In this document: positions 1 through 59,504 of the stretch, piece by piece
Layout: each line of letters starts with the position of its first letter
How positions within the stretch are numbered: the stretch's first letter is position 1
Source: a virus
Taxonomy: Duplodnaviria; Caudoviricetes
Virus record (IMG/VR): IMGVR_UViG_3300047157_000188
Coordinates: 1 to 59,504 of that record
Direction: 5' to 3' (one strand)
DNA: 59,504 nt
Program-made: the position numbers and the translations under genes
The notes under the pieces: generated by a model
What the model was told of the DNA's origin: nothing
Databases searched by the model: none
What the model saw: only the letters and a program-made list of their open reading frames with translations

Positions 1-92
1 ATCTTGATTGTTTGGGTTGGACACTCTAGCACAATAAGCTATATTTTTTTCTGCGTCTGAGTCACGCTTACTAATTTAATATTGTCAGTCAT
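1..92 (-). CDS. thyX: Flavin-dependent thymidylate synthase, 5' fragment (runs off window; indels)
   Basis: Manual translation from ATG at 92 gives MTDNIKLVSVT-DAEKNIAYCARVSNP, matching the typical phage ThyX N-terminus (xxLxSVTPDAEKxxAYCARVSNP). Not in the ORF track. Confidence 0.8.
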
Positions 93-743
93 TATAGTAT
101 AGTTCTTTTTCTAGGCTAGTCCATAAAGGATTGTTACTGTACATTGTTTCAAAACCTTTTTTAGTTATTTTAAAAGGTGAAGTTCCTTCAAACTTGTTAA
201 TTAAAGTATTATTCCCATGAAGATAGTTCAATATCATAATAAGGCTTTGCTATTATATTATTAAAATCTTTTAATAAGTATTCTTGACGAATAAAAGACG
301 GTTTATTATTTATTTGAGTAAACACATTCCAAAAATTATCAGCATACAGCCAATTCCAGCTATCATAAATATTGTACTCATTACCTAGTAAATTACATTT
401 AATAATTAATCCTTGATTAAGCTGTTTGTTAAGATGTCTTATATCTTTAGTGGATGTATATTTTTCTAAAAAAATGTTGATTTGCACAAGATATTAACCA
501 TGATGATAGTTTCCTAAAACCTAGAATAATAGACAAACTATCCACATGCTCACCAAAATATTTCTTTGCTGCAAAATAGTCATGGTGCTTGTCTGGGTCT
601 GCATTATGTTGTTCTTCATTTGGATTATAATTTTGATAAATAATACTGTTCTTAAAAACATTATTACTATTCATTAATTGAGTAAATTTATCTCCACCAG
701 TTTTACCTCTATGTAAGAAAACAAAATCATCTGTCACTATCAT
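85..743 (-). CDS. Sulfotransferase-family-like protein (frameshifted; joins ORFs 447..743 and 209..487 plus a tail to 85)
   Basis: N-terminal FVFLHRGKTGG resembles the PAPS-binding FxHIPKTGG motif; downstream FRKLSSWLIS resembles the RxPxxWxxS motif. Confidence 0.55.
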
Positions 744-875
744 TTTTATTCCACCATTTAACTAATCTATCCCATACTGGCCTAAAAAAAACAATACAAT
801 ATAAGCAACAACTGCTTCTATTGCTTTACCAATGATAGTAGTCATGGTTATTGATTGTTTTTTAATTGTTTATCA

Positions 876-1139
876 TCACCAAGCTGATCTTTCATAATCT
901 ATTTCTTTCTGTAGTTGTTCTTGAGCATATCTTTTTTGATGTTCTATATGCTTGTTGTCAGTTATATCATTGTAAATATTCATAGCAATTTTACTCAAGC
1001 TATTTGTAGTGCCATGTCTTGCAGGGTCTTCTAATAACTTCCACTCATAATTATAAGGATTAGCTTCGTCGCCAGATTTCTCTCTGTCAACTTTATAACC
1101 CTTATCCTTAGCCCATCGTTTAATGTTAGTCCAATTCAT
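876..1139 (-). CDS. Hypothetical protein
   Basis: 87-aa ORF with ATGA-type overlap to the upstream gene. Confidence 0.7.
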   Translation of the reverse strand: MNWTNIKRWAKDKGYKVDREKSGDEANPYNYEWKLLEDPARHGTTNSLSKIAMNIYNDITDNKHIEHQKRYAQEQLQKEIDYERSAW

Positions 1140-1318
1140 TTTTTATAACTCCTAGTCTCAGGATCATACTCCGTCATATCCTTATCATATCTTTTCCATG
1201 CTTCCAAGTGTTTAACCGCAGTCATTTGGGATTCTTGTCTTAGTTGTTGCAACATTTGATGCTCTATTAATTTATATAAATCTTCTATGTGTCCTCTAAC
1301 CTCATGGCAATTACCCAT
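1136..1318 (-). CDS. Hypothetical protein (likely start MGNCHE)
   Basis: Part of ORF 1136..1372; the ATG at 1318 follows the end of an upstream frameshifted gene. Confidence 0.55.
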   Translation of the reverse strand: MGNCHEVRGHIEDLYKLIEHQMLQQLRQESQMTAVKHLEAWKRYDKDMTEYDPETRSYKK

Positions 1319-1659
1319 ACCATCAAGTACCATGAGATATATGCTGTTTAATATCTGGCTGAACACAAGCATACTTTAAAGGTAGCTTGTCATTCTTGCT
1401 CATTTGTTTATATTCTTCAGACAGGTCATTCTTTAATCTTGGATAAGACTCTAAAGCACTCCTGCAAGCATGTTATGATTTAAATAATTCTATACTCTGA
1501 GTATTAGTAATGTCTTCAATAGTATCTAATTGATCTATCATATGTTTAATAATATTATTATAACCCACTTGTATCTGCGAAGTCTTTATATGTCATTCTT
1601 AACATTAAGATATTCTAATTCTTTTCTGTCTTTATCGGATAACCTAGACATGAACCTTC

Positions 1660-1985
1660 TTTCCTTTGTATAAATAACCCCCATTAGGTTGACATACTTC
1701 TAATATATCATTGAAATCTCTTCCAGATTATATCTAGCATCTTTTGCTGGAGCGTTCCAAGTTGCTGCTTTGTAAATATCCAAAGTACTCATTTTTAAGA
1801 AATGCGTGAACACTATCACTACCATGATCTGTCTTAATAATTTTAGTATACTTCTTATTAATCTTAAAATGAAAGTATGTAGTCTTTTGATCTCTTAGAG
1901 TATTTACCATGCTGACATAGCAAATGCTTTACTGCTCTAATACCTCACACCATTCTTCTACAAAATTAATATTTGTCAATCATAT
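1660..1985 (-). CDS. Conserved phage hypothetical protein (frameshifted)
   Basis: Fragments KKYTKII...SV-HAFLKMSTLDIYKAATWNAPAKDARYNL recall a small protein family common in large phages. Boundaries are approximate. Confidence 0.5.
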
Positions 1986-2009
1986 CAAGTCCTCCAAATT
2001 ATTAATTAA

Positions 2010-2243
2010 TTAAACCTGCGGTTTCTGGTCTGGGTCTACATTACTAGCAAATACTCGTTTTACTATTTCTAATTTAGAGTTATTAGATTCTAGGACAGAT
2101 ATATATTCATCTAGCACACCTACAATGTCAGGATGTTCTCCTACTCCAGCAGATCGAGTTAAATAGAGTTCTATTGTAGCAATCGACTCGTCGATCTTTG
2201 CCTGATACCTAGACTCTAATGCTTTTAAAAATTTTGCGCTCAT
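2010..2243 (-). CDS. Conserved phage hypothetical protein
   Basis: 77-aa ORF with GGAGG RBS and a GVGEHPDI motif. Confidence 0.7.
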   Translation of the reverse strand: MSAKFLKALESRYQAKIDESIATIELYLTRSAGVGEHPDIVGVLDEYISVLESNNSKLEIVKRVFASNVDPDQKPQV

Positions 2244-2456
2244 TTTTTTAAGTCCTCCGATATTACATAAGTAAAAGTAAATTCTTGTTGTTCTGCTGGT
2301 ATGTCGATATAATCTATTTTACCATTTGCATCACGTTTGTCAACATCTTTTTTTATATTATCGCTCATAGATTTGTCCTCCAGAGTATTTTTACAAGTAG
2401 ATTACCTACAACTACAGCAATAAATATTTCTAATATATTTGATTATATCCATTATC

Positions 2457-2744
2457 TTACATACATAGGTTGATAGATACCATTGTACCTGTGGCTGATA
2501 AGTAATTGTGTCTTTCTCTTCTCAAAAACCAGCAGCGTCTTTCTGTTACTACCGGAACATTATAGTAATACGGAACCCAACTGTAAACTGCTGTCGGTTG
2601 TGGTACTGTATAAGTTACCGTAGGAACAGGAGTAGTTACCACCATTGGCGGTGGTGCAGGTGCAACTGGCACACTTGCTACCCACTCACCAGTATATCCG
2701 ATAGAACCCCACAATGCAACCGCTAAAAATAAAAACGTCCTCAT
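2457..2744 (-). CDS. Small secreted Pro/Val/Tyr-rich protein, planctomycete-like
   Basis: Signal peptide MRTFLFLAVALWGS followed by a low-complexity PV/TY-rich body; GAGG RBS. C-terminus probably frameshifted. Confidence 0.55.
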   Translation of the reverse strand: MRTFLFLAVALWGSIGYTGEWVASVPVAPAPPPMVVTTPVPTVTYTVPQPTAVYSWVPYYYNVPVVTERRCWFLRRERHNYLSATGTMVSINLCM

Positions 2745-2771
2745 AACATTCCTCTTTCTTTGTTAAAATTT

Positions 2772-3281
2772 AAGTATTACTTCCTTCTATTGCCCTTCAT
2801 CTCATCCCTGAGCCTCCAAGCCCTATCTGTTTCTCTACTATTTAAAGTACCTTCATTAATATATTTTGCTGATTTCTTCGTTTGTCATTGGAACCCTAGC
2901 TTCGTCTTCATAATAATATTCCCAAGGTTTCCATCTAATTCTGGTATGATCTATAGCAACCTGTTTGTATTACCGTATTTATCTGTATAACTATATTTAA
3001 CCCAATACCATTCTTCTGCTGCCACTGCCTCTTCTATAACTTTAAAGTTTTTAGGATAATTATTAAAGGCGCATATCTTCATCTGTCCTGTATTGTATAA
3101 GTATTGCAAGACTCCTTCATCTTCAAAATCTATAGGGAAAAAGGTATTGTATATTGAATGTATGAACAATAGGATACTTCCATCCTACATATTCTGCATT
3201 TAGTATAAACCCTATAGACAATCCTATAAACAATAAAAAGAACTGATAGAATACTGTCCTGCAAACAGTAATAAGTATCAT
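2772..3281 (-). CDS. Hypothetical membrane-anchored protein (frameshifted; includes ORF 2951..3169)
   Basis: Hydrophobic N-terminus (FFLLFIGLSIGFIL) from ATG 3281, continuing through ORF 2951..3169 and a further frame to about 2772. Confidence 0.45.
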
Positions 3282-4373
3282 AATAAAGCCTGTGGTGGTT
3301 AGGAGGGATTTATAATGGCATGATACTTATGTTTACACCTACCTATCATATCTGTTGAAATAATGATGCGCTGCTATTTCTATTCGCTATTAAGTAACAA
3401 CTACAAATATAAATAACTCTGTCATCTGTTTAGTTTGTTAATTATATTTAATACTCTTCTCGCCAGTGCGGCTTGTCCTACAATCCTACCGTCGTCGTAG
3501 TCATTATAATATCCTGATGTAGATTCGTGTTCGAATTGTTTCCTTGAATTTTTTCGTTACATAACTTTACAATTTCAGCTGATACTTTATTGTCTACCGT
3601 AGGATCATTCATCTTTATATTTACTTCTTGCATAATCCACAATTTGTCCGGCAGTAAACGGTACTGTATTACCCCCTAAATAATATTCAGCACACAATTT
3701 TCTGGCATCTCTAGTTATTTTTATATTACTGTATATATGATTGTATGCTGGTCTGTATTCCATTAAGAATATATGCTCTGACTTTAGCGGTAAATGAAGC
3801 TACTAATAATTCCGCTTTGCTTGTTTTACTTCAGATGATATTCGACGTTTGTTCTTTTCTTCCCGTTTTTTCTTTTCTTCATGGATTCAGTCCTAAGCAT
3901 AGCAACAATTTTATTAGCTGCTCCTATCTGTATCAATAATCCTCTATTACGAGAATCTTCTAAAATATCTATTAACTTTAGTCTCTTGATTCTTAGCAGT
4001 TTCCCTTAACGTTTCTTAAAGTACCTTTACCATAGGTAGTGTCGAGATATAAGGCAAAAACATTCTTTAGTAAAATGTATCAGTCACTCGTCATCTAAAT
4101 CCTCTCCTATAAAGGTTCTTCCAGCAACTCATTACAAGTAGCACTAATTATACTATATGTATCGGTCTCTCTGTCAAACAGAATCTTTAGGTTGTATTTT
4201 CTTGTTTTTCTTTGCAAAAAATAACTACATCTCCGATTTAAATGCCATAGTTATCAAAAGCTATAAATGGACTGCCGATTTAATAAAATATTCATTAAAC
4301 TTAAAATGAGAATTACAACAAGGACATTCAAGCACTAAAGACTGTTATATATTATTCGCAAAAGCAATCATTA

Positions 4374-4958
4374 CTAATCCAGTCTCCCACTCATCTCTGT
4401 CCAGATCATAAGGTCTGCTTGAGCCAATGTCAAGCCGGGATAATGTTGTTTCCATGAGATATTTACATAGTCCTGCATACTTGAGCATATTTTTCTGGAT
4501 TTTGTGGAGTATTCTTTAGGGGCATCTTTTATATCACACTTAACTCTCATCCAGTTAAGGATATGAGTATCTAAGAACAACCTCGTCACAAAATTCTCTA
4601 GTATGTAACAAGAAAAATCTTGCAGTTTTTGGCCCAACACCATGAATATCCATCAGGTCATCTCTTGTACAAGTTCTTAGGTCTAATCTTAGCAGAGAAG
4701 AATAAAGCCTTGCGTATTCTATCATACTGTCCCGTCTTATGTGCAGTTAAATAATTATGTAGTTCTGATAGTTTAAGACTTCGTAATAAATTCAAAGGGA
4801 GTTTTATCTCCTCTATTTTTTAATAGTTTTGTAACTAATCTTGAAGTAGTGTCACTGTTCTTTCCTGCAACAAGGATGCAGAATATCCAAAATGATTCTA
4901 GTTCTACATCTGTACGATTGTAATTAGTAATATCTTTAGGATCAATCAAAGTTTCCAT
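4374..4958 (-). CDS. HhH-GPD superfamily DNA glycosylase, 8-oxoguanine glycosylase-like (frameshifted)
   Basis: Joined frames give ...DLMDIHGVGPKTARFFLLHTRE...LDTHILNWM...ADLMIW: an HhH motif with catalytic Lys plus the conserved Asp of LDTH. Confidence 0.7.
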
Positions 4959-5067
4959 CGTTAAAATCCGTTATCCAAAGTAGTAAGATAGACCAAGACA
5001 AAAGCAATTATTGTTGCTGTTGTACTCATTATACTACTTTATCGTCCACAGTCAATAGCAAACTTTA

Positions 5068-5507
5068 ATTATTTGCTACTTCGTGGATGTCCCTTTGGCA
5101 GTAAATCGTTGTCCTGCTTATATGCAGAATTTGCCGGTCTACCTGTTCTAAGTAAAGTTAAGAAAAGCATTTACTCTTGCCATTGCCCAACCATCTCTAC
5201 TCATTTTAGGAGCGTGAGAAGCTTGAGTAAGCACCAGCACCTCTTCTGTATACTGCCTTTAACATTCCTAAAGTGTAGCCTTGCTGCCTTTTCCTTTTTT
5301 ATTATGTTCACTAACTTTATTCTTTAACTTCTCTACAGTTTTTGCACTAAAACTAATCTTGCCCTTATCATCCTTAGCACTATCGGGCTTATTTTTCTTA
5401 CTACCTTTTTTCTGATCCTTTTTAGGTGCAGGAGTTCTACGAGGATCACTTTTCCCCGGCTTATCCGCTATTGCTTTTAGTGCTTCTAAATATTTGTTAG
5501 TTCTCAT
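5068..5507 (-). CDS. Conserved basic phage protein (frameshifted)
   Basis: ORF 5268..5507 continues in another frame as GMLKAVYRRGAGAYS..H..MSRDGWAMARVNAFL...YKQDNDLLPKGHP, a recurrent phage motif. AGGAG RBS. Confidence 0.6.
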
Positions 5508-5529
5508 AATATTTTCTCCTTTTTAAAAA

Positions 5530-5537
5530 GATACACC
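5530..5537 (-). promoter_or_regulatory. GGTGTAT motif, candidate phage-sigma promoter
   Basis: GGTGTATC about 22 nt upstream of ATG 5507; the same motif precedes structural genes. Confidence 0.45.
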
Positions 5538-5610
5538 ACAAATAACCATAAACATCTAGGAGTTGCTAACAAAAAATACAGAATACTTAATAAAAGTCTA
5601 ATTATTATGT

Positions 5611-5992
5611 TCATTTTTTCTTACCTTTTAACTCCGCTATACCCTGTGCTATATCCACAAGTCTCTCCCAGTTTTCCTCAACATACTCTGGTGGGCCTCC
5701 CATTTTTGCCTGTGTCTGTGCTATTTCTTCCGTTGGAACCATCTCAATGGCATCCCAAGGACAAACCAGTACATCATAAATTTTACCTTTGTTACCGGGA
5801 ACATGAATACATTGCTCACAACCTATACAAGTAGACAGATCAATTTCACACCATTGAGTTACTCCATTTTTAATTTGGAATATACAATCAACAGGACATA
5901 CTTCTAAGCAGGCTTCACACCCAGTACAATTATCTGCGTTGAATGATTGCTAATTCTTTTGGTATCTTTTTTCTAACTTTTTTTTCTGCCAT
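5611..5992 (-). CDS. 2x[4Fe-4S] dicluster ferredoxin (one indel; absent from ORF track)
   Basis: [17 protein letters not shown](+1 nt)NADNCTGCEACLEVCPVDCI...DLSTCIGCEQCIHVP...LVCPWDAIEM...GKKK. Contains CxxCxxCxxxCP and CxxCxxC...CP motifs; TAATG overlap with the DUF1501 stop. Confidence 0.9.
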
Positions 5993-7292
5993 TATGCTAT
6001 AATATCGTGTTGAATATTACCGAATACATCTGTCAATCTAAAATCTCTACCGCTGTATCTGTAAGTAAGTTTAGTATGATCAATACCCATTAGATATAAT
6101 ATAGTAGCATGTAAATCGTGCATGTCAATGAGTCTACTGCTTTATGTCCAAAATCATCAGTAGTACCGTATCTCATGCCACCCTTTACGCCACCGCCTGC
6201 CATCCACACAGTGAACCCACCATTATTATGGTCTCTTCCTGTAGCACCAGCCTTGATGCCCGGAGTACGACCAAACTCACTACCGAATAAAACTATAGTG
6301 TCCTCAAACATGCCAGAATCTTTTAAATCCTGTAGCAACGCACCAATAGGCTGATCAATAGCCGTTGCATTGTTTTTTAGTTTGTTGCCAATGTCTTGGT
6401 GCATATCCCAACCACCGTGACCAATCTCGACAAAACGAACACCAGCCTCACTAAACTTTTTTGCTAATAAACACTGCTTACCAAATTTAGCAGTTGCTTT
6501 ATTATTGATACCGTATTTCTCAAGAGTCTTTGGAGATTCATTTGCTATATTAATTGTGTTTGGTACACTTGTTTGCATTTTAAATGCCAACTCATAACTT
6601 TCAATCAACCCCTCAAGCCTACTGTTCTCACCTCTTAATTGTAGATGGTTCAGGTCACTGAGGAAATCCAGATTTTGCCTCTGTTCATCCCTACTAATTG
6701 GACTTTTAAGATTAGGTATTGCATTTGCCATGTTGCCAGCGTTTACTGCCGTACCCTGATAAATAGCAGGTAAAAATGCACTACCATAATTCTCAGGCCC
6801 AACATTAGCGTCGATAGTAATAAATCCCGGTAGTTCTTTGTTCTCTGTTCCTAGGCCATATAAAAGCCAACTACCCATACTTGGACGAGTAAATTGGAAA
6901 TTACCTGTATGAAGTAATTGTCTAGCCTGATTATGATTACCACTCTTACTCTTCATACCATTAATCAAACATAGATCATCAGCATGTTTTCTCAGGTGTG
7001 GAAAGTTCTCACTAATCTCAATACCACTTTCACCAGCAGGAGTCAATGGAACTGCGGGTTTAATAATCTTACGACCTTTACTTACTGGATCATCAGTACC
7101 GTCTTTCTCTACCATTAAAGGTTTATGATCAAAAGTATCTGTATGTGTCATCCCGCCATTCATGTACATGAATATAATCTTTTTATTACTCAGTGCTGCT
7201 TCTTCTGCAAGCAGTCCTTTGAGTGCAAGCATACCGAATCCAGCACTTGCTGTTTGTAATAAGTGTCGTCTGTTAAAATAGTTACTTAACAT
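5992..7292 (-). CDS. DUF1501 family protein with Tat-like signal (frameshift near 6130)
   Basis: NRRHLLQ twin-arginine-like leader; [61 protein letters not shown] motifs. True C-terminus [30 protein letters not shown] lies in the next frame. Confidence 0.92.
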
Positions 7293-9774
7293 TTCTAAAT
7301 TCTCCTGTGCATATTAGTATTTGGATTAGGTTTGCGAGATTCTTTTCCATAATCTCATTCTTCTTTTTAATATCTACTTTACTTGTGTAGTCAACAAACT
7401 CTTCGCCTTCTGGAGTCTTGCCAACTCCTAAACCAATCTGCTCTGCTTGCTCTGTATCCTTCAGATAAAAAGTCATTGCTTTTTCAAATCTCTTCTTTAG
7501 ATGGTGGTCTCCCAAGAATCTTTTGCCATATACTATGAAGATTATTATGGTGCAATAACCTTGGCATAGTTCTACCCATCCTCATATTATTTTGCCACAT
7601 TTCTCTTGCCATTTCTTTTGCCAGAGCAATAATCTTTGGATTGTTCATTAGGAATAGTGCTTGTGTACTCACGGTAGTCACGTTCCTTTCTGCTGCCATA
7701 AGGCTGTTGTCTGGTCTGTCAAATGTATCCAAGACTTCTATTTTGTTGTCCCTCAAAGAAGGAATATAAATAGACCTAGACTTGGTTTCTCCAATATACT
7801 TTCTTAATTCTTTTCCCGGTGCTTTAATTCCTGTTTGGAAATCGCTTATGTTCTTATGCGACTCGTCTAGTTTGCCTGAGACAAACAACAGACTGTCCCT
7901 AATCTGTTCAGCCTCTAATCTTTTCTCATTCATTCGCCAAACATATACATTGTCTGGGTCAATCTCAAAATTTTCTTTATTAAAGTTACTGCTACGTCTG
8001 TAAGCATTACTCATAACAATAGTTTTAATTAATCTTTTGTTTGACAACTTGCCAGTAGTAAACTTACTGGAAAGATAGTTCATAAGTTTAAGATTAGTTG
8101 GCTCACCACCTAGTATACCAAAGTTATCGAAACTGTCAAGTATACCTTTGCCGAATAAATGTCGCCACACTCTATTTACATGAACCCTGTATGTCAAAGG
8201 ATTAGTTTTGTGTGCAATCCATTCTGCCAGTTGATAACGTCCACTGGTATTATCAAAGTTGAGATTAGGTCTGTCACTAAATATTTCTGGTAATCTTCTT
8301 GGTACTTCATCACCCAGATTATTTACTTCGCCTCTGATTGCTAATTTAATCTCAGACATTTTATCTTTATCTTTTACAGTCATTACAGGCTCAAGATATT
8401 CCAGAGTATTTTAAACTCTTCTTTCCTGTAATCTTTTTAAGTTCTGCCATCTTGTATCCAGAGTCTTTTGTCTCTTACCAAGTTCTCTGTTTAGTTGTTC
8501 TTCTGTCGCTCTTTTGTTCCATGTCTTAATGGATTCTATTTGAGTTTGCAAATTCTTTATATCACAAAGAAGGAACCATTCTTTTATTCTTTTTTGTTTG
8601 TATAAATCTTCTGTTTCTTTAGTGACTAAATAGCCATACTCACCAAGATAACCAGTGTTATTGTTTCCTCTATACAAACCATCAAGGTTCTTTGTATTGT
8701 TAAATAAACCAGCAACACCGTAGTAATCCTCTTGACTAAAAGGATCAAACTTATGATCATGACACCTTGCACAACTCAAAGTCATACCAAGAAAACCTCT
8801 GGTGATAGCATCTATCTGGTCATCATTGCGGTCTGCTTCAAACTGTCTAGTCTGTGCCTGTATATTTTTTGTGCCTATTGTCAGATAGCCTGTAGCAATT
8901 CTGTTCGTATTGTATTGCTCAAAAGTTTTATGTGGCAATAGATCACCAGCAATTTGTTCTTTTATAAATTCATCGAATGGTTTATCTTCATTAAAACTAT
9001 CTATAACATAATCACGGTATCTCCAAGCATAAGGACTAACTAAATTTCTGTCTTGTCCACTGCTCTCGCCATACCTTGCTACATCCAGCCAATGCCTTCC
9101 CCATTTCTCGCCAAATCCTTCATCATCAAGTAAAGTATCGACTAAATTTTCATAACGATTTTCACTCTTGTCCTGCATAAACTGTCTTATCTGTATCTCA
9201 CTTGGAGGCAATCCAATAAGATCAAAATATAATCTACGCATTATTGTATAGTCATCTGCTGGTTCCACAGGTTTGAGACCCTGCTTCGCCATCTCACGAT
9301 CAAGAAGACTATCTATTTCTGTACCATCTTCGTAACTAGCAACAGCAGGACGTTTAACCTGCTTGAATGACCAGAACTGTCTAGCCTGTCTAAGTTCTAT
9401 TGCTCTGTTCTCATGCTTGTAACGTGGATCAGGTAATCCCATTTTAATCCATTGTCGAAATAAGTCAACAGTCTTTTTATCTAATGGGTTATCTGGCGGC
9501 ATATCACCAGACTCTACATAATCAAACAGAGGGCTTTCTTCTGGCTTACCGGGAACCACACTTGGGCCAGAATCGCCACCCTGTAATACTCCCAGCCTAG
9601 TATCTATTGCAAATCCACCTTTAGTTTTTTCTGAGGCAGAAGAATGACACGAATAACACTGCGTCTGCAAAACTGGTAAGATATTATCATTAAAAAATTT
9701 AACACCACTTTTATCTTGAACTCACTTAACTCAACAGCAAAACTAGCCATATCATTAGTTACCACAATATACAA
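7282..9774 (-). CDS. Planctomycete cytochrome c (PSCyt1) + DUF1549 + DUF1553 (PSD1) protein, split by indels into ORFs 9604..9807, 8411..9670, 7484..8383 and 7282..7515
   Basis: CYSCH and CARCHDHKFDP haem-type motifs; GDSGPSVVPGKPEES, RRLYFDLIGLPP, GEKWGRHWLDVARY, YRDYVIDSFNEDKP, NPLTYRVHVNRVWRHLFGKG, RLEAEQIRDSLL, TQALFLMN. Confidence 0.92.
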
Positions 9775-9776
9775 TG

Positions 9777-10172
9777 TTATACTCCTGTAGGTATTACAGT
9801 ATCGCAATTATTTGTAAAAACTATCCCTTTGTTTTCTGGTGCTGGAAATGGCTTATCAAATTTATATATTTGAGAAACTACCCAACCATATTTATCCTTA
9901 TTATCTTTCCAACCAAACCCACTATCTTTATCTACCTTATGTCTATTATAGTCAGATTCCCATTCTTGTATATTATTATATTTAAAACTATGACTGAATG
10001 TTATTGTTCCAATAATTCTAGCTTTAAACTTGCCAAATTTACCGGGAGTCTCAATTAATGCTAACTCTTCACCTTCGTATTTTTGTGGTAAGGGATACGA
10101 CCTCGTTTCAACACACTTATCTAAATTAATAAGTAATTCAGACCAAGGGTATTGAATATTAATTCCAATCAT
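9777..10172 (-). CDS. ASCH domain protein
   Basis: GINIQYPWSELLINLDKCVETRSY...IIGTI...YGWV pattern. Confidence 0.85.
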   Translation of the reverse strand: MIGINIQYPWSELLINLDKCVETRSYPLPQKYEGEELALIETPGKFGKFKARIIGTITFSHSFKYNNIQEWESDYNRHKVDKDSGFGWKDNKDKYGWVVSQIYKFDKPFPAPENKGIVFTNNCDTVIPTGV

Positions 10173-10362
10173 ATTTTTGTAAATATTCCTGTATGGTATT
10201 CTTGAGTATGAGCAAATCCATTTTACTCATCGGATGCAAACTGTCAATATATCCCCAACTAATTTCTCCTGTTTCTGTAGTATACGGTCTATAAATTTGT
10301 ACCGATTTTACTTCTGGGTCTATCTCTCCATCGACCACTTTAAATTTTATTGACTGTTCCAT
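10159..10362 (-). CDS. Hypothetical protein
   Basis: 67-aa ORF overlapping the ASCH start. Confidence 0.6.
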   Translation of the reverse strand: MEQSIKFKVVDGEIDPEVKSVQIYRPYTTETGEISWGYIDSLHPMSKMDLLILKNTIQEYLQKYDWN

Positions 10363-10397
10363 AATTAATAACCTTATTAGTTTTTAGATTATTAATC

Positions 10398-10404
10398 ATA
10401 CACC
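10398..10404 (-). promoter_or_regulatory. GGTGTAT motif upstream of the 10362-to-5611 gene run
   Basis: Reads TATCGGTGTATGATT on the minus strand; intergenic. Confidence 0.4.
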
Positions 10405-10418
10405 GATATAATATATTA

Positions 10419-10616
10419 TTATTCCAATAAATCGTCATCAATCATAATGTCATCTTGCATCAACAAATCGCCAAATGCCTCAGTATTAATTTCCTTTTTA
10501 GTATGAACAATAGTAGGTCTTGCTGTATCTGGATCAAATAATATAGAACAAATTATACAAATACTACCCAACAAGAATAACAAAACAAAGATAACCGCCG
10601 CAATATTGCCTAACAT
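10419..10616 (-). CDS. Small membrane protein
   Basis: N-terminal hydrophobic helix and acidic tail. Confidence 0.6.
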   Translation of the reverse strand: MLGNIAAVIFVLLFLLGSICIICSILFDPDTARPTIVHTKKEINTEAFGDLLMQDDIMIDDDLLE

Positions 10617-10645
10617 ATCTTAATTTCCATTTCATTTGTGGGTAA

Positions 10646-10831
10646 TTAACCCTTGATTATATTTTCATTTGCGAGTTTGGTGGGAATTTTACCCAATAAT
10701 GCTCTATCAATGATGTGTAGATTCTGTGCTTCTTTATGTTTTATTTGTGTCAAATTACCCTTGAGTTGAGCCTGTAACACCTTGCGTATAAGGTTTATTT
10801 CGCTTACAGTGAGAAGTACGGTTTTATACAT
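10646..10831 (-). CDS. Hypothetical protein
   Basis: 61-aa ORF with GGGG RBS, downstream of a promoter. Confidence 0.6.
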   Translation of the reverse strand: MYKTVLLTVSEINLIRKVLQAQLKGNLTQIKHKEAQNLHIIDRALLGKIPTKLANENIIKG

Positions 10832-10875
10832 TTTTCCCCTAAAATATTAACTTTTCTACTCTTATCAACCATACC

Positions 10876-10935
10876 AGTATATACCATAGCAACACGCCTG
10901 TCAATAGTATCGACTATAGCAGATATGATCCTTTA
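10876..10935 (-). promoter_or_regulatory. Tandem sigma28-type + sigma70 promoter
   Basis: TAAA-N17-GTCGATAC followed by TTGACA-N17-TATACT. Confidence 0.7.
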
Positions 10936-11044
10936 ATAATTCCCTTCTTATACTCTATTTTTACCTCCGTTCCTTACAATAAGTAAAAAATTTAGATTTA
11001 TGCAGAGAAATAGGTAAAAATTATGGAAAAAACAAATAAAATAG

Positions 11045-11073
11045 TTGTAAAGTTGGATTGTTAGTGTTATAAT
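11045..11073 (+). promoter_or_regulatory. Sigma70 promoter with extended -10
   Basis: TTGTAA-N17-TATAAT with TGn; ATG lies 4 nt downstream, so the transcript may be leaderless. Confidence 0.6.
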
Positions 11074-11077
11074 ATGT

Positions 11078-11536
11078 ATGAGAAAAGAGACAATAAGGGC
11101 AATAGTTGATATAATTGTTGCAGAAAATAAAAATATAATAGTATTAGAAGAAGAATACTGGGATGAAACTATAGATACTAAGTGGCATGTTGCTAGGTAT
11201 GAGAATAGGCATAATGAACTTGTTTATAAAATTATAGATAATAAGATATTTATTGATAGTAAGCCACTTAAAATACATGATTATATTATTGATATTAATG
11301 GTATATTAAGAATTGCTGATGGACACCCTTTAGGTTCCGAATTTCCTTATTGTGTCAATGGTGCAGGAAGATTGATAGTAGATAAATTAGGTATAATAAA
11401 ATATATTGATAATTGGTCTGGTCATTATAAACCCACCGAACAAGAATTTAATAATAGTTTAAAATTTTTAAATAATTTAACTATAGAACGAAAGTATATA
11501 TGGGATCATTCTTTATTTCCTATCTTCCCTGTATAA
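11078..11536 (+). CDS. SGHYKP-motif protein, putative ADP-ribosyltransferase-like toxin domain
   Basis: YIIDINGILRI..GHP...GAGRLIVDKLGIIKYIDNWSGHYKPT; the only plus-strand gene in this block. Confidence 0.55.
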   Translation: MRKETIRAIVDIIVAENKNIIVLEEEYWDETIDTKWHVARYENRHNELVYKIIDNKIFIDSKPLKIHDYIIDINGILRIADGHPLGSEFPYCVNGAGRLIVDKLGIIKYIDNWSGHYKPTEQEFNNSLKFLNNLTIERKYIWDHSLFPIFPV

Positions 11537-11707
11537 ATTAGGTACTGGTTGATCTATTATAGGTAATAAACTAATAACCATAACTACCTCATCTAATTTC
11601 CTATTATCTTTAATATAATTATTAATTAATTTCTCTATCTTTTGGCACACAGATTCACAAGCCAAAGGTTCTTGAGTCTTAAATCCTATAGCTATTTTAT
11701 CTTCCAT
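11513..11707 (-). CDS. Hypothetical protein
   Basis: 64-aa ORF convergent with the 11078 gene. Confidence 0.55.
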   Translation of the reverse strand: MEDKIAIGFKTQEPLACESVCQKIEKLINNYIKDNRKLDEVVMVISLLPIIDQPVPNLYREDRK

Positions 11708-11713
11708 ATTTTT

Positions 11714-11816
11714 GACTGACTGTCACCATTTCGCACAACCCGATTATATTAGAAAATACAAAAATTGACTGACTGTAACTATTTTGCAACTATCTCTATA
11801 GATTAGGAAAAACAAA
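11714..11816 (-). repeat. Two tandem copies of the ~50-nt element (TTGT-n5-CTAAY-hairpin-...-ACAGTCAGYC)
   Basis: 11714-11762 and 11767-11816, both starting gactgactgt on the plus strand. Confidence 0.75.
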
Positions 11817-12332
11817 TTATGAGTTTGCTTCTAATAGTGCCTTCATAGATTCCATGAACTCATCGTCTGTCAACTCTGGTTCTGGGTCTGTACTACGCAC
11901 GACAGGATTATTGTGAGATGGTTTAGGAGATGCTGTTTTAGGTATATTACCAACAATAATATTACTATTTTTAGCTATATCTTTAATTGCTAAAATATCT
12001 ACATATTCTTTATCGAATTTAAAATCAAAGTATGCTCTAAGAAGATCAGGATTCTCACTACGTTCATAATAAGACCCATCACCTAACATCACCCAAAGAT
12101 CATATCCATGCTTTTTAGTTTCTTCCAGATCATTGCTAGGTTCGACTATTGAATACTTTAAAATCTGAGGGTCTGTAATATATTTAGACTTATGTTCTAG
12201 TTTAATCATAGGGCATCTTTCAATTAGTTCGCCCTGTTTAACATCAGTCTTTGCCATAACATGATACAGACCATCATGTTTAATAAGTTGTCGTCTTTTT
12301 CCTAATCCAGATAATACTACAAAATCCTTCAT
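11817..12332 (-). CDS. Degenerate SET-domain protein
   Basis: VMAKTDVKQGELIERCP, LGDGSYYERSENP and ILAIKDIAKNSNIIVG align by eye to SET motifs A.EDIKKGELIEECP, LGYGSLYNHSxxPN and A.RDIxxGEEITINY. Confidence 0.65.
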   Translation of the reverse strand: MKDFVVLSGLGKRRQLIKHDGLYHVMAKTDVKQGELIERCPMIKLEHKSKYITDPQILKYSIVEPSNDLEETKKHGYDLWVMLGDGSYYERSENPDLLRAYFDFKFDKEYVDILAIKDIAKNSNIIVGNIPKTASPKPSHNNPVVRSTDPEPELTDDEFMESMKALLEANS

Positions 12333-12385
12333 ATATTTTCCTTGTTCATTTTGTGAAAACTCAACCCTTGGTCATCACACTATAT

Positions 12386-12421
12386 AATAAAAAATCGCCA
12401 ACCTTTGGCAAGGTGACGATT
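12386..12421 (-). terminator. Probable intrinsic terminator
   Basis: Minus strand ATCGTCACCTT-GCCA-AAGGTTGGCGAT followed by TTTTTATT. Confidence 0.6.
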
Positions 12422-12445
12422 TAATATGTTTTAAATTATTAAAAA

Positions 12446-12715
12446 TTAAATAGTTAAACCACTAGGAGTAGAATCTACAATTTCCAATTTGTCTGACTTA
12501 GAATTTAATTTAGCAAAACAACTATAAGATATTTGATTACCCTCTAATTGGGTTTCTGCATCAACCATATATCTGGTATAAACATTTATTCTCCATCTAT
12601 TATCATAAACATTCATAGCCTTACACATTACTAAATTTTTAGGTTTACCAATCTCTTTAATCAAAAGACTACATACCGGGCCGTCCACTTCCGTAGACTT
12701 AGGATTTATTATCAT
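12446..12715 (-). CDS. Hypothetical protein
   Basis: Strong AGGAGGTG RBS; IGKPKNL..KAMNVYDNRWRINVY. Confidence 0.75.
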   Translation of the reverse strand: MIINPKSTEVDGPVCSLLIKEIGKPKNLVMCKAMNVYDNRWRINVYTRYMVDAETQLEGNQISYSCFAKLNSKSDKLEIVDSTPSGLTI

Positions 12716-13050
12716 ATTTCACCTCCTGTAAAAATAAATTTTAATTTAACCAAAATAAATAAGACCAATTCTAATCTTGACAAAACGTAGTTCAGGATTA
12801 ATAATTATGCAGGTCGGTTGGTAGTAATATATACTATTTCAATATTAATATACCCCTTTCTAGTCTAAACAGAATACAAGTAAAATGAGAATTAAAACCA
12901 GCATAGGCTTGACTCTTTCTATTTATTAATTATAATAAAGTGGCTAATGTCTCTAGACCTCAACCCATCTAGTTCCATTATACCATATATATCGACCTCC
13001 ACAATCTCAGGAGTATTCTAAAATTACATACTCATAGCAATTATAATTCT

Positions 13051-13098
13051 GGCTGACTATAGACAACTTTAGCAAACCTTATTGATTAGCTAGTACAA
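13051..13098 (-). repeat. ~50-nt element copy
   Basis: Minus strand TTGTACTAGCTAATC-AATAA-GGTTTGC...TATAGTCAGCC. Confidence 0.6.
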
Positions 13099-13196
13099 TT
13101 ATAATAATTATTAATATAATACTCTTTCTCTCCTGCATCACCGTATCACTATACCATTATATCGGACAGGTGCATCCATTACCATTAGAAAATATC

Positions 13197-13252
13197 TGTA
13201 AGTCCTTGTCAGTAAACAACTTAACTAATTTTCGCGGGCATCTTCTATGCCA
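13197..13252. repeat. 29-bp palindrome + 8 nt + GCGGGC box + sigma54-type box on minus strand
   Basis: TGTAAGTCCTT-GTCAGTA-AACAACTTAAC (13197-13225), GCGGGC (13234-13239), TGGCATAGAAGATGC on minus strand (13252-13238). Confidence 0.75.
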
Positions 13253-13253
13253 T

Positions 13254-13295
13254 AAAAGAAGGCAGGCCACTCCCCACCACAAGGAATGACCTGCC
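13254..13295 (-). terminator. Intrinsic terminator after the DUF932 gene
   Basis: GGCAGGTCATTCC-loop-GGAGTGGCCTGCC then TTCTTTT. Confidence 0.8.
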
Positions 13296-13321
13296 CGACG
13301 CACACCACGAAAGGAGAGCGA

Positions 13322-14269
13322 TTAGAGAGCGTTAGCGTACTCTGTAGCGAGTGCTAGTGCCCTGTTGTTAGCAGTACCGTTCTGACCGAACCACAGGCTT
13401 TCCATGCGGTTATTGGCGTTACGGCCTTTGTTATAATTTAGATACTCGTTGAAGCCATTGTAGGCTGCCCACCAAGTACCACGGACTCCCGGCATATCCT
13501 GCTTTGGCCCATGAATCGTAGAGAGAATATCATCGAGGACATTCTTAGTACGAGTCTTGAGGTCGTCGTCAGGAGTCTTGTCGATATTCAGCAGAACCTT
13601 GACGTATTTGCGAACGTCAGCCTGATTGAAGTCTCGACTAGCCAGAAAGCGGAACTGTTCCGCAGTTGCCTCGAACTGTGCATTGATATTGTCCATGATG
13701 TCACGAACATTATCAAGATTAGCTTGGGCACTCTTAGTATGTCGAATACGTAGTAGATTGCTTTCTTTGTGGGAATGAGCGAAAGCTAAGGTATTGACAC
13801 AAACAACACGGATTGGGGTGTAGCCCACACGAATAGCAGTTGTGCCATCGTGACTGTTGGAAAGCAGAATAAACTTCTGCACCTCGTCACCCTTGACAAT
13901 TTCGCTGGGGTCACGGTTTAATTGAGCAAGTGCCCAAACCTTCTGACCACCACTAAGCGAACCTCCCGTGTGGAGACTACACTCGCCAGCGTCTACGAAT
14001 GGCTGAAACCACTCGAAAGCATCTTTATTCTGAAGTGGTACGTATCTTGGGCCGACCACTCCTAGAATACTACCATCGCTTTTGCGATAGGTTGCTTTGG
14101 CAGGTACGTCATAACCATCTTTGGTTACGAGATCCTTGACGCCAACTTCCCAATCTAAACCAGATTTTTCGATGGCTTCGCTGATTGTTGGAGCATCTTC
14201 CAACTTCTCACCAAGACCATGCCAAGGTTTTGCTCCGGTGTAAAACATAGATTCAACATTAGCAGGCAT
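13322..14269 (-). CDS. DUF932 / DUF945 phage-plasmid protein (TIGR03299-like)
   Basis: MFYTGAKPWHGLG, LGVVGPRYVPLQN.DAF, GGSLSGGQKVW, LLSNSHDGT, TPIRVVCVNTL, GTWWAAYNG. Confidence 0.9.
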   Translation of the reverse strand: MPANVESMFYTGAKPWHGLGEKLEDAPTISEAIEKSGLDWEVGVKDLVTKDGYDVPAKATYRKSDGSILGVVGPRYVPLQNKDAFEWFQPFVDAGECSLHTGGSLSGGQKVWALAQLNRDPSEIVKGDEVQKFILLSNSHDGTTAIRVGYTPIRVVCVNTLAFAHSHKESNLLRIRHTKSAQANLDNVRDIMDNINAQFEATAEQFRFLASRDFNQADVRKYVKVLLNIDKTPDDDLKTRTKNVLDDILSTIHGPKQDMPGVRGTWWAAYNGFNEYLNYNKGRNANNRMESLWFGQNGTANNRALALATEYANAL

Positions 14270-14308
14270 TTTAGTTCCTTTCGTAAGAGTAATGTCCTGT
14301 ATGCTTTA

Positions 14309-14348
14309 AGTATATCATATATATCGTCGCTGTCAACGATAATCTTTA
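14309..14348 (-). promoter_or_regulatory. Interleaved sigma28-type + sigma70 promoter
   Basis: TAAAGATTATCG-TTGACA-GC-GACGATAT-ATATGA-TATACT. Confidence 0.75.
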
Positions 14349-14365
14349 GTAAAATTTTTAATATC

Positions 14366-14408
14366 CGTAAGTCGTTACCCAGCAAGGGTTTACGCAGATT
14401 TTGCCCGC
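14366..14408. repeat. 29-bp palindrome + 8 nt + GCCCGC box
   Basis: CGTAAGTCGTT-ACCCAGC-AAGGGTTTACG, then CAGATTTT, then GCCCGC. Confidence 0.75.
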
Positions 14409-14446
14409 TGGCTTTACCATAATTACCAAACCTTGCAGTTTAGGTA

Positions 14447-14935
14447 TTACAGATACGGTACGCCTAAGTCACGCTTACAGTATTCTGGCATAGTTCTGTA
14501 AGCACATTGATCTTTTATATAAGACCACACACCCATACATTTAGCTATAGGTATTTCTTCTTTAATATTTTTAATAATATGTTTTACTGTGCCACCAGAG
14601 CATACGAGATCGTCAATAATAATATACTGACGAGTACTAGCACCCTCAACCATAAAATCCGAATACCCATCTGTGTTTTTCCTTACCACAATGATATTCT
14701 TTTTTAATAATTCTGCTATCTGTGGAACCACCATTAATCCACTAGTTCCACAACAGGCGATAGCATCGTATGATCCGTCATACTTTTTTAAACCAGCATA
14801 AGTACTCATTACTACTTGATTACGATACTTATGGCTCAAAACCCTTGAAGTATGGCTACATCCCTGTATAACCTTACCATCTGGTGTTCTTCTGAACTCA
14901 TCTAGTTCTTGCTGTAATACGTTCATCTTGTCCAA
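14447..14935 (-). CDS. Type I phosphoribosyltransferase
   Basis: PRPP-binding motif YIIIDDLVCSGGTV; DAIACCGTSG; IIVVRK. Confidence 0.85.
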   Translation of the reverse strand: MDKMNVLQQELDEFRRTPDGKVIQGCSHTSRVLSHKYRNQVVMSTYAGLKKYDGSYDAIACCGTSGLMVVPQIAELLKKNIIVVRKNTDGYSDFMVEGASTRQYIIIDDLVCSGGTVKHIIKNIKEEIPIAKCMGVWSYIKDQCAYRTMPEYCKRDLGVPYL

Positions 14936-14968
14936 TCTCGGAACAATTCTAATCGAACACCCACATTC

Positions 14969-14997
14969 ATTCTACCGTTGTCCGGTTGGCCTGTCAA
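14969..14997 (-). promoter_or_regulatory. Sigma70 promoter
   Basis: TTGACA-N17-TAGAAT. Confidence 0.7.
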
Positions 14998-15056
14998 GTC
15001 TATTGTCTTATTACACGTAACAGTTGCTCTAGTAGTCACACATCCACTACAAAATA

Positions 15057-15224
15057 TTAAGAGTGCGACCAAACATAATCTATATACCATTCGACTACCT
15101 CCTTGAGAGTAATATCGTCATCCTCAAGAATTTTCTTTACCTTATCTGTTTCAGATTGATTCATTACGCTCATTCTGTGATTTAAATAATCTAATACTGT
15201 TGTGATCTTTTCTTTTTTATCCAT
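15057..15224 (-). CDS. Hypothetical protein (start MDKKE, just after the tRNA)
   Basis: Part of ORF 15057..15251; the upstream extension overlaps the tRNA. Confidence 0.55.
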   Translation of the reverse strand: MDKKEKITTVLDYLNHRMSVMNQSETDKVKKILEDDDITLKEVVEWYIDYVWSHS

Positions 15225-15226
15225 AA

Positions 15227-15298
15227 TAGCTCCGGCGAGAATCGAACTCACATTTGAGGTTTAGAAGACCACTGTTCTATCCGTTGAACTACGGAGCC
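15227..15298 (-). tRNA. tRNA-Arg, anticodon TCT (CCA not encoded)
   Basis: GGCTCCG TA GTTC AACGGATA GAAC A GTGGT CTTCTAA ACCTC AAAT GTGAG TTCGATT CTCGC CGGAGCT A; full cloverleaf with one T-T mismatch in the anticodon stem. Confidence 0.93.
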
Positions 15299-15358
15299 AA
15301 AGGCCAGAACCGCAGGTCTTGGTTATCCCCATTGACGCCTGCGGCTCTGACTTTTTGA

Positions 15359-15631
15359 CTACACTCCCTGTAGCAGAGCGTCAGCCTTAGCTGATTCGAC
15401 TACCAGAGTTGCCTTGTGAGCATCTCCTGCTTCCTTGACACCGATACCGAACTTACGGTTTCGTGCCACTTTCCACCCCTGTTCACAATACTCCTTGATA
15501 TCAGGCTTGCTGACAACACTAAGAGTTTCTTGTGGTAGACCATCGGTAAGTGCTTCCTTTATGATCTCTGTAACAACTTCTGTATCCAGATCAGATGCAG
15601 CAACACATACGTTAAAAGTAAAAGCCTTCAT
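15359..15631 (-). CDS. Hypothetical protein (start MKAFTF)
   Basis: GGAG RBS before ATG 15631, within ORF 15359..15673. Confidence 0.7.
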   Translation of the reverse strand: MKAFTFNVCVAASDLDTEVVTEIIKEALTDGLPQETLSVVSKPDIKEYCEQGWKVARNRKFGIGVKEAGDAHKATLVVESAKADALLQGV

Positions 15632-15672
15632 TATTATTCTCCAAAGTAAAAGTAAACCAAACGTGTAAACCA

Positions 15673-15713
15673 ATTATATTATATCTATCGTCATGCGTCA
15701 ACTATAAACTTTA
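15673..15713 (-). promoter_or_regulatory. Interleaved sigma28-type + sigma70 promoter
   Basis: TAAAGTTT-ATAG-TTGACG-CAT-GACGATAG-ATATAA-TATAAT. Confidence 0.75.
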
Positions 15714-15717
15714 CATT

Positions 15718-16230
15718 TTAATCCTCCAATTCTTGATAATATTCGTACATATCAAACTCATCGACTAATGCTTCTGGAAATTCTTTCCAATGACCCTCAT
15801 AATAATTATCCACACCATTATGCCATATTCCGGCAAAACTCATTCCTGGCTCAAAATAGGAGGCTTGTACGTCAAACCCTAAGACTACCAACCTCTCGTA
15901 GAAACCTAATGGTGGACTCCACGCACTATCGAACGTTACATTCAGTTCGTCGTCTACTCTAGTTGGCTCCAGACCATAGGCATCTTTGCAACCAATATCC
16001 CACTTTGTACCCCAGTTCCGTAAACGCCACAGATACCAGCTAGTGTTGACATTATCTTTATCGCTATAGGATCTGCCCTCGCCCATCAACTTTGTTGGAT
16101 CACCGGGATCTCTAGGAGTAGGATAGAAAGTTTCAATCGTCCAATCGTCACGATATGCTTTCTCGAACTTGTCCAGCATAGACTTATCATCGTGTGTAAT
16201 AGTCAACTTATTTATGCACCAGTTAGGCAT
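15718..16230 (-). CDS. DUF1281 / YubB ferredoxin-like-fold phage protein (start MPNWC)
   Basis: MPNWCxN, WYLWRLRNWGTKWD, FDSAWSPP, YFEPGMSFAG; GAGGAGGT RBS. Confidence 0.85.
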   Translation of the reverse strand: MPNWCINKLTITHDDKSMLDKFEKAYRDDWTIETFYPTPRDPGDPTKLMGEGRSYSDKDNVNTSWYLWRLRNWGTKWDIGCKDAYGLEPTRVDDELNVTFDSAWSPPLGFYERLVVLGFDVQASYFEPGMSFAGIWHNGVDNYYEGHWKEFPEALVDEFDMYEYYQELED

Positions 16231-16621
16231 GACAGACCTCCTCAAGTATGTGTACCCTGTTACCATCCGTGACCAGACTATCGAAGTCATAATCATCCCA
16301 ATCAAAATCACCGTCATCATCCTCACGCTTCCAACGTGGCTCGACTATAGGATTATACGATAATCTTTCTAAATTGTCAATAGGTATACTACCTTTCTCT
16401 AGTATATCAAAATTGTTACATTCTACCCAACCACAAACATCCTTCCTACCTGCTGCATGAACTTTCTTGGCAGCATTTTTCTTATTGATTAGTGTGCAGC
16501 CTCTCATCTCAATCTGATACTTTTGTGGATCGAGATACTTGACTGTACCATCCCATGCTCGAATCTGCCAGTGCATGTAGTGCTGACCACGTTGCAAGTG
16601 AAATCGTACTCTGTATTTCAT
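16223..16621 (-). CDS. Conserved phage hypothetical protein
   Basis: 132-aa ORF with AGGAG RBS; YRVRFHLQRGQHYMHWQI. Confidence 0.75.
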   Translation of the reverse strand: MKYRVRFHLQRGQHYMHWQIRAWDGTVKYLDPQKYQIEMRGCTLINKKNAAKKVHAAGRKDVCGWVECNNFDILEKGSIPIDNLERLSYNPIVEPRWKREDDDGDFDWDDYDFDSLVTDGNRVHILEEVCHA

Positions 16622-16639
16622 AACTATCTCCTTCTCCTT

Positions 16640-16676
16640 AGTATATCATATCGACATTATGATGTCAATACCTTTA
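16640..16676 (-). promoter_or_regulatory. Interleaved sigma28-type + sigma70 promoter
   Basis: TAAAGGTA-TTGACA-TCATAAT-GTCGATAT-GA-TATACT. Confidence 0.75.
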
Positions 16677-16974
16677 GCCAATCTTTCCATATTTGGACAT
16701 TCCAAGTAGATGGAAACGGAGCACCACGACTAGTATAAGCATTGTCAGGATATAGTTTATTCCTATCTTTATCTTCAAACCACCTAGCCTGCCTAATGGT
16801 AGTACCCATAAATTTAGACATATCTGACAACGTAATTTCTTCCACACCCATACTAGAAAAATGATCTAGCATCTCTATAATTTTTTGCTTCTTGTTGGGA
16901 CTGTTCACTCTCGTTTCTATAGTTTTGTAGGGTATTGGCATTACAGAACTATTGGTGTCATACTGAAAATACAT
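16657..16974 (-). CDS. Hypothetical protein (start MYFQYD)
   Basis: AAGGAG RBS before ATG 16974. Confidence 0.65.
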   Translation of the reverse strand: MYFQYDTNSSVMPIPYKTIETRVNSPNKKQKIIEMLDHFSSMGVEEITLSDMSKFMGTTIRQARWFEDKDRNKLYPDNAYTSRGAPFPSTWNVQIWKDWLKVLTS

Positions 16975-16992
16975 AATTGTCTCCTTTCCCCT

Positions 16993-17028
16993 AGTATACA
17001 TTATCGGCATACTATTGTCAATACTTTA
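16993..17028 (-). promoter_or_regulatory. Interleaved sigma28-type + sigma70 promoter
   Basis: TAAAGTA-TTGACA-ATAGTAT-GCCGATAA-TG-TATACT; perfect GCCGATAA. Confidence 0.8.
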
Positions 17029-17035
17029 ATATTTT

Positions 17036-17085
17036 GGCTGACTGTAACCATCCTAAACTAATCTTACTAGATTAGGTAGAACAAA
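17036..17085 (-). repeat. ~50-nt element copy
   Basis: TTTGTTCTAC-CTAATCT-AGTA-AGATTAG-TTTAGGATGGTTACAGTCAGCC. Confidence 0.75.
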
Positions 17086-17412
17086 CTGGCGTCTATACGA
17101 TGTTGGTCCAATCTTCCCCGGCCTAGCCGGAAGGTATAGAATCCTGCGTTGTTGGTCAATGCCTTCTCAGCGGATACTCTCCTCAGAGGTCACCAGTTGT
17201 TTGTATTGTAGGACTTAGGCGAAACCCGTTCTAGGGTAACACTTTCCCGTATAGCTATCAGGCTGCCTATGTGCTATACGCCTTATCCATCTTAATGTGC
17301 GGTCATGGACACTAGGGGTTCGCACCCTACAGACATTTCCGATTGCTATCGCCAGTACCTTGTCGAATCACAATCTCAGGTACGAATGTCTGGGTAACTA
17401 TTCCGTGCCATG
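17081..17412 (-). ncRNA. Unclassified multi-domain structured non-coding RNA (~330 nt)
   Basis: No credible ORF; its own dual promoter lies at 17420-17459. Nested helices: 17330-37/17385-92, 17355-60/17378-83, 17304-12/17405-12, T-arm-like 17313-29, 17248-55/17273-80, 17092-98/17134-40, 17084-89/17193-98. Confidence 0.75.
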
Positions 17413-17419
17413 TATCCTA

Positions 17420-17459
17420 AGTATATCATTATTATCGTCGTTGTCAACACTATTCTTTA
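17420..17459 (-). promoter_or_regulatory. Interleaved sigma28-type + sigma70 promoter driving the ncRNA
   Basis: TAAAGAAT-AGTG-TTGACA-AC-GACGATAA-TAATGA-TATACT. Confidence 0.75.
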
Positions 17460-17476
17460 AAAAATATAAAAAAAAA

Positions 17477-17519
17477 CGTAAGTCGTTACCAGTAAACAAC
17501 TTACGCCATACATGCGGGC
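17477..17519. repeat. 29-bp palindrome + 8 nt + GCGGGC box
   Basis: CGTAAGTCGTT-ACCAGTA-AACAACTTACG (10 of 11 arm pairs), then CCATACAT, then GCGGGC. Confidence 0.8.
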
Positions 17520-17530
17520 CCGGTTTCCTT

Positions 17531-17788
17531 TCATTCCTCAAAATCTTTATCACGAGATTCGTCCAGGATGTGATAGCATTCTTCTAGTATATCCTCCGTC
17601 TCCCACACGGTTGTCTTCTTATCTGCACTAATATAGTCCTTACAACCACGTTCGTCTACATATACATATTCGTCTATCAATTCGCTCCCTGTCATATAAT
17701 CTAAAAACATTTTTATAACTATTTCTTTTTTGTTTAGATCCGTATTAAATACTTTCCTAAAATTTCCTGATGCTATGTATACCTTCAT
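17531..17788 (-). CDS. Hypothetical protein
   Basis: 85-aa ORF with GGAGG RBS. Confidence 0.7.
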   Translation of the reverse strand: MKVYIASGNFRKVFNTDLNKKEIVIKMFLDYMTGSELIDEYVYVDERGCKDYISADKKTTVWETEDILEECYHILDESRDKDFEE

Positions 17789-18556
17789 GCTGTCTGCCTC
17801 CTTCTTGAGAATCTTTAGTGCTTCCGCTGCTTTGCTACCCTTTGGCTGTACTCCGTGAATCAGTAGAGCAAAATCCTGATTTGCTTTGGTTGGATCGCAG
17901 GCATGACTATCATCGTTGATCGACTTCCAGACCTAGATCGTCTGCTTCTTGTTGGCTGAAAACTACTTTAGCAGATCGTAGACCATGCTCTGCAATCAGA
18001 TGATCGTCACGACCACCGTATGATGCAGTCAAACAAGATTGGCAGGCACAAGGTCACGACTACGAACCCAATACGTCAGAGACTTAGTGTAAGCATAGAA
18101 TAAAACATCAGGGTTACGCTCTGCGACTTTGATCCATGCCATGAAATACTTGTGACTGAACATATCACCAGACACATGAATACGAATAATTCTGGCGTCC
18201 TTGGGTAATGCTGCACACAATCCGTCTGCCATAGCGTCACTTGTTTCCAGACTATGTATAGCGTCGTGATTACGCTTGCGACTTTTGTATGTATTGGTGA
18301 ACAATACTTCTTGACTAGCAGAGAAGCAACGGAATTTGGTATGAGGACCGTCCTTAATTCTGCGACTACCGTCTGCCTGCTCTTCGGCTTGAGACTTGCA
18401 GTTATGGGCGAAAGGACAGTCTACTCCCGATAACAGATCGAAAGAATAAACTTTGGCAGTAGACCGTCCTATCTTCTGACCCAACCACCGCTTGAGTACA
18501 GTTGTTGCGAGCTTGTAGAGTTTTTTGAGTTTGGTGTTTGCTGCTGAAAATTTCAT
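17785..18556 (-). CDS. Phage gp88-like protein (frameshifted near 18030 and 17920)
   Basis: FSAANTKL, CPFAHNC..C, IRIHVSGDM, LFYAYTKS, PANLV-LTASYGGRDD...HGVQPKGSKA. Confidence 0.75.
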
Positions 18557-18592
18557 TGTGGTTGTCTCCGGTGTGATGTTGCTTGTCCCCTC

Positions 18593-18632
18593 AGTATACA
18601 ATATTATCGTCCTTTGTCAACTATATTCTTGA
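18593..18632 (-). promoter_or_regulatory. Interleaved sigma28-type + sigma70 promoter
   Basis: TCAAGAAT-ATAG-TTGACA-AAG-GACGATAA-TATTG-TATACT. Confidence 0.7.
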
Positions 18633-18640
18633 GTTTTTTT

Positions 18641-18687
18641 GCTGACTGTTTTACATAAATTTAACCGAGTGGATAGGGTGAGACAAA
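18641..18687 (-). repeat. ~50-nt element copy
   Basis: TTTGTCTCACCCTATCC-ACTC-GGTTAAATTTATGTAAAACAGTCAGC. Confidence 0.6.
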
Positions 18688-18691
18688 TAGC

Positions 18692-18772
18692 TGTAACTCT
18701 ATAGCTGACAACAACTTACAGCTACTGTGCGGGCACGACCGAACCTAAGTCATTGCTAGGCAACAACTTAGG
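18692..18772. repeat. Two 29-bp palindromes flanking one GCGGGC box
   Basis: 18692-18720, 8 nt, GCGGGC (18729-18734), 9 nt, CCTAAGTCATT-GCTAGGC-AACAACTTAGG (18744-18772). Confidence 0.75.
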
Positions 18773-18801
18773 CCGGTTCACACACACCACGGAAGAATAC
18801 G

Positions 18802-19185
18802 TTATGCCACGATGCTACCGAATAGCGGCTTGCGGCAATTCTTGACACGCTCACAGTAAAACTGTCGAATCTCACCGTCATGAGTCTGACAAGTTACCAA
18901 GTGATTAGTTCGCTTGAAATCCTTGTCATCTCTACGGTATGTAGACCGTCGATTCATCTGTCGTAATTCAGAATCTGAAAACTTGTAAGGCTTATCTAAT
19001 ACCCTTGCAAGTACACGTTTACTATCACCATTCAATGGTTGCAGGTATTCAAAATTATAAACCTGTCCCGGCTGTGCTTCGCACAAACTAGCACGACTAC
19101 CACCATACACAGAATAAATACCAAACATTACCAAGGCCGTTGCACTAATAACAACGATACCAACTGAAATCATCAAATTATCCAT
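18802..19185 (-). CDS. Hypothetical membrane-anchored protein (start MDNLMI)
   Basis: AGGAG RBS and N-terminal TM helix; upstream sigma70 promoter at 19223-19251 (TTGACA-N17-TAGAAT). Confidence 0.7.
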   Translation of the reverse strand: MDNLMISVGIVVISATALVMFGIYSVYGGSRASLCEAQPGQVYNFEYLQPLNGDSKRVLARVLDKPYKFSDSELRQMNRRSTYRRDDKDFKRTNHLVTCQTHDGEIRQFYCERVKNCRKPLFGSIVA

Positions 19186-19247
19186 CTTTAAAACTCCTAG
19201 TGTGAAAAACCTAACTAAAACCATTCTACCATAGACTTGACACCTTG

Positions 19248-19550
19248 TCAAGCCTTAATCGTCATTCCATCCTCAAAAGCTGCAATCCCATTTACATACC
19301 ATTCCCAATTTTCTTGACGTACATAAAAAGGACTAAACTTATTGATTCTGTCTTTTGTTGTGGGCGTCTTGTGTCCACCATGTCTCAGCGTTACGCTGTC
19401 GTCATCGTGAATAGTCACAACATCCGTACTGTATAACATGAAAGCCACGCTGCCATCCGGCTTTATTCTTACGGTAGTATTGTTTGCTACCTTGCGTTGC
19501 ATTCTGTTATTCTTTCCTAAAACCAATTTTGTTGCTTCTGCGTGTGTCAT
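19248..19550 (-). CDS. Conserved phage hypothetical protein
   Basis: AGGAGG RBS; LRHGGHKTPTTKDRINKF motif. Confidence 0.75.
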   Translation of the reverse strand: MTHAEATKLVLGKNNRMQRKVANNTTVRIKPDGSVAFMLYSTDVVTIHDDDSVTLRHGGHKTPTTKDRINKFSPFYVRQENWEWYVNGIAAFEDGMTIKA

Positions 19551-19570
19551 ATTATTTCCTCCTAAGTGTT

Positions 19571-19606
19571 ATATCGACATTCTACCAGATAAACTTTAGC
19601 TGTCAA
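19571..19606 (-). promoter_or_regulatory. Interleaved sigma70 + sigma28-type promoter (sigma70 first)
   Basis: TTGACA-GC-TAAAGTTT-ATCTGG-TAGAAT-GTCGATAT. Confidence 0.75.
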
Positions 19607-19629
19607 CAGAAAAAAATAAAAAAAATTTT

Positions 19630-19685
19630 TGGCATGAGGCGTGCGGGCCTCGTCGCTGTAAACTCTTATACAGCAACGAGTTATT
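19630..19685. repeat. Sigma54-type box (+) + GCGGGC + 8 nt + 29-bp palindrome
   Basis: TGGCATGAGGCGTGC (GG-N10-GC), GCGGGC at 19643-48, TGTAAACTCTT-ATACAGC-AACGAGTTATT at 19657-85. Confidence 0.7.
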
Positions 19686-19691
19686 TAAATT

Positions 19692-20258
19692 TTAAAAAAA
19701 GCTGTCAATTAGCTGTCCAGAAAATACGTTGCGTGTGAATAGATACCACGCATCATACGCTTTGTCAAGTGGTGGTCGAAACTTTTTTACAAAAGGTAGA
19801 TTCCAAGTATCTCCGGTCGTATTGTAATATTTAAACATTCTATCATCACAGTATACATCTGCTGGAATTAACAACCACATAACATGGTTACCCATCTTTC
19901 CTGAATTTATACTTCTCTCTTCTGAAGCCCAAGGCACACCAACAGCTACCAAATCCACATCTTCCCTAATATTAGATGCCGGTTTTGCAATCGTTGCACT
20001 TGTAGCTCTCTCTGGATCGTTTTTGGTTGGGCGTATCTGTGGAGTAGCAACTGTTATCTGTACAGTTTTAAAAATTTTCTCTCCGTTCTCTCCGTTAAAC
20101 ATTACGATCCGATCAATTCCTTTGTCGTTGGTAGCTTCAAAAGAATGAAACCCTCTTCTTACACATTCTTCGTCAAAAGTAATTTCTGCTCTTTTACCTC
20201 CTTGTCCACCGTTCTTACTGTTAGCTACTGCCTTACGTCTTTCGATAGTGATTGCCAT
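19692..20258 (-). CDS. Putative PD-(D/E)XK nuclease-fold protein
   Basis: GKRAEITF...RRGF...GIDRIV...KTVQIT...EDVDLVAV resembles the G..AE / D / QxK nuclease pattern, but with Thr in place of Lys. Confidence 0.5.
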   Translation of the reverse strand: MAITIERRKAVANSKNGGQGGKRAEITFDEECVRRGFHSFEATNDKGIDRIVMFNGENGEKIFKTVQITVATPQIRPTKNDPERATSATIAKPASNIREDVDLVAVGVPWASEERSINSGKMGNHVMWLLIPADVYCDDRMFKYYNTTGDTWNLPFVKKFRPPLDKAYDAWYLFTRNVFSGQLIDSFF

Positions 20259-20296
20259 TGTTGTCTCCAAAAAAAGTGGTGTTTGATCTTTCTCTT

Positions 20297-20334
20297 ATAT
20301 CGACAATTTTAACCTCTGAACTTTAATAAGTCAA
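20297..20334 (-). promoter_or_regulatory. Interleaved sigma70 + sigma28-type promoter
   Basis: TTGACT-TAT-TAAAGTTC-AGAGGT-TAAAAT-T-GTCGATAT. Confidence 0.7.
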
Positions 20335-20364
20335 CTATAAAAAGAGCAATATAAGAATTTTTTT

Positions 20365-20420
20365 TGGCATACGATATGCGGGCCCCGTCGCTGTAAGTTG
20401 TTGTACAGCAACGGGTTACG
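20365..20420. repeat. Sigma54-type box (+) + GCGGGC + 8 nt + 29-bp palindrome
   Basis: TGGCATACGATATGC, GCGGGC at 20378-83, TGTAAGTTGTT-GTACAGC-AACGGGTTACG at 20392-420. Confidence 0.75.
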
Positions 20421-20452
20421 CTTATAAAAAGTTAGGTGGAGCTGCTGATCCT

Positions 20453-20647
20453 TCAGTCAGATGTAAACATATTGTAAGGATAATTCCAATGATAAACGCC
20501 ACTCCTAGAATTTTCATCGTTTCCTTTTGTTTTTCCGTCATCTTCATTCTCCGTGTAAAATACTGTTTGAGTTAATGACCACATCATAGCTACGCCAACT
20601 GTATATCCTATTACAATCGACATGAAATCTAATTCTATAATATTCAT
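20453..20647 (-). CDS. Small membrane protein
   Basis: TM segment; ATGA overlap with the upstream gene. Confidence 0.5.
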   Translation of the reverse strand: MNIIELDFMSIVIGYTVGVAMMWSLTQTVFYTENEDDGKTKGNDENSRSGVYHWNYPYNMFTSD

Positions 20648-20922
20648 TCTGCTGTATACTCCTCATAAGTAAAACTTTGAACGCCTCGACGATATTGCTC
20701 CTCTACAATACCTGAAATCGCTGCTATATTTTCTTGTCTGTTCTCTGCTGTGCTAAGATCAATCTTAGGTACTGCTACCATTATCGACAAATTGTCCTGC
20801 TCCTCTCCAGTATTTTCATCTACAATATTACTGCAATCGTAATATCTGAAATTTGGATCCATAGCTTTATTCATTTTCTTCCCTGTATCGTTGTAGTAAT
20901 TCTTTAGAACCTGATCGAACAA
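20644..20922 (-). CDS. Hypothetical protein (5' end probably frameshifted)
   Basis: 92-aa ORF. Confidence 0.55.
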   Translation of the reverse strand: MFDQVLKNYYNDTGKKMNKAMDPNFRYYDCSNIVDENTGEEQDNLSIMVAVPKIDLSTAENRQENIAAISGIVEEQYRRGVQSFTYEEYTAE

Positions 20923-21049
20923 TATTTTCCCAATCTGTTACATCATCTCCCCTCAACTTTGCTTTTGGAATCTCATTTCCTGCCCAACGAACCCACATCT
21001 GTATATCTTCAGTCGCAAATTCGTCAAAATAGTATGGCATGTCCATAGC

Positions 21050-21250
21050 TTAACCCCAATCTTCATAGTTTTCATATGTTTCGTTATAGCAATCCCATTC
21101 TGTCCCGTATCCGTACAGGTCGTCACATTCTTGCATAAGGTCAGGCTGTCCGTCATCATACTGGTCATCTTCCATCATGTCAACAATGTCAAGGCCGTCA
21201 ACGTCGTCAAGATCGGATCGGTAAATGTTTTCAGCAGGTGTCATAATCAT
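21050..21250 (-). CDS. Small highly acidic protein
   Basis: GGAG RBS; very D/E-rich 66 aa directly downstream of a dual promoter. Confidence 0.7.
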   Translation of the reverse strand: MIMTPAENIYRSDLDDVDGLDIVDMMEDDQYDDGQPDLMQECDDLYGYGTEWDCYNETYENYEDWG

Positions 21251-21278
21251 TCTCCAAGTGGTTAAGTGTTATATTCCA

Positions 21279-21318
21279 AGTATACAGTCATTATCGGCAT
21301 TGTCAAGCGAAATCTTTA
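21279..21318 (-). promoter_or_regulatory. Interleaved sigma28-type + sigma70 promoter
   Basis: TAAAGATT-TCGC-TTGACA-AT-GCCGATAA-TGACTG-TATACT. Confidence 0.8.
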
Positions 21319-21510
21319 TTCTTTTTCTAAGATTGTGTCCAAGTAAATTTCCTCCGGCGTAATAACATATCCGTACTCACAATTGGGGGTATACACTCCA
21401 AAATATACCTTACCATTATCATATCCTTCGAACCCTACCATGATACCAAATATAGTGTAGATTGTCAACATCATTTTTCTCCGTTGGTGATTGTTTCCCT
21501 TATATATATA

Positions 21511-21538
21511 TTATCGGTTCACTCCGGCCATAACCTTA
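21511..21538 (-). promoter_or_regulatory. Sigma28-type promoter
   Basis: TAAG-N16-ACCGATAA; no TTGACA partner. Confidence 0.5.
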
Positions 21539-21557
21539 ATAAAAATATTTTTTTACT

Positions 21558-21605
21558 GGCTGGCTGTTTCCATAATTACTAACCCGAAGGGTTAGGTAGT
21601 ACACA
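21558..21605 (-). repeat. ~50-nt element copy
   Basis: TGTGTACTAC-CTAACCC-TTC-GGGTTAG-TAATTATGGAAACAGCCAGCC. Confidence 0.7.
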
Positions 21606-21622
21606 TCCGTATACCCCCTCTT

Positions 21623-21665
21623 GCGGGCATCCCGGCCGTAAGTCGTTTACTGGTAAGGGTTTACA
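21623..21665. repeat. GCGGGC + 8 nt + 29-bp palindrome
   Basis: CGTAAGTCGTT-TACTGGT-AAGGGTTTACA at 21637-65. Confidence 0.75.
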
Positions 21666-21673
21666 CTCGAAAC

Positions 21674-21769
21674 ACCATTCTGGTAAACATATAAGCGAAT
21701 AACAACACGTACCCCATCGAAACGATAGGGCCGTATTGTCGAATGATTGGCTCCAGGTCAACTAATGGC
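21674..21769 (-). ncRNA. Rod-like structured RNA element in a 3' UTR
   Basis: Nested pairings 21674-79/21764-69, 21680-83/21753-56, 21702-09/21732-39 and 21711-19/21723-31; the mismatches read as G-U on the minus strand. Confidence 0.5.
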
Positions 21770-21775
21770 TGCATG

Positions 21776-22063
21776 CTATCCTCCGAATGGTGATTGTTCT
21801 ACAGTATTCTCATAGTGTGATCGTAAAGCCTCGAGCCTTTCACTACTCCCTGGCTTTCCTATAGGATTAATCATATTGTCTTTACTGCTCAGGTATCTAT
21901 CATCTACCTTAGTCTGTTCACTCTTTACAATCTTCCTCATAGCCTTTCTATTAAACTTATGAACCGTACCATCCTGCTCAACACCTTTCCATATCATTGT
22001 ACATTCATCCCAAGCCGCCGATAGGATAGGATATTTTCTCATTAGCTTTTCTGTATTACTCAT
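21776..22063 (-). CDS. Hypothetical protein
   Basis: 95-aa ORF with GAGG RBS. Confidence 0.7.
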   Translation of the reverse strand: MSNTEKLMRKYPILSAAWDECTMIWKGVEQDGTVHKFNRKAMRKIVKSEQTKVDDRYLSSKDNMINPIGKPGSSERLEALRSHYENTVEQSPFGG

Positions 22064-22197
22064 TTTTCAAGTTCCTCATGTAAAGTATATTTCCTGCTAC
22101 TCTCATTCCATCCTTATCATCTAATTCCCAACTGTTAACATAATATAGTTGTACCAAACGAGTTGTTAGCTTGTCAAGCGTAACATATAGGTTCTCT

Positions 22198-22575
22198 TCA
22201 ATTAGTTCGTTCATTGTAGCAATAGTCTCCTGTGTTGTAGTTTCTTATCTCTTGTAGTTTAGCAGCTACTTCGTGAAAGTCAAGCCATCCAAGAACATCT
22301 ACACAACCGAGAGCCTCATTGATCGGCGTGTCATAGATGATCTCGCTTGTTTGCTCAGGGTCCGTTCCGTGTTCATACTTCAGAATCGCCAATTCAAAAT
22401 AACCATGCTGACCACCATAAGTCCCATCATGCAAAGCGATACTTGCCCCAAGTCCGTTGCTGAAATAGTAGCGTTTAACATATCGACCTTGCTCCCTGTG
22501 TGCTTGTGTGTTGAATCGTGTACTGTTTAGTTTCAGTGGATTTACTTTGCAAGTTTTCAATTTACTACTCCTCAA
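22198..22575 (-). CDS. Conserved phage hypothetical protein
   Basis: FSNGLGASI...YGGQHGYFELAIL...YDTPI...DVLGWL motif. Confidence 0.7.
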   Translation of the reverse strand: MRSSKLKTCKVNPLKLNSTRFNTQAHREQGRYVKRYYFSNGLGASIALHDGTYGGQHGYFELAILKYEHGTDPEQTSEIIYDTPINEALGCVDVLGWLDFHEVAAKLQEIRNYNTGDYCYNERTN

Positions 22576-22747
22576 TATGTGAAAGTCTGAAAGGGATTAG
22601 AACGTGATGCTGTACGAGTTGACGGGCTTCTGATTCTGTCATAGCTCCGACTTCTCCGATCTTGTTGCCGTCCAGGTCATACACGACCCAAACATTTTTT
22701 CTGACTTTTGGCATGATGCAATTGTTGTAACTCATTTCCGTTTCTCC

Positions 22748-23188
22748 TTATCGGGTAGCTCTCAGTATACTCTCTACTTTACGCTTGTCAACTATTTTCT
22801 CCAGACGGTTACGGATGATGCAACCTCGGACATTGGCTTCCCGCCATGCCTTGACTAGACCCTCTAATCGTCGGACCTCAGCTTGTCGGACGTCTGCAAG
22901 TGTTTCAAGGAAGTCTGTTCTGGCTTGCATTACCTCAGCGTAATCACCAAACCCGTCGACAGGTGGACGGATCGCCAATTTGACTACGGTATTTTGCTTG
23001 CGATTATTGCAGACACTGCAAAGGGCTTGCAGATTGTCCAGACTGGCTTTCCCGCCCTTAGACTCTGGCACGATATGATCGGCTTGCAGGGCGTCACGGT
23101 CACCGATACCACAAGCACGGCATCGGCCATTGTCCCGGTCTATCACTTGCAATCGTAGGGCGGTGGGAATTGTTTTTTTGCGTCTCAT
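22748..23188 (-). CDS. HNH endonuclease
   Basis: RDNGRCRAC, DHIVPESKGG, DNLQALCSVCNNRK. Confidence 0.9.
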   Translation of the reverse strand: MRRKKTIPTALRLQVIDRDNGRCRACGIGDRDALQADHIVPESKGGKASLDNLQALCSVCNNRKQNTVVKLAIRPPVDGFGDYAEVMQARTDFLETLADVRQAEVRRLEGLVKAWREANVRGCIIRNRLEKIVDKRKVESILRATR

Positions 23189-23224
23189 GATTTTCTCGTG
23201 GTGGTGGTGGTGGTGAATGATCAG

Positions 23225-23264
23225 AGTCTAAAATAATTATCGACAAATTGCAAGCGGAAGTTTA
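23225..23264 (-). promoter_or_regulatory. Interleaved sigma28-type + sigma70 promoter
   Basis: TAAACTTC-CGC-TTGCAA-TTT-GTCGATAA-TTATTT-TAGACT. Confidence 0.65.
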
Positions 23265-23450
23265 GCCCGCCCCGTAGAAATCTAGCATCGAATCGAAGTG
23301 TACCGATTCACAATCGTCGTAAACCGTGCAATCCTCAATAACCTCACAATGCTCGAGGCACGTAGGGCAGATTTGAGCGTCGGAGTGAACATATGCTCCG
23401 CAGCAATCGGAAGTGTAGCAGATCTCAAAATTTTGATTTACGTTACTCAT
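23262..23450 (-). CDS. Small Cys-rich (zinc-binding) protein
   Basis: SDCCGA...ICPTCLEHC; first gene of the early-like run. Confidence 0.7.
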   Translation of the reverse strand: MSNVNQNFEICYTSDCCGAYVHSDAQICPTCLEHCEVIEDCTVYDDCESVHFDSMLDFYGAG

Positions 23451-23486
23451 AATAAAAACCTTTCAAAGTGTAGTGTGTTATTTGTT

Positions 23487-23523
23487 ATATCGGCATTTTA
23501 CAGTATATACTTTAGCGATGCAA
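23487..23523 (-). promoter_or_regulatory. Interleaved sigma70 + sigma28-type promoter
   Basis: TTGCAT-CGC-TAAAGTAT-ATACTG-TAAAAT-GCCGATAT. Confidence 0.75.
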
Positions 23524-23609
23524 GCAAAATCTTGGAAATTTTCAAATATAGTTTCATGCCAAACGAGCACAAAATTTTTTTTATTGTTTTTTATAATTTT
23601 ATAAGTGTA

Positions 23610-23625
23610 TGGCATTCCGTTTGCT
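23610..23625 (+). promoter_or_regulatory. Sigma54-type -24/-12 promoter
   Basis: TGGCATTCCGTTTGCT versus consensus TGGCACGnnnnTTGC(A/T). Confidence 0.65.
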
Positions 23626-23712
23626 ACGTTGCCATCACTGGCTGAGATAAAAACGCACCCAACTATACGTATGTTTAACTGTACATATATTCACATGTGA
23701 GCAAAATTCTAG

Positions 23713-23740
23713 ATACCCCACGCAAGAGGGGTGTTTTTTT
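23713..23740 (+). terminator. Intrinsic terminator
   Basis: ATACCCCAC-GCAA-GAGGGGTGT followed by a T run. Confidence 0.55.
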
Positions 23741-23754
23741 ATTTTCCTACGTTA

Positions 23755-23771
23755 TTGAGACTGAGTCTCAA
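23755..23771. promoter_or_regulatory. Perfect 8-1-8 palindrome, operator-like (Fur-family geometry)
   Basis: TTGAGACT-G-AGTCTCAA. Confidence 0.5.
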
Positions 23772-23838
23772 AACGCCGGGGTGGTGCATACACAACTGGC
23801 AACCTCTATATAAATTGGCCAGTTTATTTTTTATAATA

Positions 23839-24264
23839 TTAGAGATACATATGAGCCCCTTGGTGCTTAAATCCTAATGAATCGTAAAATGGAATCACCG
23901 ATTCTTCGCAATTAAGCTTTACCTTATAGCAATCATTGTCTTTTGCTGCTTTGATACAATGTGCCACTATCATCTTTCCGTAACCTTTACCTCTATCCTC
24001 CACTTTTGTTGCCACATCTTCTATATGACAACACATCTTACTGTATCTTAATTTAATTTCTAATAATATTGTAGACGTCGCCACCACATTATCTTCTGCT
24101 ATTCCTAAGAACGTTATGATATTTTCTTTCCTGTATCTTAATCTTTCCCTTACATCCTCAACATTCTGCACCACACAGTCTGATTTATTTAAAACACTGA
24201 TACATTCCATATACTGTTTTATATATTTTTCGTCTGTATCTTTATTTAATATAATTATATTCAT
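23839..24264 (-). CDS. Glucosamine-6-phosphate N-acetyltransferase (GNA1-like GNAT)
   Basis: ILLEIKL...CHIEDVAT...RGKGYGK...CYKVKLNC...IPFYDSLGF; coupled to glmS by ATGA overlap. Confidence 0.85.
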   Translation of the reverse strand: MNIIILNKDTDEKYIKQYMECISVLNKSDCVVQNVEDVRERLRYRKENIITFLGIAEDNVVATSTILLEIKLRYSKMCCHIEDVATKVEDRGKGYGKMIVAHCIKAAKDNDCYKVKLNCEESVIPFYDSLGFKHQGAHMYL

Positions 24265-26078
24265 TCTACCGTAACACTTTTTGCTAAATTTCTAGGTTTA
24301 TCAACATTACATCCCCTACCTTCTGCACAATGTAAAGAAAACAACTGCAATGGTATTACTGACATAAATGGAGTAATTAATTCTTCGCAGTCAGGAACCT
24401 TAATATTATACTTTCCTATATTATCTTCATTACTGTGCTTTAGTATAGCTATTACCTGACCTCCTCTAGACTCTATTTCTATCTTATTATTTAAAATCTT
24501 ATTATATTCTTTATTATTGTTCGCTATAACTACCACAGGCATTTTATTATCTATTAAAGCTATAGGACCGTGTTTCATTTCTGCTGCCGGATATCCTTCT
24601 GCGTGTATATAAGAAATCTCTTTTAACTTTAATGCACCTTCTAAAGCTATTGGAAAATTATATCCTCTACCTAAAAATAAACAATTCTTTTTATGATAGA
24701 ATCTTTCCGCTAAATCCCTTAACTCTGCACAATCTTTAATAGCTTGAGATATTAGTATAGGTAAATCTTTAATACCACTAATAATTTTCTTTCTTTTATT
24801 TAAATCTGTATGATTCGTAGTCTGATCTATAAATAATGCCAGTAGTAACATACTTAAACATTGATTAGTAAAAGCTTTAGTACTAGCCACACCAACCTCT
24901 ATACCACATCTCGTATAAATCCCACATTCTGTCATTCTACTTATTTCAGAATTAACAGTATTACACACACCTATAGTAATTGCACCTTTCTCTTTCGCTA
25001 ATCTTAATGCTGCAATAGTGTCTGCTGTTTCTCCTGATTGAGATACTCCTATAACAATATCTCCATTTTCTATAACAGGATCCCTATATCTAAACTCACT
25101 AGCATATTCTACATTGACACCTACACCTGCTAGCTCTTCTATATAATATTTAGCTAACAATCCAGCATGCCAACTAGATCCACATCCTAATATAGTAATC
25201 CTTCTAGCTCTTATAAACATCTGCTTATTATCAAATCCACCCAACTTAACCTTATACCCATTTATTCTGCCCAACAAACATTCGCTAACAGCATTCGGTT
25301 GTTCATATATCTCTTTCAACATAAAGCTAGAGTAATTTTCTTTAGTAATTTCATATGCATTGTTATATATTTTTTCTATATTGCATTGTGTTACATTCTT
25401 TACATTGCTGTCATAATGTTCTACTTTATCTTTTGTAATTTTACTGATATATCCATCTTCTAACGTTATGACATGATTAGTATCTTTATTGAAAGCACTT
25501 ATATCACTAGCTACATAATAATTTCCATCATTTATTCCCACACATAAACTACTACCTTTTTTACCACATATCAAAGTATCTGGATTTTGCTGATCTAACA
25601 ATATAAAAGCATACGCACCTATAATCTTTTCTGTAGCCACTTTAACAGCACTATATAAATCCCCAACTTCTTGCAACACATCATATATTAGATATAGCAA
25701 TACTTCAGAGTCTGTATCTGAATTGATTGTATATTTATCCCTAAAACTATTCTTGATCTCTTTATAATTCTCTATGATTCCATTATGAACCAAGGCTAAA
25801 GAGTTATTATATGTAACATGAGGATGGGCATTTCTTTTACAAGCCTTACCGTGCGTAGCCCACCTAGTATGACCTATACCTATATTTCCATAAAGCTTTT
25901 TATTAACTTTCAGATCTTCTATGCTACCACTTTGCTTAATAGTCTTAATTTGACCAGTATCTTTCTCTATAAAGGATATTCCCACACTATCATATCCCCT
26001 ATACTCTAATCTCTTTAAGCCACCTATTAAAAAAGGTACAGCATTATTCTTACCTATATAAGCTACTATTCCGCACAT
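24261..26078 (-). CDS. glmS: Glutamine-fructose-6-phosphate aminotransferase
   Basis: MCGIV, LEYRGYDS, GHTRWATHG, SQSGETAD, ALKLKEISYIHAEG, C-terminal DKPRNLAKSVTVE. Confidence 0.98.
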   Translation of the reverse strand: MCGIVAYIGKNNAVPFLIGGLKRLEYRGYDSVGISFIEKDTGQIKTIKQSGSIEDLKVNKKLYGNIGIGHTRWATHGKACKRNAHPHVTYNNSLALVHNGIIENYKEIKNSFRDKYTINSDTDSEVLLYLIYDVLQEVGDLYSAVKVATEKIIGAYAFILLDQQNPDTLICGKKGSSLCVGINDGNYYVASDISAFNKDTNHVITLEDGYISKITKDKVEHYDSNVKNVTQCNIEKIYNNAYEITKENYSSFMLKEIYEQPNAVSECLLGRINGYKVKLGGFDNKQMFIRARRITILGCGSSWHAGLLAKYYIEELAGVGVNVEYASEFRYRDPVIENGDIVIGVSQSGETADTIAALRLAKEKGAITIGVCNTVNSEISRMTECGIYTRCGIEVGVASTKAFTNQCLSMLLLALFIDQTTNHTDLNKRKKIISGIKDLPILISQAIKDCAELRDLAERFYHKKNCLFLGRGYNFPIALEGALKLKEISYIHAEGYPAAEMKHGPIALIDNKMPVVVIANNNKEYNKILNNKIEIESRGGQVIAILKHSNEDNIGKYNIKVPDCEELITPFMSVIPLQLFSLHCAEGRGCNVDKPRNLAKSVTVE

Positions 26079-26081
26079 ATA

Positions 26082-27014
26082 TTATTGAGAAACATACCAA
26101 TCGATAGTTTCTTTTAATCCTTGTTCTAATGGTGTGAACTCTTGATAGTCTATAAAACCATTCAACTGACTAGAGTCTACCAAACGTCTAGGTTGTCCAT
26201 TTGGCTTATCCGTTTGCCAATTAATATTCCCTTTATATCCTACAACCTTACATATATTATATACTAGATCCTTTATGCTCGTCTCTTTTTCAAAACCAGA
26301 ACCGATATTGCATATTCTATATTGACCTATTTCCCCCAAAGACTTTACTATTATTTCTGCACAATCCTTAACATACAAAAATTCTCTAGTAGCACTTCCA
26401 TCTCCCCAACAATCTACGCTATCGATATCATTATTTTTAGCATAAACTATTTTTTTAATAAGAGCAGGAATCACATGGCTACTTTTAGGATCAAAGTTAT
26501 CACCAGGTCCATATAAGTTACAAGGAACAAAGACCATACTATTAAAATTATATTGTTTACAATATCCTTCTAACATTGTATATAGCGCTTTTTTAGCTAT
26601 TCCATATGGGGCATTTGTTTCCTCTGGATATCCGTTCCACAAATCTGTTTCTTTGAAAGGTATGGGGCAAAATTTGGGATAGGAACAAACAGTTCCAACT
26701 TGGATAAATTCTTGAACATTATGAGTTCTAGAAGCTTCTATAATATTAACTCCCATAGCCATATTATCGTAAAAGAACTTTCCGGGGTTTTCCTTGTTTG
26801 CCCCTATACCTCCTACCCTAGCAGCTAAATGGATTACAGTATTAGGTTTATACTTATTTAAAAGTTTGCGGGTTTCATTTTGTTCTGTTAGATCAAAGTC
26901 CTTAGACCGAAATCTTATAATTTCATTTTCCTTATATCCATGATCTATCAGTTTTTTAAAAACCCACTGACCTAAAAATCCGTAGCCACCGGTAATTAAA
27001 ATAGTATTACTCAT
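26082..27014 (-). CDS. fcl: GDP-L-fucose synthase
   Basis: TGGYGFLG, LAARVGGIGAN, GTVCSYPK, PEETNAPYGIAKK, NLYGPGDNF, SHVIPALI, WGDGSATREF, KPNGQPRR. Confidence 0.95.
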   Translation of the reverse strand: MSNTILITGGYGFLGQWVFKKLIDHGYKENEIIRFRSKDFDLTEQNETRKLLNKYKPNTVIHLAARVGGIGANKENPGKFFYDNMAMGVNIIEASRTHNVQEFIQVGTVCSYPKFCPIPFKETDLWNGYPEETNAPYGIAKKALYTMLEGYCKQYNFNSMVFVPCNLYGPGDNFDPKSSHVIPALIKKIVYAKNNDIDSVDCWGDGSATREFLYVKDCAEIIVKSLGEIGQYRICNIGSGFEKETSIKDLVYNICKVVGYKGNINWQTDKPNGQPRRLVDSSQLNGFIDYQEFTPLEQGLKETIDWYVSQ

Positions 27015-27253
27015 ACAGTAGGTACATCCTCAACGTTGTCTGTAGGGTATTCTTCGACCTTTTTATTTTTTAAAGGTCTTCCACGAGGTTTGACCAGTTT
27101 AATCTTACGTCTTTGTCTTCGAATCATAGAAGTGCTGATATGTTCTCCAGTAATTTGGCTTAATTTTACAGCTAGTTCTTCATCGCAGACAGTAGCATGA
27201 TTATTGCGAATATATTCAATTTCGCTATTTGACCATTTTTTATAAGTAGCCAT
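27011..27253 (-). CDS. Small basic HTH-like DNA-binding protein
   Basis: KWSNSEIEYIRNN...DEELAVKL...IRRQRRKI..KPRGRP (AT-hook-like). Confidence 0.6.
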   Translation of the reverse strand: MATYKKWSNSEIEYIRNNHATVCDEELAVKLSQITGEHISTSMIRRQRRKIKLVKPRGRPLKNKKVEEYPTDNVEDVPTV

Positions 27254-27280
27254 ATATTCCTCTTTTGGTGTTATTAATTA

Positions 27281-27308
27281 TTGACAAGTTGTAATTTGTT
27301 CATATTAT
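27281..27308 (+). promoter_or_regulatory. Sigma70 promoter at the divergence point
   Basis: TTGACA-N16-TATTAT upstream of the 27344 gene and the sigma factor gene. Confidence 0.55.
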
Positions 27309-27343
27309 ATTATGAATTGGTAACTTTTATGCAAGGAGAAAAA

Positions 27344-27529
27344 ATGACTAAACCTAGTTTTGATCATATAATTGGATCTATTTTAGATGTAGTAGATTCT
27401 AGCGGTATAGATGTAAGTGCAGATTTAAAGCTACCCGAAGGAAAAAGCATAGCCAGCTTACTAAATGACCAAGAAAAAAAAGACACAGAAGAAGACACAG
27501 AAGAAGACCAGTCCAAAAAAGCAGAATAA
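27344..27529 (+). CDS. Small acidic hypothetical protein (start MTKPSF)
   Basis: AAGGAG RBS before ATG 27344. Confidence 0.55.
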   Translation: MTKPSFDHIIGSILDVVDSSGIDVSADLKLPEGKSIASLLNDQEKKDTEEDTEEDQSKKAE

Positions 27530-28151
27530 TAAAGTAACAGATCAAGAATTTCTAGATGTTTTAGATAATATTAGTAAAAGACTATGTTATAAATTTAAGT
27601 TTGCATACCATGATATTAATGATATGAAGCAACAGGCTGCTATTTTTGCTTTAGAAGGACTAAAAAAATACGATGGCAAAAGACCATTGGAGAATTTTTT
27701 GTGGACACACGTTAGGAATCGTTTATTTAATTTTAAACGGAATAATTATCAAAGGCCCGATAAACCTTGTTTTAACTGTCCTTTGTTTGATAAATTATAT
27801 TCCTGTTCCGATAATCAATGCAAAGAATATAAGAATAAATCAGATTGCGAATCTTATGCTGCTTGGAGTAAAAGGAATGAATCTAAGAAAAATATAATAC
27901 AGCCATTATATATCGAAGATAATAATGTCAATGAAACCAATCAAGGTCTTTTAGAAAATATACAAAATAAAGAAATTTTAGATTTTTTAGACAAACACAT
28001 ACAATGTGACCATAGAGAATCTTACTTAAAACTAAAGCATGGTATTAAAGTGCCTAAGTTACAGCTAGATAAATTAAAGCAACACATATCAGATTTATTG
28101 AGGAGTGATGAATGGCATCAAAAAGACAGCCACGAAAACGAGGACAACTAA
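27465..28151 (+). CDS. Phage RNA polymerase sigma factor (sigma70 region 2) with Cys-rich insertion
   Basis: DINDMKQQAAIFALEGLKKYDGKRPLENFLWTHVRNRLFNFKR is region 2-like; followed by CFNCP...C...C...C. Confidence 0.75.
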   Translation: MTKKKKTQKKTQKKTSPKKQNNKVTDQEFLDVLDNISKRLCYKFKFAYHDINDMKQQAAIFALEGLKKYDGKRPLENFLWTHVRNRLFNFKRNNYQRPDKPCFNCPLFDKLYSCSDNQCKEYKNKSDCESYAAWSKRNESKKNIIQPLYIEDNNVNETNQGLLENIQNKEILDFLDKHIQCDHRESYLKLKHGIKVPKLQLDKLKQHISDLLRSDEWHQKDSHENEDN

Positions 28152-28951
28152 GCCTCGAAGAAGAACAATATATCAGAGAAAATGTTGAGAATCAATCTAT
28201 CGAAGAGATAGCAGAATCTTTGAATCGGACTGCGAGTCCTATTACCAGATATATTAAAGAGAATCAGCTATTACTAAATGAATCAGATAAAAGCATCAAC
28301 GAATTATTAAAACATAAATTACATAGCAAGACGTTTTGGAGCGAAATTGTCAGACAATTTGACTATGAAACAGGTGAGTTGCAATATTTCGAAGATACCT
28401 GGGTGGGACTAGTGAAGCAGTTTAGAGAGGACGTATTGCCAGCCGAGGAATTACAAATAAAACAATTTATTACAATTGACATACTTATTAATAGAAGTAT
28501 GAAAGAAAGGAAAAGACATATCGCAGAAACGGAGAAATTACAAAAACAAGTAGATGCGGAATATGTTTTACCAGAGGATGACCGAGATATAGCGAAGCTA
28601 ACTAATTTAGAAACTCAGTTGAGTTTTGCTCGTAATAGTATAGCTAACTATACTAACGAGTATACTAAATTATTAAACGAGCAACAAAAAATTAGTAAAG
28701 ATTTAAAAGCTACCAGAGAACAGAGAATCAAAAGAATAGAAGATGGTAAAAGCAGTTGGACCGGATTGATAAGAATGTTAGAAGACGAAACGACTAGAGA
28801 AAAAGAAGGCAGAGAAATGGAAATTCTTAAGATGGCATCAAAAAAATTTAAATCAGATCTACAGGACTTACATACATATCAAGATGATGCTGTGGATAGA
28901 CCTTTTTTAATTCCAGAAGATACAGAAGGACAAAATAATGACAACGAATAA
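28112..28951 (+). CDS. HTH + coiled-coil protein, candidate terminase small subunit
   Basis: N-terminal HTH (QSIEEIAESLNRTASPITRYI) and a long coiled coil; lies upstream of TerL. Confidence 0.5.
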   Translation: MASKRQPRKRGQLSLEEEQYIRENVENQSIEEIAESLNRTASPITRYIKENQLLLNESDKSINELLKHKLHSKTFWSEIVRQFDYETGELQYFEDTWVGLVKQFREDVLPAEELQIKQFITIDILINRSMKERKRHIAETEKLQKQVDAEYVLPEDDRDIAKLTNLETQLSFARNSIANYTNEYTKLLNEQQKISKDLKATREQRIKRIEDGKSSWTGLIRMLEDETTREKEGREMEILKMASKKFKSDLQDLHTYQDDAVDRPFLIPEDTEGQNNDNE

Positions 28952-29939
28952 ACTAGCATTAGTTACAGGAGTTACAGGACAAGACGGATCTTATTTAGCA
29001 GAATTACTATTATTAAAAAACTATACAGTAATAGGATTAAAAAGAAGATCTAGTACTAATAATAATTATAGAATAGAACATATTTTAGATGATCCAAATT
29101 TCACACTAGAAGAATTTGATTTAACAGATCCTACTAATGTTATTAAAACTATTGATAAATATCAGCCAGAAGAATTTTATAATTTAGCTGCACAGAGTCA
29201 TGTCAAAACTAGTTTTTCTCAACCGACTACTACAATATGTATTAATACCTTAGGTGTGATTAATATCTTAGAAGCTATAAAAACTTACTCTTCTACTACT
29301 AAATTTTATCAAGCCAGTACCAGTGAAATGTTTGGTATGAATTATGATGTGGATGATAGTGGAGATAAATATCAAGACGAAAATACAAATATGTTACCAC
29401 AAAGTCCATACGGAATTGCAAAGTTAGCAAGTCATCGAATGTTACAAATTTATAGAGAAAGTTATGGCTTGTTTGCTTGTAGTGGTATTTTGTTTAATCA
29501 TGAAAGTCCTCGTAGAGGTGAAAATTTTGTTACTAGAAAAATTACAAAGTATATAGGAGATTTGATGTCTTCTAAAACTAGTGAGACATTGAAGCTAGGT
29601 AATCTATCAGCTAAAAGAGATTGGGGTCATGCTAAAGACTATGTAGAAGCTATGTATTTAATGCTACAACAATCTTCACCAGATGACTATGTTATTTGTA
29701 CAGAAGAAACTTGGAGCGTTTTAGATTTTGTAAAGAAAGCCTTTGATCATGTAGGATTAGATTATCGTTCTTACGTTGAGATAGATCAGTCTTTATATAG
29801 ACCTTGTGAGGTAGACTATTTAAAAGGTAAAAATAGTAAAGCTAGAAAACAATTATCTTGGGAACCTAATACATCTTTTGATGAATTGATAGGAGATATG
29901 ATTGATTCAGATATAAAGGCAGCCGCTATTAATGTTTAG
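28938..29939 (+). CDS. gmd: GDP-mannose 4,6-dehydratase
   Basis: TGVTGQDGSYLAE, YNLAAQSHV, YQASTSEMFG, PQSPYG.AK, GILFNHESPRRG, FVTRKIT, RDWGHAKDYV. Confidence 0.97.
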   Translation: MTTNKLALVTGVTGQDGSYLAELLLLKNYTVIGLKRRSSTNNNYRIEHILDDPNFTLEEFDLTDPTNVIKTIDKYQPEEFYNLAAQSHVKTSFSQPTTTICINTLGVINILEAIKTYSSTTKFYQASTSEMFGMNYDVDDSGDKYQDENTNMLPQSPYGIAKLASHRMLQIYRESYGLFACSGILFNHESPRRGENFVTRKITKYIGDLMSSKTSETLKLGNLSAKRDWGHAKDYVEAMYLMLQQSSPDDYVICTEETWSVLDFVKKAFDHVGLDYRSYVEIDQSLYRPCEVDYLKGKNSKARKQLSWEPNTSFDELIGDMIDSDIKAAAINV

Positions 29940-30207
29940 AAATTTTAAAGATCCAGAATACAAAAAATGGAGAAAAGCAGTATACAAGAGAGATGGATAT
30001 AAGTGTCAGTGGCCAGGATGTAATATGGGTAAAAAGCTTAATGCTCATCATATTAAACGGTGGGCTGATTATCCTGGTTTAAGATTTGAAGTTAGTAATG
30101 GTGTTACGTTATGTAGACATCATCACGACATGATTAAAGGAATGGAAGACAATTACGAATCAATTTTTTTAAAGATAGCACACGCCAATGCCAGACATAA
30201 AAGATGA
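29932..30207 (+). CDS. HNH endonuclease (packaging-associated type)
   Basis: WRKAVYKRDGYKCQWPGC, AHHIK, NGVTLCRHHH. Confidence 0.85.
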   Translation: MFRNFKDPEYKKWRKAVYKRDGYKCQWPGCNMGKKLNAHHIKRWADYPGLRFEVSNGVTLCRHHHDMIKGMEDNYESIFLKIAHANARHKR

Positions 30208-30676
30208 TTTTACTGTTATTGTAGATACTAGAGAACAGCAACCTTGGTCTTTTACCAAGTACGCTACGGCTAGTAAAAAACTAGATACTGGAGACTATAG
30301 TATAGAAGGATTTGAAGATATTTTAGCTATAGAACGTAAGAAGAGTATTAATGAAGTAGCTAATAACATTGTAGAATCAAGGTTTGTAGATGTTATTGAT
30401 AGAATGAGTAAATATAAGTATGCATACTTCTTATTAGAATTTAATATAGGTAATGTATTAGATTATCCTATAGGTTCTAGTTTACCTAAGCGTATGTGGA
30501 ATAAAATTAGAATTAAACCAGCTTTTATAATGAAACACATTTTAGATTGGCAGTTAAAATATAATATACAAGTATTATTTTGCGATTCTTCTGAAAATGC
30601 TGCTAGAACTGCTGAGTATATCATGAAGAAGATTTTTTATATGGAAATTAATCAAAAACTTAAAAAGGAGAAGTAA
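30188..30676 (+). CDS. ERCC4-domain nuclease
   Basis: VIVDTREQQP, KLDTGDYS, AIERKKS. Confidence 0.9.
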   Translation: MPDIKDDFTVIVDTREQQPWSFTKYATASKKLDTGDYSIEGFEDILAIERKKSINEVANNIVESRFVDVIDRMSKYKYAYFLLEFNIGNVLDYPIGSSLPKRMWNKIRIKPAFIMKHILDWQLKYNIQVLFCDSSENAARTAEYIMKKIFYMEINQKLKKEK

Positions 30677-30678
30677 AT

Positions 30679-31272
30679 ATGAAACTTTCGCAACCAATTA
30701 CTTTACAGAAGCCTCCAGAAACAGATGCTAAAGGTAATAGGCTTGAACACGCACCCTTTACTGTAGATGAATTAAATCCGGTTTTTCAAATTAATTTACA
30801 GCATAATTATGTTTCAGTATTTTTTGAAGCGAAAAGTCCTGCTGAAAGAATTGAAGGAAATATGATTGTTGTTTCTGGTAATCAATTTACAGATGATTCT
30901 GTATTTACCCCTAGCCAGCTACAGATTAAATTATTAGAAAAATTAGGAGATGATCCTCAAGCAACATTGCAAGGACTGTTTCCAAAAACAGTAGAACAAG
31001 ATCCTGATGGACCTGGAGCTATTTTAACAAATATGATTAAGAGCATAGGTATTGTTAGCTCTTCTAGTTGCTCTTGTCGTAGACACGCTATTGAGATGAA
31101 TGAAAAAGGCAGTGATTGGTGTGAAGAGAATATGTCAACGATTTTAGGTTGGCTTAAAGACGAAAGCAAGAAACGCAACTTACCTTTTGTTGAAACTGTA
31201 GCTAAAATGATTGTTAATCGAGCTATTAGCAAGTCTCGTAAACTTAAAGCACAAAAAACAGCAACAGCTTAA
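30679..31272 (+). CDS. Hypothetical protein with C-terminal Cys motif
   Basis: GPGAILT...CSCRRHAIEMNEKGSDWCEEN...ILGWL. Confidence 0.7.
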   Translation: MKLSQPITLQKPPETDAKGNRLEHAPFTVDELNPVFQINLQHNYVSVFFEAKSPAERIEGNMIVVSGNQFTDDSVFTPSQLQIKLLEKLGDDPQATLQGLFPKTVEQDPDGPGAILTNMIKSIGIVSSSSCSCRRHAIEMNEKGSDWCEENMSTILGWLKDESKKRNLPFVETVAKMIVNRAISKSRKLKAQKTATA

Positions 31273-31273
31273 T

Positions 31274-33301
31274 ATGAGTGATAAAATTACTGGATTTGAC
31301 AATGCATGGCTGGGATTAGGTGATCTTGATAGTATATCTATCGACCAAAACCTAATGATTAATAGAAACCAAGATGACATAGAGAATCCAGATAAACATC
31401 TTATTAAAATTTTTAGAGATACTGAATACATAGGATCAACTTGCAAGCTATTATTTGGCATAGAACTACATCCTATACAAATAGCTATATTACAAGAGTT
31501 TTGGATTCGTCCATTTCCTATGTTTGTAGCTTCTCGTGGTTTTGGTAAATCTTTTTTAATGAGTCTATATTGCATACTAAAATGCACTTTTGTTCCTGGT
31601 ACTAAAATTGTTGTTGTTGGTGCTGGTTTCAGACAGAGTAAAATTCTTTTTGAGTATATGGAAAATATGTGGCGCACTAGCCCTATACTAAGAAGTATAT
31701 TTAATGGTAATGACGATGGTCCTAGAAGAGATGTAGATAGATGTACTTTAAGATTAGGAGATAGTTGGACTATTGCTATTCCTATGGGTGATGGTAGTAA
31801 GATTAGAGGCTTACGTGCTCATATCATTATTGCTGATGAATTTGCGTCTATGTCTCCAGATATATATGAGACTGTTGTTGCTGGTTTTGCTGCTGTGTCT
31901 GCTAGTCCTATTGAAAACGTAAAAGAACAAGCAAAAAAGCAAGCTATGATAGATGCTGGTATTTGGAATGAAGAATTAGAAGCATTATCTAAAAAGAATA
32001 GTAATCAAGCTATAATTTCTGGTACAGCAGATTATGGTTTTAAACATTTTGCACAGTATTGGAAAAGATACAAGTCTATTGTAGAAAGTGGTGGAGATAC
32101 TATAAAGTTACAAGATATCTTTAATGGAGAAGTTCCTGAAAATTTTAACTGGAAAGACTATAGTGTTATTAGAATACCTTATGAATTAATCCCTAAAGGC
32201 TTTATGGATGACAAGCAGGTAGCTAGAGCTAAAGCAACCATACATTCTGGTATATACAATATGGAATATGCTGCTTGTTTTATTAATGATAGTGAAGGTT
32301 TTTTCAAGCGTAGCCTACTAGAAAGCTGCGTAGCTTCAGAATCTAATAATATTAATATCAATGGTAAAAATGTTATATTTGAAGCTAGAGTAGAGGGTGA
32401 CGCTAATCTTGGGTATGTGTATGGTATTGATCCAGCGTCAGAAAAAGATAATTTTAGTATTGTTATATTAGAAGTTCATCCAGACCATTCTCGTATCGTT
32501 TATTCTTGGACTACAAACAGATCTAACTTTAAAGTTAGGCAAAAAGCTGGATTAAGTGATGAGCATGACTTTTATAAATTCTGTGCTAGAAAAATTAGAA
32601 ATCTAATGAAACTATTCCCTCCTATTAGGATAGGTCTTGATGCTCAGGGTGGTGGTGTTGCTATTGAGGAAGCTTTACATGATCCTTCTAAGCTAGAAGA
32701 AGGAGAAGTTTTGATTTGGCCTGTGGTAGAAGACAATAAAGTAAAGGACACGGACAGTCAACCAGGACTACATATTTTAGAATTAGTGCAATTTGCTAGA
32801 GCGGATTGGACAGCACAAGCTAACCACGGTTTAAGAAAAGACTTAGAGGATAAAGCTTTGCTATTTCCTAGATTTGACAACTTAACACTAGGTCTAGCTA
32901 TGGACAAAGAAGGTCAAGATATTTTAGAATCAGATTTAGACCCTATATATGACAGCCTTAGCGAATGTATATTAGAAATAGAAGAACTAAAAAATGAACT
33001 GACTACTATTGTTATGACACAAACCAGCACAGGTCCTAATGCGAGAGATAGATGGGACACTCCTGAAATCAAGTTAAATCATGGAAAAAAAGGCAGATTA
33101 AGAAAAGATAGATATAGCTCTTTAGTCATGGCAAATATGATAGCTAGACAGATGAGGCGTTCGTTAAAGCCAGTAGGATACGATGTTGTTGGAGGTAATC
33201 TAAGGGATATAGTAAAAAATCAGGGAGAGTTGTACAAAGGTCCTGAATGGTTTACTTCAGCTGTAAATGATGATATATATAAAGGAATTTACAGAAAATA
33301 G
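31274..33301 (+). CDS. terL: Terminase large subunit
   Basis: Walker A ASRGFGKS, Walker B IIIADE, GSKIRGLRA, nuclease YGIDPA and KDRYSS; likely start MSDKIT. Confidence 0.92.
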   Translation: MSDKITGFDNAWLGLGDLDSISIDQNLMINRNQDDIENPDKHLIKIFRDTEYIGSTCKLLFGIELHPIQIAILQEFWIRPFPMFVASRGFGKSFLMSLYCILKCTFVPGTKIVVVGAGFRQSKILFEYMENMWRTSPILRSIFNGNDDGPRRDVDRCTLRLGDSWTIAIPMGDGSKIRGLRAHIIIADEFASMSPDIYETVVAGFAAVSASPIENVKEQAKKQAMIDAGIWNEELEALSKKNSNQAIISGTADYGFKHFAQYWKRYKSIVESGGDTIKLQDIFNGEVPENFNWKDYSVIRIPYELIPKGFMDDKQVARAKATIHSGIYNMEYAACFINDSEGFFKRSLLESCVASESNNININGKNVIFEARVEGDANLGYVYGIDPASEKDNFSIVILEVHPDHSRIVYSWTTNRSNFKVRQKAGLSDEHDFYKFCARKIRNLMKLFPPIRIGLDAQGGGVAIEEALHDPSKLEEGEVLIWPVVEDNKVKDTDSQPGLHILELVQFARADWTAQANHGLRKDLEDKALLFPRFDNLTLGLAMDKEGQDILESDLDPIYDSLSECILEIEELKNELTTIVMTQTSTGPNARDRWDTPEIKLNHGKKGRLRKDRYSSLVMANMIARQMRRSLKPVGYDVVGGNLRDIVKNQGELYKGPEWFTSAVNDDIYKGIYRK

Positions 33302-33307
33302 TGTATA
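33300..33307 (+). promoter_or_regulatory. (G/A)GTGTAT late-promoter-like motif
   Basis: AGTGTATA about 40 nt before the portal ATG. Confidence 0.45.
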
Positions 33308-33348
33308 GTACAATTGTAATCTAATTGCAATCCCAATAGAAGGATATC

Positions 33349-35517
33349 ATGACAAAAAAATATAATAATTCTGATGAAATAAAAAATGCTGAAACTGTTA
33401 ATCACGAAGCATATGTTACATGGGGAGAGGATTTATCTAGTAAACAAGAAGCTCTTAAAAAGTCTTCCGAGTCCTTAGAGGAATATACTGGTATCCAAAA
33501 AGCTTCTGCGGGACGAAGACATGATTTTTCTGGATTAGATACTAATACTTCTGGCAGACCAGGCTTAACCAGATCAGATTACGATTACTTCAGGCCAGAT
33601 GAAGCAGTACCTCGACGTAGCATGAAGATGATCATGCGTAGAGCAGAAGATGTTTACCAAAGAGTGGGTTTGGTCAAAAATGTTATTGATTTAATGAGTG
33701 ACTTTGCGGTTCAAGGAGTTCGGGTTGTACATAAGAACAAAAGAATAGAGAGGTTTTTCCAACGATGGTTCGATGAAGTGTCAGGCAAAGATCGTAGCGA
33801 AAGATTTCTTAATAATTTATACAAAACAGGCAATGTTATCGTTAACAGACAAACAGGTAAGCTAGGAATTAAGTCAGTAGACCAGTTATACAAAACCAGA
33901 GGTGGTGCTGATTTAAAAATTATTGATATTAATCAAAACTCTGTAGAGAAAAAAGAAATTCCTTGGAAGTATACTTTCTTAGATCCTGTGTTTGTTGATG
34001 TTACTGGAGGTGCTTTAGCCTCATTTGTACATAATAAAAAATATGAATTAAAAGTACCTAGTCATCTTAAAAAAATTATTAGTTCACCAAAAACAGATGC
34101 AGAGAAACAATTGGTTGCTAGTTTACCTGATTCTGTGTTAGAAGCAGCTAAAACTAAAAAAGGTTATCCTTTAGATCCTAATAAAGTTTCTGTTTTTCAT
34201 TATAAAAAAGACGATTGGCAGTCTTGGGCTTTTCCTATGATATATTCAATTATGGATGATATCAATGTAATAGAAAAATTAAAGTTAGCAGATATCGCAG
34301 CTTTAGACGGTGCTATTTCTAATATTCGTATTTTTAAATTAGGTAGTCTTGAACATAAAATTGCTCCTACAAAAGCAGCTACTTCTAAGCTAGCACAAAT
34401 TCTAGGGAATAACGTTGGTGGTGGTACAATGGATTTGGTTTGGGGTCCTGATATTGAATTGCTAGAATCTAAAACAAATGTCCATCAGTTTTTAGGAGAA
34501 GGCAAATACACTCCTCATTTAAATAGTATTTATGCAGGCTTGGGTATTCCTCCTACTTTAACGGGTACATACGGTGCTGCTGGTACTACTAACAATTTTA
34601 TTAGTTTAAAAACTCTAACACAAAGATTGCAATACGGTAGAGATATCTTAACTAGATTTTGGCAGCAAGAAATTAATTTAGTTCAAAGAGCTATGGGATT
34701 TAGATTTCCAGCCAAGATAGAATTTGATAGAATGGATCTTAGTAATGAAGAATCAGAAAAGGCATTATTGCTACAGCTAGCTGATAGAAACATAGTTAGT
34801 GATGAGTTACTACAAAGAAGATTTGGTTTTGATCCAGATATGGAAAAATCTAGACTTAATCAAGAACAAAGAGAAAGAAACAGTAACAGGATGGTAGAAA
34901 AGTCTGGGCCTTATTATGATCCTCAACCGGAAAATACGCTGAAAAAAATAGCGCTACAAAACGGTATAGTTACTCCGGGAGAAGTGGGATTAGAACTAGA
35001 GTCAAAAAAACCCGGTGAAAAGACTGGTCTCGAAATGAAGGTACCTAAGCCATTAACGAAGTTGGCTAACGATCCGTCTTCGGAATCGTTGCCTAGAGGA
35101 AGACCAGGTGAAGGAAGGCCAAAGCTTTCAAAAGATTCTAAAAAACGAAAAGAAAAAGAATTTGCACCCCAGACGGGAGCTAAAATGATAATATGGGCGA
35201 GTACAGCTCAAGAGCAAATTAGTACAATCATTAATCCAATTATTTTAGAATACTACCAAAAGAAAAATCTACGTAGTCTATCTAGCTCAGAATATGAAAA
35301 TTTAGAAAAGGTAAAAACTAAAGCGCTTTTATCTCTAAGACCTTTTGCAAAAATAGACAAAGGAATTATTGATAGTGCTTTTGATAATTCTACTAATGCT
35401 AGCGTAAATACATATAATAACTGGCTAAAAGACCTAAAAACTTCATTTGACAGAGACTTATCTGTAGAAGAAATAAAACAAGCTAAGGCTTCTTTTTATT
35501 CTGAGGTGTATAGCTAA
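33349..35517 (+). CDS. Portal protein
   Basis: Follows TerL; YQRVGLVKNVIDLMSDF, FLNNLYKTGNVI, IYAGLGIPPTL are portal-like segments. Confidence 0.85.
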   Translation: MTKKYNNSDEIKNAETVNHEAYVTWGEDLSSKQEALKKSSESLEEYTGIQKASAGRRHDFSGLDTNTSGRPGLTRSDYDYFRPDEAVPRRSMKMIMRRAEDVYQRVGLVKNVIDLMSDFAVQGVRVVHKNKRIERFFQRWFDEVSGKDRSERFLNNLYKTGNVIVNRQTGKLGIKSVDQLYKTRGGADLKIIDINQNSVEKKEIPWKYTFLDPVFVDVTGGALASFVHNKKYELKVPSHLKKIISSPKTDAEKQLVASLPDSVLEAAKTKKGYPLDPNKVSVFHYKKDDWQSWAFPMIYSIMDDINVIEKLKLADIAALDGAISNIRIFKLGSLEHKIAPTKAATSKLAQILGNNVGGGTMDLVWGPDIELLESKTNVHQFLGEGKYTPHLNSIYAGLGIPPTLTGTYGAAGTTNNFISLKTLTQRLQYGRDILTRFWQQEINLVQRAMGFRFPAKIEFDRMDLSNEESEKALLLQLADRNIVSDELLQRRFGFDPDMEKSRLNQEQRERNSNRMVEKSGPYYDPQPENTLKKIALQNGIVTPGEVGLELESKKPGEKTGLEMKVPKPLTKLANDPSSESLPRGRPGEGRPKLSKDSKKRKEKEFAPQTGAKMIIWASTAQEQISTIINPIILEYYQKKNLRSLSSSEYENLEKVKTKALLSLRPFAKIDKGIIDSAFDNSTNASVNTYNNWLKDLKTSFDRDLSVEEIKQAKASFYSEVYS
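35505..35512 (+). promoter_or_regulatory. GGTGTAT late-promoter-like motif
   Basis: GGTGTATA about 30 nt before the protease ATG. Confidence 0.5.
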
Positions 35518-35540
35518 GTTAGCCTAAAAAGGAGTAAATT

Positions 35541-37184
35541 ATGCAAATATTTGATAGTGAAAAAAGTGATGGTCTGGAAGAAATTTTAAAATCTTCTGCA
35601 TCATTATCTTATGCCTCTTTGGTAGAACCTTGTCAGTCTACTTTGAAGCCAGATACTAAACATATTAAAAGTATCGCTGCTGTGGATGATAAGGATTTAT
35701 ATTATGTTCAATCTATTTTGGTCACATCTTCATGGAATAAAAATGATGATGTTTTTAATAAGGCTGAAATTTGGAAAGCTAGAAGCTCTCCAGAAGATAA
35801 GCCTACGAATTTAGAACACGACGAAAATGTTATTATTGGACATATTACTTCTAATTGGCCAATTACTGTAGACGGTATATTAATTGATACAGAAACTCCT
35901 ATTGATAATCTTCCAGATAAATATCATATTTTAACTGGTTCTGTTATTTATAGAGGATATAGCTCTCCAGAATTACGTGCAAGATCCCAGAAATTAATTG
36001 ATGAAATTGAAAATGGGTCAAAGTATGTGAGTATGGAATGCTTTTTTAAAGGATTTGACTATGGCTTATTTAGAGAAGATAATAATGAATTTAAAGTTTT
36101 AGCTAGAAATGCTGACACATCATATTTAACTAAGTTTTTAAGAGCATATGGTGGTGATGGCAGACATGGAGAATATAAAATTGGTCGAGTTTTAAAGGAT
36201 ATTACTTTTAGTGGTAAAGGTTTTGTAGATAAACCCGCTAACATTGAAAGTATAATTTTTCAAAAAGAGATTTTTTCAGAGCAAGAAAAAAATGACGAAA
36301 TTTCAAATTCAGGTGTATTTATTTCACAGTTAGAATCTAATTCGGAGAATAAAACTATGAGTTCAGAAAAAACAAGTGTTAACGAAGAAGCTGTTGTCGA
36401 AACTGACTGCTCTCAAGCAGCAGAAAAGGCTATTACTTTAGCTACGGATCTAACTGCTAAAGTTGCAGAACTTGAACAAACCAATGAAAAACTTTTAACA
36501 GAAGCGAGTGAAAATATGAAAGAGCAAGAAAAAACTGTAAGCGATTTACAAATTAGCATCGACGAACTCAAGTCACAATTAGATGCTGCTAAGGCAGAAA
36601 TCGAAGCTAGCAAAACACAGCTTGAAACTTCTACTTCAGATCTAGAAGCTGTTAAAGCTGAATTAGAAACTTCTAAGTCAGAATCCGAAGAAATTAAAAG
36701 ATCTTTAGAAACAGCTGACGAAACCATTGCTGGTTATAAGAAGAAGGAAGAAGCAGACATGCTAGAAAAGAAAATGATGAAGAGAAAAGCTTCTCTAGCT
36801 GAATGCGGTTTTGAAGAAGAAGAAATTGAAGAATCTTTGGCCGCTTACGACGCTCTTGACGATGAAGCATTTGATAAAATTATATCAACAATGACCAATC
36901 GTATGGTTAAGAATAAAAAGAAGATGGAAGAAGATAAAGATGCTGAAGCAGCAATGCCACCAGCTCTTAAAGAGGCTCTAGAGAAGAAAAAGAAGAAAGA
37001 GTCAGAAGCTGCTGCAGACGAAGCAGAAGCTGAAGAAGCAGAAGCAGCTGATGAATCTGTTTTAGACGAAGTTGAAGTTGAAGAAGAAGTAAATTTAAGT
37101 GTTGGAAGTGACAATGAGTCTGAAGAAGATTCAACTCAGGCCGCTTTAGTAGAATTCGTTCGTAGTAGACTAACTCACAAGTAA
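35541..37184 (+). CDS. Prohead protease fused to acidic coiled-coil scaffold
   Basis: NKNDDVF, KPTNLEHD..IIGHI, YVSMEC, ITFSGKGFVDKPAN; Glu-rich coiled-coil C-terminal half; lies between portal and capsid. Confidence 0.8.
   Translation: MQIFDSEKSDGLEEILKSSASLSYASLVEPCQSTLKPDTKHIKSIAAVDDKDLYYVQSILVTSSWNKNDDVFNKAEIWKARSSPEDKPTNLEHDENVIIGHITSNWPITVDGILIDTETPIDNLPDKYHILTGSVIYRGYSSPELRARSQKLIDEIENGSKYVSMECFFKGFDYGLFREDNNEFKVLARNADTSYLTKFLRAYGGDGRHGEYKIGRVLKDITFSGKGFVDKPANIESIIFQKEIFSEQEKNDEISNSGVFISQLESNSENKTMSSEKTSVNEEAVVETDCSQAAEKAITLATDLTAKVAELEQTNEKLLTEASENMKEQEKTVSDLQISIDELKSQLDAAKAEIEASKTQLETSTSDLEAVKAELETSKSESEEIKRSLETADETIAGYKKKEEADMLEKKMMKRKASLAECGFEEEEIEESLAAYDALDDEAFDKIISTMTNRMVKNKKKMEEDKDAEAAMPPALKEALEKKKKKESEAAADEAEAEEAEAADESVLDEVEVEEEVNLSVGSDNESEEDSTQAALVEFVRSRLTHK
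36357..37184 (+). CDS. Nested in-frame scaffold protein (internal start MSSEKT)
   Basis: GGAG RBS at 36344-47 and GGTGTAT motif at 36312-18 precede in-frame ATG 36357. Confidence 0.55.
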   Translation: MSSEKTSVNEEAVVETDCSQAAEKAITLATDLTAKVAELEQTNEKLLTEASENMKEQEKTVSDLQISIDELKSQLDAAKAEIEASKTQLETSTSDLEAVKAELETSKSESEEIKRSLETADETIAGYKKKEEADMLEKKMMKRKASLAECGFEEEEIEESLAAYDALDDEAFDKIISTMTNRMVKNKKKMEEDKDAEAAMPPALKEALEKKKKKESEAAADEAEAEEAEAADESVLDEVEVEEEVNLSVGSDNESEEDSTQAALVEFVRSRLTHK

Positions 37185-37211
37185 TTTAAATTTTTAAAGG
37201 GAGAAATTAAT

Positions 37212-37703
37212 ATGGCTCTAAAACCTGATCGTATCGAAACGCAAACTGATGTCTCATTCTTCATGAGCACTACCGCAGAAAGAGGCGGTGTTGTTTCTGT
37301 GACTGGCTCTATCGGTGGCTCTGGAGTATCTATGGACGACGGCTCTGCTGTCGTAGCTTACAATACTGCTGCTAGTGGAGCAAGACCAGTGGGCGTATTA
37401 CTAAACGATGTTGTTAATCTAGATTTAACAAGACAACACATCAATTTTATGAAAGATGAAGTGCAAGTCGGTGGCAAAGTTACTTTGCTACAAGTTGGTC
37501 AAGTTACTACCGACAAAGTTACCGGAACCCCTAAGGCTGGTGACGTTGCTTATCTAGGAGCAAATGGTGTTTTCAGTGCAACTATCGTCGATGACGATGC
37601 TGCTGAAGCTGATAACTCTGTTGCTGCTAAGTATGCAGTTGGTAGATTTTTGAGTGCAAAAGATGAAGATGATTATGTCAAAGTAGCAGTTAACATTGCC
37701 TAA
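37212..37703 (+). CDS. Capsid decoration/cement protein
   Basis: Small beta-rich protein directly upstream of the MCP; GGGAG RBS. Confidence 0.7.
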   Translation: MALKPDRIETQTDVSFFMSTTAERGGVVSVTGSIGGSGVSMDDGSAVVAYNTAASGARPVGVLLNDVVNLDLTRQHINFMKDEVQVGGKVTLLQVGQVTTDKVTGTPKAGDVAYLGANGVFSATIVDDDAAEADNSVAAKYAVGRFLSAKDEDDYVKVAVNIA

Positions 37704-37727
37704 ATAACACAAAGGGAGAAAATTAAT

Positions 37728-38735
37728 ATGTCAGAATCCAAAGTTTTTCAACCGACTCCAGAATTAACCGACCTATTGGTTCGTTCTGGGTCCGCTCAGA
37801 GAGAAGTAGCTACTGCTGCTAATGCAGAGTTTGCAAAAGCACTTGAGCTACCACTTCGTCAAGGTTTGTTAAGCGGAGATATTTTGGATGGTATCTTTGA
37901 GCCAGTTAGACTTGCTCCGGGTGCTACTCCAGAATTTCCTCTTGACTTTTTAGCTCCAGGCACCGAAAAAGATTTCGTTGCTTACACTATTCCTAATCAC
38001 GGATATATTCCAGAACGTCACGTTGAAAGTGATTACGTCATGGTTCCAACCTACGACGTAGGCGCTAGCATTGACTATCTCTTGAAGTATGCTCGTGATG
38101 CTCGTTGGGATGTTGTAGGTCGTGCTATGGAAGTTCTCGAATCCTCATTTGTTAAGAAGATGAATGATGATGGCTGGCACACTATGCTTGCTGCTGGTGT
38201 TGACCGCAACGTTGTGGTTTACGACAGCGATGCTAATGCTAGTCAGTTCACTAAACGTCTTGTTAGTCTTTTGAAGACTGTCATGAGACGTAATGGTGGC
38301 GGTAATTCTGCTAGTAACAATCGTGGTTTACTAACAGATCTCTATGTTTCTCCCGAGGCTATGGAAGATATCCGCAACTGGGGTGTTGATCAGGTCGACG
38401 AAGTCACTCGTCGTGAAATTTACACCGCTGCTGATGGTGCTATCAACCGTGTGTTTGGGGTTAATTTAAATGACCTAGATGAGCTTGGTGTTGGACAAGA
38501 ATATCAATTATTCTACAGCAACACTTTAGGCGCCAGTATGCCAAGTGGTGACACTGAAATCGTAGTTGGTCTTGACCTTCGTAAGCGTGACAGCTTTATT
38601 ATGCCTGTTCGCCAAGAAGTACAGATCTTCGAAGATGAAAGCTTGCATCGCCAGAAGAGAGCTGGTTTCTATGGTTGGGCCGAGCAAGGCTTTGCTGTTC
38701 TTGATAACCGCAGAGTAATTATTGGTTCTCTATAA
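37728..38735 (+). CDS. Major capsid protein (HK97 fold)
   Basis: 335 aa in the canonical position with high-expression codon bias, followed by a strong terminator; C-terminal GFYGWAEQGFAVLDNRRV. Confidence 0.88.
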   Translation: MSESKVFQPTPELTDLLVRSGSAQREVATAANAEFAKALELPLRQGLLSGDILDGIFEPVRLAPGATPEFPLDFLAPGTEKDFVAYTIPNHGYIPERHVESDYVMVPTYDVGASIDYLLKYARDARWDVVGRAMEVLESSFVKKMNDDGWHTMLAAGVDRNVVVYDSDANASQFTKRLVSLLKTVMRRNGGGNSASNNRGLLTDLYVSPEAMEDIRNWGVDQVDEVTRREIYTAADGAINRVFGVNLNDLDELGVGQEYQLFYSNTLGASMPSGDTEIVVGLDLRKRDSFIMPVRQEVQIFEDESLHRQKRAGFYGWAEQGFAVLDNRRVIIGSL

Positions 38736-38763
38736 TTAGCTCCAAATGAGTGCTGTTAATTTA

Positions 38764-38793
38764 AGGGCTGGCCTAACGGCCAGCCTTTTTTTT
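38764..38793 (+). terminator. Intrinsic terminator after the MCP
   Basis: AGGGCTGGCC-TAAC-GGCCAGCCTT plus T run; GGTGTAT motif follows immediately at 38795. Confidence 0.9.
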
Positions 38794-38833
38794 AGGTGTA
38801 TTTAAATAATAGAAAGCAACACGGAATTATACT

Positions 38834-39238
38834 ATGGCAGCATCAAAACACGACTTTACTATTGAGCAAGGTTCTTCTTTTAAATTTGCTATTACTTACA
38901 AAGATAGTAATGGTGACCCCATAAATATTACAGATTGGTGTGCTAGATTAACATGGAAAACAAATAAAAATATTGTACAAATATTTAATTCTGGTAATAT
39001 AGACACTAGTATTTATAAATTCACTATAGATGGAGCAAATGGAAAATTAGAATTATTGTTCCCTTCTGCTACTACTAATAATTTTGATTTTAGTACAGCT
39101 AAATATGATTTAGAATTACAGTCTAATAATGACCATTATACCGGCGGTGGTAAATATACTATCAGATTGCTATTCGGAACAATTAGTATTCAAGAAAGAT
39201 TCAGTAAATCAGATACAGCATTGGGATGTAATACATGA
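38834..39238 (+). CDS. Virion structural protein (BppU N-terminal-like)
   Basis: DFTIEQGSSF...KDSNGDPINIT...AKYDLEL...RLLFGTI pattern. Confidence 0.7.
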   Translation: MAASKHDFTIEQGSSFKFAITYKDSNGDPINITDWCARLTWKTNKNIVQIFNSGNIDTSIYKFTIDGANGKLELLFPSATTNNFDFSTAKYDLELQSNNDHYTGGGKYTIRLLFGTISIQERFSKSDTALGCNT

Positions 39239-39465
39239 GTAATATTATAGACATTACGGCTACAAGCAACATTATAGAAGTTGAAACTGTCACATCAAGT
39301 TGCACTAACTCGGTGGAAATTACTAGTTCAACTACAGATACAGTAGAAGTTAAAACAGGTTCTTCTACTTCAGATACTTTAGTTTATGCTGGTGATGTTA
39401 TAGGTCTTGGTACATTTATAGGTAATTACATAGATAGTTATACAATCGACTGTGGAACTCCATAA
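39235..39465 (+). CDS. Small virion protein
   Basis: Repeated xxEV/I strands; C-terminal IDCGTP. Confidence 0.6.
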   Translation: MSNIIDITATSNIIEVETVTSSCTNSVEITSSTTDTVEVKTGSSTSDTLVYAGDVIGLGTFIGNYIDSYTIDCGTP

Positions 39466-39480
39466 TAAAAGAGGTTAATA

Positions 39481-40641
39481 ATGGCAGTACAAACTTTAAT
39501 ACAGGTTAGAAGAGGTACAGCAACTGAGTGGACAGCTGTAAATAGTCCTAACGGACCTACCTTATCTGCTGGTGAAATTGGATTTGATACTACAAATAAA
39601 AGAATTAAAATTGGAGATGGAACTACAGCTTGGGCTAGTCTAGATTATATAGGATCTAGCGAAGAACAAATAGAAGATGTGGTTGGAACACTTATATCTG
39701 GAGCTAGCGGAATTAGTGTAGACTATCAAGATAGTAACGGCTTATTTTATATTAATGTTAGTGGTATAGCTAGTTCTCAAATCAATGATTTTAATAGTGC
39801 TGTAGACGCTCGTGTTACAGCTGCTTCTGTTAGTGCAGAAGAAGTTATGGATATTGTAGGTGGAGCAAATGGATTATTTGGCGGTAGCGGTATAAATATA
39901 GATTATCAAGATGGTAATGATAAGTTACATATTAGTGTTACAGGTATAGGACTATCAGAAGTTACTGATGTTACAGCTAGTGCTGCTGAAGTTAATGTTT
40001 TGGATGGGGTTAGTGCAGGTACTGTTTCTGCTAGTAAAGGGTTGGTTGCAGATAGTAATAAGGACATAACTGGACTAAGAAACTTATCTATAGAAGGTAA
40101 TTTAACTATTAATGGTACGACTACTACTGTTAATTCTACTACGACTACTATTGAAGATCCTATCATTGTTTTAGGTAGTGGTAGCCCTGGTAGTGATGAT
40201 AATAAAGATAGAGGAATATCTTTTAATTATTATGATGGATCAGCAAAGGTCGGATTTTTTGGATATGACGATAGTTTAGGCAAGATGATTTTTGTTCCAG
40301 ACGCTAGTATTAGCAGTGAAGTAGTAGCTGGTTCTTCGGGAACTATAGTTGCTAACTTACAAGGTAATGCTGATACTGTAACTAATGGAGTTTATACTAC
40401 AGATACTGGTAGTGTTACTAGCCTTATGATTGCTAATGACACTATTGTAAATACAGATATAAAAACTAATGCAGCGATTGATGTAACGAAATTAGCTGCC
40501 AGTGGATTTACTATTGGTACTACTGTTATTAATCTTAGTGACACATCTACTGTATTAGATGGATTAACCAGGATTAGTGGAGCTAGTGCAGGAAGTCCAA
40601 CTTACATACATAATGCTGTGCTTGATGGTGGTTCTCCATAG
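39481..40641 (+). CDS. Tail fibre protein with Mtd_N-like N-terminus
   Basis: IQVRRGTATEW...LSAGEIGFDTTNKRIKIGDGTTAWASL; GNLTINGTTTTVNSTT..IEDP. Confidence 0.8.
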   Translation: MAVQTLIQVRRGTATEWTAVNSPNGPTLSAGEIGFDTTNKRIKIGDGTTAWASLDYIGSSEEQIEDVVGTLISGASGISVDYQDSNGLFYINVSGIASSQINDFNSAVDARVTAASVSAEEVMDIVGGANGLFGGSGINIDYQDGNDKLHISVTGIGLSEVTDVTASAAEVNVLDGVSAGTVSASKGLVADSNKDITGLRNLSIEGNLTINGTTTTVNSTTTTIEDPIIVLGSGSPGSDDNKDRGISFNYYDGSAKVGFFGYDDSLGKMIFVPDASISSEVVAGSSGTIVANLQGNADTVTNGVYTTDTGSVTSLMIANDTIVNTDIKTNAAIDVTKLAASGFTIGTTVINLSDTSTVLDGLTRISGASAGSPTYIHNAVLDGGSP

Positions 40642-40667
40642 TTTTAAATTCATAAGGACTAAATTTA

Positions 40668-43600
40668 ATGGCTGTAAATAATTTAATTAAGTTAAGAAGA
40701 GGTAGTGACTGGAGCAGTAATCCTACTTTAGCAGAAGGTGAACCGGGTTTTGATACTTCTACTAATACCTTAAAGATAGGAGATGGTTCAACAGCATGGA
40801 ACCTTTTGCAGCCTGTCAATAGTGGTTTAGTGCATCCTATCATAGCTGCTGCAAGTTCTTCTGATAATAGTAGTAATACATTTATTCAAGATTTGTTATT
40901 AGACGATAATGGTCACGTTACAGGTATTGCTGTTGGTACCGCTAGTGAAGGAGGTGGCGGAGGAATATCTAATGTCGTAGAAGATACAACCCCACAGCTC
41001 GGTGGTAATTTAGATCTTAATTCTAAAAATCTTACAGGTACTGGTCATATAGACATAGCTGGTTCTGGACATTTTTCTTCTAATATTACTGCTAATAGTT
41101 TTATTAAAGACGGCGGAACATCTAGTCAGTTTTTAAAGGCTGATGGGAGTGTTGATACTAGCACATATTCTACTACAGACACACAGCTTACCGAAGAACA
41201 GGTAGAAGACTTTGTTGGTGCTATGCTTACAGGAAATACAGAGACAGGGATTGCTGTTACGTATCAAGATGATGATGGAACTATAGACTTTGTAGTAGCT
41301 AGTCAAACAGATGAAAACTTTACCACTGCAGACCATAGTAAATTAGACGGTATAGAAGCTTCTGCTGATGTAACTGATGCGACTAATGTTGATGCAGCTG
41401 GTGCTGTAATGAATAGCTAGATGGTATTGAAGCATCTGCTGACGTTACTGACACAGCTAATGTTACCAGTGCCGGTGCTTTAATGGATAGCGAATTGACA
41501 GATCTAGCAGGCGTTAAAGGTGTTACAATTTCTACATTGCAAGTTAAACCTTCAGAGGGTGCTTTTGCCGATGGAGACAAGACAAAGCTAGATGCAATTG
41601 AGGCTTCTGCAGACGTAACAGATACAGCTAATGTAACCTCAGCCGGTGCGTTAATGGATAGCGAATTAGCAAGTATTACTGATGTTAAAGCACTAGACCA
41701 ATCAGTAATAGCTGGAGCTTCGCCTAATCTCGTCACTACAAATATGACAGATGCATCTAATAAAAGATTTATGACAGATGCTCAGGAAACTAAATTAGAT
41801 TCAGTAGAGAGTAGCGCGGATGTGACTGATACTGCAAACGTTACTAGCGCCGGTGCATTGATGGATAGTGAATTAACTGACCTTGCAGGTGTTAAAGGCG
41901 TTACTATTTCTACCTTACAAGTCAAGCCATCAGAAGGTGCCTTTGCCAACGGAGATAAAACTAAGTTAGACGCTATTGAGGCTTCAGCAGATGTAACTGA
42001 TGCAACTAATGTTAATGCTGCTGGTGCTGTAATGAACAGCGATAGCACTACCGCTGGAATGAGTTTTGTTGTAGATGAAGATAATATGTCCTCTGATTCA
42101 GATACTAAGGTTCCTACTCAACAATCAGTAAAGGCTTACGTAGATGCAACCATCGTTCCTGCACTAACAACTGAACAAGTTCAAGATATAGTAGGAGGAA
42201 TGGTTGATGACACAGAAACAGGCATTTCTGTTACTTATGATGATACTAATGGTAATTTAGAGTTTGTAGTAGATCATGATGCAGCCAATAATTTTGTAGC
42301 CAATGAACATATAGATCATACAAGTGTTACTTTAACTGCTGGTGATGGCCTTACTGGTGGTGGGGATATTAGTGCCAATAGAACATTTGCTGTTAGCGTT
42401 GATGATAGTACTATAGAAATTAATAGTGATGCTTTAAGAATTAAAGATGCAGCTATTACTCCTGCTAAAATAGGAGTTGGTACATTTGTCTTCAATGAAG
42501 CTGGAGCAAATTACGACTTTAGAGTAGAAGGTGATACTGATGCAAATCTACTATTCTTAGACGCAAGCAAAGACTCTATTCTAATTGGAGCCACTACAGA
42601 TGGAGGCGTTAATTCTAAACTACATGTTTATGAGGGTAGCCAATACAAATACTACATACTCTAGAACTATCAATGTTCTTGGAAGAGGTTATTCTAGTAC
42701 TGATGGAAACATATTATCATGTAGGTAACAGAGCATTAGGGCAGAGAAATATTTAAGCGCAATCAACTACTGATGGCGGATATGCCATAGGAGTTAATGC
42801 TGCTCCTGTTATTTATTCTCCAGATGGAACCCAATGTTTTAGAGCTGAGGTAACAGCTTTTCGATGCAACCCGTCTATTAACAGTGCTGCTTCTAATGTT
42901 ACTGTTACAAACGCATACGATATTAAGACTGTTCCTCACTTTGCAGGAACAAACAACACGGTTAACAAATCACTATGGGTTATATTTAGGTGATGCTGGT
43001 GCTGGTGGAACAACTCCGACAAATGAATATGGTGTTTATCAAGTCAATACGGCTGCTACAAATTATTTTGGTGGAACATTAGATGTTAGAGGAGCGGCTG
43101 TATTTAAATGAAGGTGGAGCAGCTGTTGATTTTAGAGTTGAAGGTGACACAGATATTGACTTGTTGTTTGTGGATGGCAGTGAAGACACTGTGCAAATTG
43201 GCAAACTAAATATCAATGGTGCATTCACTTTCCCTAGCAGCAGATGGTCTGCAAATCAGATCTTAAAAACTGATGGTAATGGTGCTGTCTCCTGGGCTGC
43301 TGATGGTGGAGGTGGAGGTGGTGGAAGCATGACAACCGTTAAAGCCAACGGTAGTCAAGTTGGTGGTGCAGACATTGTTTACTTTAGATTTGCTACTGAC
43401 TTTACTATTGGAGAAACTCCAGATACAGAAATTAATATATCTATCGCTGATGGGTGCTATTACTTCTGCTAAGATGACTACATCTACGCTAGTATTGAAT
43501 GAGGCTGGAGCAGCTGTAGACTTTAGGGTTGAAGGTGACACTGATACTCATTTACTGTTTGTAGACGGCAGTGCGGATAAAGTAGGTATTGGTACAGATT

Positions 43601-44219
43601 CTCCATCATATACTTTGCATGTAGACGGTAATATAGGATTAACAAATGAGGGTTTTTATGCTGCTTCTACTGGCGTAATATTAGGTGTTGATGGTTGGAT
43701 ATATAATGATGGGTGGCATATCTATGTCTCATGGTAGATTTGCAGCCGATGGAGATGCTCAAAATACCACTTATATTTTAAGAGGAGCTACTACTAATGC
43801 TTCTTTTACCACAATACAAAATAATGGAGCTAATGTTGTATTAGCCTCAAATAGAACTATGATGTTTACTGCTAATATAGTAGGTAGAAGAACAGATCAA
43901 GTTAATGCTTCTAATTCAGATAACGCAGCATACGTAATTAAAAGAGCTGCTTACACAATGATGGTTATGGAGCAGCATTGGTGGGTAGTGTTTCTAAAAC
44001 TGTTATAGCAGAGACGGATAGCAGCTGGGATGTTCAAGCTACTGTAACAGGGGCTGGGGCTGGCGGAGCAGATCAAATTAATATACAATGCAAAGGTGCA
44101 AATTCTAAAAATGTTAATTGGGTTTGCTAAATTAGAAATTGTTAGAAGTCGGTGGTAGCGTACCTAACTATACTGAATCTAATATATTGAATACTTTTCA
44201 GAACGAGATAATACCATAA
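40668..44219 (+). CDS. Long tail fibre protein with internal repeats (split by several indels)
   Basis: Mtd_N-like N-terminus, VVEDTTPQLGGNLD, five KLDxIEASADVTD repeats, three NEAGAxxDFRVEGDTD repeats; spans ORFs 40668, 41483, 42884, 43083, 43360 and 43685. Confidence 0.75.
41341..42040 (+). repeat. Intragenic tandem repeats in the tail fibre
   Basis: Five units of (K)LDxIEASADVTDxxNVxxAGAxMxS; the 41419 and 41790 units share a near-identical extension with synonymous differences. Confidence 0.85.
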
Positions 44220-44230
44220 AGGAGAAAAGC

Positions 44231-44524
44231 ATGTCTTTACCAATTTTATCAGCAGCATCACCAACCACCGTACCTGAAAAAGTATACGATAGAGTATGGG
44301 TAGAAGAAATTGTTATTAAGGGTCCAGATCCTAATGGTGAGGTATCTGGAGAAGTCAAATTACATAAATATGGCATGTTTGATGGACTTGCAGAGTTAGA
44401 ACCAGATGGTGGTCAATGGATTAGAATAGAAAACATGTTAGCAGAATCAGATACAGATGCTGACTTAGCAGTAGCCATGGGTTTCTTTAATAGCATATGT
44501 CAACAAATTAGGCCAGCATCATGA
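44231..44524 (+). CDS. Hypothetical tail-associated protein
   Basis: AAGGAG RBS; follows the fibre gene. Confidence 0.65.
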   Translation: MSLPILSAASPTTVPEKVYDRVWVEEIVIKGPDPNGEVSGEVKLHKYGMFDGLAELEPDGGQWIRIENMLAESDTDADLAVAMGFFNSICQQIRPAS

Positions 44525-44609
44525 TATTATATCGTCTTAATTAGGAGGCGGTGTATACAACAAATAGATTCATTTGCGAATATTACTTTTTTAAATAGGC
44601 TAAAATATT

Positions 44610-45140
44610 ATGTCATGGAATGTAGAAATACCTTTGATTGTTAGATCCTGGATAAATGATTTGTCAGATAAATCCTACTTATTTCTGACGATAGAATCCA
44701 GCAGTTGATAGTAGTAGCAGCACAATACGTTACTACAGAAATTAACTTAAATAATACATATACTGTTGATGTTATAAATCCTTCGATCACCCCCGACCCT
44801 AGTACTTTATCTACTAAAGACCATAGACTTTCATAGGTTTTGTTGCGCTTAAATCAGCCTGTATGTTAGATCAAAGTACTTTACGTACTAGAGCAGCTAT
44901 GGAAGGTATTAAAGCAGCACTCGGTCCAGCACAATTGTCTGTAGGAGGTAATTTAAGAGGATATGAAGTAATATTGAAAGAAGGTCCTTGCGCTCTTTAT
45001 GATAAATTAAGAATGGAATATGAGGTAGGTAATGCCAACGGTATTAAAAGCTATTCTTAGTCCTTTTGTTGGTAATAAATTTGATCCAACTTTTTTTACG
45101 AGATCCTGCCAATCATCACGATAGAGACTTTTACACATAG
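44610..45140 (+). CDS. Putative head-tail adaptor (frameshifted)
   Basis: MSWNVEIPLIVRSWINDLSD...SDDRIQQLIVVAAQYV; includes ORF 44863..45060; GGTGTATA at 44550. Confidence 0.5.
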
Positions 45141-45149
45141 GAATAAATA

Positions 45150-46162
45150 ATGCCCGCAGCTAATTTAAATTTTACTATAGAACAAGGTTCTGATTTTAAT
45201 ATTATTGTGCAATATAACGACAATAATAATAATGGTATAGATTTGTCTTCTAAATGTGTTGTTGTTAGATGGAAAGATGAGGAGTAATAATATAAAAGTT
45301 TTTACTAGTCAATCTAACTCTAGTTTAGATCCTAATAATGGAGGATATGTTTTTATCTGGTAGATAATACAGGTTCTATTAATTTTACAATTAGTTCTGA
45401 AGTTACTAAAAAACTATAGTTTTTTCTACTGCTACTTATGACTTAGACATTTTAGAAAGCTATAGGTTCTGGTGAACAAGAATACTAGATTACTAACTGG
45501 TGATTATAGCATTAGTTTTAAGAAATTTTGATGTTATCACAGATTGTTCAGTAATATCTTCTGACATCAGATTCTCTTAATATAGATGAAGAAACATCAG
45601 AGACCAGTACGGATGTTACACCGACGCCAACACCGACGGAAGTAACTGATTTATGTTTGCCTGAAGATTGTATAGAGCTTGATGTTTATTCTGTTGTTTA
45701 TACGGGTAGCGGTATTAATATTGAAGACAATTCTGAAGTTAGTGGCTATGTAGAAGTTAATGATTCTAGAAATATTACAAATGTAGAACTAGCAATTAAT
45801 AATTTAAAAACATAGTGGTGTTCAAGATTTAGCATTATTACTAGCCCCTCCTTCTGGAGATAAAATCTTACTGTCTGCTCATGATAAGATTACAAATTAC
45901 AATAATAACTTTAGTTTTATGTTTTCTAATAAAGCGTTAGTTAGCCAGACATTAAATAATGTAACACAATGGTGGTATCTGTAATATTACTGATAGAACA
46001 GATAGATATGAATTATAGTAGTGAAAAATTTAAATGCTAGTTTTAATCACTTGTTTGGTCATGCCGTAAATGGTGATTGGTATTTACTATATCAGAGATG
46101 ATGATATTGGAGCTTCAGGCTCTATAGGTTCGTGGAAACTTATTATTACTTATGAGCCATAA
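45150..46162 (+). CDS. BppU-like N-terminus + proprotein-convertase P-domain-like C-terminus (heavily frameshifted)
   Basis: MPAANLNFTIEQGSDF; TPTPTPT linker; VELAINNL-HSGVQDLALLLAPPSG...NGDW..IRDDDIGASGSIGSWKLII. Confidence 0.55.
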
Positions 46163-46405
46163 TTATGTCTGTTATCAATCAACTTTTAGACACTCAAGAA
46201 GAATCTAAATTAACAATATTTTACCCTACTATAGCCAAGATAGATCAGGATGACACTAGGATATAAATATTATTAAAGACCAGATATTACAAACACAAAG
46301 ACTGTTTTCAAGCACCACAGTCAATGACGGCTCAGAAGAAAACATATTTTAGTTCCAATATAAAAATAATAGAAGACGAAACCATAACAACTACAATTAA
46401 AAACA

Positions 46406-46939
46406 ATGAGTAATCCTTTTGACAATATAATTTCTAAAGAATTTAAAAAGTTGTATACAGATGCTATAGATGGTATTTTATCTGACAGCGGACTAACTGT
46501 GCCTTGTAAATTCGAATACAGCGGCCAAGATAATGCTTTCATTTTGTGAAAATTGTATATATGACCCTATTTTCCAAACTATCTACTAATATCTATAACG
46601 GTACTGGCCCAGCACCTTTCACAGAGGGTACGATGTGTCCTGTTTGGTTTAGGTATGGGAGCAGTTAAGACTGACTCTAATGAAATTATTAATATGGCTG
46701 TAATATTTGATAGTAAATATTTCTTGAATTATTCTTCAAACGCCGTTAATATTTCTGATGGAATGGCACAAACTATTTGTGATATTAGCAAATTACCTAA
46801 ATACGTAATGCTAATTCTGTTGTGTTTGATACCGATATTTCTGCATCTGGTAATTATGTATACTATCGAGCAGGAGATCCAACTCCTGTAGGATTAGGTC
46901 AAAATAAATATGTAATTACAATGTGGAAAAAAACAATGA
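46406..46939 (+). CDS. Putative head-closure/neck protein (frameshifted)
   Basis: MSNPFDNIISKEFKKLYTDAIDGIL...LTVPCK...GTGPAPF...YRAGDPTPVGLG. Confidence 0.45.
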
Positions 46940-47580
46940 GAATCACTGCTAAATTATTAGAAAGCGATGCTGAGATAACCAGATCTATTATGTCTGGCTT
47001 GCGCAATCATTTAAATGCATCTATTGCTAAAGCTGTTCCTAAAATAGCTTCTGATATTAAAGTAGCGGTTAAAGAAGCCTTGATACAAGAACCAGAATAC
47101 ACCTCATTAACCTCTGGCACACTTAAAATAGAATTTGGTATACCAGACGCTTCTCAAGTTGGCGAAGTGGGTTGACGCTTTAGTAAATACTATACAGTTT
47201 TAAAACAAAATAAAATTATTGCCTCTAGCAGATCTCTATCTGGTGGGTTTACCTTAAACATGATGAAATCTGATGATTTGTCTGGTGTTATATATTCTAG
47301 TCCGGCTATTGTAGTAACGTCTAAAGGAGCAACATTACCATGGCTTGAATGGCTTTTACTTAAAGGTAATGCGCCCATTGTCAAAAAGTACGACGTAAAG
47401 TATACATCTAGTGGTAGGTCTAGATCCGGGCTTGGTGTAATGATACCTAGTGAGGGAGATTGGAGAGTTCCTCCTTTGTTCATAGGTAAAGAAGAAAATA
47501 ACTGGACTACTAGAGCAATTGACAGAACAGAATCTAAAATTTATGCAATTATTAAAAAACGTATAGAGGAAAGTTTATGA
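46936..47580 (+). CDS. Putative tail completion protein (frameshift near 47170)
   Basis: Joins ORFs 46822..47175 and 47260..47580; LPWLEWLL, SRSGLGVM, WRVPP. Confidence 0.55.
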
Positions 47581-48500
47581 GTAGCACATTCTTAAATACT
47601 AATAAAATAGGTCAAAGAGGCGCTATATCTAATCTAGAGGATAATCTTAAAAGATTTTTAGATTGGTCTTTTTTAAATGTTGATGGTTATGTGAATGTTA
47701 ATATACCTACTTCTGGACTTTATAGTAATGATTTTCATAAACTAAAACCGGTCTCAGATCCTTCACAAACAACAAAAGTGTGGGAATCTCCTAGAAAAGA
47801 CTGGGTTTACGAAACTGGTATTGGTTCGCCTGTAGAAATTAGTGGATTATATTTAAATAACACATTCTTACCTGCTCCTACAGGGAGTGGTAATTATGGC
47901 TATACAATAGACTACAGATTAGGTCGTATTAATTTTAATCGAGTAGTATCTAGTACAAGTAAAGTAGAGATGGGATATTCGTATAGATATGTACAAACAT
48001 ACAAAGCTAATGAATCTTCTTGGTGGAAAGAAGTACAGCAATATACATACAGTAATCCAGTAAAACCTAATGGGGATAATAGTATCACTGCTAATCACAG
48101 AATGCAACTTCCGTCTATTATGATAGAAACTATACCTAGAAATTTTCAAATTCCAGCAGAGCTTGGATCTTCAGATAACCATATAGTACAAGATGTCTTT
48201 CTACATATATTTGCTGAAAATCCAACAATTAGATCTAATTTAGTAGATATCTTAATACAACAAAAAGATAACTTCATAGCCCTGCATGATATTACTAAAA
48301 TAACTAAAGATGACAAAAATCCTTTAGATAAATATGGTCAAATTAATCCTAACGGTCAATATTATGGTCAAATTTATGGGGATTCTAATTACGTTCAAAA
48401 TCAATGTCATATTGTCAATAGTACTCTTTCTGAGATGAATAATTTAAGTAATAATTTATTCAATGCTATTGTTCGTTGGAGTCTACAAATTTTTAAATAA
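47577..48500 (+). CDS. Putative tail terminator protein
   Basis: Directly upstream of the tail tube; QLPSIMIE...ELGS...QDVFLHIFAEN. Confidence 0.55.
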   Translation: MSSTFLNTNKIGQRGAISNLEDNLKRFLDWSFLNVDGYVNVNIPTSGLYSNDFHKLKPVSDPSQTTKVWESPRKDWVYETGIGSPVEISGLYLNNTFLPAPTGSGNYGYTIDYRLGRINFNRVVSSTSKVEMGYSYRYVQTYKANESSWWKEVQQYTYSNPVKPNGDNSITANHRMQLPSIMIETIPRNFQIPAELGSSDNHIVQDVFLHIFAENPTIRSNLVDILIQQKDNFIALHDITKITKDDKNPLDKYGQINPNGQYYGQIYGDSNYVQNQCHIVNSTLSEMNNLSNNLFNAIVRWSLQIFK

Positions 48501-48510
48501 TACGATTATT

Positions 48511-48518
48511 GGTGTATA
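48511..48518 (+). promoter_or_regulatory. GGTGTAT late-promoter-like motif
   Basis: Intergenic GGTGTATA upstream of the tail tube gene. Confidence 0.5.
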
Positions 48519-48596
48519 CAAGTTATGTTACAAAAATTATATAATACCAACTAAAATATCTAAGTCTAATTTAAACCAACACCGGAGTCTTTTATT

Positions 48597-49721
48597 ATGG
48601 CAGCAATCAACAGAGTATATTTTGCTACACAAGCAGTAAATTTAAAACCACAGAATTCAGATGGAACATCGACTTTCTCCACTTTTTATTCGCCTAAAGG
48701 TGTACAAAGTGTTGGTATGACCACTAATTTCAATCTTGAACAGTTATTCCAATTAGGTCAGTTGGAAGTTTACGATCAACCAGAACAGACTCCTGACGTA
48801 GAAGTTACAGTCAGTAAGTTAATGGATGGTACGCCACCACTATATCTAATGTCTATGGGTGGTTCTGATGGTATTACTGGTGCTGTTGGTAAAACTTTAG
48901 CAAACTTAGGTAACAATAGAGTAAACTTTAGACTTGGTATTTTTGCTGATGATCATAGTAATGCTACTGGAGCACCTGATCATTACGTAGATTGCTCTGG
49001 TATGTACTTGTCTTCATTTACTTATACTTTTCCTGTAGACGGAACAGCTACAGAAGACATTACTCTTGTTGGAAATAATAAGTTATGGGGTAGTGGTGTA
49101 ACTGGAGCTCCTGGCTCAGCCCAGAATGATTTCGGATTCACTGGAAGTGGTAGTCCTGTTACTCCTATTCGTAGATTTAATATTGATTTCACTGAAACCG
49201 TATTGCCAACTGGTGATGGTGGTATTCGTGTACCACGTGATGCTTCCGGGCCCGGTGGCTTTAGAGATCCTAAGCGTCCTTATGTTCAAACTATTACTGT
49301 TAGTAGTGACCTTGGTCGTGAGCAGATTAACGAATTCGGTGCTTTTGCTCCTTATCATCGTTATATTAACTTCCCAGTTGAAGTAACTAGTGATTACGAA
49401 GTTGTCGCTAGTGATGGTGACCATATCGAAGCTAATGACTTTGCTAGTGTTGCTGGTAGTTGCGGTACAACATATACTAATGTTAGCAATAAGCCAGCTA
49501 GAATTACAGTTTGTACTACTGGTAGTGCCAAATGTCAGCTCGATTTAGGCAACAAGAACAAGCTATTAAGTGTTAACTATACTGGTGGTGATGCTACAGG
49601 CGGAAACGCTACAATCACTTACAGTTTTAGAAACTTTAACGACTTTGTTATGAATGCTAGTGGTAGCTGGGTTGACGCAGGTTTTGTAGATGCTACAGAC
49701 GATGCTGACCTAGAAGACTAG
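48597..49721 (+). CDS. Major tail tube protein
   Basis: KGVQSVGMTTNFNLEQLFQLGQLE; VQTITVSSDLGREQINEFG...RYINFPVEVT; position before chaperones and TMP. Confidence 0.75.
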   Translation: MAAINRVYFATQAVNLKPQNSDGTSTFSTFYSPKGVQSVGMTTNFNLEQLFQLGQLEVYDQPEQTPDVEVTVSKLMDGTPPLYLMSMGGSDGITGAVGKTLANLGNNRVNFRLGIFADDHSNATGAPDHYVDCSGMYLSSFTYTFPVDGTATEDITLVGNNKLWGSGVTGAPGSAQNDFGFTGSGSPVTPIRRFNIDFTETVLPTGDGGIRVPRDASGPGGFRDPKRPYVQTITVSSDLGREQINEFGAFAPYHRYINFPVEVTSDYEVVASDGDHIEANDFASVAGSCGTTYTNVSNKPARITVCTTGSAKCQLDLGNKNKLLSVNYTGGDATGGNATITYSFRNFNDFVMNASGSWVDAGFVDATDDADLED

Positions 49722-49908
49722 TATAGATTAATTGTAGAAGCAGGATTGATAGACAGGACTAGGAATATGAATGAAAATGACCTATATAGTATTATAGGTA
49801 GAATGTATGTGGATATCTCTAACACTCAAAAGGTGTTGGAGATGCTACATAACAAAATAGAAGAAAAAGATAAACTTATTTTGGAATTAGAAAAATCTAG
49901 GACGAAGG

Positions 49909-50955
49909 ATGACTGATGCTGATATTGAATTCTATATACACAGGATAATATCTGGTAATCTACTATTTACTTATAATGATAGTGAATACGAATTACATGC
50001 TCCGTCTTCTTTGATTAGATACAAAGCTAATTTATTGTACAGTAAAGTTATAGAACAAGAGAAGTATAATGATTGGTTTAGAGAAGAAAATTTAATACCT
50101 ATTATTATACACTTAGGATTATGGCCTAAAGATGCATTAGATATGATTAAAAAACTAGAAAAAAAAGTAGACGATCAAAAGTTAGAATTATATAAATCCA
50201 GAGACATGAAAAGTAGAGTACAGTTTGCTAGAAAAAATCTGCAGTTTAGTAAAAATCAATTAAACAAATTACTTTCAACAAAAAGTGACTTTTATAGTAA
50301 TACTCTAGAGGGTTATGCTTCTTCTATTAAAAATGAATATATTATCTCTAAAACTTTATATTCCGATAATCGTCTTGTTTTTAAAAACCAAGAACAAAGC
50401 GATAAATGTTCTTATCAAAAATTTATAAAGTTAGTTAATGTGATTAATAGTAATATTATAAATTACGAGACACATAAAGCTATTGCTAGAAGTGCTTTTT
50501 GGAGAGCATACTGGAACTGCAACAAGTCACAAGTATTTAAAGGTTGTGTTTCAGATTGGACTGATGAGCAAAGAACATTAGTTGGTGTTTCGCAAATGTA
50601 TGATAGTGTCTATGAACATCCAGAATCTCCTCCTGAAACTGTAATACAAGATTCCGATATGCTAGATGGATGGATGATTTATCAGAGAAGAAAAGTAGAA
50701 AGAGAAAAGAAACAACAAAATATAGATAGTCAAAATTCTAAACTAGCGAATGCTAGTGAAGTCTTTTTAATGGCTGGTGAGGATGGAATGAGCAAAGAAG
50801 ATATTTTAGACTTAAATGATGCTGGTGCCAGAAACAGAATGAAAGAAAAATTCAGTTATATTAATCAGCATGGACAGGTAACAGAAAGCGAGTTACCGGA
50901 AACAAAACGAGAGTTAATGAACCAACAAGCAGAACTTCTGAAAAGTAGGAAATGA
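49909..50955 (+). CDS. Hypothetical, tail assembly chaperone-like
   Basis: YDSVYEHPESPPETVIQDSDMLDGW; between tube and TMP. Confidence 0.5.
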   Translation: MTDADIEFYIHRIISGNLLFTYNDSEYELHAPSSLIRYKANLLYSKVIEQEKYNDWFREENLIPIIIHLGLWPKDALDMIKKLEKKVDDQKLELYKSRDMKSRVQFARKNLQFSKNQLNKLLSTKSDFYSNTLEGYASSIKNEYIISKTLYSDNRLVFKNQEQSDKCSYQKFIKLVNVINSNIINYETHKAIARSAFWRAYWNCNKSQVFKGCVSDWTDEQRTLVGVSQMYDSVYEHPESPPETVIQDSDMLDGWMIYQRRKVEREKKQQNIDSQNSKLANASEVFLMAGEDGMSKEDILDLNDAGARNRMKEKFSYINQHGQVTESELPETKRELMNQQAELLKSRK

Positions 50956-51248
50956 TTATGAGTAATCCCGATGTAGATCAATTAATAAAAAATTTAGAAA
51001 AAAAATTCCAAACAACTATGATTGGTTCTTTAGCCAGATTTGAAGAAGCATTTGCTTTTTTGTGGGAAGACGAGCATCCAGATAGATTAAAATTTGAAGA
51101 CAAGTGGGAATACACTAGAAACAATATATTGAATAACGGAAATAAACAACTTAGGGGTGCGATTAACGATATTTTAAAATTTTTAAATACTAAACAAGTG
51201 GATACCAAATATCACTATAAATTCTATTTTAATCAAGATGAAGACTAG
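50952..51248 (+). CDS. Hypothetical protein
   Basis: 98-aa ORF with ATGA overlap. Confidence 0.7.
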   Translation: MIMSNPDVDQLIKNLEKKFQTTMIGSLARFEEAFAFLWEDEHPDRLKFEDKWEYTRNNILNNGNKQLRGAINDILKFLNTKQVDTKYHYKFYFNQDED

Positions 51249-51256
51249 GAGAAACC

Positions 51257-52150
51257 ATGAAGACTAAGACTTTTACTATTAATGTAGACGATAAAGATAA
51301 AGAGTTTTTAATCCAAACACCTTCTTTAGAACAGCAAAGAGAAGCACAAAAGGTTTACAATCAAGCTTTCACCGATGCTATAAAGAGCAAAAGTGTAGTA
51401 CGAGCCAAGTTAGATGACCTGCTCAAAGACCAGGGGTTGTGGGATGATGAGAAGCAAGCACAATTCGATACACTACAGAGAGAGATCTCAGACGGCGAGA
51501 AAAGGCTGGCTAAAGGCGGTTTTGGTTTAAAAGAAGCCCGAACCCTAGCTGTTAAAATGAGACAATTAAGAGATGATATGAGGGATTTAATTAGTGTAAG
51601 AACTAGCTTGGATAACCATAGTGCAGAAGGACAAGCTGATAATGCTAGATTTAATTATTTAGTTAGTGTTTGTGTGGTGTATAATGATTCTAAACAGCCC
51701 TATTTTAGCAGTATGGAAGACTACCTTAACAGATCTACTGATCCAGTAGGTTTATTAGGTGCTCAGAATTTGGCCAATATGATGTATGGTTTGGATAATG
51801 ATTATGAACGTAATTTACCAGAAAATAAATTTTTACAAAAATATAAATTTATAGACAATGATTTACGTTATGTGGATAAACAGGGTAGACTAATTGATGC
51901 TGATGGAAGATTGATTAATGAAGAAGGAAGATATATTAATGATGATGGTAAGTTTGTAGATAAGTTTGGCAACTTAATCGATGATGAGGGAGATTACGTT
52001 GTTGAAAGCGAGCCGTTTTTAGATGATGAAGGCAATCCTGTAATTTTAGATGAAACACCACAAGAAGACAAAGACCAAGATGAAGAAGCAGAAGCATCAG
52101 AAAAACCTACCACTCCTAAGAGGAAAAAGACTGCCTCAACTAAATCCTAG
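51257..52150 (+). CDS. Putative tail assembly chaperone
   Basis: Precedes the TMP; HSAEGQADNARFNYLV; short repeats (VDKQGRLIDADGRLINEEGRYINDDG). Confidence 0.55.
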   Translation: MKTKTFTINVDDKDKEFLIQTPSLEQQREAQKVYNQAFTDAIKSKSVVRAKLDDLLKDQGLWDDEKQAQFDTLQREISDGEKRLAKGGFGLKEARTLAVKMRQLRDDMRDLISVRTSLDNHSAEGQADNARFNYLVSVCVVYNDSKQPYFSSMEDYLNRSTDPVGLLGAQNLANMMYGLDNDYERNLPENKFLQKYKFIDNDLRYVDKQGRLIDADGRLINEEGRYINDDGKFVDKFGNLIDDEGDYVVESEPFLDDEGNPVILDETPQEDKDQDEEAEASEKPTTPKRKKTASTKS

Positions 52151-52180
52151 TTTAGATCTTTGGTATTATATAATCTCTGA

Positions 52181-52217
52181 GAGTCCTCGTCTGTTATCGG
52201 ACGAGGATTTTCTATTT
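52181..52217 (+). terminator. Intrinsic terminator/attenuator before the tape measure gene
   Basis: GAGTCCTCGTCTG-TTAT-CGGACGAGGATTT then TCTATTT. Confidence 0.7.
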
Positions 52218-52232
52218 ACAAAGGTATTATAA

Positions 52233-55200
52233 ATGGCATCAGCATTTAATCTAACAGCTGAATTGAATTTACGTGGACCAACTAACGTTAGACAAGTTGT
52301 TTCACAGATCAGGAAACAGATAGGTACTATTGATGCTACTGTTAATGTCAAAGTCAATGCTAATACTACAAGAAATGTTACGCAACTCAATGCCTCTTTG
52401 GTTGCTTTAAATAAAAACTTAAAAAATGTTAAAGGTTCTGCTTCTGCCGCCGCTAGAGCTATGCAGCAATTTAGTCAGGCTGCTGGTGGTAGATCTGTTG
52501 GTCAAGCTTCTCAACAGATTAATCAGGTAACACAATCTTTATCGAATGTATCTAGTAGTACAGGTAATGCTGCTCGAAATTTAAAAGTTGCTACTTCTCA
52601 AATGGAAGAGTTTGGTAAACAATCAGCTTTAGCTGTTAGAAGATTTGCCGCTTTTAGTTTAGTTACAACAGGTATATATGCTTTAAACAATGCTTTAGTT
52701 CGTGGTATATCTTCTTTTATAGATTACAACAAAGAGATTATTAGATTACAGCAGGTTACTGGTGATGGAGCTAATGCTATAGGTAAGCTCGAAGCAAGAA
52801 TTAGTAATCTGGCAACTTCATTAGGTGTTAGTTCTAGTGAGTTAACTAAAATATCTGTTACTTTAGCACAGGCTGGTCTAAGGTCTCGTGAAGCTAGTCA
52901 AGCATTAGACGCATTGGCTAAAAGTGCCTTAGCTCCTACCTTCGATGACTTGAACAGAACGGTTGAAGGTAGTATTGCCTTAATGAGACAGTTCGGTATA
53001 GGTGCTGATCAACTAGAAAGTGCTCTTGGTAGTATTAATGCTGTTTCTGCTAAGTTTGCTGTTGAAGCCGGTGACATTATTGGTGCTGTTCAGCGTGCCG
53101 GTGGTGTGTTCGCTTCTTCTAGTAAGGGTGTTAGTCAAGGTATAGATGCATTACAAGAATTTATAGCAGTATTTACTAGTGTTCGTGCTACTACTCGTGA
53201 AAGCGCTGAAACTATTTCTACTGGTTTGAGAACTATTTTTACTAGACTGCAAAGAGAAAGCACTATTACAGCACTAAAAGAGTTTGGTGTTAATCTACAA
53301 GATACCGAAGGCAAATTTGTTGGTGTTTATAAAGCTGTTGAATTATTAAGTAAAGGACTAGGTGGTTTAGATCCTAGAGATATTAGATTTAGTAAAATTG
53401 TAGAAGAGTTGGGTGGTTTCCGTCAAATTGGAAAGGTAATTCCTTTACTACAACAGTTTACCACTGCTCAAAACGCTTTATCTGTCGCCCAGCGAGGACA
53501 AGGGTCACTAGCTAAAGACGCCGCTCTTGCTCAACTTAGTTTAGCTAATCAAATATCTAAAGTGCGTGAAGAATTTTTAAGTCTTGTTAGAGAGATTGGT
53601 GCCACAGATAGTTTTCAAGTTTTAGTAAAAGGAGCCCTTAGTGTTTCTAGTGCTATGATTAGCATTGCTGATAGTGTTAAAGGATTGATTCCTATACTTG
53701 GATCTGTGTTAGCGTTTAAAGGTATTGGAGCATTAGGTAATTTCGCCAAGGGTTTTGGTGGCGGATTACGAAGAAACGCAGCAGGAGGTGCTATACAAAA
53801 ATATGCTAGAGGTGGTGTGGTTGGAGGTTCCGGTAGTGGAGATACTGTACCCGCAATGCTTGAGCCCGGCGAATTTGTAATTAGGAAAAAAGCCGTACAA
53901 GCTGTTGGTATGCAAAATTTATCTCGAATGAATAGATATGCTCAAGGTGGAGTTGTTGATATTCCATCATCAAAGCCTTATGTTAAAAATGTAAGAACAA
54001 CTTTTGATAAAAAGAGAAATACTCTTATCTCAGAAGCTGTAGCATCAAGTCCTCCTTTGGTTCTTAATAGAAAAGACAAAGTACATGCTAATATCGAACG
54101 TGTGCAAATTGACCCTAACTCATTAGGTTTACCAAAAAGTAATAAAAATTTACAAGACTATAATAAAGCTTTCAATTCACAAGCTCATAAAGCTAGAGGA
54201 TTAGCTTTTGAACAAGTTTTGCTTGATTCTAAGAAAGTTGCTAAGCTCGCCGAAAGAGGTGTTGGTGGAGGAGGCGCTTCTACATCTAGACTAGATGGTA
54301 TGATTAGCAATATTGACTTTGCAGAGATAAAAAGCACACAAGAACAAGTTTCTACATCTCATTTACTAGATAAAGTAGCTGGCTCTATTTTTAGACCAAG
54401 AAGTGATATCGATCGTACTGCTTCAAGTGTAGCTTCTAAAAAAGCTTTATCTAATAAACCTGATACTCTGAGTATAGGTGATTTAACTGTTCTTGAAGAC
54501 GCTGGAAGATTAAAGCAATCTGGTAAAACATCTCGCACACAAGCAGAAATAGAAAAAAATGAACAAAAAAATCTCAGACGTAGCAAAAATTATTTTGGAG
54601 GTACTATCAGAAGATTTGCTACAGGTGGCAGTTCAGAAGACACAGTACCTGCATTACTAACTCCTGGTGAATTTGTAGTTAATAAAAAAGCTGCTAAGAG
54701 TTTAGGAGCAGCGAAACTGAATAATCTTAATCGTGCTGATAGAGTTAAAGGATATAATAAGGGTGGTTTTGTTGGCGTTCAAAAATTTAATACGGGTGGA
54801 GGAGTAGATCCTGAAATAGACAAATTTGCTACTCAATCTCTAAAGCAAGGATCAGCTACCGGTCCTAGTATTGATTTACAAAAATTAGAAAAAAGTATTA
54901 CAGGTATAGGTAAAGCAACTATACTAACAACAGGACGCTTACAAAAATACACTAGCACACTTTCTGTGAGTGGAGATTTATTAAATGATGTCTCTAATAG
55001 ATTAGGAAAGAATAATACTCAATTTGATTTATTAAGACAAAAGGCTAATGGAGCAGCTCTTTCTTTTGAACAAGTAGAGTCTGCTATTATGGGTGATATT
55101 CAGGCACTAAAAAGACAAGGTGCTTCTCTTATTGAAGTGCAACAGAAAGAAGATGCACTAGCTAGACTTAGAGATACTAAGAGTGCAGCTACAAATAGAT

Positions 55201-58200
55201 TAGTTGAGCAACGATCAGCAATACTATCAAACACTATTGTAAATAGCATTAAACGTGCTGGTGATAGAATTAGCTCTATACCTTTAGTTGGTGGTTTTGG
55301 TAAAAAATTAGCTAATGTAGGTAGAGGTATTTCTGGTCAGGCAGGATTTTTTGCTGGTAGTGCCATATCTATGTTAGGAGGAGCTGGAGAAAGTATTTTT
55401 GGGGATAGAGAAGGTTCGGAAGCAAACGCTCGAAATGTTACAGGTTTTGAGAGAGCAACTACTCAAGCAGGAACAGGTTTGGCTATTGCTGGTCAAGTTG
55501 CTATGATTCCTGGTATAGGTCCAGCTGCGGCTGGAGTAATCGCATTCGGTACTGCGATTTATGCTGCTGCTGATTTTGTTGGTGATTTTAGTGATGCTCA
55601 AGAAGAAGCTGCTAGAGAATTAAGAAAAGCTAAAGCTGGTGAAGATCTAGAGAAAGCCACCAAAGGTGTTAAGCGAGCACTGTCTAATTTTGAAGCAGAT
55701 ATCGATGATATTGGTTTAGAGTCTAGATTAATTGATGCTTTAGCGGCTCAAAATCCCGCATTAGCTGCCTCTGCCTCAACAAGTTTTGAAGAATTACTTA
55801 GTAAAACAAGAAACCAAGAACTCGAAAGTGGCACATTTGCAGAACGTGTAGGTAGATTTGTTACCCTTGGAATTGGTACATCACGAAGCAATACTTTAGG
55901 AGCTCCTGAACTTAAAGAGTTTGCCGCAACACAAGCTGCTGCTGCCAGAGAAAGCGCAGTTGCTGCACAACAAGTTATGCTAAAACAAATGAGAAGAGGA
56001 GAAGCTGTTGACTCTACCGTAGAAAAAACGATAGCAAGAACAGATCAGTCAGTACAGCTTCAAATGGCTATCGCTTATAATAAAGCTTTGGAAGAGGGCA
56101 AAAGTGAAACAGAAGCTCGTGCAGCAGGTGAAGCTGCGCTAACAAAAGCTATGGCAGAAGGAGGAATAGCTGCTGTTGAAGCTGCTCAGAATCAATCTGA
56201 TATGACGATCAAGATGGAAGAAGCAGCTAAAGCCACAATGAGGCTATCTTTCTCTCTTAATAAATTAACACAAACTGTGAGTGATGCTGTTAATAGATTT
56301 ATGTTCGAAACTGATCGGGCTAGAAATGCTAGATCCGTTAGAGCAGATAGACTTGATGGTAACGCTTCTATGCGAGATACTCGTTTTAGAGCTAATAATG
56401 TTTTAGAAAATCCTGGAGTATATAGTCGCAGAGATATTATAGATTCTGCTAGTTTTGCTAGTAGTTTTATTCCTGGTCGAGCTGGAAGATCAGCCCGTAA
56501 CACAGCTATAGCTGGTTCATTTATAGAAAGAAATCCAAATCTTACTGTTCAAAGCGCTATGGTTGGACAGGGGGATATAGGTGGTGATTTACTTGCTGAT
56601 AGGCTGAGGACCAGACAAGCCACTGCCTCTGCTAGAATCAGAAACCCGGAACAAAAACAAGTATTTGATGACATAATGACAACCGCAATTCAAGCGGGGC
56701 AAAGTGCAGCCGAAGCAAGCAGAGCACAACCTGGCTCCGACAAAGCATCCGAAAGACTAGCTTTTGAAGATGCTTTTAATAAATCTTTAAGAGAACAACA
56801 AGAAAAAGCCTCATCACCATTACTACAAATCTTGAATGCATTAGAAAAAGAATTAAATGCGTTTAGTAAAGAAGTACAAGCTAGTGGGAAAAGATTAGAA
56901 GAAGCTAGAAGATTTAGACAAAAAAGCTGATGATATTGGTACTGACTTTGAGTTAGAATTAAGAAAGGTAATGACCGGCGTTGATGCCAGCTTTGGTGAA
57001 ACAGCACTAATCTCTGCTCGTAGAACAGGTAGAGACACAGGAGGTCGAACAGATCCTTTTGCTATTTTAGAAAATATAGAAAGACTTAATAAAAAATCAG
57101 AAGACTTAGAGCTTAAAAGAGATAGGGCAGCAACTACCGATACCGATGCTTATGCTAAACATACTTTAGAACTAGATGAAAAACAATAGAGAATTAGCAC
57201 GTAATAAAGCAGCTTTAGAAAGACTCGCAGCTAGTGGAGAATTAGCAGCAGCTGCATTAAGAGACTTGTCTGAGATTAGAGCATTACAAGATCAAACTAT
57301 TAATCAAGCTAAAGGTATATTAACAAGAAGTCCTGAAGAAAACTTAAGAAACTTTAGAGCTGATCAGAGACTAGCACAATTTCAACAAACAGGCAGATTA
57401 GAAAGCAACACTCCTGAAGCCAGAGCAGCTGCTAGAGACGCTTTCCAAAGAAGTGGTGGTGACCCAAGACAAGCTAGATTAGCATTTGAAAATGTTAGAG
57501 CTCAACAAAGAGGAGAAATGTTTGATGCACTAGATCGTCAGCGTGCTTCTAGAGAATTAAATAAAAGAAATGAACGTGCTGATTTCATAATGGATAGAAG
57601 AGAAAAGTTAGGTATAAAAGATCGTCCATTAACAGCACAGGAAAGAGCAGACGAACAAAAGGCAGTTAAAAATGCTGAATTAACAGACGAACAAATACGT
57701 GAAGACTTCAACAAAGAACAAGCTGGCTTAATGAGACAAATGGGTGCTCAAATGGGATTAACCCCAGAAAATGCCCCAGAGTTCTTTAGGGCTATTAAAC
57801 GCTTAGAAGATCCTAGTACAGATTCTGCTGCAAGACTAGCTGAACAAGAAGCTAGAGACGCATCTGAAATGCAACGACAAGCTAACGAAGCTATGGCCCA
57901 ATTGAACGAAAATATGGCAAACCTTCCTGCTGTATTAGAAAGTCTTTCTACTTCTATAGCTAATTTAGAGGGGTATTTAGCATCACAAGGACAAGGACAG
58001 GGTCGACAGCCGGTTCAAAGTCGTCCAGCCCCAGGTAGCGGTCAACCAATAGTGGCAGCGGCAAGCGGTGGTGTTATCAAGCCTGTATATGCTCAACAAG
58101 GCACATATGTAAAATATGAACCTAAAGGTCCAGATAGAATTCCTGCTATGTTGGCAGATGGCGAGTATGTCTTAAAACAGGATGCTGTATCTCAAATTGG

Positions 58201-59504
58201 TATTAGAAACTTAGATATTTTAAATAAAACCGGTTCGTTATCTCAAGCTATGTATGGAAATAAAGGAGGCTTGATTAAAGCTAAAGGATTTGTACGAGGT
58301 GGTCTTGCAATGATGGATTTCGATAATGATCAACAAGGTAGAATGCTTATTGCTTCAACAAATGGTAGAGCAAAAGCAATGGCTGAATCAGAATCTGAGA
58401 GGCATTTTGCTGAGACAGGAGATAGAGAAGCAGCTAATCAAATTTATAAAGATAGCTATAGTAAATATGGTGGATACGATATGAGTAAGCGTATCGATCC
58501 TGATCAGGTATACAATTCAAACAACGAGTACAGAAACTTAATGCTTCAGTCTTCAGAAGAAAGACGCATGCATCATGAAGAAATGCAGATGCATAAAGAA
58601 GGTATGGCGTTTAGTAGAGACCAACTGAGTATGGCTACTACTGCAGAACAAAAAGAGAATCATAAAAGAAGTTTGGCTGAAAGTAGAAACGAGTACATGA
58701 GACTGCATAAAGAAGGTCCTCGCACTACAGCATATGATGAGATGTTTACTGCTGAAGCTAGAAAAGCTAGAGAAAAACAAGCTAATAAAGATTATTTAGC
58801 AGGAGCGAACTTTGCACAAACACAAGCAGCAAAACAAAAAGAAGCAGAACGTATTAAGACTGAACAAGCGGCAGATGCAGCAAATGATGCTCGTTTAGCA
58901 CAAGCTAGTGCTGATTATAATCAGGCGCAAGCTGAACGTAAAGCCAGAGAGCAAAATGCTATCAAGCAAGGATTCATACAACCTGATCAAATATCTGGCG
59001 TACAAACTTTTTATACTGACAGTGGACACAGTAGACATGGAAGTTTTCATAAATATGATCCTGAAACAGGATTGATACATTTTGATACAAGAGATCCAAA
59101 AACTTTAGAAATTACTGGTTCTGCTACTGTTCCTTTTGATAGATTAGACAAAGATAGCTATAGGCGTGTTTATGAACAGTATGAAAAACAACAAGAAAGA
59201 TTAGCACTAGAACAATATCATAGAGACGAAGAAAGAAAACGACAAGAAGCTCAGATTAGAGAAGGCGTAGGACAGATGATGGAAATGCTGCCATCTGTAC
59301 CTGGTATGATGTATGATAATTTTATACAGAAGCCGATGGATGCTGGAGCACAAATTTATGAAAATATGAAACAAACTGCAGCAGCTCAACAAAAAGCAAA
59401 AGAAGAAAAAGCAGCGGCCAAACAAGCTGAAATAAATAATGCTGTAGTGCCTGGTATGTTCCGAACAACAGCACCAGCACCACCAACAGCAACTGCTCCT
59501 TTAT
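52233..59504 (+). CDS. Tape measure protein, >2400 aa, 3' truncated (indels near 56930 and 57185)
   Basis: TP901-like core (LAQAGL...INAVSAKFAVEAGDI...TTRESAETISTGLRTIFTRL...GGFRQIGKVIPLL). The frame starting about 57182 matches the frame at the window end; I saw no stop but did not check every codon. Confidence 0.9.

What the first reader, a model, noticed from the sequence alone, without database searches (positions are those of the whole stretch)
5611..9774. Phage-encoded planctomycete signature operon: PSCyt/DUF1549/DUF1553 + DUF1501 + 2x[4Fe-4S] ferredoxin
Seen: three overlapping minus-strand genes. They are a CxxCH-containing DUF1549/DUF1553 protein, a Tat-signal DUF1501 protein and a dicluster ferredoxin joined by a TAATG overlap. 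All three have the AT-rich codon style of the neighbouring phage genes. Established: the DUF1549/1553 + DUF1501 pair is hugely expanded in Planctomycetota, is also present in Verrucomicrobiota, and has no known function. Inference: a virus has kept one compact copy and coupled it to an electron carrier. That suggests a periplasmic redox or envelope module that benefits infection, and offers a minimal system for finding the function of this family. I do not know of a described phage example but could not search.
Basis: partly seen in the sequence, partly recalled or inferred. Interest (0 to 1): 0.9.

Follow-up and report, generated by a model that had tools for sequence, protein, structure and literature searches.

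The report
Planctomycete cytochrome–DUF1501 module in marine phages
A family of large marine phages carries an intact, selectively maintained copy of a two-protein module (a haem-motif protein plus a phosphatase/sulfatase-like enzyme) that is hugely expanded in Planctomycetes and has no known function, so the phages offer a small natural version for working out what it does.

Summary
On the minus strand of 5611-9721 lie a PSCyt1/DUF1549/DUF1553 gene (A), a Tat-signal DUF1501 gene (B) and a 2x[4Fe-4S] ferredoxin gene (C).

In this record all three are broken, and A lacks its start and signal peptide. Near-identical contigs from four independent public runs carry the frame-restoring letter at every break. 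Backbone genes in window 1-5600 are broken just as often. The breaks are therefore most likely errors of the record.

Twenty-two viral loci, including a 171-kb record rated complete, hold close relatives, nearly all intact. Pairwise dN/dS is 0.02-0.13.

Viral DUF1501 forms one clade among Planctomycetota sequences that are about 50% identical.

C is an independent gene family with Planctomycetia relatives:
- it is absent from 80 of 80 cellular A-B loci;
- it is absent from 10 of 22 viral A-B loci;
- it occurs in 10 viral loci that lack A-B.

So "coupled to an electron carrier" is not supported as a rule.

B models as an alkaline-phosphatase-superfamily fold without the sulfatase formylglycine motif. 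A complex model places the DUF1553 domain on B (0.84 against 0.00 for controls).

This is a real phage auxiliary module, which I found undescribed in the searches I ran. Its biochemical function is still unknown.

The parts
8411..9721 (-). Gene A, first piece: PSCyt1 (CYSCH) plus PSCyt2/DUF1549 (CARCHDHKFDP). The start codon and signal peptide are missing in this record.
   Evidence: Pfam. ORF 8411..9670. Homology to L011, L148 and G001 begins at 9721/9719. Relatives carry an N-terminal signal peptide.
8409..8453 (-). Short frame-shifted stretch that creates the TAA stop at 8411-8413 between the DUF1549 and DUF1553 parts.
   Evidence: Public contigs read -2, +1, +1 here, net 0 (table 4). Relatives have one open frame across it.
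7484..8383 (-). Gene A, second piece: PSD1/DUF1553.
   Evidence: Pfam E 9.3e-72. In the same frame as the first piece in relatives.
7282..7515 (-). Gene A, C-terminal tail (77-aa piece ending EFRNVK), displaced by one extra base at 7489/7490.
   Evidence: Alignment to L003. One base is left out at 7489/7490 in 4 of 4 runs. 88% identical to the G001 tail.
6090..7292 (-). Gene B, main piece: DUF1501 with a twin-arginine signal. Its start overlaps the end of A by 11 nt.
   Evidence: Pfam E 1.4e-115; sequence.
5992..6141 (-). Gene B, C-terminal piece (DUF1501 profile positions 348-390), displaced by one missing base at 6128-6131.
   Evidence: Pfam. One base is put in at 6128-6131 in 4 of 4 runs. 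One frame in relatives.
5611..5992 (-). Gene C: 2x[4Fe-4S] ferredoxin. Its ATG overlaps the DUF1501 stop (TAATG at 5994-5990). It is broken by one extra base at about 5938-5942.
   Evidence: Pfam Fer4 families. One base is left out at 5942 in 4 of 4 runs. The intact 126-aa form is in L003. Conserved Cys pattern.
9720..10172 (-). Upstream backbone gene (131 aa, no family) and the right junction of the cassette at 9719/9720.
   Evidence: The same gene lies upstream of the operon in L011 and L148, at 85% aa identity. No public contig bridges 9719/9720.
5072..5612 (-). Downstream backbone gene (lysine-rich, itself frame-broken) and the left junction at 5612/5613.
   Evidence: Its homologue follows the ferredoxin in L011 (L011 11714-12175). 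No public contig bridges 5612/5613.

Best explanation
The locus is a genuine phage-carried auxiliary module of planctomycete origin. The copy in this record is written with sequencing or assembly errors.

Shown:
- The genes and their domains are present.
- Intact versions exist in many viral contigs and in independent public runs.
- There is one viral DUF1501 clade.
- Selection on all three genes is strongly purifying.

Inferred mechanism:
- Gene A is exported by Sec (signal peptide) and receives haem at two CxxCH motifs from the host's cytochrome c maturation system.
- Gene B is exported folded by Tat. It is a metal enzyme of the alkaline-phosphatase superfamily, with an NPP/PafA/sulfatase-like core. 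It lacks the sulfatase formylglycine motif and has an invariant His in the segment xHPQAxxx[LM]HTG.
- In the periplasm the DUF1553 domain and C-terminal tail of A clamp the helical cap of B next to B's conserved pocket. This gives a two-subunit cytochrome-enzyme complex.
- During infection of a marine Planctomycetia host, the phage copy supplements the host's many paralogues. The likeliest purpose is to raise turnover of a periplasmic organic ester or a related substrate, for nutrients or energy. That is the usual logic of marine phage auxiliary genes.

The ferredoxin is a separate cytoplasmic auxiliary gene with Planctomycetia relatives. It became translationally coupled to B in one sublineage and is not an integral part of the module.
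For: Domains.

Record errors:
- At each of the four breaks inside the operon, contigs 99% or more alike from X1, X2, X3 (DNA) and X5 (an RNA library), from 4 studies, carry the frame-restoring indel.
- Window 1-5600 has at least 8 frame breaks in backbone genes relative to L011. Window 9780-16657 has none.
- Further breaks lie at about 42.6-45.1 kb.

Phage carriage:
- G000 is a virus record. The window holds TerL, a tape-measure protein and tail-fibre genes.
- G001 is 171,040 bp and rated 100% complete by CheckV. It has RNR, DNA polymerase, DnaB, primase, rIIA and a tape-measure homologue.
- L011 is syntenic with window 1-16000 and has the operon at the same place. L148 matches it from 16000 down to 8595, where that contig ends inside gene A.

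Spread, over 22 viral loci with B at least 57% identical:
- B is a full ORF in 18, cut by a contig end in 3, and broken in 1 (L018).
- A is full in 14, cut by a contig end in 4, and has no upstream DNA in 4.

Selection, by my own NG86 script:
- A, 21 unsaturated pairs: dN/dS 0.064-0.098.
- B, 21 unsaturated pairs: 0.036-0.119.
- C, 10 pairs: 0.016-0.127.

Origin:
- 14 viral B rows form one clade (SH-aLRT 100) inside a set of Pirellulaceae, Planctomycetaceae and Gemmataceae rows (supports 81-94).
- The best 80 cellular relatives are 46-54% identical.
- Every organism-named ferredoxin relative is from Planctomycetota, Planctomycetia, Pirellulales or Planctomycetales, at 59-64% identity.
- G001, G002 and G003 also carry DUF1559 prepilin-like genes. 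That this family is expanded in Planctomycetes is recalled, not taken from a call.

Haem motifs and signals: 12 of 12 viral and 61 of 61 cellular full-length A proteins have exactly two CxxCH motifs. All 12 viral ones start with a signal-peptide-like segment.

Fold of B:
- AF2 pLDDT is 91.9.
- Foldseek's top hits are S1 sulfatases, E 3e-8.

A-B contact:
- Complex score 0.84; best of 3 controls 0.00.
- The mark was reached by 58 of 80 solved complexes and 2 of 110 mismatched pairs.
- These counts hold only roughly here: my own alignments were used, and the job had three chains with A split in two.
- The runs agree in at least 96% of contacts, and the partner's pLDDT is at least 87.
- No solved structure of either family was found by sequence, so the pass is unlikely to come from memory.

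Gene order: A-B adjacency is also the rule in cells. 71 of 80 loci hold an A homologue.
Against: - No contig in the four runs bridges 5612/5613 or 9719/9720. The 99%-alike operon contigs continue into other flanks. One X1 contig that matches 9712-10300 runs on into sequence unlike the window. The window's own allele may therefore be misjoined.
- The window's operon is closer to G001 (83% nt) than to its syntenic relative L011 (77-78%). The flanks show the reverse.
- Phage GC (0.31-0.38) lies far below that of the cellular homologue loci (0.46-0.73). This sits uneasily with a planctomycete host.
- Tree support for the immediate planctomycete sister groups is weak, and the tree was made by the quick method.
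- Haem binding, export, metal content, substrate and any benefit to the phage are all untested.
- The presence of contigs in an oligo-dT RNA library does not show transcription.
- The complex score is a model's confidence, not a measurement.
Confidence: 0.6

Rival explanations
1. The window's operon allele is an assembly chimera. The backbone of one phage (L011-like) has been joined to the operon of a co-occurring G001-like phage. The window's exact sequence, including the loss of A's signal peptide, would then exist in no virus. This does not remove the finding, because the L011-like backbone carries its own operon at this site.
For: - In 4 of 4 runs the operon contigs diverge from the window exactly at 5613 and 9719. 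No contig bridges either junction.
- An X1 contig 99.7% alike over 9712-10300 runs on for 233 nt unlike the window.
- Mosaic identities: the operon is 83% to G001 but 77-78% to L011, while the flanks are 75-86% to L011 and 71-76%, in patches, to G001.
- About 275 nt that hold A's start in L011 are missing.
Against: - Logan contigs break at branch points and drop rare variants, so a missing bridge proves little (stated).
- A chimera would need two joins exactly at the ends of the shared segment.
- Natural cassette exchange between phages gives the same mosaic.
Confidence: 0.3
2. The frame breaks are real. This phage recently received the cassette and it is decaying as a pseudogene, while other phages keep it intact.
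For: - None of the indels lies in a long homopolymer.
- The signal peptide is absent.
- The rest of the allele is about 99% identical to intact alleles in public runs, as expected soon after a transfer.
Against: - Backbone genes in window 1-5600 are broken at a similar rate (at least 8 breaks), as are genes at 42.6-45.1 kb. The breaks are not specific to the operon.
- A phage with a dozen or more broken genes is less likely than a low-quality stretch.
- All four runs show the intact reading.
Confidence: 0.1
3. The ferredoxin is a working partner of the module. For example, it could be a cytoplasmic maturation or electron-donating factor for the Tat precursor of DUF1501, in the way NapF is thought to serve NapA (recalled).
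For: - The TAATG/ATGA start-stop overlap with DUF1501 is kept in 12 of 22 viral loci.
- C is the most conserved of the three genes: 93-100% aa identity where B is about 79%.
- In phage L022 a thioredoxin-like gene sits in the equivalent position, after a DUF1501 gene.
Against: - 0 of 80 cellular A-B loci have a ferredoxin homologue within about 6 kb.
- 10 of 22 viral A-B loci lack it.
- 10 of 23 viral ferredoxin loci show no A or B.
- It has no signal peptide, whereas A and B are predicted periplasmic.
- Close cellular homologues exist as a family of their own in Planctomycetia.
Confidence: 0.15
4. The contigs are not phages but fragments of cellular genomes or other elements misfiled as viral, so the module is ordinary host DNA.
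For: IMG/VR holds some misclassified contigs (general knowledge). L026-L034 carry DUF1501 pairs and I did not check them for phage genes.
Against: - TerL, tape-measure and tail-fibre genes in the window.
- RNR, DNA polymerase, DnaB, primase and rIIA in G001, with CheckV 100%.
- GC is 0.31-0.38 against 0.46-0.73 in cellular loci.
- The viral B clade is 46-54% identical to the nearest cellular genes.
Confidence: 0.03

Closest known systems
The DUF1501 + PSCyt1/PSCyt2/PSD1 two-gene module of Planctomycetota, Verrucomicrobiota and Lentisphaerae (Kamneva et al. 2012, PMC3542564, passages read; He et al. 2017, PMC5615132, passages read)
   Same: - Same domain architecture: PSCyt1-PSCyt2-PSD1, then DUF1501.
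- Same gene order.
- Signal peptide on A and twin-arginine signal on B.
- Two CxxCH motifs.
- It matches the simplest of the architectures those authors describe.
   Different: - Encoded by large marine phages.
- GC is 0.31-0.38 instead of 0.46-0.73.
- About 50% identical to the nearest cellular copies, forming its own clade.
- No carbohydrate-binding or Big_2 inserts.
- In part of the clade a ferredoxin gene is fused on by a start/stop overlap.
Alkaline-phosphatase superfamily enzymes: NPP-type phosphodiesterases, PafA-type phosphatases, S1 sulfatases
   Same: The core fold of DUF1501:
There is also weak sequence similarity around the strand before the sulfatase 'SDHG' segment.
   Different: - 9-16% identity.
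- No conserved C/S-x-P-x-R.
- The sulfatase 'DH' is replaced by an invariant E-F-G-R.
- An invariant His120 sits where, by my recalled reading of the sulfatase signature, the nucleophile would be. This was not checked by superposition.
- Tat export, and a cytochrome partner.
Marine phage auxiliary metabolic genes for nutrient uptake and electron transfer (e.g. cyanophage pstS, phoA, petF, petE; recalled, not looked up here)
   Same: Host-derived, compositionally ameliorated, under purifying selection, and placed in a variable region of the phage genome.
   Different: - The function of the family is unknown.
- The products are predicted periplasmic and include a c-type-cytochrome-like protein.
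- The presumed host phylum is Planctomycetota. My searches of the held library found no paper describing phages of this phylum that carry these genes.
Small 2x[4Fe-4S] ferredoxins of Planctomycetia (auto-named 'RnfB' by one source)
   Same: 59-64% identity, the same length (about 130 aa) and the same Cys pattern.
   Different: - Carried by phages, in some next to DUF1501 and in others alone.
- The RnfB name is an automatic label. The defining features of RnfB were not tested here.

Membership tests
PSCyt1/PSCyt2(DUF1549)/PSD1(DUF1553) proteins | All three Pfam domains above their gathering scores, in this order, in one protein. | tested here: met
   Window pieces score 51.5, 263.7 and 241.8 bits against cut-offs of 22, 29.8 and 28.5. 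The intact L003 protein has all three in one 833-aa frame. In the window itself the frame is interrupted.
PSCyt1/PSCyt2(DUF1549)/PSD1(DUF1553) proteins | Two CxxCH haem-attachment motifs (PSCyt1, and CxxCHDHKFDP in PSCyt2). | tested here: met
   CYSCH and CARCH are in the window. 12 of 12 viral and 61 of 61 cellular proteins have exactly two. Actual haem binding cannot be tested here.
PSCyt1/PSCyt2(DUF1549)/PSD1(DUF1553) proteins | N-terminal export signal. | tested here: not met
   Not met in the window copy: there is no in-frame start, and the segment upstream of 9721 is charged and out of frame. Met in 12 of 12 intact viral relatives, judged by eye. The public runs continue into a signal-peptide-like segment (loose ends at 9719).
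DUF1501 (PF07394) | Full-length Pfam match above the gathering score. | tested here: met
   387.1 bits plus 42.4 bits in two pieces in the window (cut-off 27). 429.9 bits over profile positions 2-389 of 390 in L003.
DUF1501 (PF07394) | Twin-arginine signal at the N-terminus. | tested here: met
   [18 protein letters not shown] in the window. R8 and R9 are nearly invariant in 85 sequences. No dedicated Tat predictor was available.
S1 (formylglycine) sulfatases | Conserved C/S-x-P-x-R motif that is converted to formylglycine. | tested here: not met
   Only 18 of 85 DUF1501 sequences have [CS]x[PA]xR anywhere, and no column conserves it. The conserved segment is xHPQAxxx[LM]HTG, with His invariant.
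S1 (formylglycine) sulfatases | Sulfatase fold. | tested here: met
NPP / alkaline phosphatase (two-metal) enzymes | Thr/Ser nucleophile and the Asp/His ligands of two metal ions. | tested here: inconclusive
2x[4Fe-4S] bacterial-type ferredoxin | Two CxxCxxC...CP cluster motifs. | tested here: met
   C22, C25, C28, C32-P33 and C55, C58, C61...C77-P78 are invariant in 11 of 11 sequences. Fer4 and Fer4_21 are above their cut-offs.
RnfB (name given by one source to homologues) | Membrane anchor and the Rnf operon context. | not tested
   Only the automatic name was seen. The phage gene stands alone or after DUF1501.
Phage auxiliary metabolic gene | Host-type gene inside a phage genome, with phage genes on both sides, kept by selection. 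| tested here: met
   Context in G001, L011 and the window. dN/dS is 0.02-0.13. That it alters host metabolism during infection cannot be tested here.

The most novel reading that the evidence does not exclude
Large marine phages of Planctomycetia carry, as a portable unit, the minimal form of the most expanded orphan system of their hosts. That minimal form shows the general design. The DUF1553 domain of a two-haem cytochrome docks on the helical cap of DUF1501 and passes electrons to (or takes them from) a two-metal, alkaline-phosphatase-type pocket in which the usual nucleophile is replaced by an invariant histidine. This would be a redox chemistry not known in this superfamily. The phage would use it to tap a periplasmic substrate for energy or nutrients during infection.
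Probability: 0.2. Interest if true: 0.85.

Novelty: new member of a known kind. Interest (0 to 1): 0.62.

Why it matters
DUF1501 and the PSCyt/PSD proteins are among the largest protein families of Planctomycetes. The passages I read from Kamneva et al. 2012 and He et al. 2017 leave their function open, and my searches found no later paper that assigns one.

A single-copy, compact version that evolves under strong constraint on phage genomes gives three things:
- It shows the pair has a function that pays off within one infection cycle.
- It gives a small, paralogue-free pair of genes to express and assay.
- Together with the complex model, it gives a concrete, testable interface between DUF1553 and DUF1501.

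It also marks out an uncultured clade of 150-195 kb marine phages. Three kinds of planctomycete-type genes in these phages (A-B, the ferredoxin, and DUF1559 pseudopilin-like proteins) point to Planctomycetia as host. I found no described phages carrying these genes for that group.

Tried and rejected
- **First AF2 job on DUF1501:** with 10 sequences it gave an unusable model (pLDDT 51.6). I repeated it with 85 rows.
- **Isolate phages:** tblastn of DUF1501 against 50,697 GenBank phage records found no match. The module is therefore absent from isolates in that collection. The window's TerL reaches only 26% identity to Bacillus phages, which gives no host clue.
- **tRNAs:** none in G001 and one tRNA-Arg in the window. 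These give no host clue.
- **Ferredoxin context in cells:** I searched five planctomycete genomes (G004-G008). There was no close match, so the cellular context of the ferredoxin remains unseen.
- **Literature:**
  - DUF1501 + DUF1553 returned 0 papers.
  - Any of five family terms returned 27 papers, two of them relevant.
  - Planctomycetes + phage + DUF1559 returned 0.
  - Six phrases for planctomycete or verrucomicrobial phages returned 9, none relevant judging by listing and abstract starts.
  - DUF1501 + viral returned 4, none relevant. The one phage paper (PMC5418858) reports only a weak CDD hit in a 61-aa protein (passage read).
- **Supplements:** Fig. S14 of PMC3542564, and Text S1 and Fig. 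S7 of PMC5615132, could not be seen. They may hold relevant architectures.
- **RNA library:** the operon contigs in oligo-dT library X5 are not counted as evidence of transcription.
- **Uncovered parts:** parts of the stretch without cover in single runs (table 2) are not interpreted.
- **Ferredoxin-DUF1501 complex:** not modelled. The single complex job went to A-B.


Full report
**What is in the window.**
- The minus strand of 5611-9721 holds three genes (Pfam):
  - A: PSCyt1 + PSCyt2/DUF1549 (8414-9670) and PSD1/DUF1553 (7487-8383).
  - B: DUF1501 (6093-7292, with its last 43 profile positions in 5995-6141).
  - C: a Fer4-type ferredoxin (5614-5949).
- All scores are far above the curated cut-offs, so these matches are not chance.
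- The sequence shows CYSCH and CARCH motifs in A and a twin-arginine N-terminus in B. It also shows an 11-nt A/B overlap and the TAATG overlap of B and C.
- Operon GC is 0.376, against 0.358 for the rest of the window and 0.46-0.73 for cellular homologue loci.

**The copy in this record is broken.**
- Alignment to the intact relative L003 (A 833 aa, B 433 aa, C 126 aa) shows these defects:
  - a stop at 8411-8413 inside a shifted stretch;
  - one extra base at 7489/90;
  - one missing base at 6128-6131;
  - one extra base near 5938-5942.
- Gene A has no start or signal peptide. Homology begins at 9721, and about 275 nt that hold A's start in the syntenic contig L011 are absent.

**Are the breaks real?**
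- I looked for public runs that hold the stretch. Fifteen runs hold at least half of its sampled words. The 20 runs that hold it or a part come from 17 studies of seawater, marine or viral metagenomes.
- I laid the contigs of four runs from four studies on window 5200-10300. Contigs that otherwise differ by 0-3 letters per 800-1200 nt show the following:
  - one base left out at 5942;
  - one base put in at 6128-6131;
  - one base left out at 7489/90;
  - a net-zero -2/+1/+1 at 8409-8453.
- That is the frame-restoring change at every break, in all runs that cover it.
- Against the intact ORFs of L011, backbone genes in window 1-5600 carry at least 8 further frame breaks. Window 9780-16657 carries none.
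- Genes at about 42.6-45.1 kb are also broken relative to G001.
- The breaks therefore belong to low-quality stretches of the record, not to the operon. A real, decaying pseudogene is not excluded; I give it about 0.1.

**Is the operon really joined to these flanks?**
- In all four runs the operon contigs leave the window exactly at 5613 and 9719, and none bridges either junction. One X1 contig matches 9712-10300 and then runs on unlike the window.
- The operon is 83% identical in DNA to G001 but only 77-78% to L011. The flanks are closer to L011.
- This mosaic fits either a chimeric assembly or natural cassette exchange. I give the chimera about 0.3.
- Either way, L011 is syntenic with window 1-16000 and has its own intact operon at the same place. 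L148 matches the window from 16000 down to 8595, where that contig ends inside gene A. Carriage at this locus by this kind of phage does not depend on the window.

**It is phage DNA.**
- G000 is a virus record, linear, rated about 40% complete by CheckV. The window holds TerL, a 1565-aa tape-measure protein and tail-fibre genes.
- G001 is 171,040 bp and rated 100% complete. PHROGs finds RNR, a split DNA polymerase, DnaB, primase and rIIA. It has tail genes homologous to the window's. An ATP-dependent DNA ligase lies directly upstream of A.
- Outside the operon the two phages are distant: 23-66% aa identity where any match exists, and no TerL match at 1e-8.
- In G001 the homologues of window 1-3520 and 9793-10177 are neighbours, about 11 kb from the operon. 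The cassette therefore sits at different places in different phages.

**Spread and selection.**
- A scan of IMG/VR with B gave 32 loci. Twenty-two have B at least 57% identical:

| Gene | Full ORF | Cut by contig end | Broken | Other |
|---|---|---|---|---|
| B | 18 | 3 | 1 (L018) | - |
| A | 14 | 4 | - | no upstream DNA in 4 |
| C (directly after B) | 12 (one of them broken) | - | - | absent in 10 |

- Several of these loci are near-duplicates (L003, L017 and L004; L008 and L025).
- Pairwise dN/dS, from my own Nei-Gojobori script:
  - A: 0.064-0.098 over 21 unsaturated pairs.
  - B: 0.036-0.119 over 21 unsaturated pairs.
  - C: 0.016-0.127 over 10 pairs.
  - Pairs involving L003, L020 or L021 are saturated at synonymous sites for A and B.

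**Origin and host.**
- The scan of species-representative genomes found at least 590 relatives of B. The best 80 are 46-54% identical and nearly all are from Planctomycetota or Verrucomicrobiota MAGs.
- I built a quick IQ-TREE of 103 rows: all 80 cellular rows and 23 viral rows. I left out the near-duplicates L004, L006, L010, L012, L016-L018 and L025, and also L028-L030 and L032-L034.
- In that tree the 14 window-type viral rows form one clade (SH-aLRT 100). It sits inside a set of Pirellulaceae, Planctomycetaceae and Gemmataceae rows with weaker support (81-94). L023 and the L026-L031 genes fall elsewhere on long branches.
- The ferredoxin has 969 homologues at E <= 1e-5, mostly 58-69% identical. 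Every one that carries an organism name is from Planctomycetota, Planctomycetia, Pirellulales or Planctomycetales. Some lie on contigs of up to 4.5 Mb.
- G001 has two genes for DUF1559 proteins with a prepilin N-methylation motif, and G002 and G003 have one each. One of them lies about 3 kb from the operon. That this family is expanded in Planctomycetes is my recollection, not a call.
- Three independent gene families thus point to Planctomycetia as donor and probable host.
- The low phage GC (0.31-0.38) argues against this, or at least needs explaining.

**The ferredoxin is not part of the core module.**
- None of the 80 cellular loci has a homologue within about 6 kb, whereas 71 of 80 hold an A homologue. 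In nearly all of these it lies just upstream of B. Seven of the nine loci without A have less than 1.1 kb of upstream DNA.
- Of 23 viral ferredoxin loci, 13 lie after B. The other 10 (45-65% identical, GC 0.34-0.47 in the five examined) show no A or B at E <= 1e-4 and sit among unrelated phage genes.
- Phage L022 has three DUF1501 genes. One is followed by a thioredoxin-like gene instead.
- The ferredoxin has no export signal.
- I read it as a separate cytoplasmic auxiliary gene that became translationally coupled to B in one lineage. I give a maturation role for the Tat precursor 0.15.

**What the proteins look like.**
- All 12 intact viral A proteins begin with a signal-peptide-like segment. 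They have exactly two CxxCH motifs, the second inside CxxCH[DN]HK[FY]DP. The same two motifs occur in 61 of 61 cellular full-length A proteins.
- The PSCyt1 part weakly matches the dihaem cytochrome FoxE (E 9e-4).
- B, folded with 85 sequences, gives pLDDT 91.9.
- Foldseek lists S1 sulfatases first (E 3e-8; TM 0.34-0.42).
- So B is a member of the alkaline-phosphatase superfamily that cannot be assigned to any known branch.
- The sulfatase motif C/S-x-P-x-R is not conserved (18 of 85 rows have it anywhere). The sulfatase 'SDHG' segment aligns to an invariant E-F-G-R.
- Invariant residues: D55, K57, H120, S138, D296, H298, E339, R342, R353, H355.
- Two readings here rest on recalled motifs and were not superposed: that H120 occupies the nucleophile position, and that the Asp/His set mirrors a two-metal site.

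**A and B probably bind.**
- I modelled A residues 140-395 and 495-833 together with mature B.
- The score was 0.84, and the best of 3 controls was 0.00.
- The mark was reached by 58 of 80 solved complexes and 2 of 110 mismatched pairs. These counts hold only roughly here, because I used my own alignments and a three-chain job.
- The runs agree in at least 96% of contacts, and the partner's pLDDT is at least 87.
- The confident contacts join DUF1553 (A 552-831, chiefly 697-716 and the C-terminal 818-831) to the helical cap of B (165-240). They also touch B residues 121, 125 and 134-135, next to invariant H120 and S138.
- No solved structure of either family was found by sequence, so recall of a known complex is unlikely.
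- This is a model's confidence, not a measurement.

**Most likely working.**
- Shown: the gene content, intactness in nature, viral monophyly and purifying selection.
- Inferred:
  - Sec export and haem loading of A, and Tat export of B.
  - A periplasmic A-B complex in which the cytochrome serves the metal pocket of B.
  - A supplementary role during infection of a marine planctomycete, probably in the use of an organic ester or related substrate for nutrients or energy.
- The substrate and the chemistry are unknown.

**Comparison and novelty.**
- The architecture equals the simple two-gene form described for PVC bacteria, whose function those authors leave open (PMC3542564 and PMC5615132, passages).
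- I found no report of it in a virus. There was no match in 50,697 GenBank phage records, and no relevant paper in five searches. Supplements were not visible.
- I file it as a new member (phage-borne) of a known but uncharacterised kind. It is of good interest because it offers a minimal pair and a testable interface, and because it flags a clade of probable planctomycete phages.

Noticed in passing
window 1-5600 and 42600-45100: Many frame breaks in backbone genes relative to L011 and G001. There are at least 8 in 1-5600 and 3 within 44610-45097, and none in 9780-16657. The record has stretches of low sequence quality.
   Followed up: partly
G001 (L039:10723-11793 minus strand; L003:14603-15586), G002, G003: Phage-encoded DUF1559 (SBP_bac_10) proteins with a prepilin N-methylation motif. 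This is another family recalled as typical of Planctomycetes. One lies about 3 kb from the operon. The window has none.
   Followed up: partly
L022:3579-12376: A related phage carries three DUF1501 genes: one followed by a 624-aa protein with no family, one after gene A, and one followed by a thioredoxin-like gene. DNA ligase, an Ogg-type glycosylase and a methyltransferase lie upstream.
   Followed up: partly
L026-L034: A second group of viral contigs (GC about 0.38-0.40) has tandem pairs of DUF1501 genes only 25-31% identical to the window's. They sit on long branches far from the main viral clade. I did not check whether these contigs are phages.
   Followed up: no
L137-L146: The same ferredoxin family (N-terminus ...RKKLPKELAIINADNCTGCEAC...) occurs alone in diverse viral contigs with GC 0.34-0.47, among small genes of unknown function. 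Its role there is unknown.
   Followed up: partly
window 24261-27014: A GlmS-like glutamine-fructose-6-phosphate aminotransferase (605 aa, phrog_13807, E 4e-199) lies next to a nucleotide-sugar epimerase (310 aa). These look like cell-surface sugar auxiliary genes.
   Followed up: no
window 15226-15299: tRNA-Arg (TCT), the only tRNA in the window. G001 has none.
   Followed up: no
G001 (L035-L038): Very large ORFs in the structural region: 4824, 3525 (tape-measure homologue), 3030, 2217, 1914 and 1561 aa.
   Followed up: no
L018 / L136: In a 194,787-bp viral contig, DUF1501 and the ferredoxin are frame-broken at places different from the window's. This is probably another error-prone record.
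   Followed up: no
window 14447-14935: A 162-aa phosphoribosyltransferase-like protein, just under the Pfam cut-off (25.6 against 26.3 bits). It is conserved at 83-85% in L011 and L148.
   Followed up: no

Follow-up and report, generated by a model that had tools for sequence, protein, structure and literature searches.

A recurrent one-strand element of about 58 nucleotides, with a start codon inside it, in the early region of a group of large uncultured marine phages

What does a short sequence do that recurs, always in the same orientation, among the early genes of a phage? The question is raised by the window analysed here, the 59,504 nt of the viral record IMGVR_UViG_3300047157_000188, in which a sequence-only reading had reported six copies of an unrecognised element with a variable hairpin and a conserved ACAGTCAGYC tail. 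The tail motif is present on the minus strand at all six reported positions (11714, 11767, 13051, 17036, 18640 and 21558), and the flanks of the copies agree with the consensus TTGT-N5-CTAAY-loop-...-ATGG-NN-ACAGTCAGYC that had been claimed for them. When up to one mismatch was allowed, ACAGTCAGYC gave 11 matches in the window versus 4.56 +/- 1.83 in shuffled sequences, and none of 100 shuffles reached 11. A covariance model (R1), built from 26 element copies, recovered seven copies in the window at E <= 2e-4, the next best match having E = 0.46. All seven are on the minus strand, as the claim of a single orientation had it. The seventh, absent from the first reading, is located at 14400-14456 and has a degenerate tail, AAAGCCAGCG. 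The element is without match to any Rfam family: a search of Rfam 15 with the whole window (gathering threshold) and with positions 11000-22500 (E <= 5) returned only a tRNA-Arg at 15227-15298. These results support the view that the element is a real, orientation-dependent and unrecognised cis-element.

Two of the seven minus-strand copies form a tandem pair. The first (11708-11765, tail 11714-11723; R1 57.6 bits, E 1.3e-11) lies 6 nt upstream of the ATG of a small gene, which we name gene S, and the second (11766-11819, tail 11767-11776; 36.1 bits) begins 1 nt past the stop of the ORF at 11817-12332 and carries ATA in place of the start codon described below. The copy at 13045-13102 (tail ATAGTCAGCC at 13051-13060; 55.3 bits) has TTG in this position and is orthologous to the copy that follows the DUF932 gene in all nine related loci. 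The degenerate seventh copy (14400-14456; 28.3 bits, E 1.9e-4) overlaps the stop of the ORF at 14447-14935. Next come the copies at 17030-17088 (tail 17036-17045; 56.8 bits) and 18634-18690 (tail 18640-18649; 39.4 bits), the latter degenerate, with a weak stem and an ATG that is immediately followed by TAA. The copy at 21552-21608 (tail ACAGCCAGCC at 21558-21567; 49.6 bits) has the best-paired stem of the window copies, CTAACCC/GGGTTAG.

Judged by sequence comparison, the element is a unit of about 58 bases that defines a family in a group of large uncultured marine phages. Relatives carrying it have terminases that are 74-77% identical; the terminase is at most 27% identical to that of any deposited phage (top-ranked match Bacillus phage Stills, 26%), and megablast of 11 kb against known phages gave no match. 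Genomes have 5-9 copies each, the relatives with these terminases 5-8; no copy is outside the tRNA-rich early region, where they share one strand, and all 69 model matches in the window and nine related early regions are on the strand of the local tRNAs and ORFs. Twenty shorter related contigs contributed only 7 further matches, because most of them end before the early region. Among the contigs with no or one copy, five also lack the early-region DUF932 gene, and a lone copy, where there is one, is no farther than about 3 kb from the end of its contig; rather than as element-free relatives, these contigs are read as truncated in the early region.

The placement of the copies bears on whether the element is transcribed. 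It follows the DUF932 gene in ten of ten genomes, and an alignment of nine of these loci, made by eye, mostly displays a promoter, then a leader of about 60-100 nt, then the element. In three of them (G005, G008 and G010) the next gene begins 18-33 nt after the element and there is no further promoter; the element is therefore transcribed there as a 5' leader. Untranslated sequence precedes 51 of 70 copies (a tRNA in 10, more than 60 nt without an ORF of at least 50 aa in 41), the element starts 0-3 nt after the 3' end of tRNA-Glu or tRNA-Gly in six loci, and 12/70 copies are within 15 nt of a stop codon. Contigs assembled from RNA libraries (four runs, over 11650-21640) span the copies at 13051 and 14400, although such contigs show neither transcript ends nor expression level. 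The element is very probably transcribed, because it is located in 5' leaders or between genes on the gene strand and because its ATG is the only start of a conserved gene in three contigs (see below). On early messenger RNA it probably serves as a control signal.

Conserved blocks stand at fixed spacing throughout the family: (T/A)TGTC, CCTAAT, GGATT(T/C)GG, xTG, A(C/T)AGTCAG and ARAAT. The AT-rich stem, CTAATCC/GGATT, is conserved in sequence and encloses a variable loop of 3-4 nt (TAC, TTC, AAC, GCCA and others). Selection at the RNA level had been proposed from stems that change in sequence while remaining paired. The three stems quoted are present as written and pairing is indeed weak in copies 11714 and 18640; the covariation itself is weakly borne out. 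In a 69-copy alignment that had been fitted to the structure, compensatory changes were found at only two inner pairs, and 77.9% of positions paired versus 75.9% in shuffles. RNAalifold obtained no consensus structure from 26 copies (0 pairs), the folding energies of the 69 copies were the same as those of shuffles (mean z -0.11), and G-U pairs (28) were not in excess over A-C pairs (22). A hand-drawn hairpin with an outer TTGT/ACAG helix (alignment A2) gave pair counts no better than shuffles, and extension of the stem at columns 13/39 revealed no Watson-Crick covariation. The pair at columns 17/35 is unpaired in 24/69 copies, and the 5' arm CTAA is better conserved than its pairing partner. 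A search of the gene strand for a complementary partner, CTGACT[AG][AT], gave 0-2 matches in each early region, none of them in a conserved position.

A stronger regularity is the xTG located six bases before A[CT]AGTCAG, which is a start codon in 64 of 69 copies (ATG 28, GTG 24, TTG 12, other 5). Its first base is C in 1 of 65 cases versus a background of 17% (binomial 6e-5, calculated on copies that are not independent). Among 25 further copies outside both alignments, CTG is absent and 19 have ATG, GTG or TTG; of the remaining six, several are mis-registered or weak matches. The frame that begins at the xTG is open for at least 5 codons in 68/69 copies and reads M-x-(T/I/V)-V-S-(Q/E/R). The third codon positions of this short frame are invariant, which places the conservation at the level of nucleotides, and the blocks would therefore most likely be the recognition site of a common factor.

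The frame of the element is fused to, or overlaps, the start of the next gene. Among 19 gene-proximal copies there are three in-frame fusions, three ATGA stop/start overlaps, one TAATG and one TAAnATG, and locus L033 has an ATGA overlap as well; five of the 21 next genes that have no promoter are read in frame from within the element. Of the 21 copies that immediately precede a gene, 13 have ATG and all have a canonical start; of the 33 that are followed by a promoter, 7 have ATG and three have no start (Fisher p = 0.004, inflated by orthologous copies). Gene S (11513-11707, minus strand; an ORF with homologues) encodes a 64-aa protein with a C-x3-C motif and no Pfam family, and each related locus examined has its homologue immediately after a copy of the element. 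In L148 (G008), L147 (G019) and L030, gene S itself lacks a start codon, which leaves the in-frame ATG of the element as the sole candidate. These fusions and overlaps are observed directly, as are the start-codon statistics and the family with its orientation and placement. Reading of the frames on the minus strand of the window gave a mini-ORF, MVTVSQKYGR (11697-11729, ATG 11729-11727), whose stop is 8 nt past the gene S ATG, another of 16 codons (17001-17051, ATG 17051-17049), which runs into the next promoter, and a third, METASQ, of 6 codons (21553-21573, ATG 21573-21571). We also considered the gene S product as a candidate binding protein; the model predicted by AlphaFold, a single helix with a pLDDT of 72.6, was uninformative.

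We tentatively read the element as a leader cassette that is transcribed, has a start codon at its core and might act as a translational operator or as a ribosome-loading site; we regard this reading, based on comparison of sequences, as possible but short of probable. The cassette, a separable leader or intergenic unit of early transcripts, would act on RNA. Ribosomes starting at its xTG would make the N-terminus of the next protein or, alternatively, would stop at or beside the start codon of the next gene and then pass on to that gene. It would thus serve those early genes that lack a ribosome-binding site, frequently downstream of untranslated RNA such as tRNAs or long leaders, and the blocks would be the site at which a common factor controls initiation, an operator common to a set of early messages. 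The inclusion of the initiation codon within the conserved site is what such an operator would display. Translation as the function, binding by a common factor and any role of the promoter-followed copies are what we infer from these patterns.

Several results speak against a role in translation. Where a promoter follows the element (33/69 copies), the next gene is already equipped with a promoter and a ribosome-binding site, and the mini-ORF, of 5-27 codons, does not lead to any gene. A 4-nt Shine-Dalgarno core precedes only 7/69 element starts (at -17 to -4), versus 125 of the 227 first ATGs of ORFs of at least 70 aa in the element regions. By a rough estimate the number of ATGA overlaps is close to that expected by chance, and in the fusions an ATG that is present by accident could have been put to secondary use. 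There is no stable RNA fold, no candidate binding protein was found, and an internal 9-nt direct repeat is left unexplained. Finally, the element is dispensable at the tRNA-Glu/tRNA-Lys locus, because G003 lacks it there although it has the same promoter and ORF as its relatives.

The targets of the T4 repressor RegA resemble the element in being sites conserved at the nucleotide level that span the start codon of several early genes and need no stable fold. RegA sites are short, AU-rich and poorly conserved. The element differs from them in its 58 nt, six blocks, 9-nt direct repeat and dyad; in addition, no repressor gene was identified here, and half of the copies have no following gene.

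The relation of the element to promoters raises the alternative that it functions as DNA. Four copies had been placed just upstream of a promoter. This holds firmly for two of them: on the minus strand, the promoter scan gave TTGACA-17-TATACT at 16993-17021, the -35 of which is 14 nt downstream of copy 17036, and TTGACA-16-TATACT at 18593-18620, 19 nt downstream of copy 18640 (both sigma-70-like, with 11/12 matches). The first of these promoters lies outside the conserved element. It is weaker for the other two, since copy 13051 precedes a TTGCTA...AATACT that was read by eye and is absent from the listed matches of the scan, and copy 21558 precedes a site with a -10 only. Between copy 14400 and the promoter at 14336, which is 69 nt downstream, there is a hairpin. 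In the whole set, 33/69 copies have a sigma-70-like promoter within 45 nt downstream, 36/69 have none, and the promoter is sometimes upstream of the element instead.

According to this alternative the element would be either a promoter specific to the phage (middle class) or an operator through which a phage regulator of the host RNA polymerase acts; a dimeric factor would bind the CTAATCC-N3-GGATTYG dyad, and A(C/T)AGTCAG would be a core recognition box. We consider this alternative doubtful, yet a serious rival. It would account well for conservation that resides in fixed-spaced blocks and not in pairing, for the CTAA arm being more conserved than its partner and for the frequent mispairing at columns 17/35. 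The element is always upstream of and co-oriented with genes, occurs on either side of sigma-70-like promoters and is sometimes in tandem, a placement that is possible for promoters of different classes; it is also a separable module at the tRNA-Glu locus. The phage is reliant on the host polymerase, having many TTGACA/TATACT promoters and encoding a divergent sigma factor, and a T7/N4-type polymerase domain was not found in five genomes in a search whose control was itself silent. Moreover, a weak TTGnnn-N17/18-nARAAT occurs in one fixed register in 17/70 copies, and one base off in seven more. As a sigma-70-like promoter inside the element this motif was rejected (24/70 copies even with the adjacent register): transcription from it would start downstream of the start codon in about ten copies that have a gene 3-10 nt past the tail. 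No -10 of the sigma-70 type fits, the would-be -11 A of nA(C/T)AGT being present in only about 49/69 copies. The distance from a copy to the -35 of the following promoter varies (10-40 nt) and is not clearly phased with the helix, a copy is found at most 70 nt upstream of only 3 of the 16 strong early promoters in the window, and the start-codon bias is left unexplained. A late-promoter role was rejected too: the plus (late) strand has neither a copy nor GGRTT-N(15-19)-GTCAG, which excludes the element as target of the phage late-gene sigma factor, and no shared motif was seen upstream of 15 late genes. The hairpin promoters of N4 type, which are used by the virion polymerase, have a GC-rich heptamer centred at -11 with flanking inverted repeats, as outlined in PMC4496689; the stem of the element differs in being AT-rich.

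It is unlikely that the element is an RNA signal unrelated to translation, be it an endoribonuclease cleavage site, a 5' or 3' stabiliser or a nut-like antitermination site; in the cleavage version, which is a serious rival too, a host or phage endoribonuclease would cut the early polycistronic RNA into units. The copies are co-oriented and intergenic, positioned both in leaders and between units, at tRNA ends and near stops as described above. Canonical terminators and a second hairpin family in the same region make read-through control plausible, and the linear boxes flanking a small hairpin resemble the layout of boxA and boxB. Yet any double-stranded RNA is too short for RNase III, about half of the copies are directly before a promoter, where antitermination would bring little gain, the RNA-library contigs that cross copies 13051 and 14400 cannot reveal transcript ends, and once more the start-codon bias is unexplained.

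Known signals of these kinds have likenesses and differences. Lambda nut and HK022 put are likewise transcribed and orientation-dependent, are located in leaders or after stops and have linear boxes beside a small hairpin. BoxB is a 5-bp stem with a conserved purine-rich pentaloop, whereas the loop of the element is shorter and variable; HK022 put RNA has two stem-loops in about 70 nt that are supported by covariation, a two-hairpin fold that the element, with its null results in RNAalifold (26 copies) and folding energy (69 copies), does not have. In addition, the element has 5-9 copies per genome versus 2, and is often directly before a promoter. The early RNase III sites of T7 are also several on one strand, in the leader and between early genes, but these are long irregular hairpins at which the early polycistronic RNA is cut, whereas the element does not fold better than shuffles.

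As for the terminator that had been proposed, a constitutive one is disfavoured: in 21/69 copies a gene follows within 3-38 nt with no promoter between. None of 11 terminator-like sites in 9500-27500 coincides with a copy, and unlike an intrinsic terminator the element has an AT-rich stem and a tail followed by ARAAT. Nothing was found in favour of a protein-sponge RNA, which had also been suggested. One copy had been said to abut the 3' end of an ncRNA. Copy 17036 does adjoin an ORF-free stretch of about 330 nt, itself downstream of a promoter at 17447, but this stretch has no Rfam match and is not conserved in nine related loci. For this latter reason we rejected the idea that the element is the 3' domain of a conserved RNA.

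At the tRNA-Glu locus, an indel of about 70 nt, flanked by TTG at either junction, comprises nothing but the element; the tRNA is on one side of it and an otherwise conserved promoter and ORF are on the other. The element might then be a small spreading or recombining repeat with little function of its own, either a gene-cassette boundary or a strand-specific nick site, which we hold to be improbable. Upstream ORFs running into the element and downstream ORFs starting inside it would suit such a repeat, and the internal 9-nt repeat, together with the likeness of the 5' and 3' boxes, suggests slippage or duplication. Against this, ends of blastn matches fell within 25 nt of elements in 67/1602 cases (4.2%) in nine early regions, versus 4.2% expected. 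Orthologous positions are conserved, that after the DUF932 gene being one, and the preservation of a 58-nt series of blocks at fixed spacing across terminases of 74-77% identity argues for selection.

Among known repeats, the PeSLs of T4-like phages are, as outlined in PMC4122927, repeated intergenic cassettes in plastic early regions of large lytic phages, with a small stem-loop just upstream of a near-consensus sigma-70 early promoter and a cassette that reaches the next start codon; their conserved parts are a terminator stem-loop, -35 and -10 boxes and a Shine-Dalgarno sequence. The element shares with them an association with at least one indel, that at the tRNA-Glu locus. It differs in that the promoter is outside, often missing and at variable distance, in its weak AT-rich stem, in having the start codon inside the repeat and no Shine-Dalgarno sequence, and in showing no enrichment of similarity ends at its copies, for which reason PeSL-like breakpoints were rejected. 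The nick sites of T5, phiKMV-like phages and tf are similarly on one strand only, in several to 14 copies per genome and unevenly placed, in the account of PMC3517423; their short consensus sequences (TACT/RTGMC; CGACxxxxxCCTA/CTCCGG) measure 7-20 nt, versus the 58 nt of the element.

To our knowledge, almost nothing but the protein genes is known of large uncultured marine phages. The element, probably a regulatory signal shared by the whole clade, can be read from sequence and marks the early, host-takeover part of the genome, and a 58-nt site with a built-in start codon is a handle that can be tested without the host. An operator or ribosome-loading cassette, if this is what it is, would show how tightly packed early genes are expressed without ribosome-binding sites, and would add a compact, portable expression signal.

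The internal direct repeat, like the xTG a stronger signal than the hairpin, has 5-6 nt and a 9-nt period, and its halves stay identical across ten different sequences. A more specific version of the translational reading, which we think quite unlikely, would make it part of the mechanism. In this version a portable translation cassette of 60-70 nt would load ribosomes without a Shine-Dalgarno sequence behind tRNAs and leaders in early polycistronic transcripts, under the control of a common factor. The in-frame 9-nt duplicate of the xTG and second codon might, for instance, give the same initiator and second tRNA, or a protein reading both, two equivalent places to land, and gain or loss of the cassette would rewire which early genes are translated. 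The covariation within the repeat is of the identity type and not complementary, which is unusual and would be missed by standard RNA-structure screens; both this repeat and the embedded start codon had escaped the sequence-only reading.

All six minus-strand copies of the element that the sequence-only reading had placed in the early region of the window (named by tail position: 11714, 11767, 13051, 17036, 18640 and 21558) are present, and a covariance model built on 26 copies (alignment A2) recovered each of them together with a degenerate seventh at 14400-14456. The model detected no copy on the plus strand of the window (next-best match E = 0.46). The tail motif is over-represented in the window, with 11 matches versus 4.56 ± 1.83 in shuffled sequences. 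A search of viral metagenomes showed that the element belongs to a family. Scanning IMG/VR with an exact pattern returned 31 loci, of which 17 were judged by inspection to be whole elements and 14 chance matches; the 17 true loci also display blocks absent from the search pattern (GGATTYG and xTG). The carriers are relatives: five whole records of 128-233 kb, with terminases 74-77% identical to that of the window, each hold 5-8 model matches on a single strand within a cluster of about 12-16 kb. Contigs encoding a terminase of this kind number 303. Among 18 further long contigs, 4 carry 7-8 copies and 14 carry 0-1; the latter are taken as cut in the early region, since five of them also lack the early-region DUF932 gene and the single copies lie close to contig ends. 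The finding is real, and larger than first reported. Rfam contained nothing resembling the element, and it is not described in the literature found on nick sites, PeSLs and N4 promoters, for which these subjects and not the motif itself served as queries. Some related contigs (L004:~6000, L015:10101-10173, L008:~190, L016:~4041 and L027) contain a variant in which the 3′ box alone (TATAGTCAGCC) is present, placed between another, GC-rich hairpin (GGCCGCTAGGCC) and a downstream ...GTGACCCAAAGTTATACT; in related contigs additional ATAGTCAG boxes lie 7-20 nt 3′ of some full copies.

Alignment A3 comprises 69 copies, taken from the window together with the early regions of nine related genomes (219 kb); every copy has the same orientation as the tRNAs and ORFs around it. 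The element consists of conserved blocks at nearly fixed spacing, and conservation ends at both borders. From 5′ to 3′ the blocks are (T/A)TGTC, 4 nt, CCTAAT(CC), a loop of 3-4 nt and GGATT(T/C)GG, followed by some 5 nt, xTG with 3 further nt, A(C/T)AGTCAG(C/T)(C/G) and A(R)AAT. A co-varying hairpin had been proposed for its centre. The dyad CTAATCC/GGATTYG is real, though weak, but covariation and folding did not bear out an RNA structure: RNAalifold predicted zero pairs, and a structure drawn by hand on A2 paired no better than shuffles. In A3, which was itself fitted to the structure model, 77.9% of the cells are paired versus 75.9% in shuffles (5/500 shuffles as high). Compensatory change is restricted to two inner pairs, and at one position 66/69 copies share a mismatch, either T-T or T-C. 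Minimum free energies are at shuffle level (mean z -0.11; below -1 in 18/69), and G-U pairs (28) do not exceed A-C pairs (22), so that there is no sign of folding on the sense strand in particular. The three well-paired window copies quoted earlier do exist, but they are best cases rather than typical ones. An RNA processing, stability or antitermination signal would fit the placement of the copies but lacks structure, and is rather unlikely.

Two features of the element are unusual, an internal direct repeat and a start codon. The columns of the alignment that are most strongly coupled match by identity rather than by complementarity. The unit formed by the 5-6 nt that follow GGATT, 'T(T/C)G-Gxy' (R1), recurs 9 nt further on as 'xTG-Gxy' (R2). 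At the three variable positions R1 equals R2 in 140/207 cells, versus 72 ± 5.6 under permutation of R2, with a highest value of 94 among 10,000 permutations. The full set of three is identical in 24/69 copies, where 3 are expected, and ten different triplets show this identity; 25 further copies outside both alignments give a full match in 8. No complementary partner for the repeat was found inside the element or nearby on the gene strand. The repeat might arise by slippage that brings back a length the element needs, or its two units might both be read by one factor or tRNA.

The xTG of R2 resembles a start codon: it reads ATG in 28 copies, GTG in 24, TTG in 12, ATA in 3 and GTA and CTG in one each (n = 69). 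Its first base is C in 1/65 xTG, versus a background of 17%, and the frame from it is open for at least 5 codons in 68/69 copies. The third codon positions in this frame (ACA, GTC) are invariant, which indicates that conservation is of nucleic acid and not of peptide. A conserved gene of 60-67 aa, gene S (11513..11707 on the minus strand of the window, 64 aa), always lies behind an element copy; it lacks an own start codon in G008, G019 and contig L030, where it is read in frame from the element's ATG. The 19 gene-proximal copies examined include 3 in-frame fusions, 3 ATGA overlaps, one TAATG and one TAAnATG, and contig L033 offers a further ATGA overlap. ATG occupies the xTG in 13/21 gene-proximal versus 7/33 promoter-proximal copies (Fisher p = 0.004). 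All of the counts given for the start codon pool orthologous copies across ten related genomes, so that p-values overstate the number of independent events. Tentatively, then, the element may be a leader cassette around a start codon, either a translational operator or a ribosome-loading site. This is the sole reading with a specific positive signal; it accounts neither for the promoter-proximal half of the copies nor for the missing Shine-Dalgarno core, which is found in 7/69 element copies versus 125/227 ordinary ORFs and speaks against efficient initiation. In logic, the closest known system would be a translational operator common to early messages, as exemplified by that of T4 RegA.

Upstream of 70 copies, a tRNA ends 0-32 nt before 10, a stop codon lies within 15 nt before 12 and at 16-60 nt before 7, and a stretch of over 60 nt lacking any ORF of at least 50 aa precedes 41. 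When within 15 nt, the stop codon is often inside the element's 5′ box. The element abuts tRNA-Glu and tRNA-Gly in six loci. Downstream of 69 copies, a sigma-70-like promoter follows within 45 nt in 33 (-35 at 10-40 nt), a gene begins 3-38 nt away without an intervening promoter in 21, and neither is present in 15. A promoter or operator acting at the DNA level would cover all these contexts as well as the block-wise conservation; it ranks only a little below the leader cassette in probability. A fitting -10, phasing and copies on the late strand are all missing, and the start-codon bias is left out of account. Near-consensus TTGACA/TATACT promoters are abundant in the minus-strand block, 16 of them with at least 11/12 matches, and only 3/16 of these strong early promoters have a copy within 70 nt upstream, so that the element is no general part of early promoters. 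The sequence around 17036 and 21558, TAAAGTAT-N12-GCCGATAA and TAAGGTTA-N12-ACCGATAA, may resemble the flagellar sigma-28 consensus. The spacer of early promoters holds a conserved CGATAAT (TTGACA-N8-CGATAAT-N1-3-TATACT; minus strand, e.g. 17021-16993, 18620-18593, 17447-17420, 14336-14309 and 21306-21279).

The order of features also bears on whether the element is transcribed. A near-perfect promoter lies immediately 5′ of two copies in related early regions (L149:17645 and L146:19290), with a spacing that would put the transcript start at about the 5′ box. In all ten genomes the DUF932 gene is followed by a long non-coding stretch that ends in an element. Judged by eye from the aligned sequences, most of them show the order terminator, other hairpins, promoter, leader of about 60-100 nt and element; no further promoter separates the element from the next gene in three genomes. 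Judged from this promoter-then-element(-then-gene) order, the element is predicted to be transcribed as a leader at the post-DUF932 loci and behind the two near-perfect promoters. The earlier suggestion of a terminator, if constitutive, is ruled out where the element forms such a leader.

The interval between tRNA-Glu and tRNA-Lys occurs in three states: a promoter alone (G002, G004), a promoter plus a 54-aa ORF (G003), and the element with the same promoter and ORF (G001, G010, G017, G019). Here the element, together with some 20 nt behind it, forms an indel by itself, and TTG stands at both junctions. Across the early regions, similarity ends at copies in 67/1602 cases (4.2%, versus 4.2% expected), and thus without enrichment. 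A spreading repeat, cassette boundary or nick site (for the last, compare PMC3517423) is improbable. In placement, the closest described system is the PeSL cassette of T4-like phages, which is a stem-loop just 5′ of an early promoter that extends to the start codon and is linked to indels (PMC4122927). Here, by contrast, the promoter is no part of the repeat, and copies show no excess of breakpoints. In the comparisons with nut and put sites, T7 RNase III sites and N4 hairpin promoters, a defining feature was in each case tested and found missing.

The same intergenic regions contain a second repeat family, hairpins on CGTAAGT...ACTTACG (or CCTAAG...CTTAGG), often with an adjacent, conserved GGCCCGC(A/G) motif (minus strand, 13189-13227, 14364-14396, 17475-17507, 18684-18774, 19600-19683, 20335-20419 and 21636-21664). 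It is kept across related genomes and also lies 3′ of the DUF932 gene in the nine early regions; a terminator-like T-run stands behind some hairpins and is absent behind others. An ORF-free stretch of ~330 nt (17090-17420, minus) reaches from directly 3′ of the strong promoter at 17447-17420 to copy 17036. Rfam gave no match to it, and the nine related early regions lack a counterpart. One metatranscriptome contig covers 17186-17615. A second ~330-nt stretch without a long ORF (12716-13040, minus) lies between copy 13051, which has a weak promoter, and ORF 12446-12715.

The window, an IMG/VR virus record of 59.5 kb, has an estimated completeness of 40% and a G+C content of 36%. It has no close kin among deposited phages: megablast returned no match, and the top-ranked terminase match among deposited phages is 26% identical. 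At least half of the region's sampled words were present in each of 16 runs from 14 studies, labelled mostly seawater, marine or viral metagenome. Small genes fill a minus-strand block from about 9 kb to 27 kb, among them the window's single tRNA, a tRNA-Arg. The nine related early regions carry 7-12 tRNA genes each in a conserved order (Arg, Thr-Gln-Asn-Ser..., Glu, Lys, Gly), including a tRNA-Ser with anticodon ACT (ARAGORN). From 27.5 kb the plus strand encodes a divergent sigma factor, terminase, tail-fibre and tape-measure genes. The gene heading this late strand (27465-28151, plus), preceded by sigma-70-like promoters at 27229-27372, encodes a 228-aa protein with a weak Sigma70_r2 match (20.7-21.8 bits, cut-off 24) that is kept in 4/4 related genomes searched, in one of them above the cut-off. 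A GP88-family gene (PF17338; 17910-18601, minus) is apparently split into ORFs 18029-18601 and 17910-18032; a contig of one RNA-library run has one extra A at 18030, and the split may be a frameshift variant or an assembly error. Three neighbouring genes (6090-9670, minus) have PSCyt1 plus PSCyt2 (DUF1549), PSD1 (DUF1553) and DUF1501 domains (E 1e-72 to 1e-115). Planctomycetes and Verrucomicrobia are the groups in which such families typically occur, and the genes may be host-derived auxiliary genes that hint at the host.
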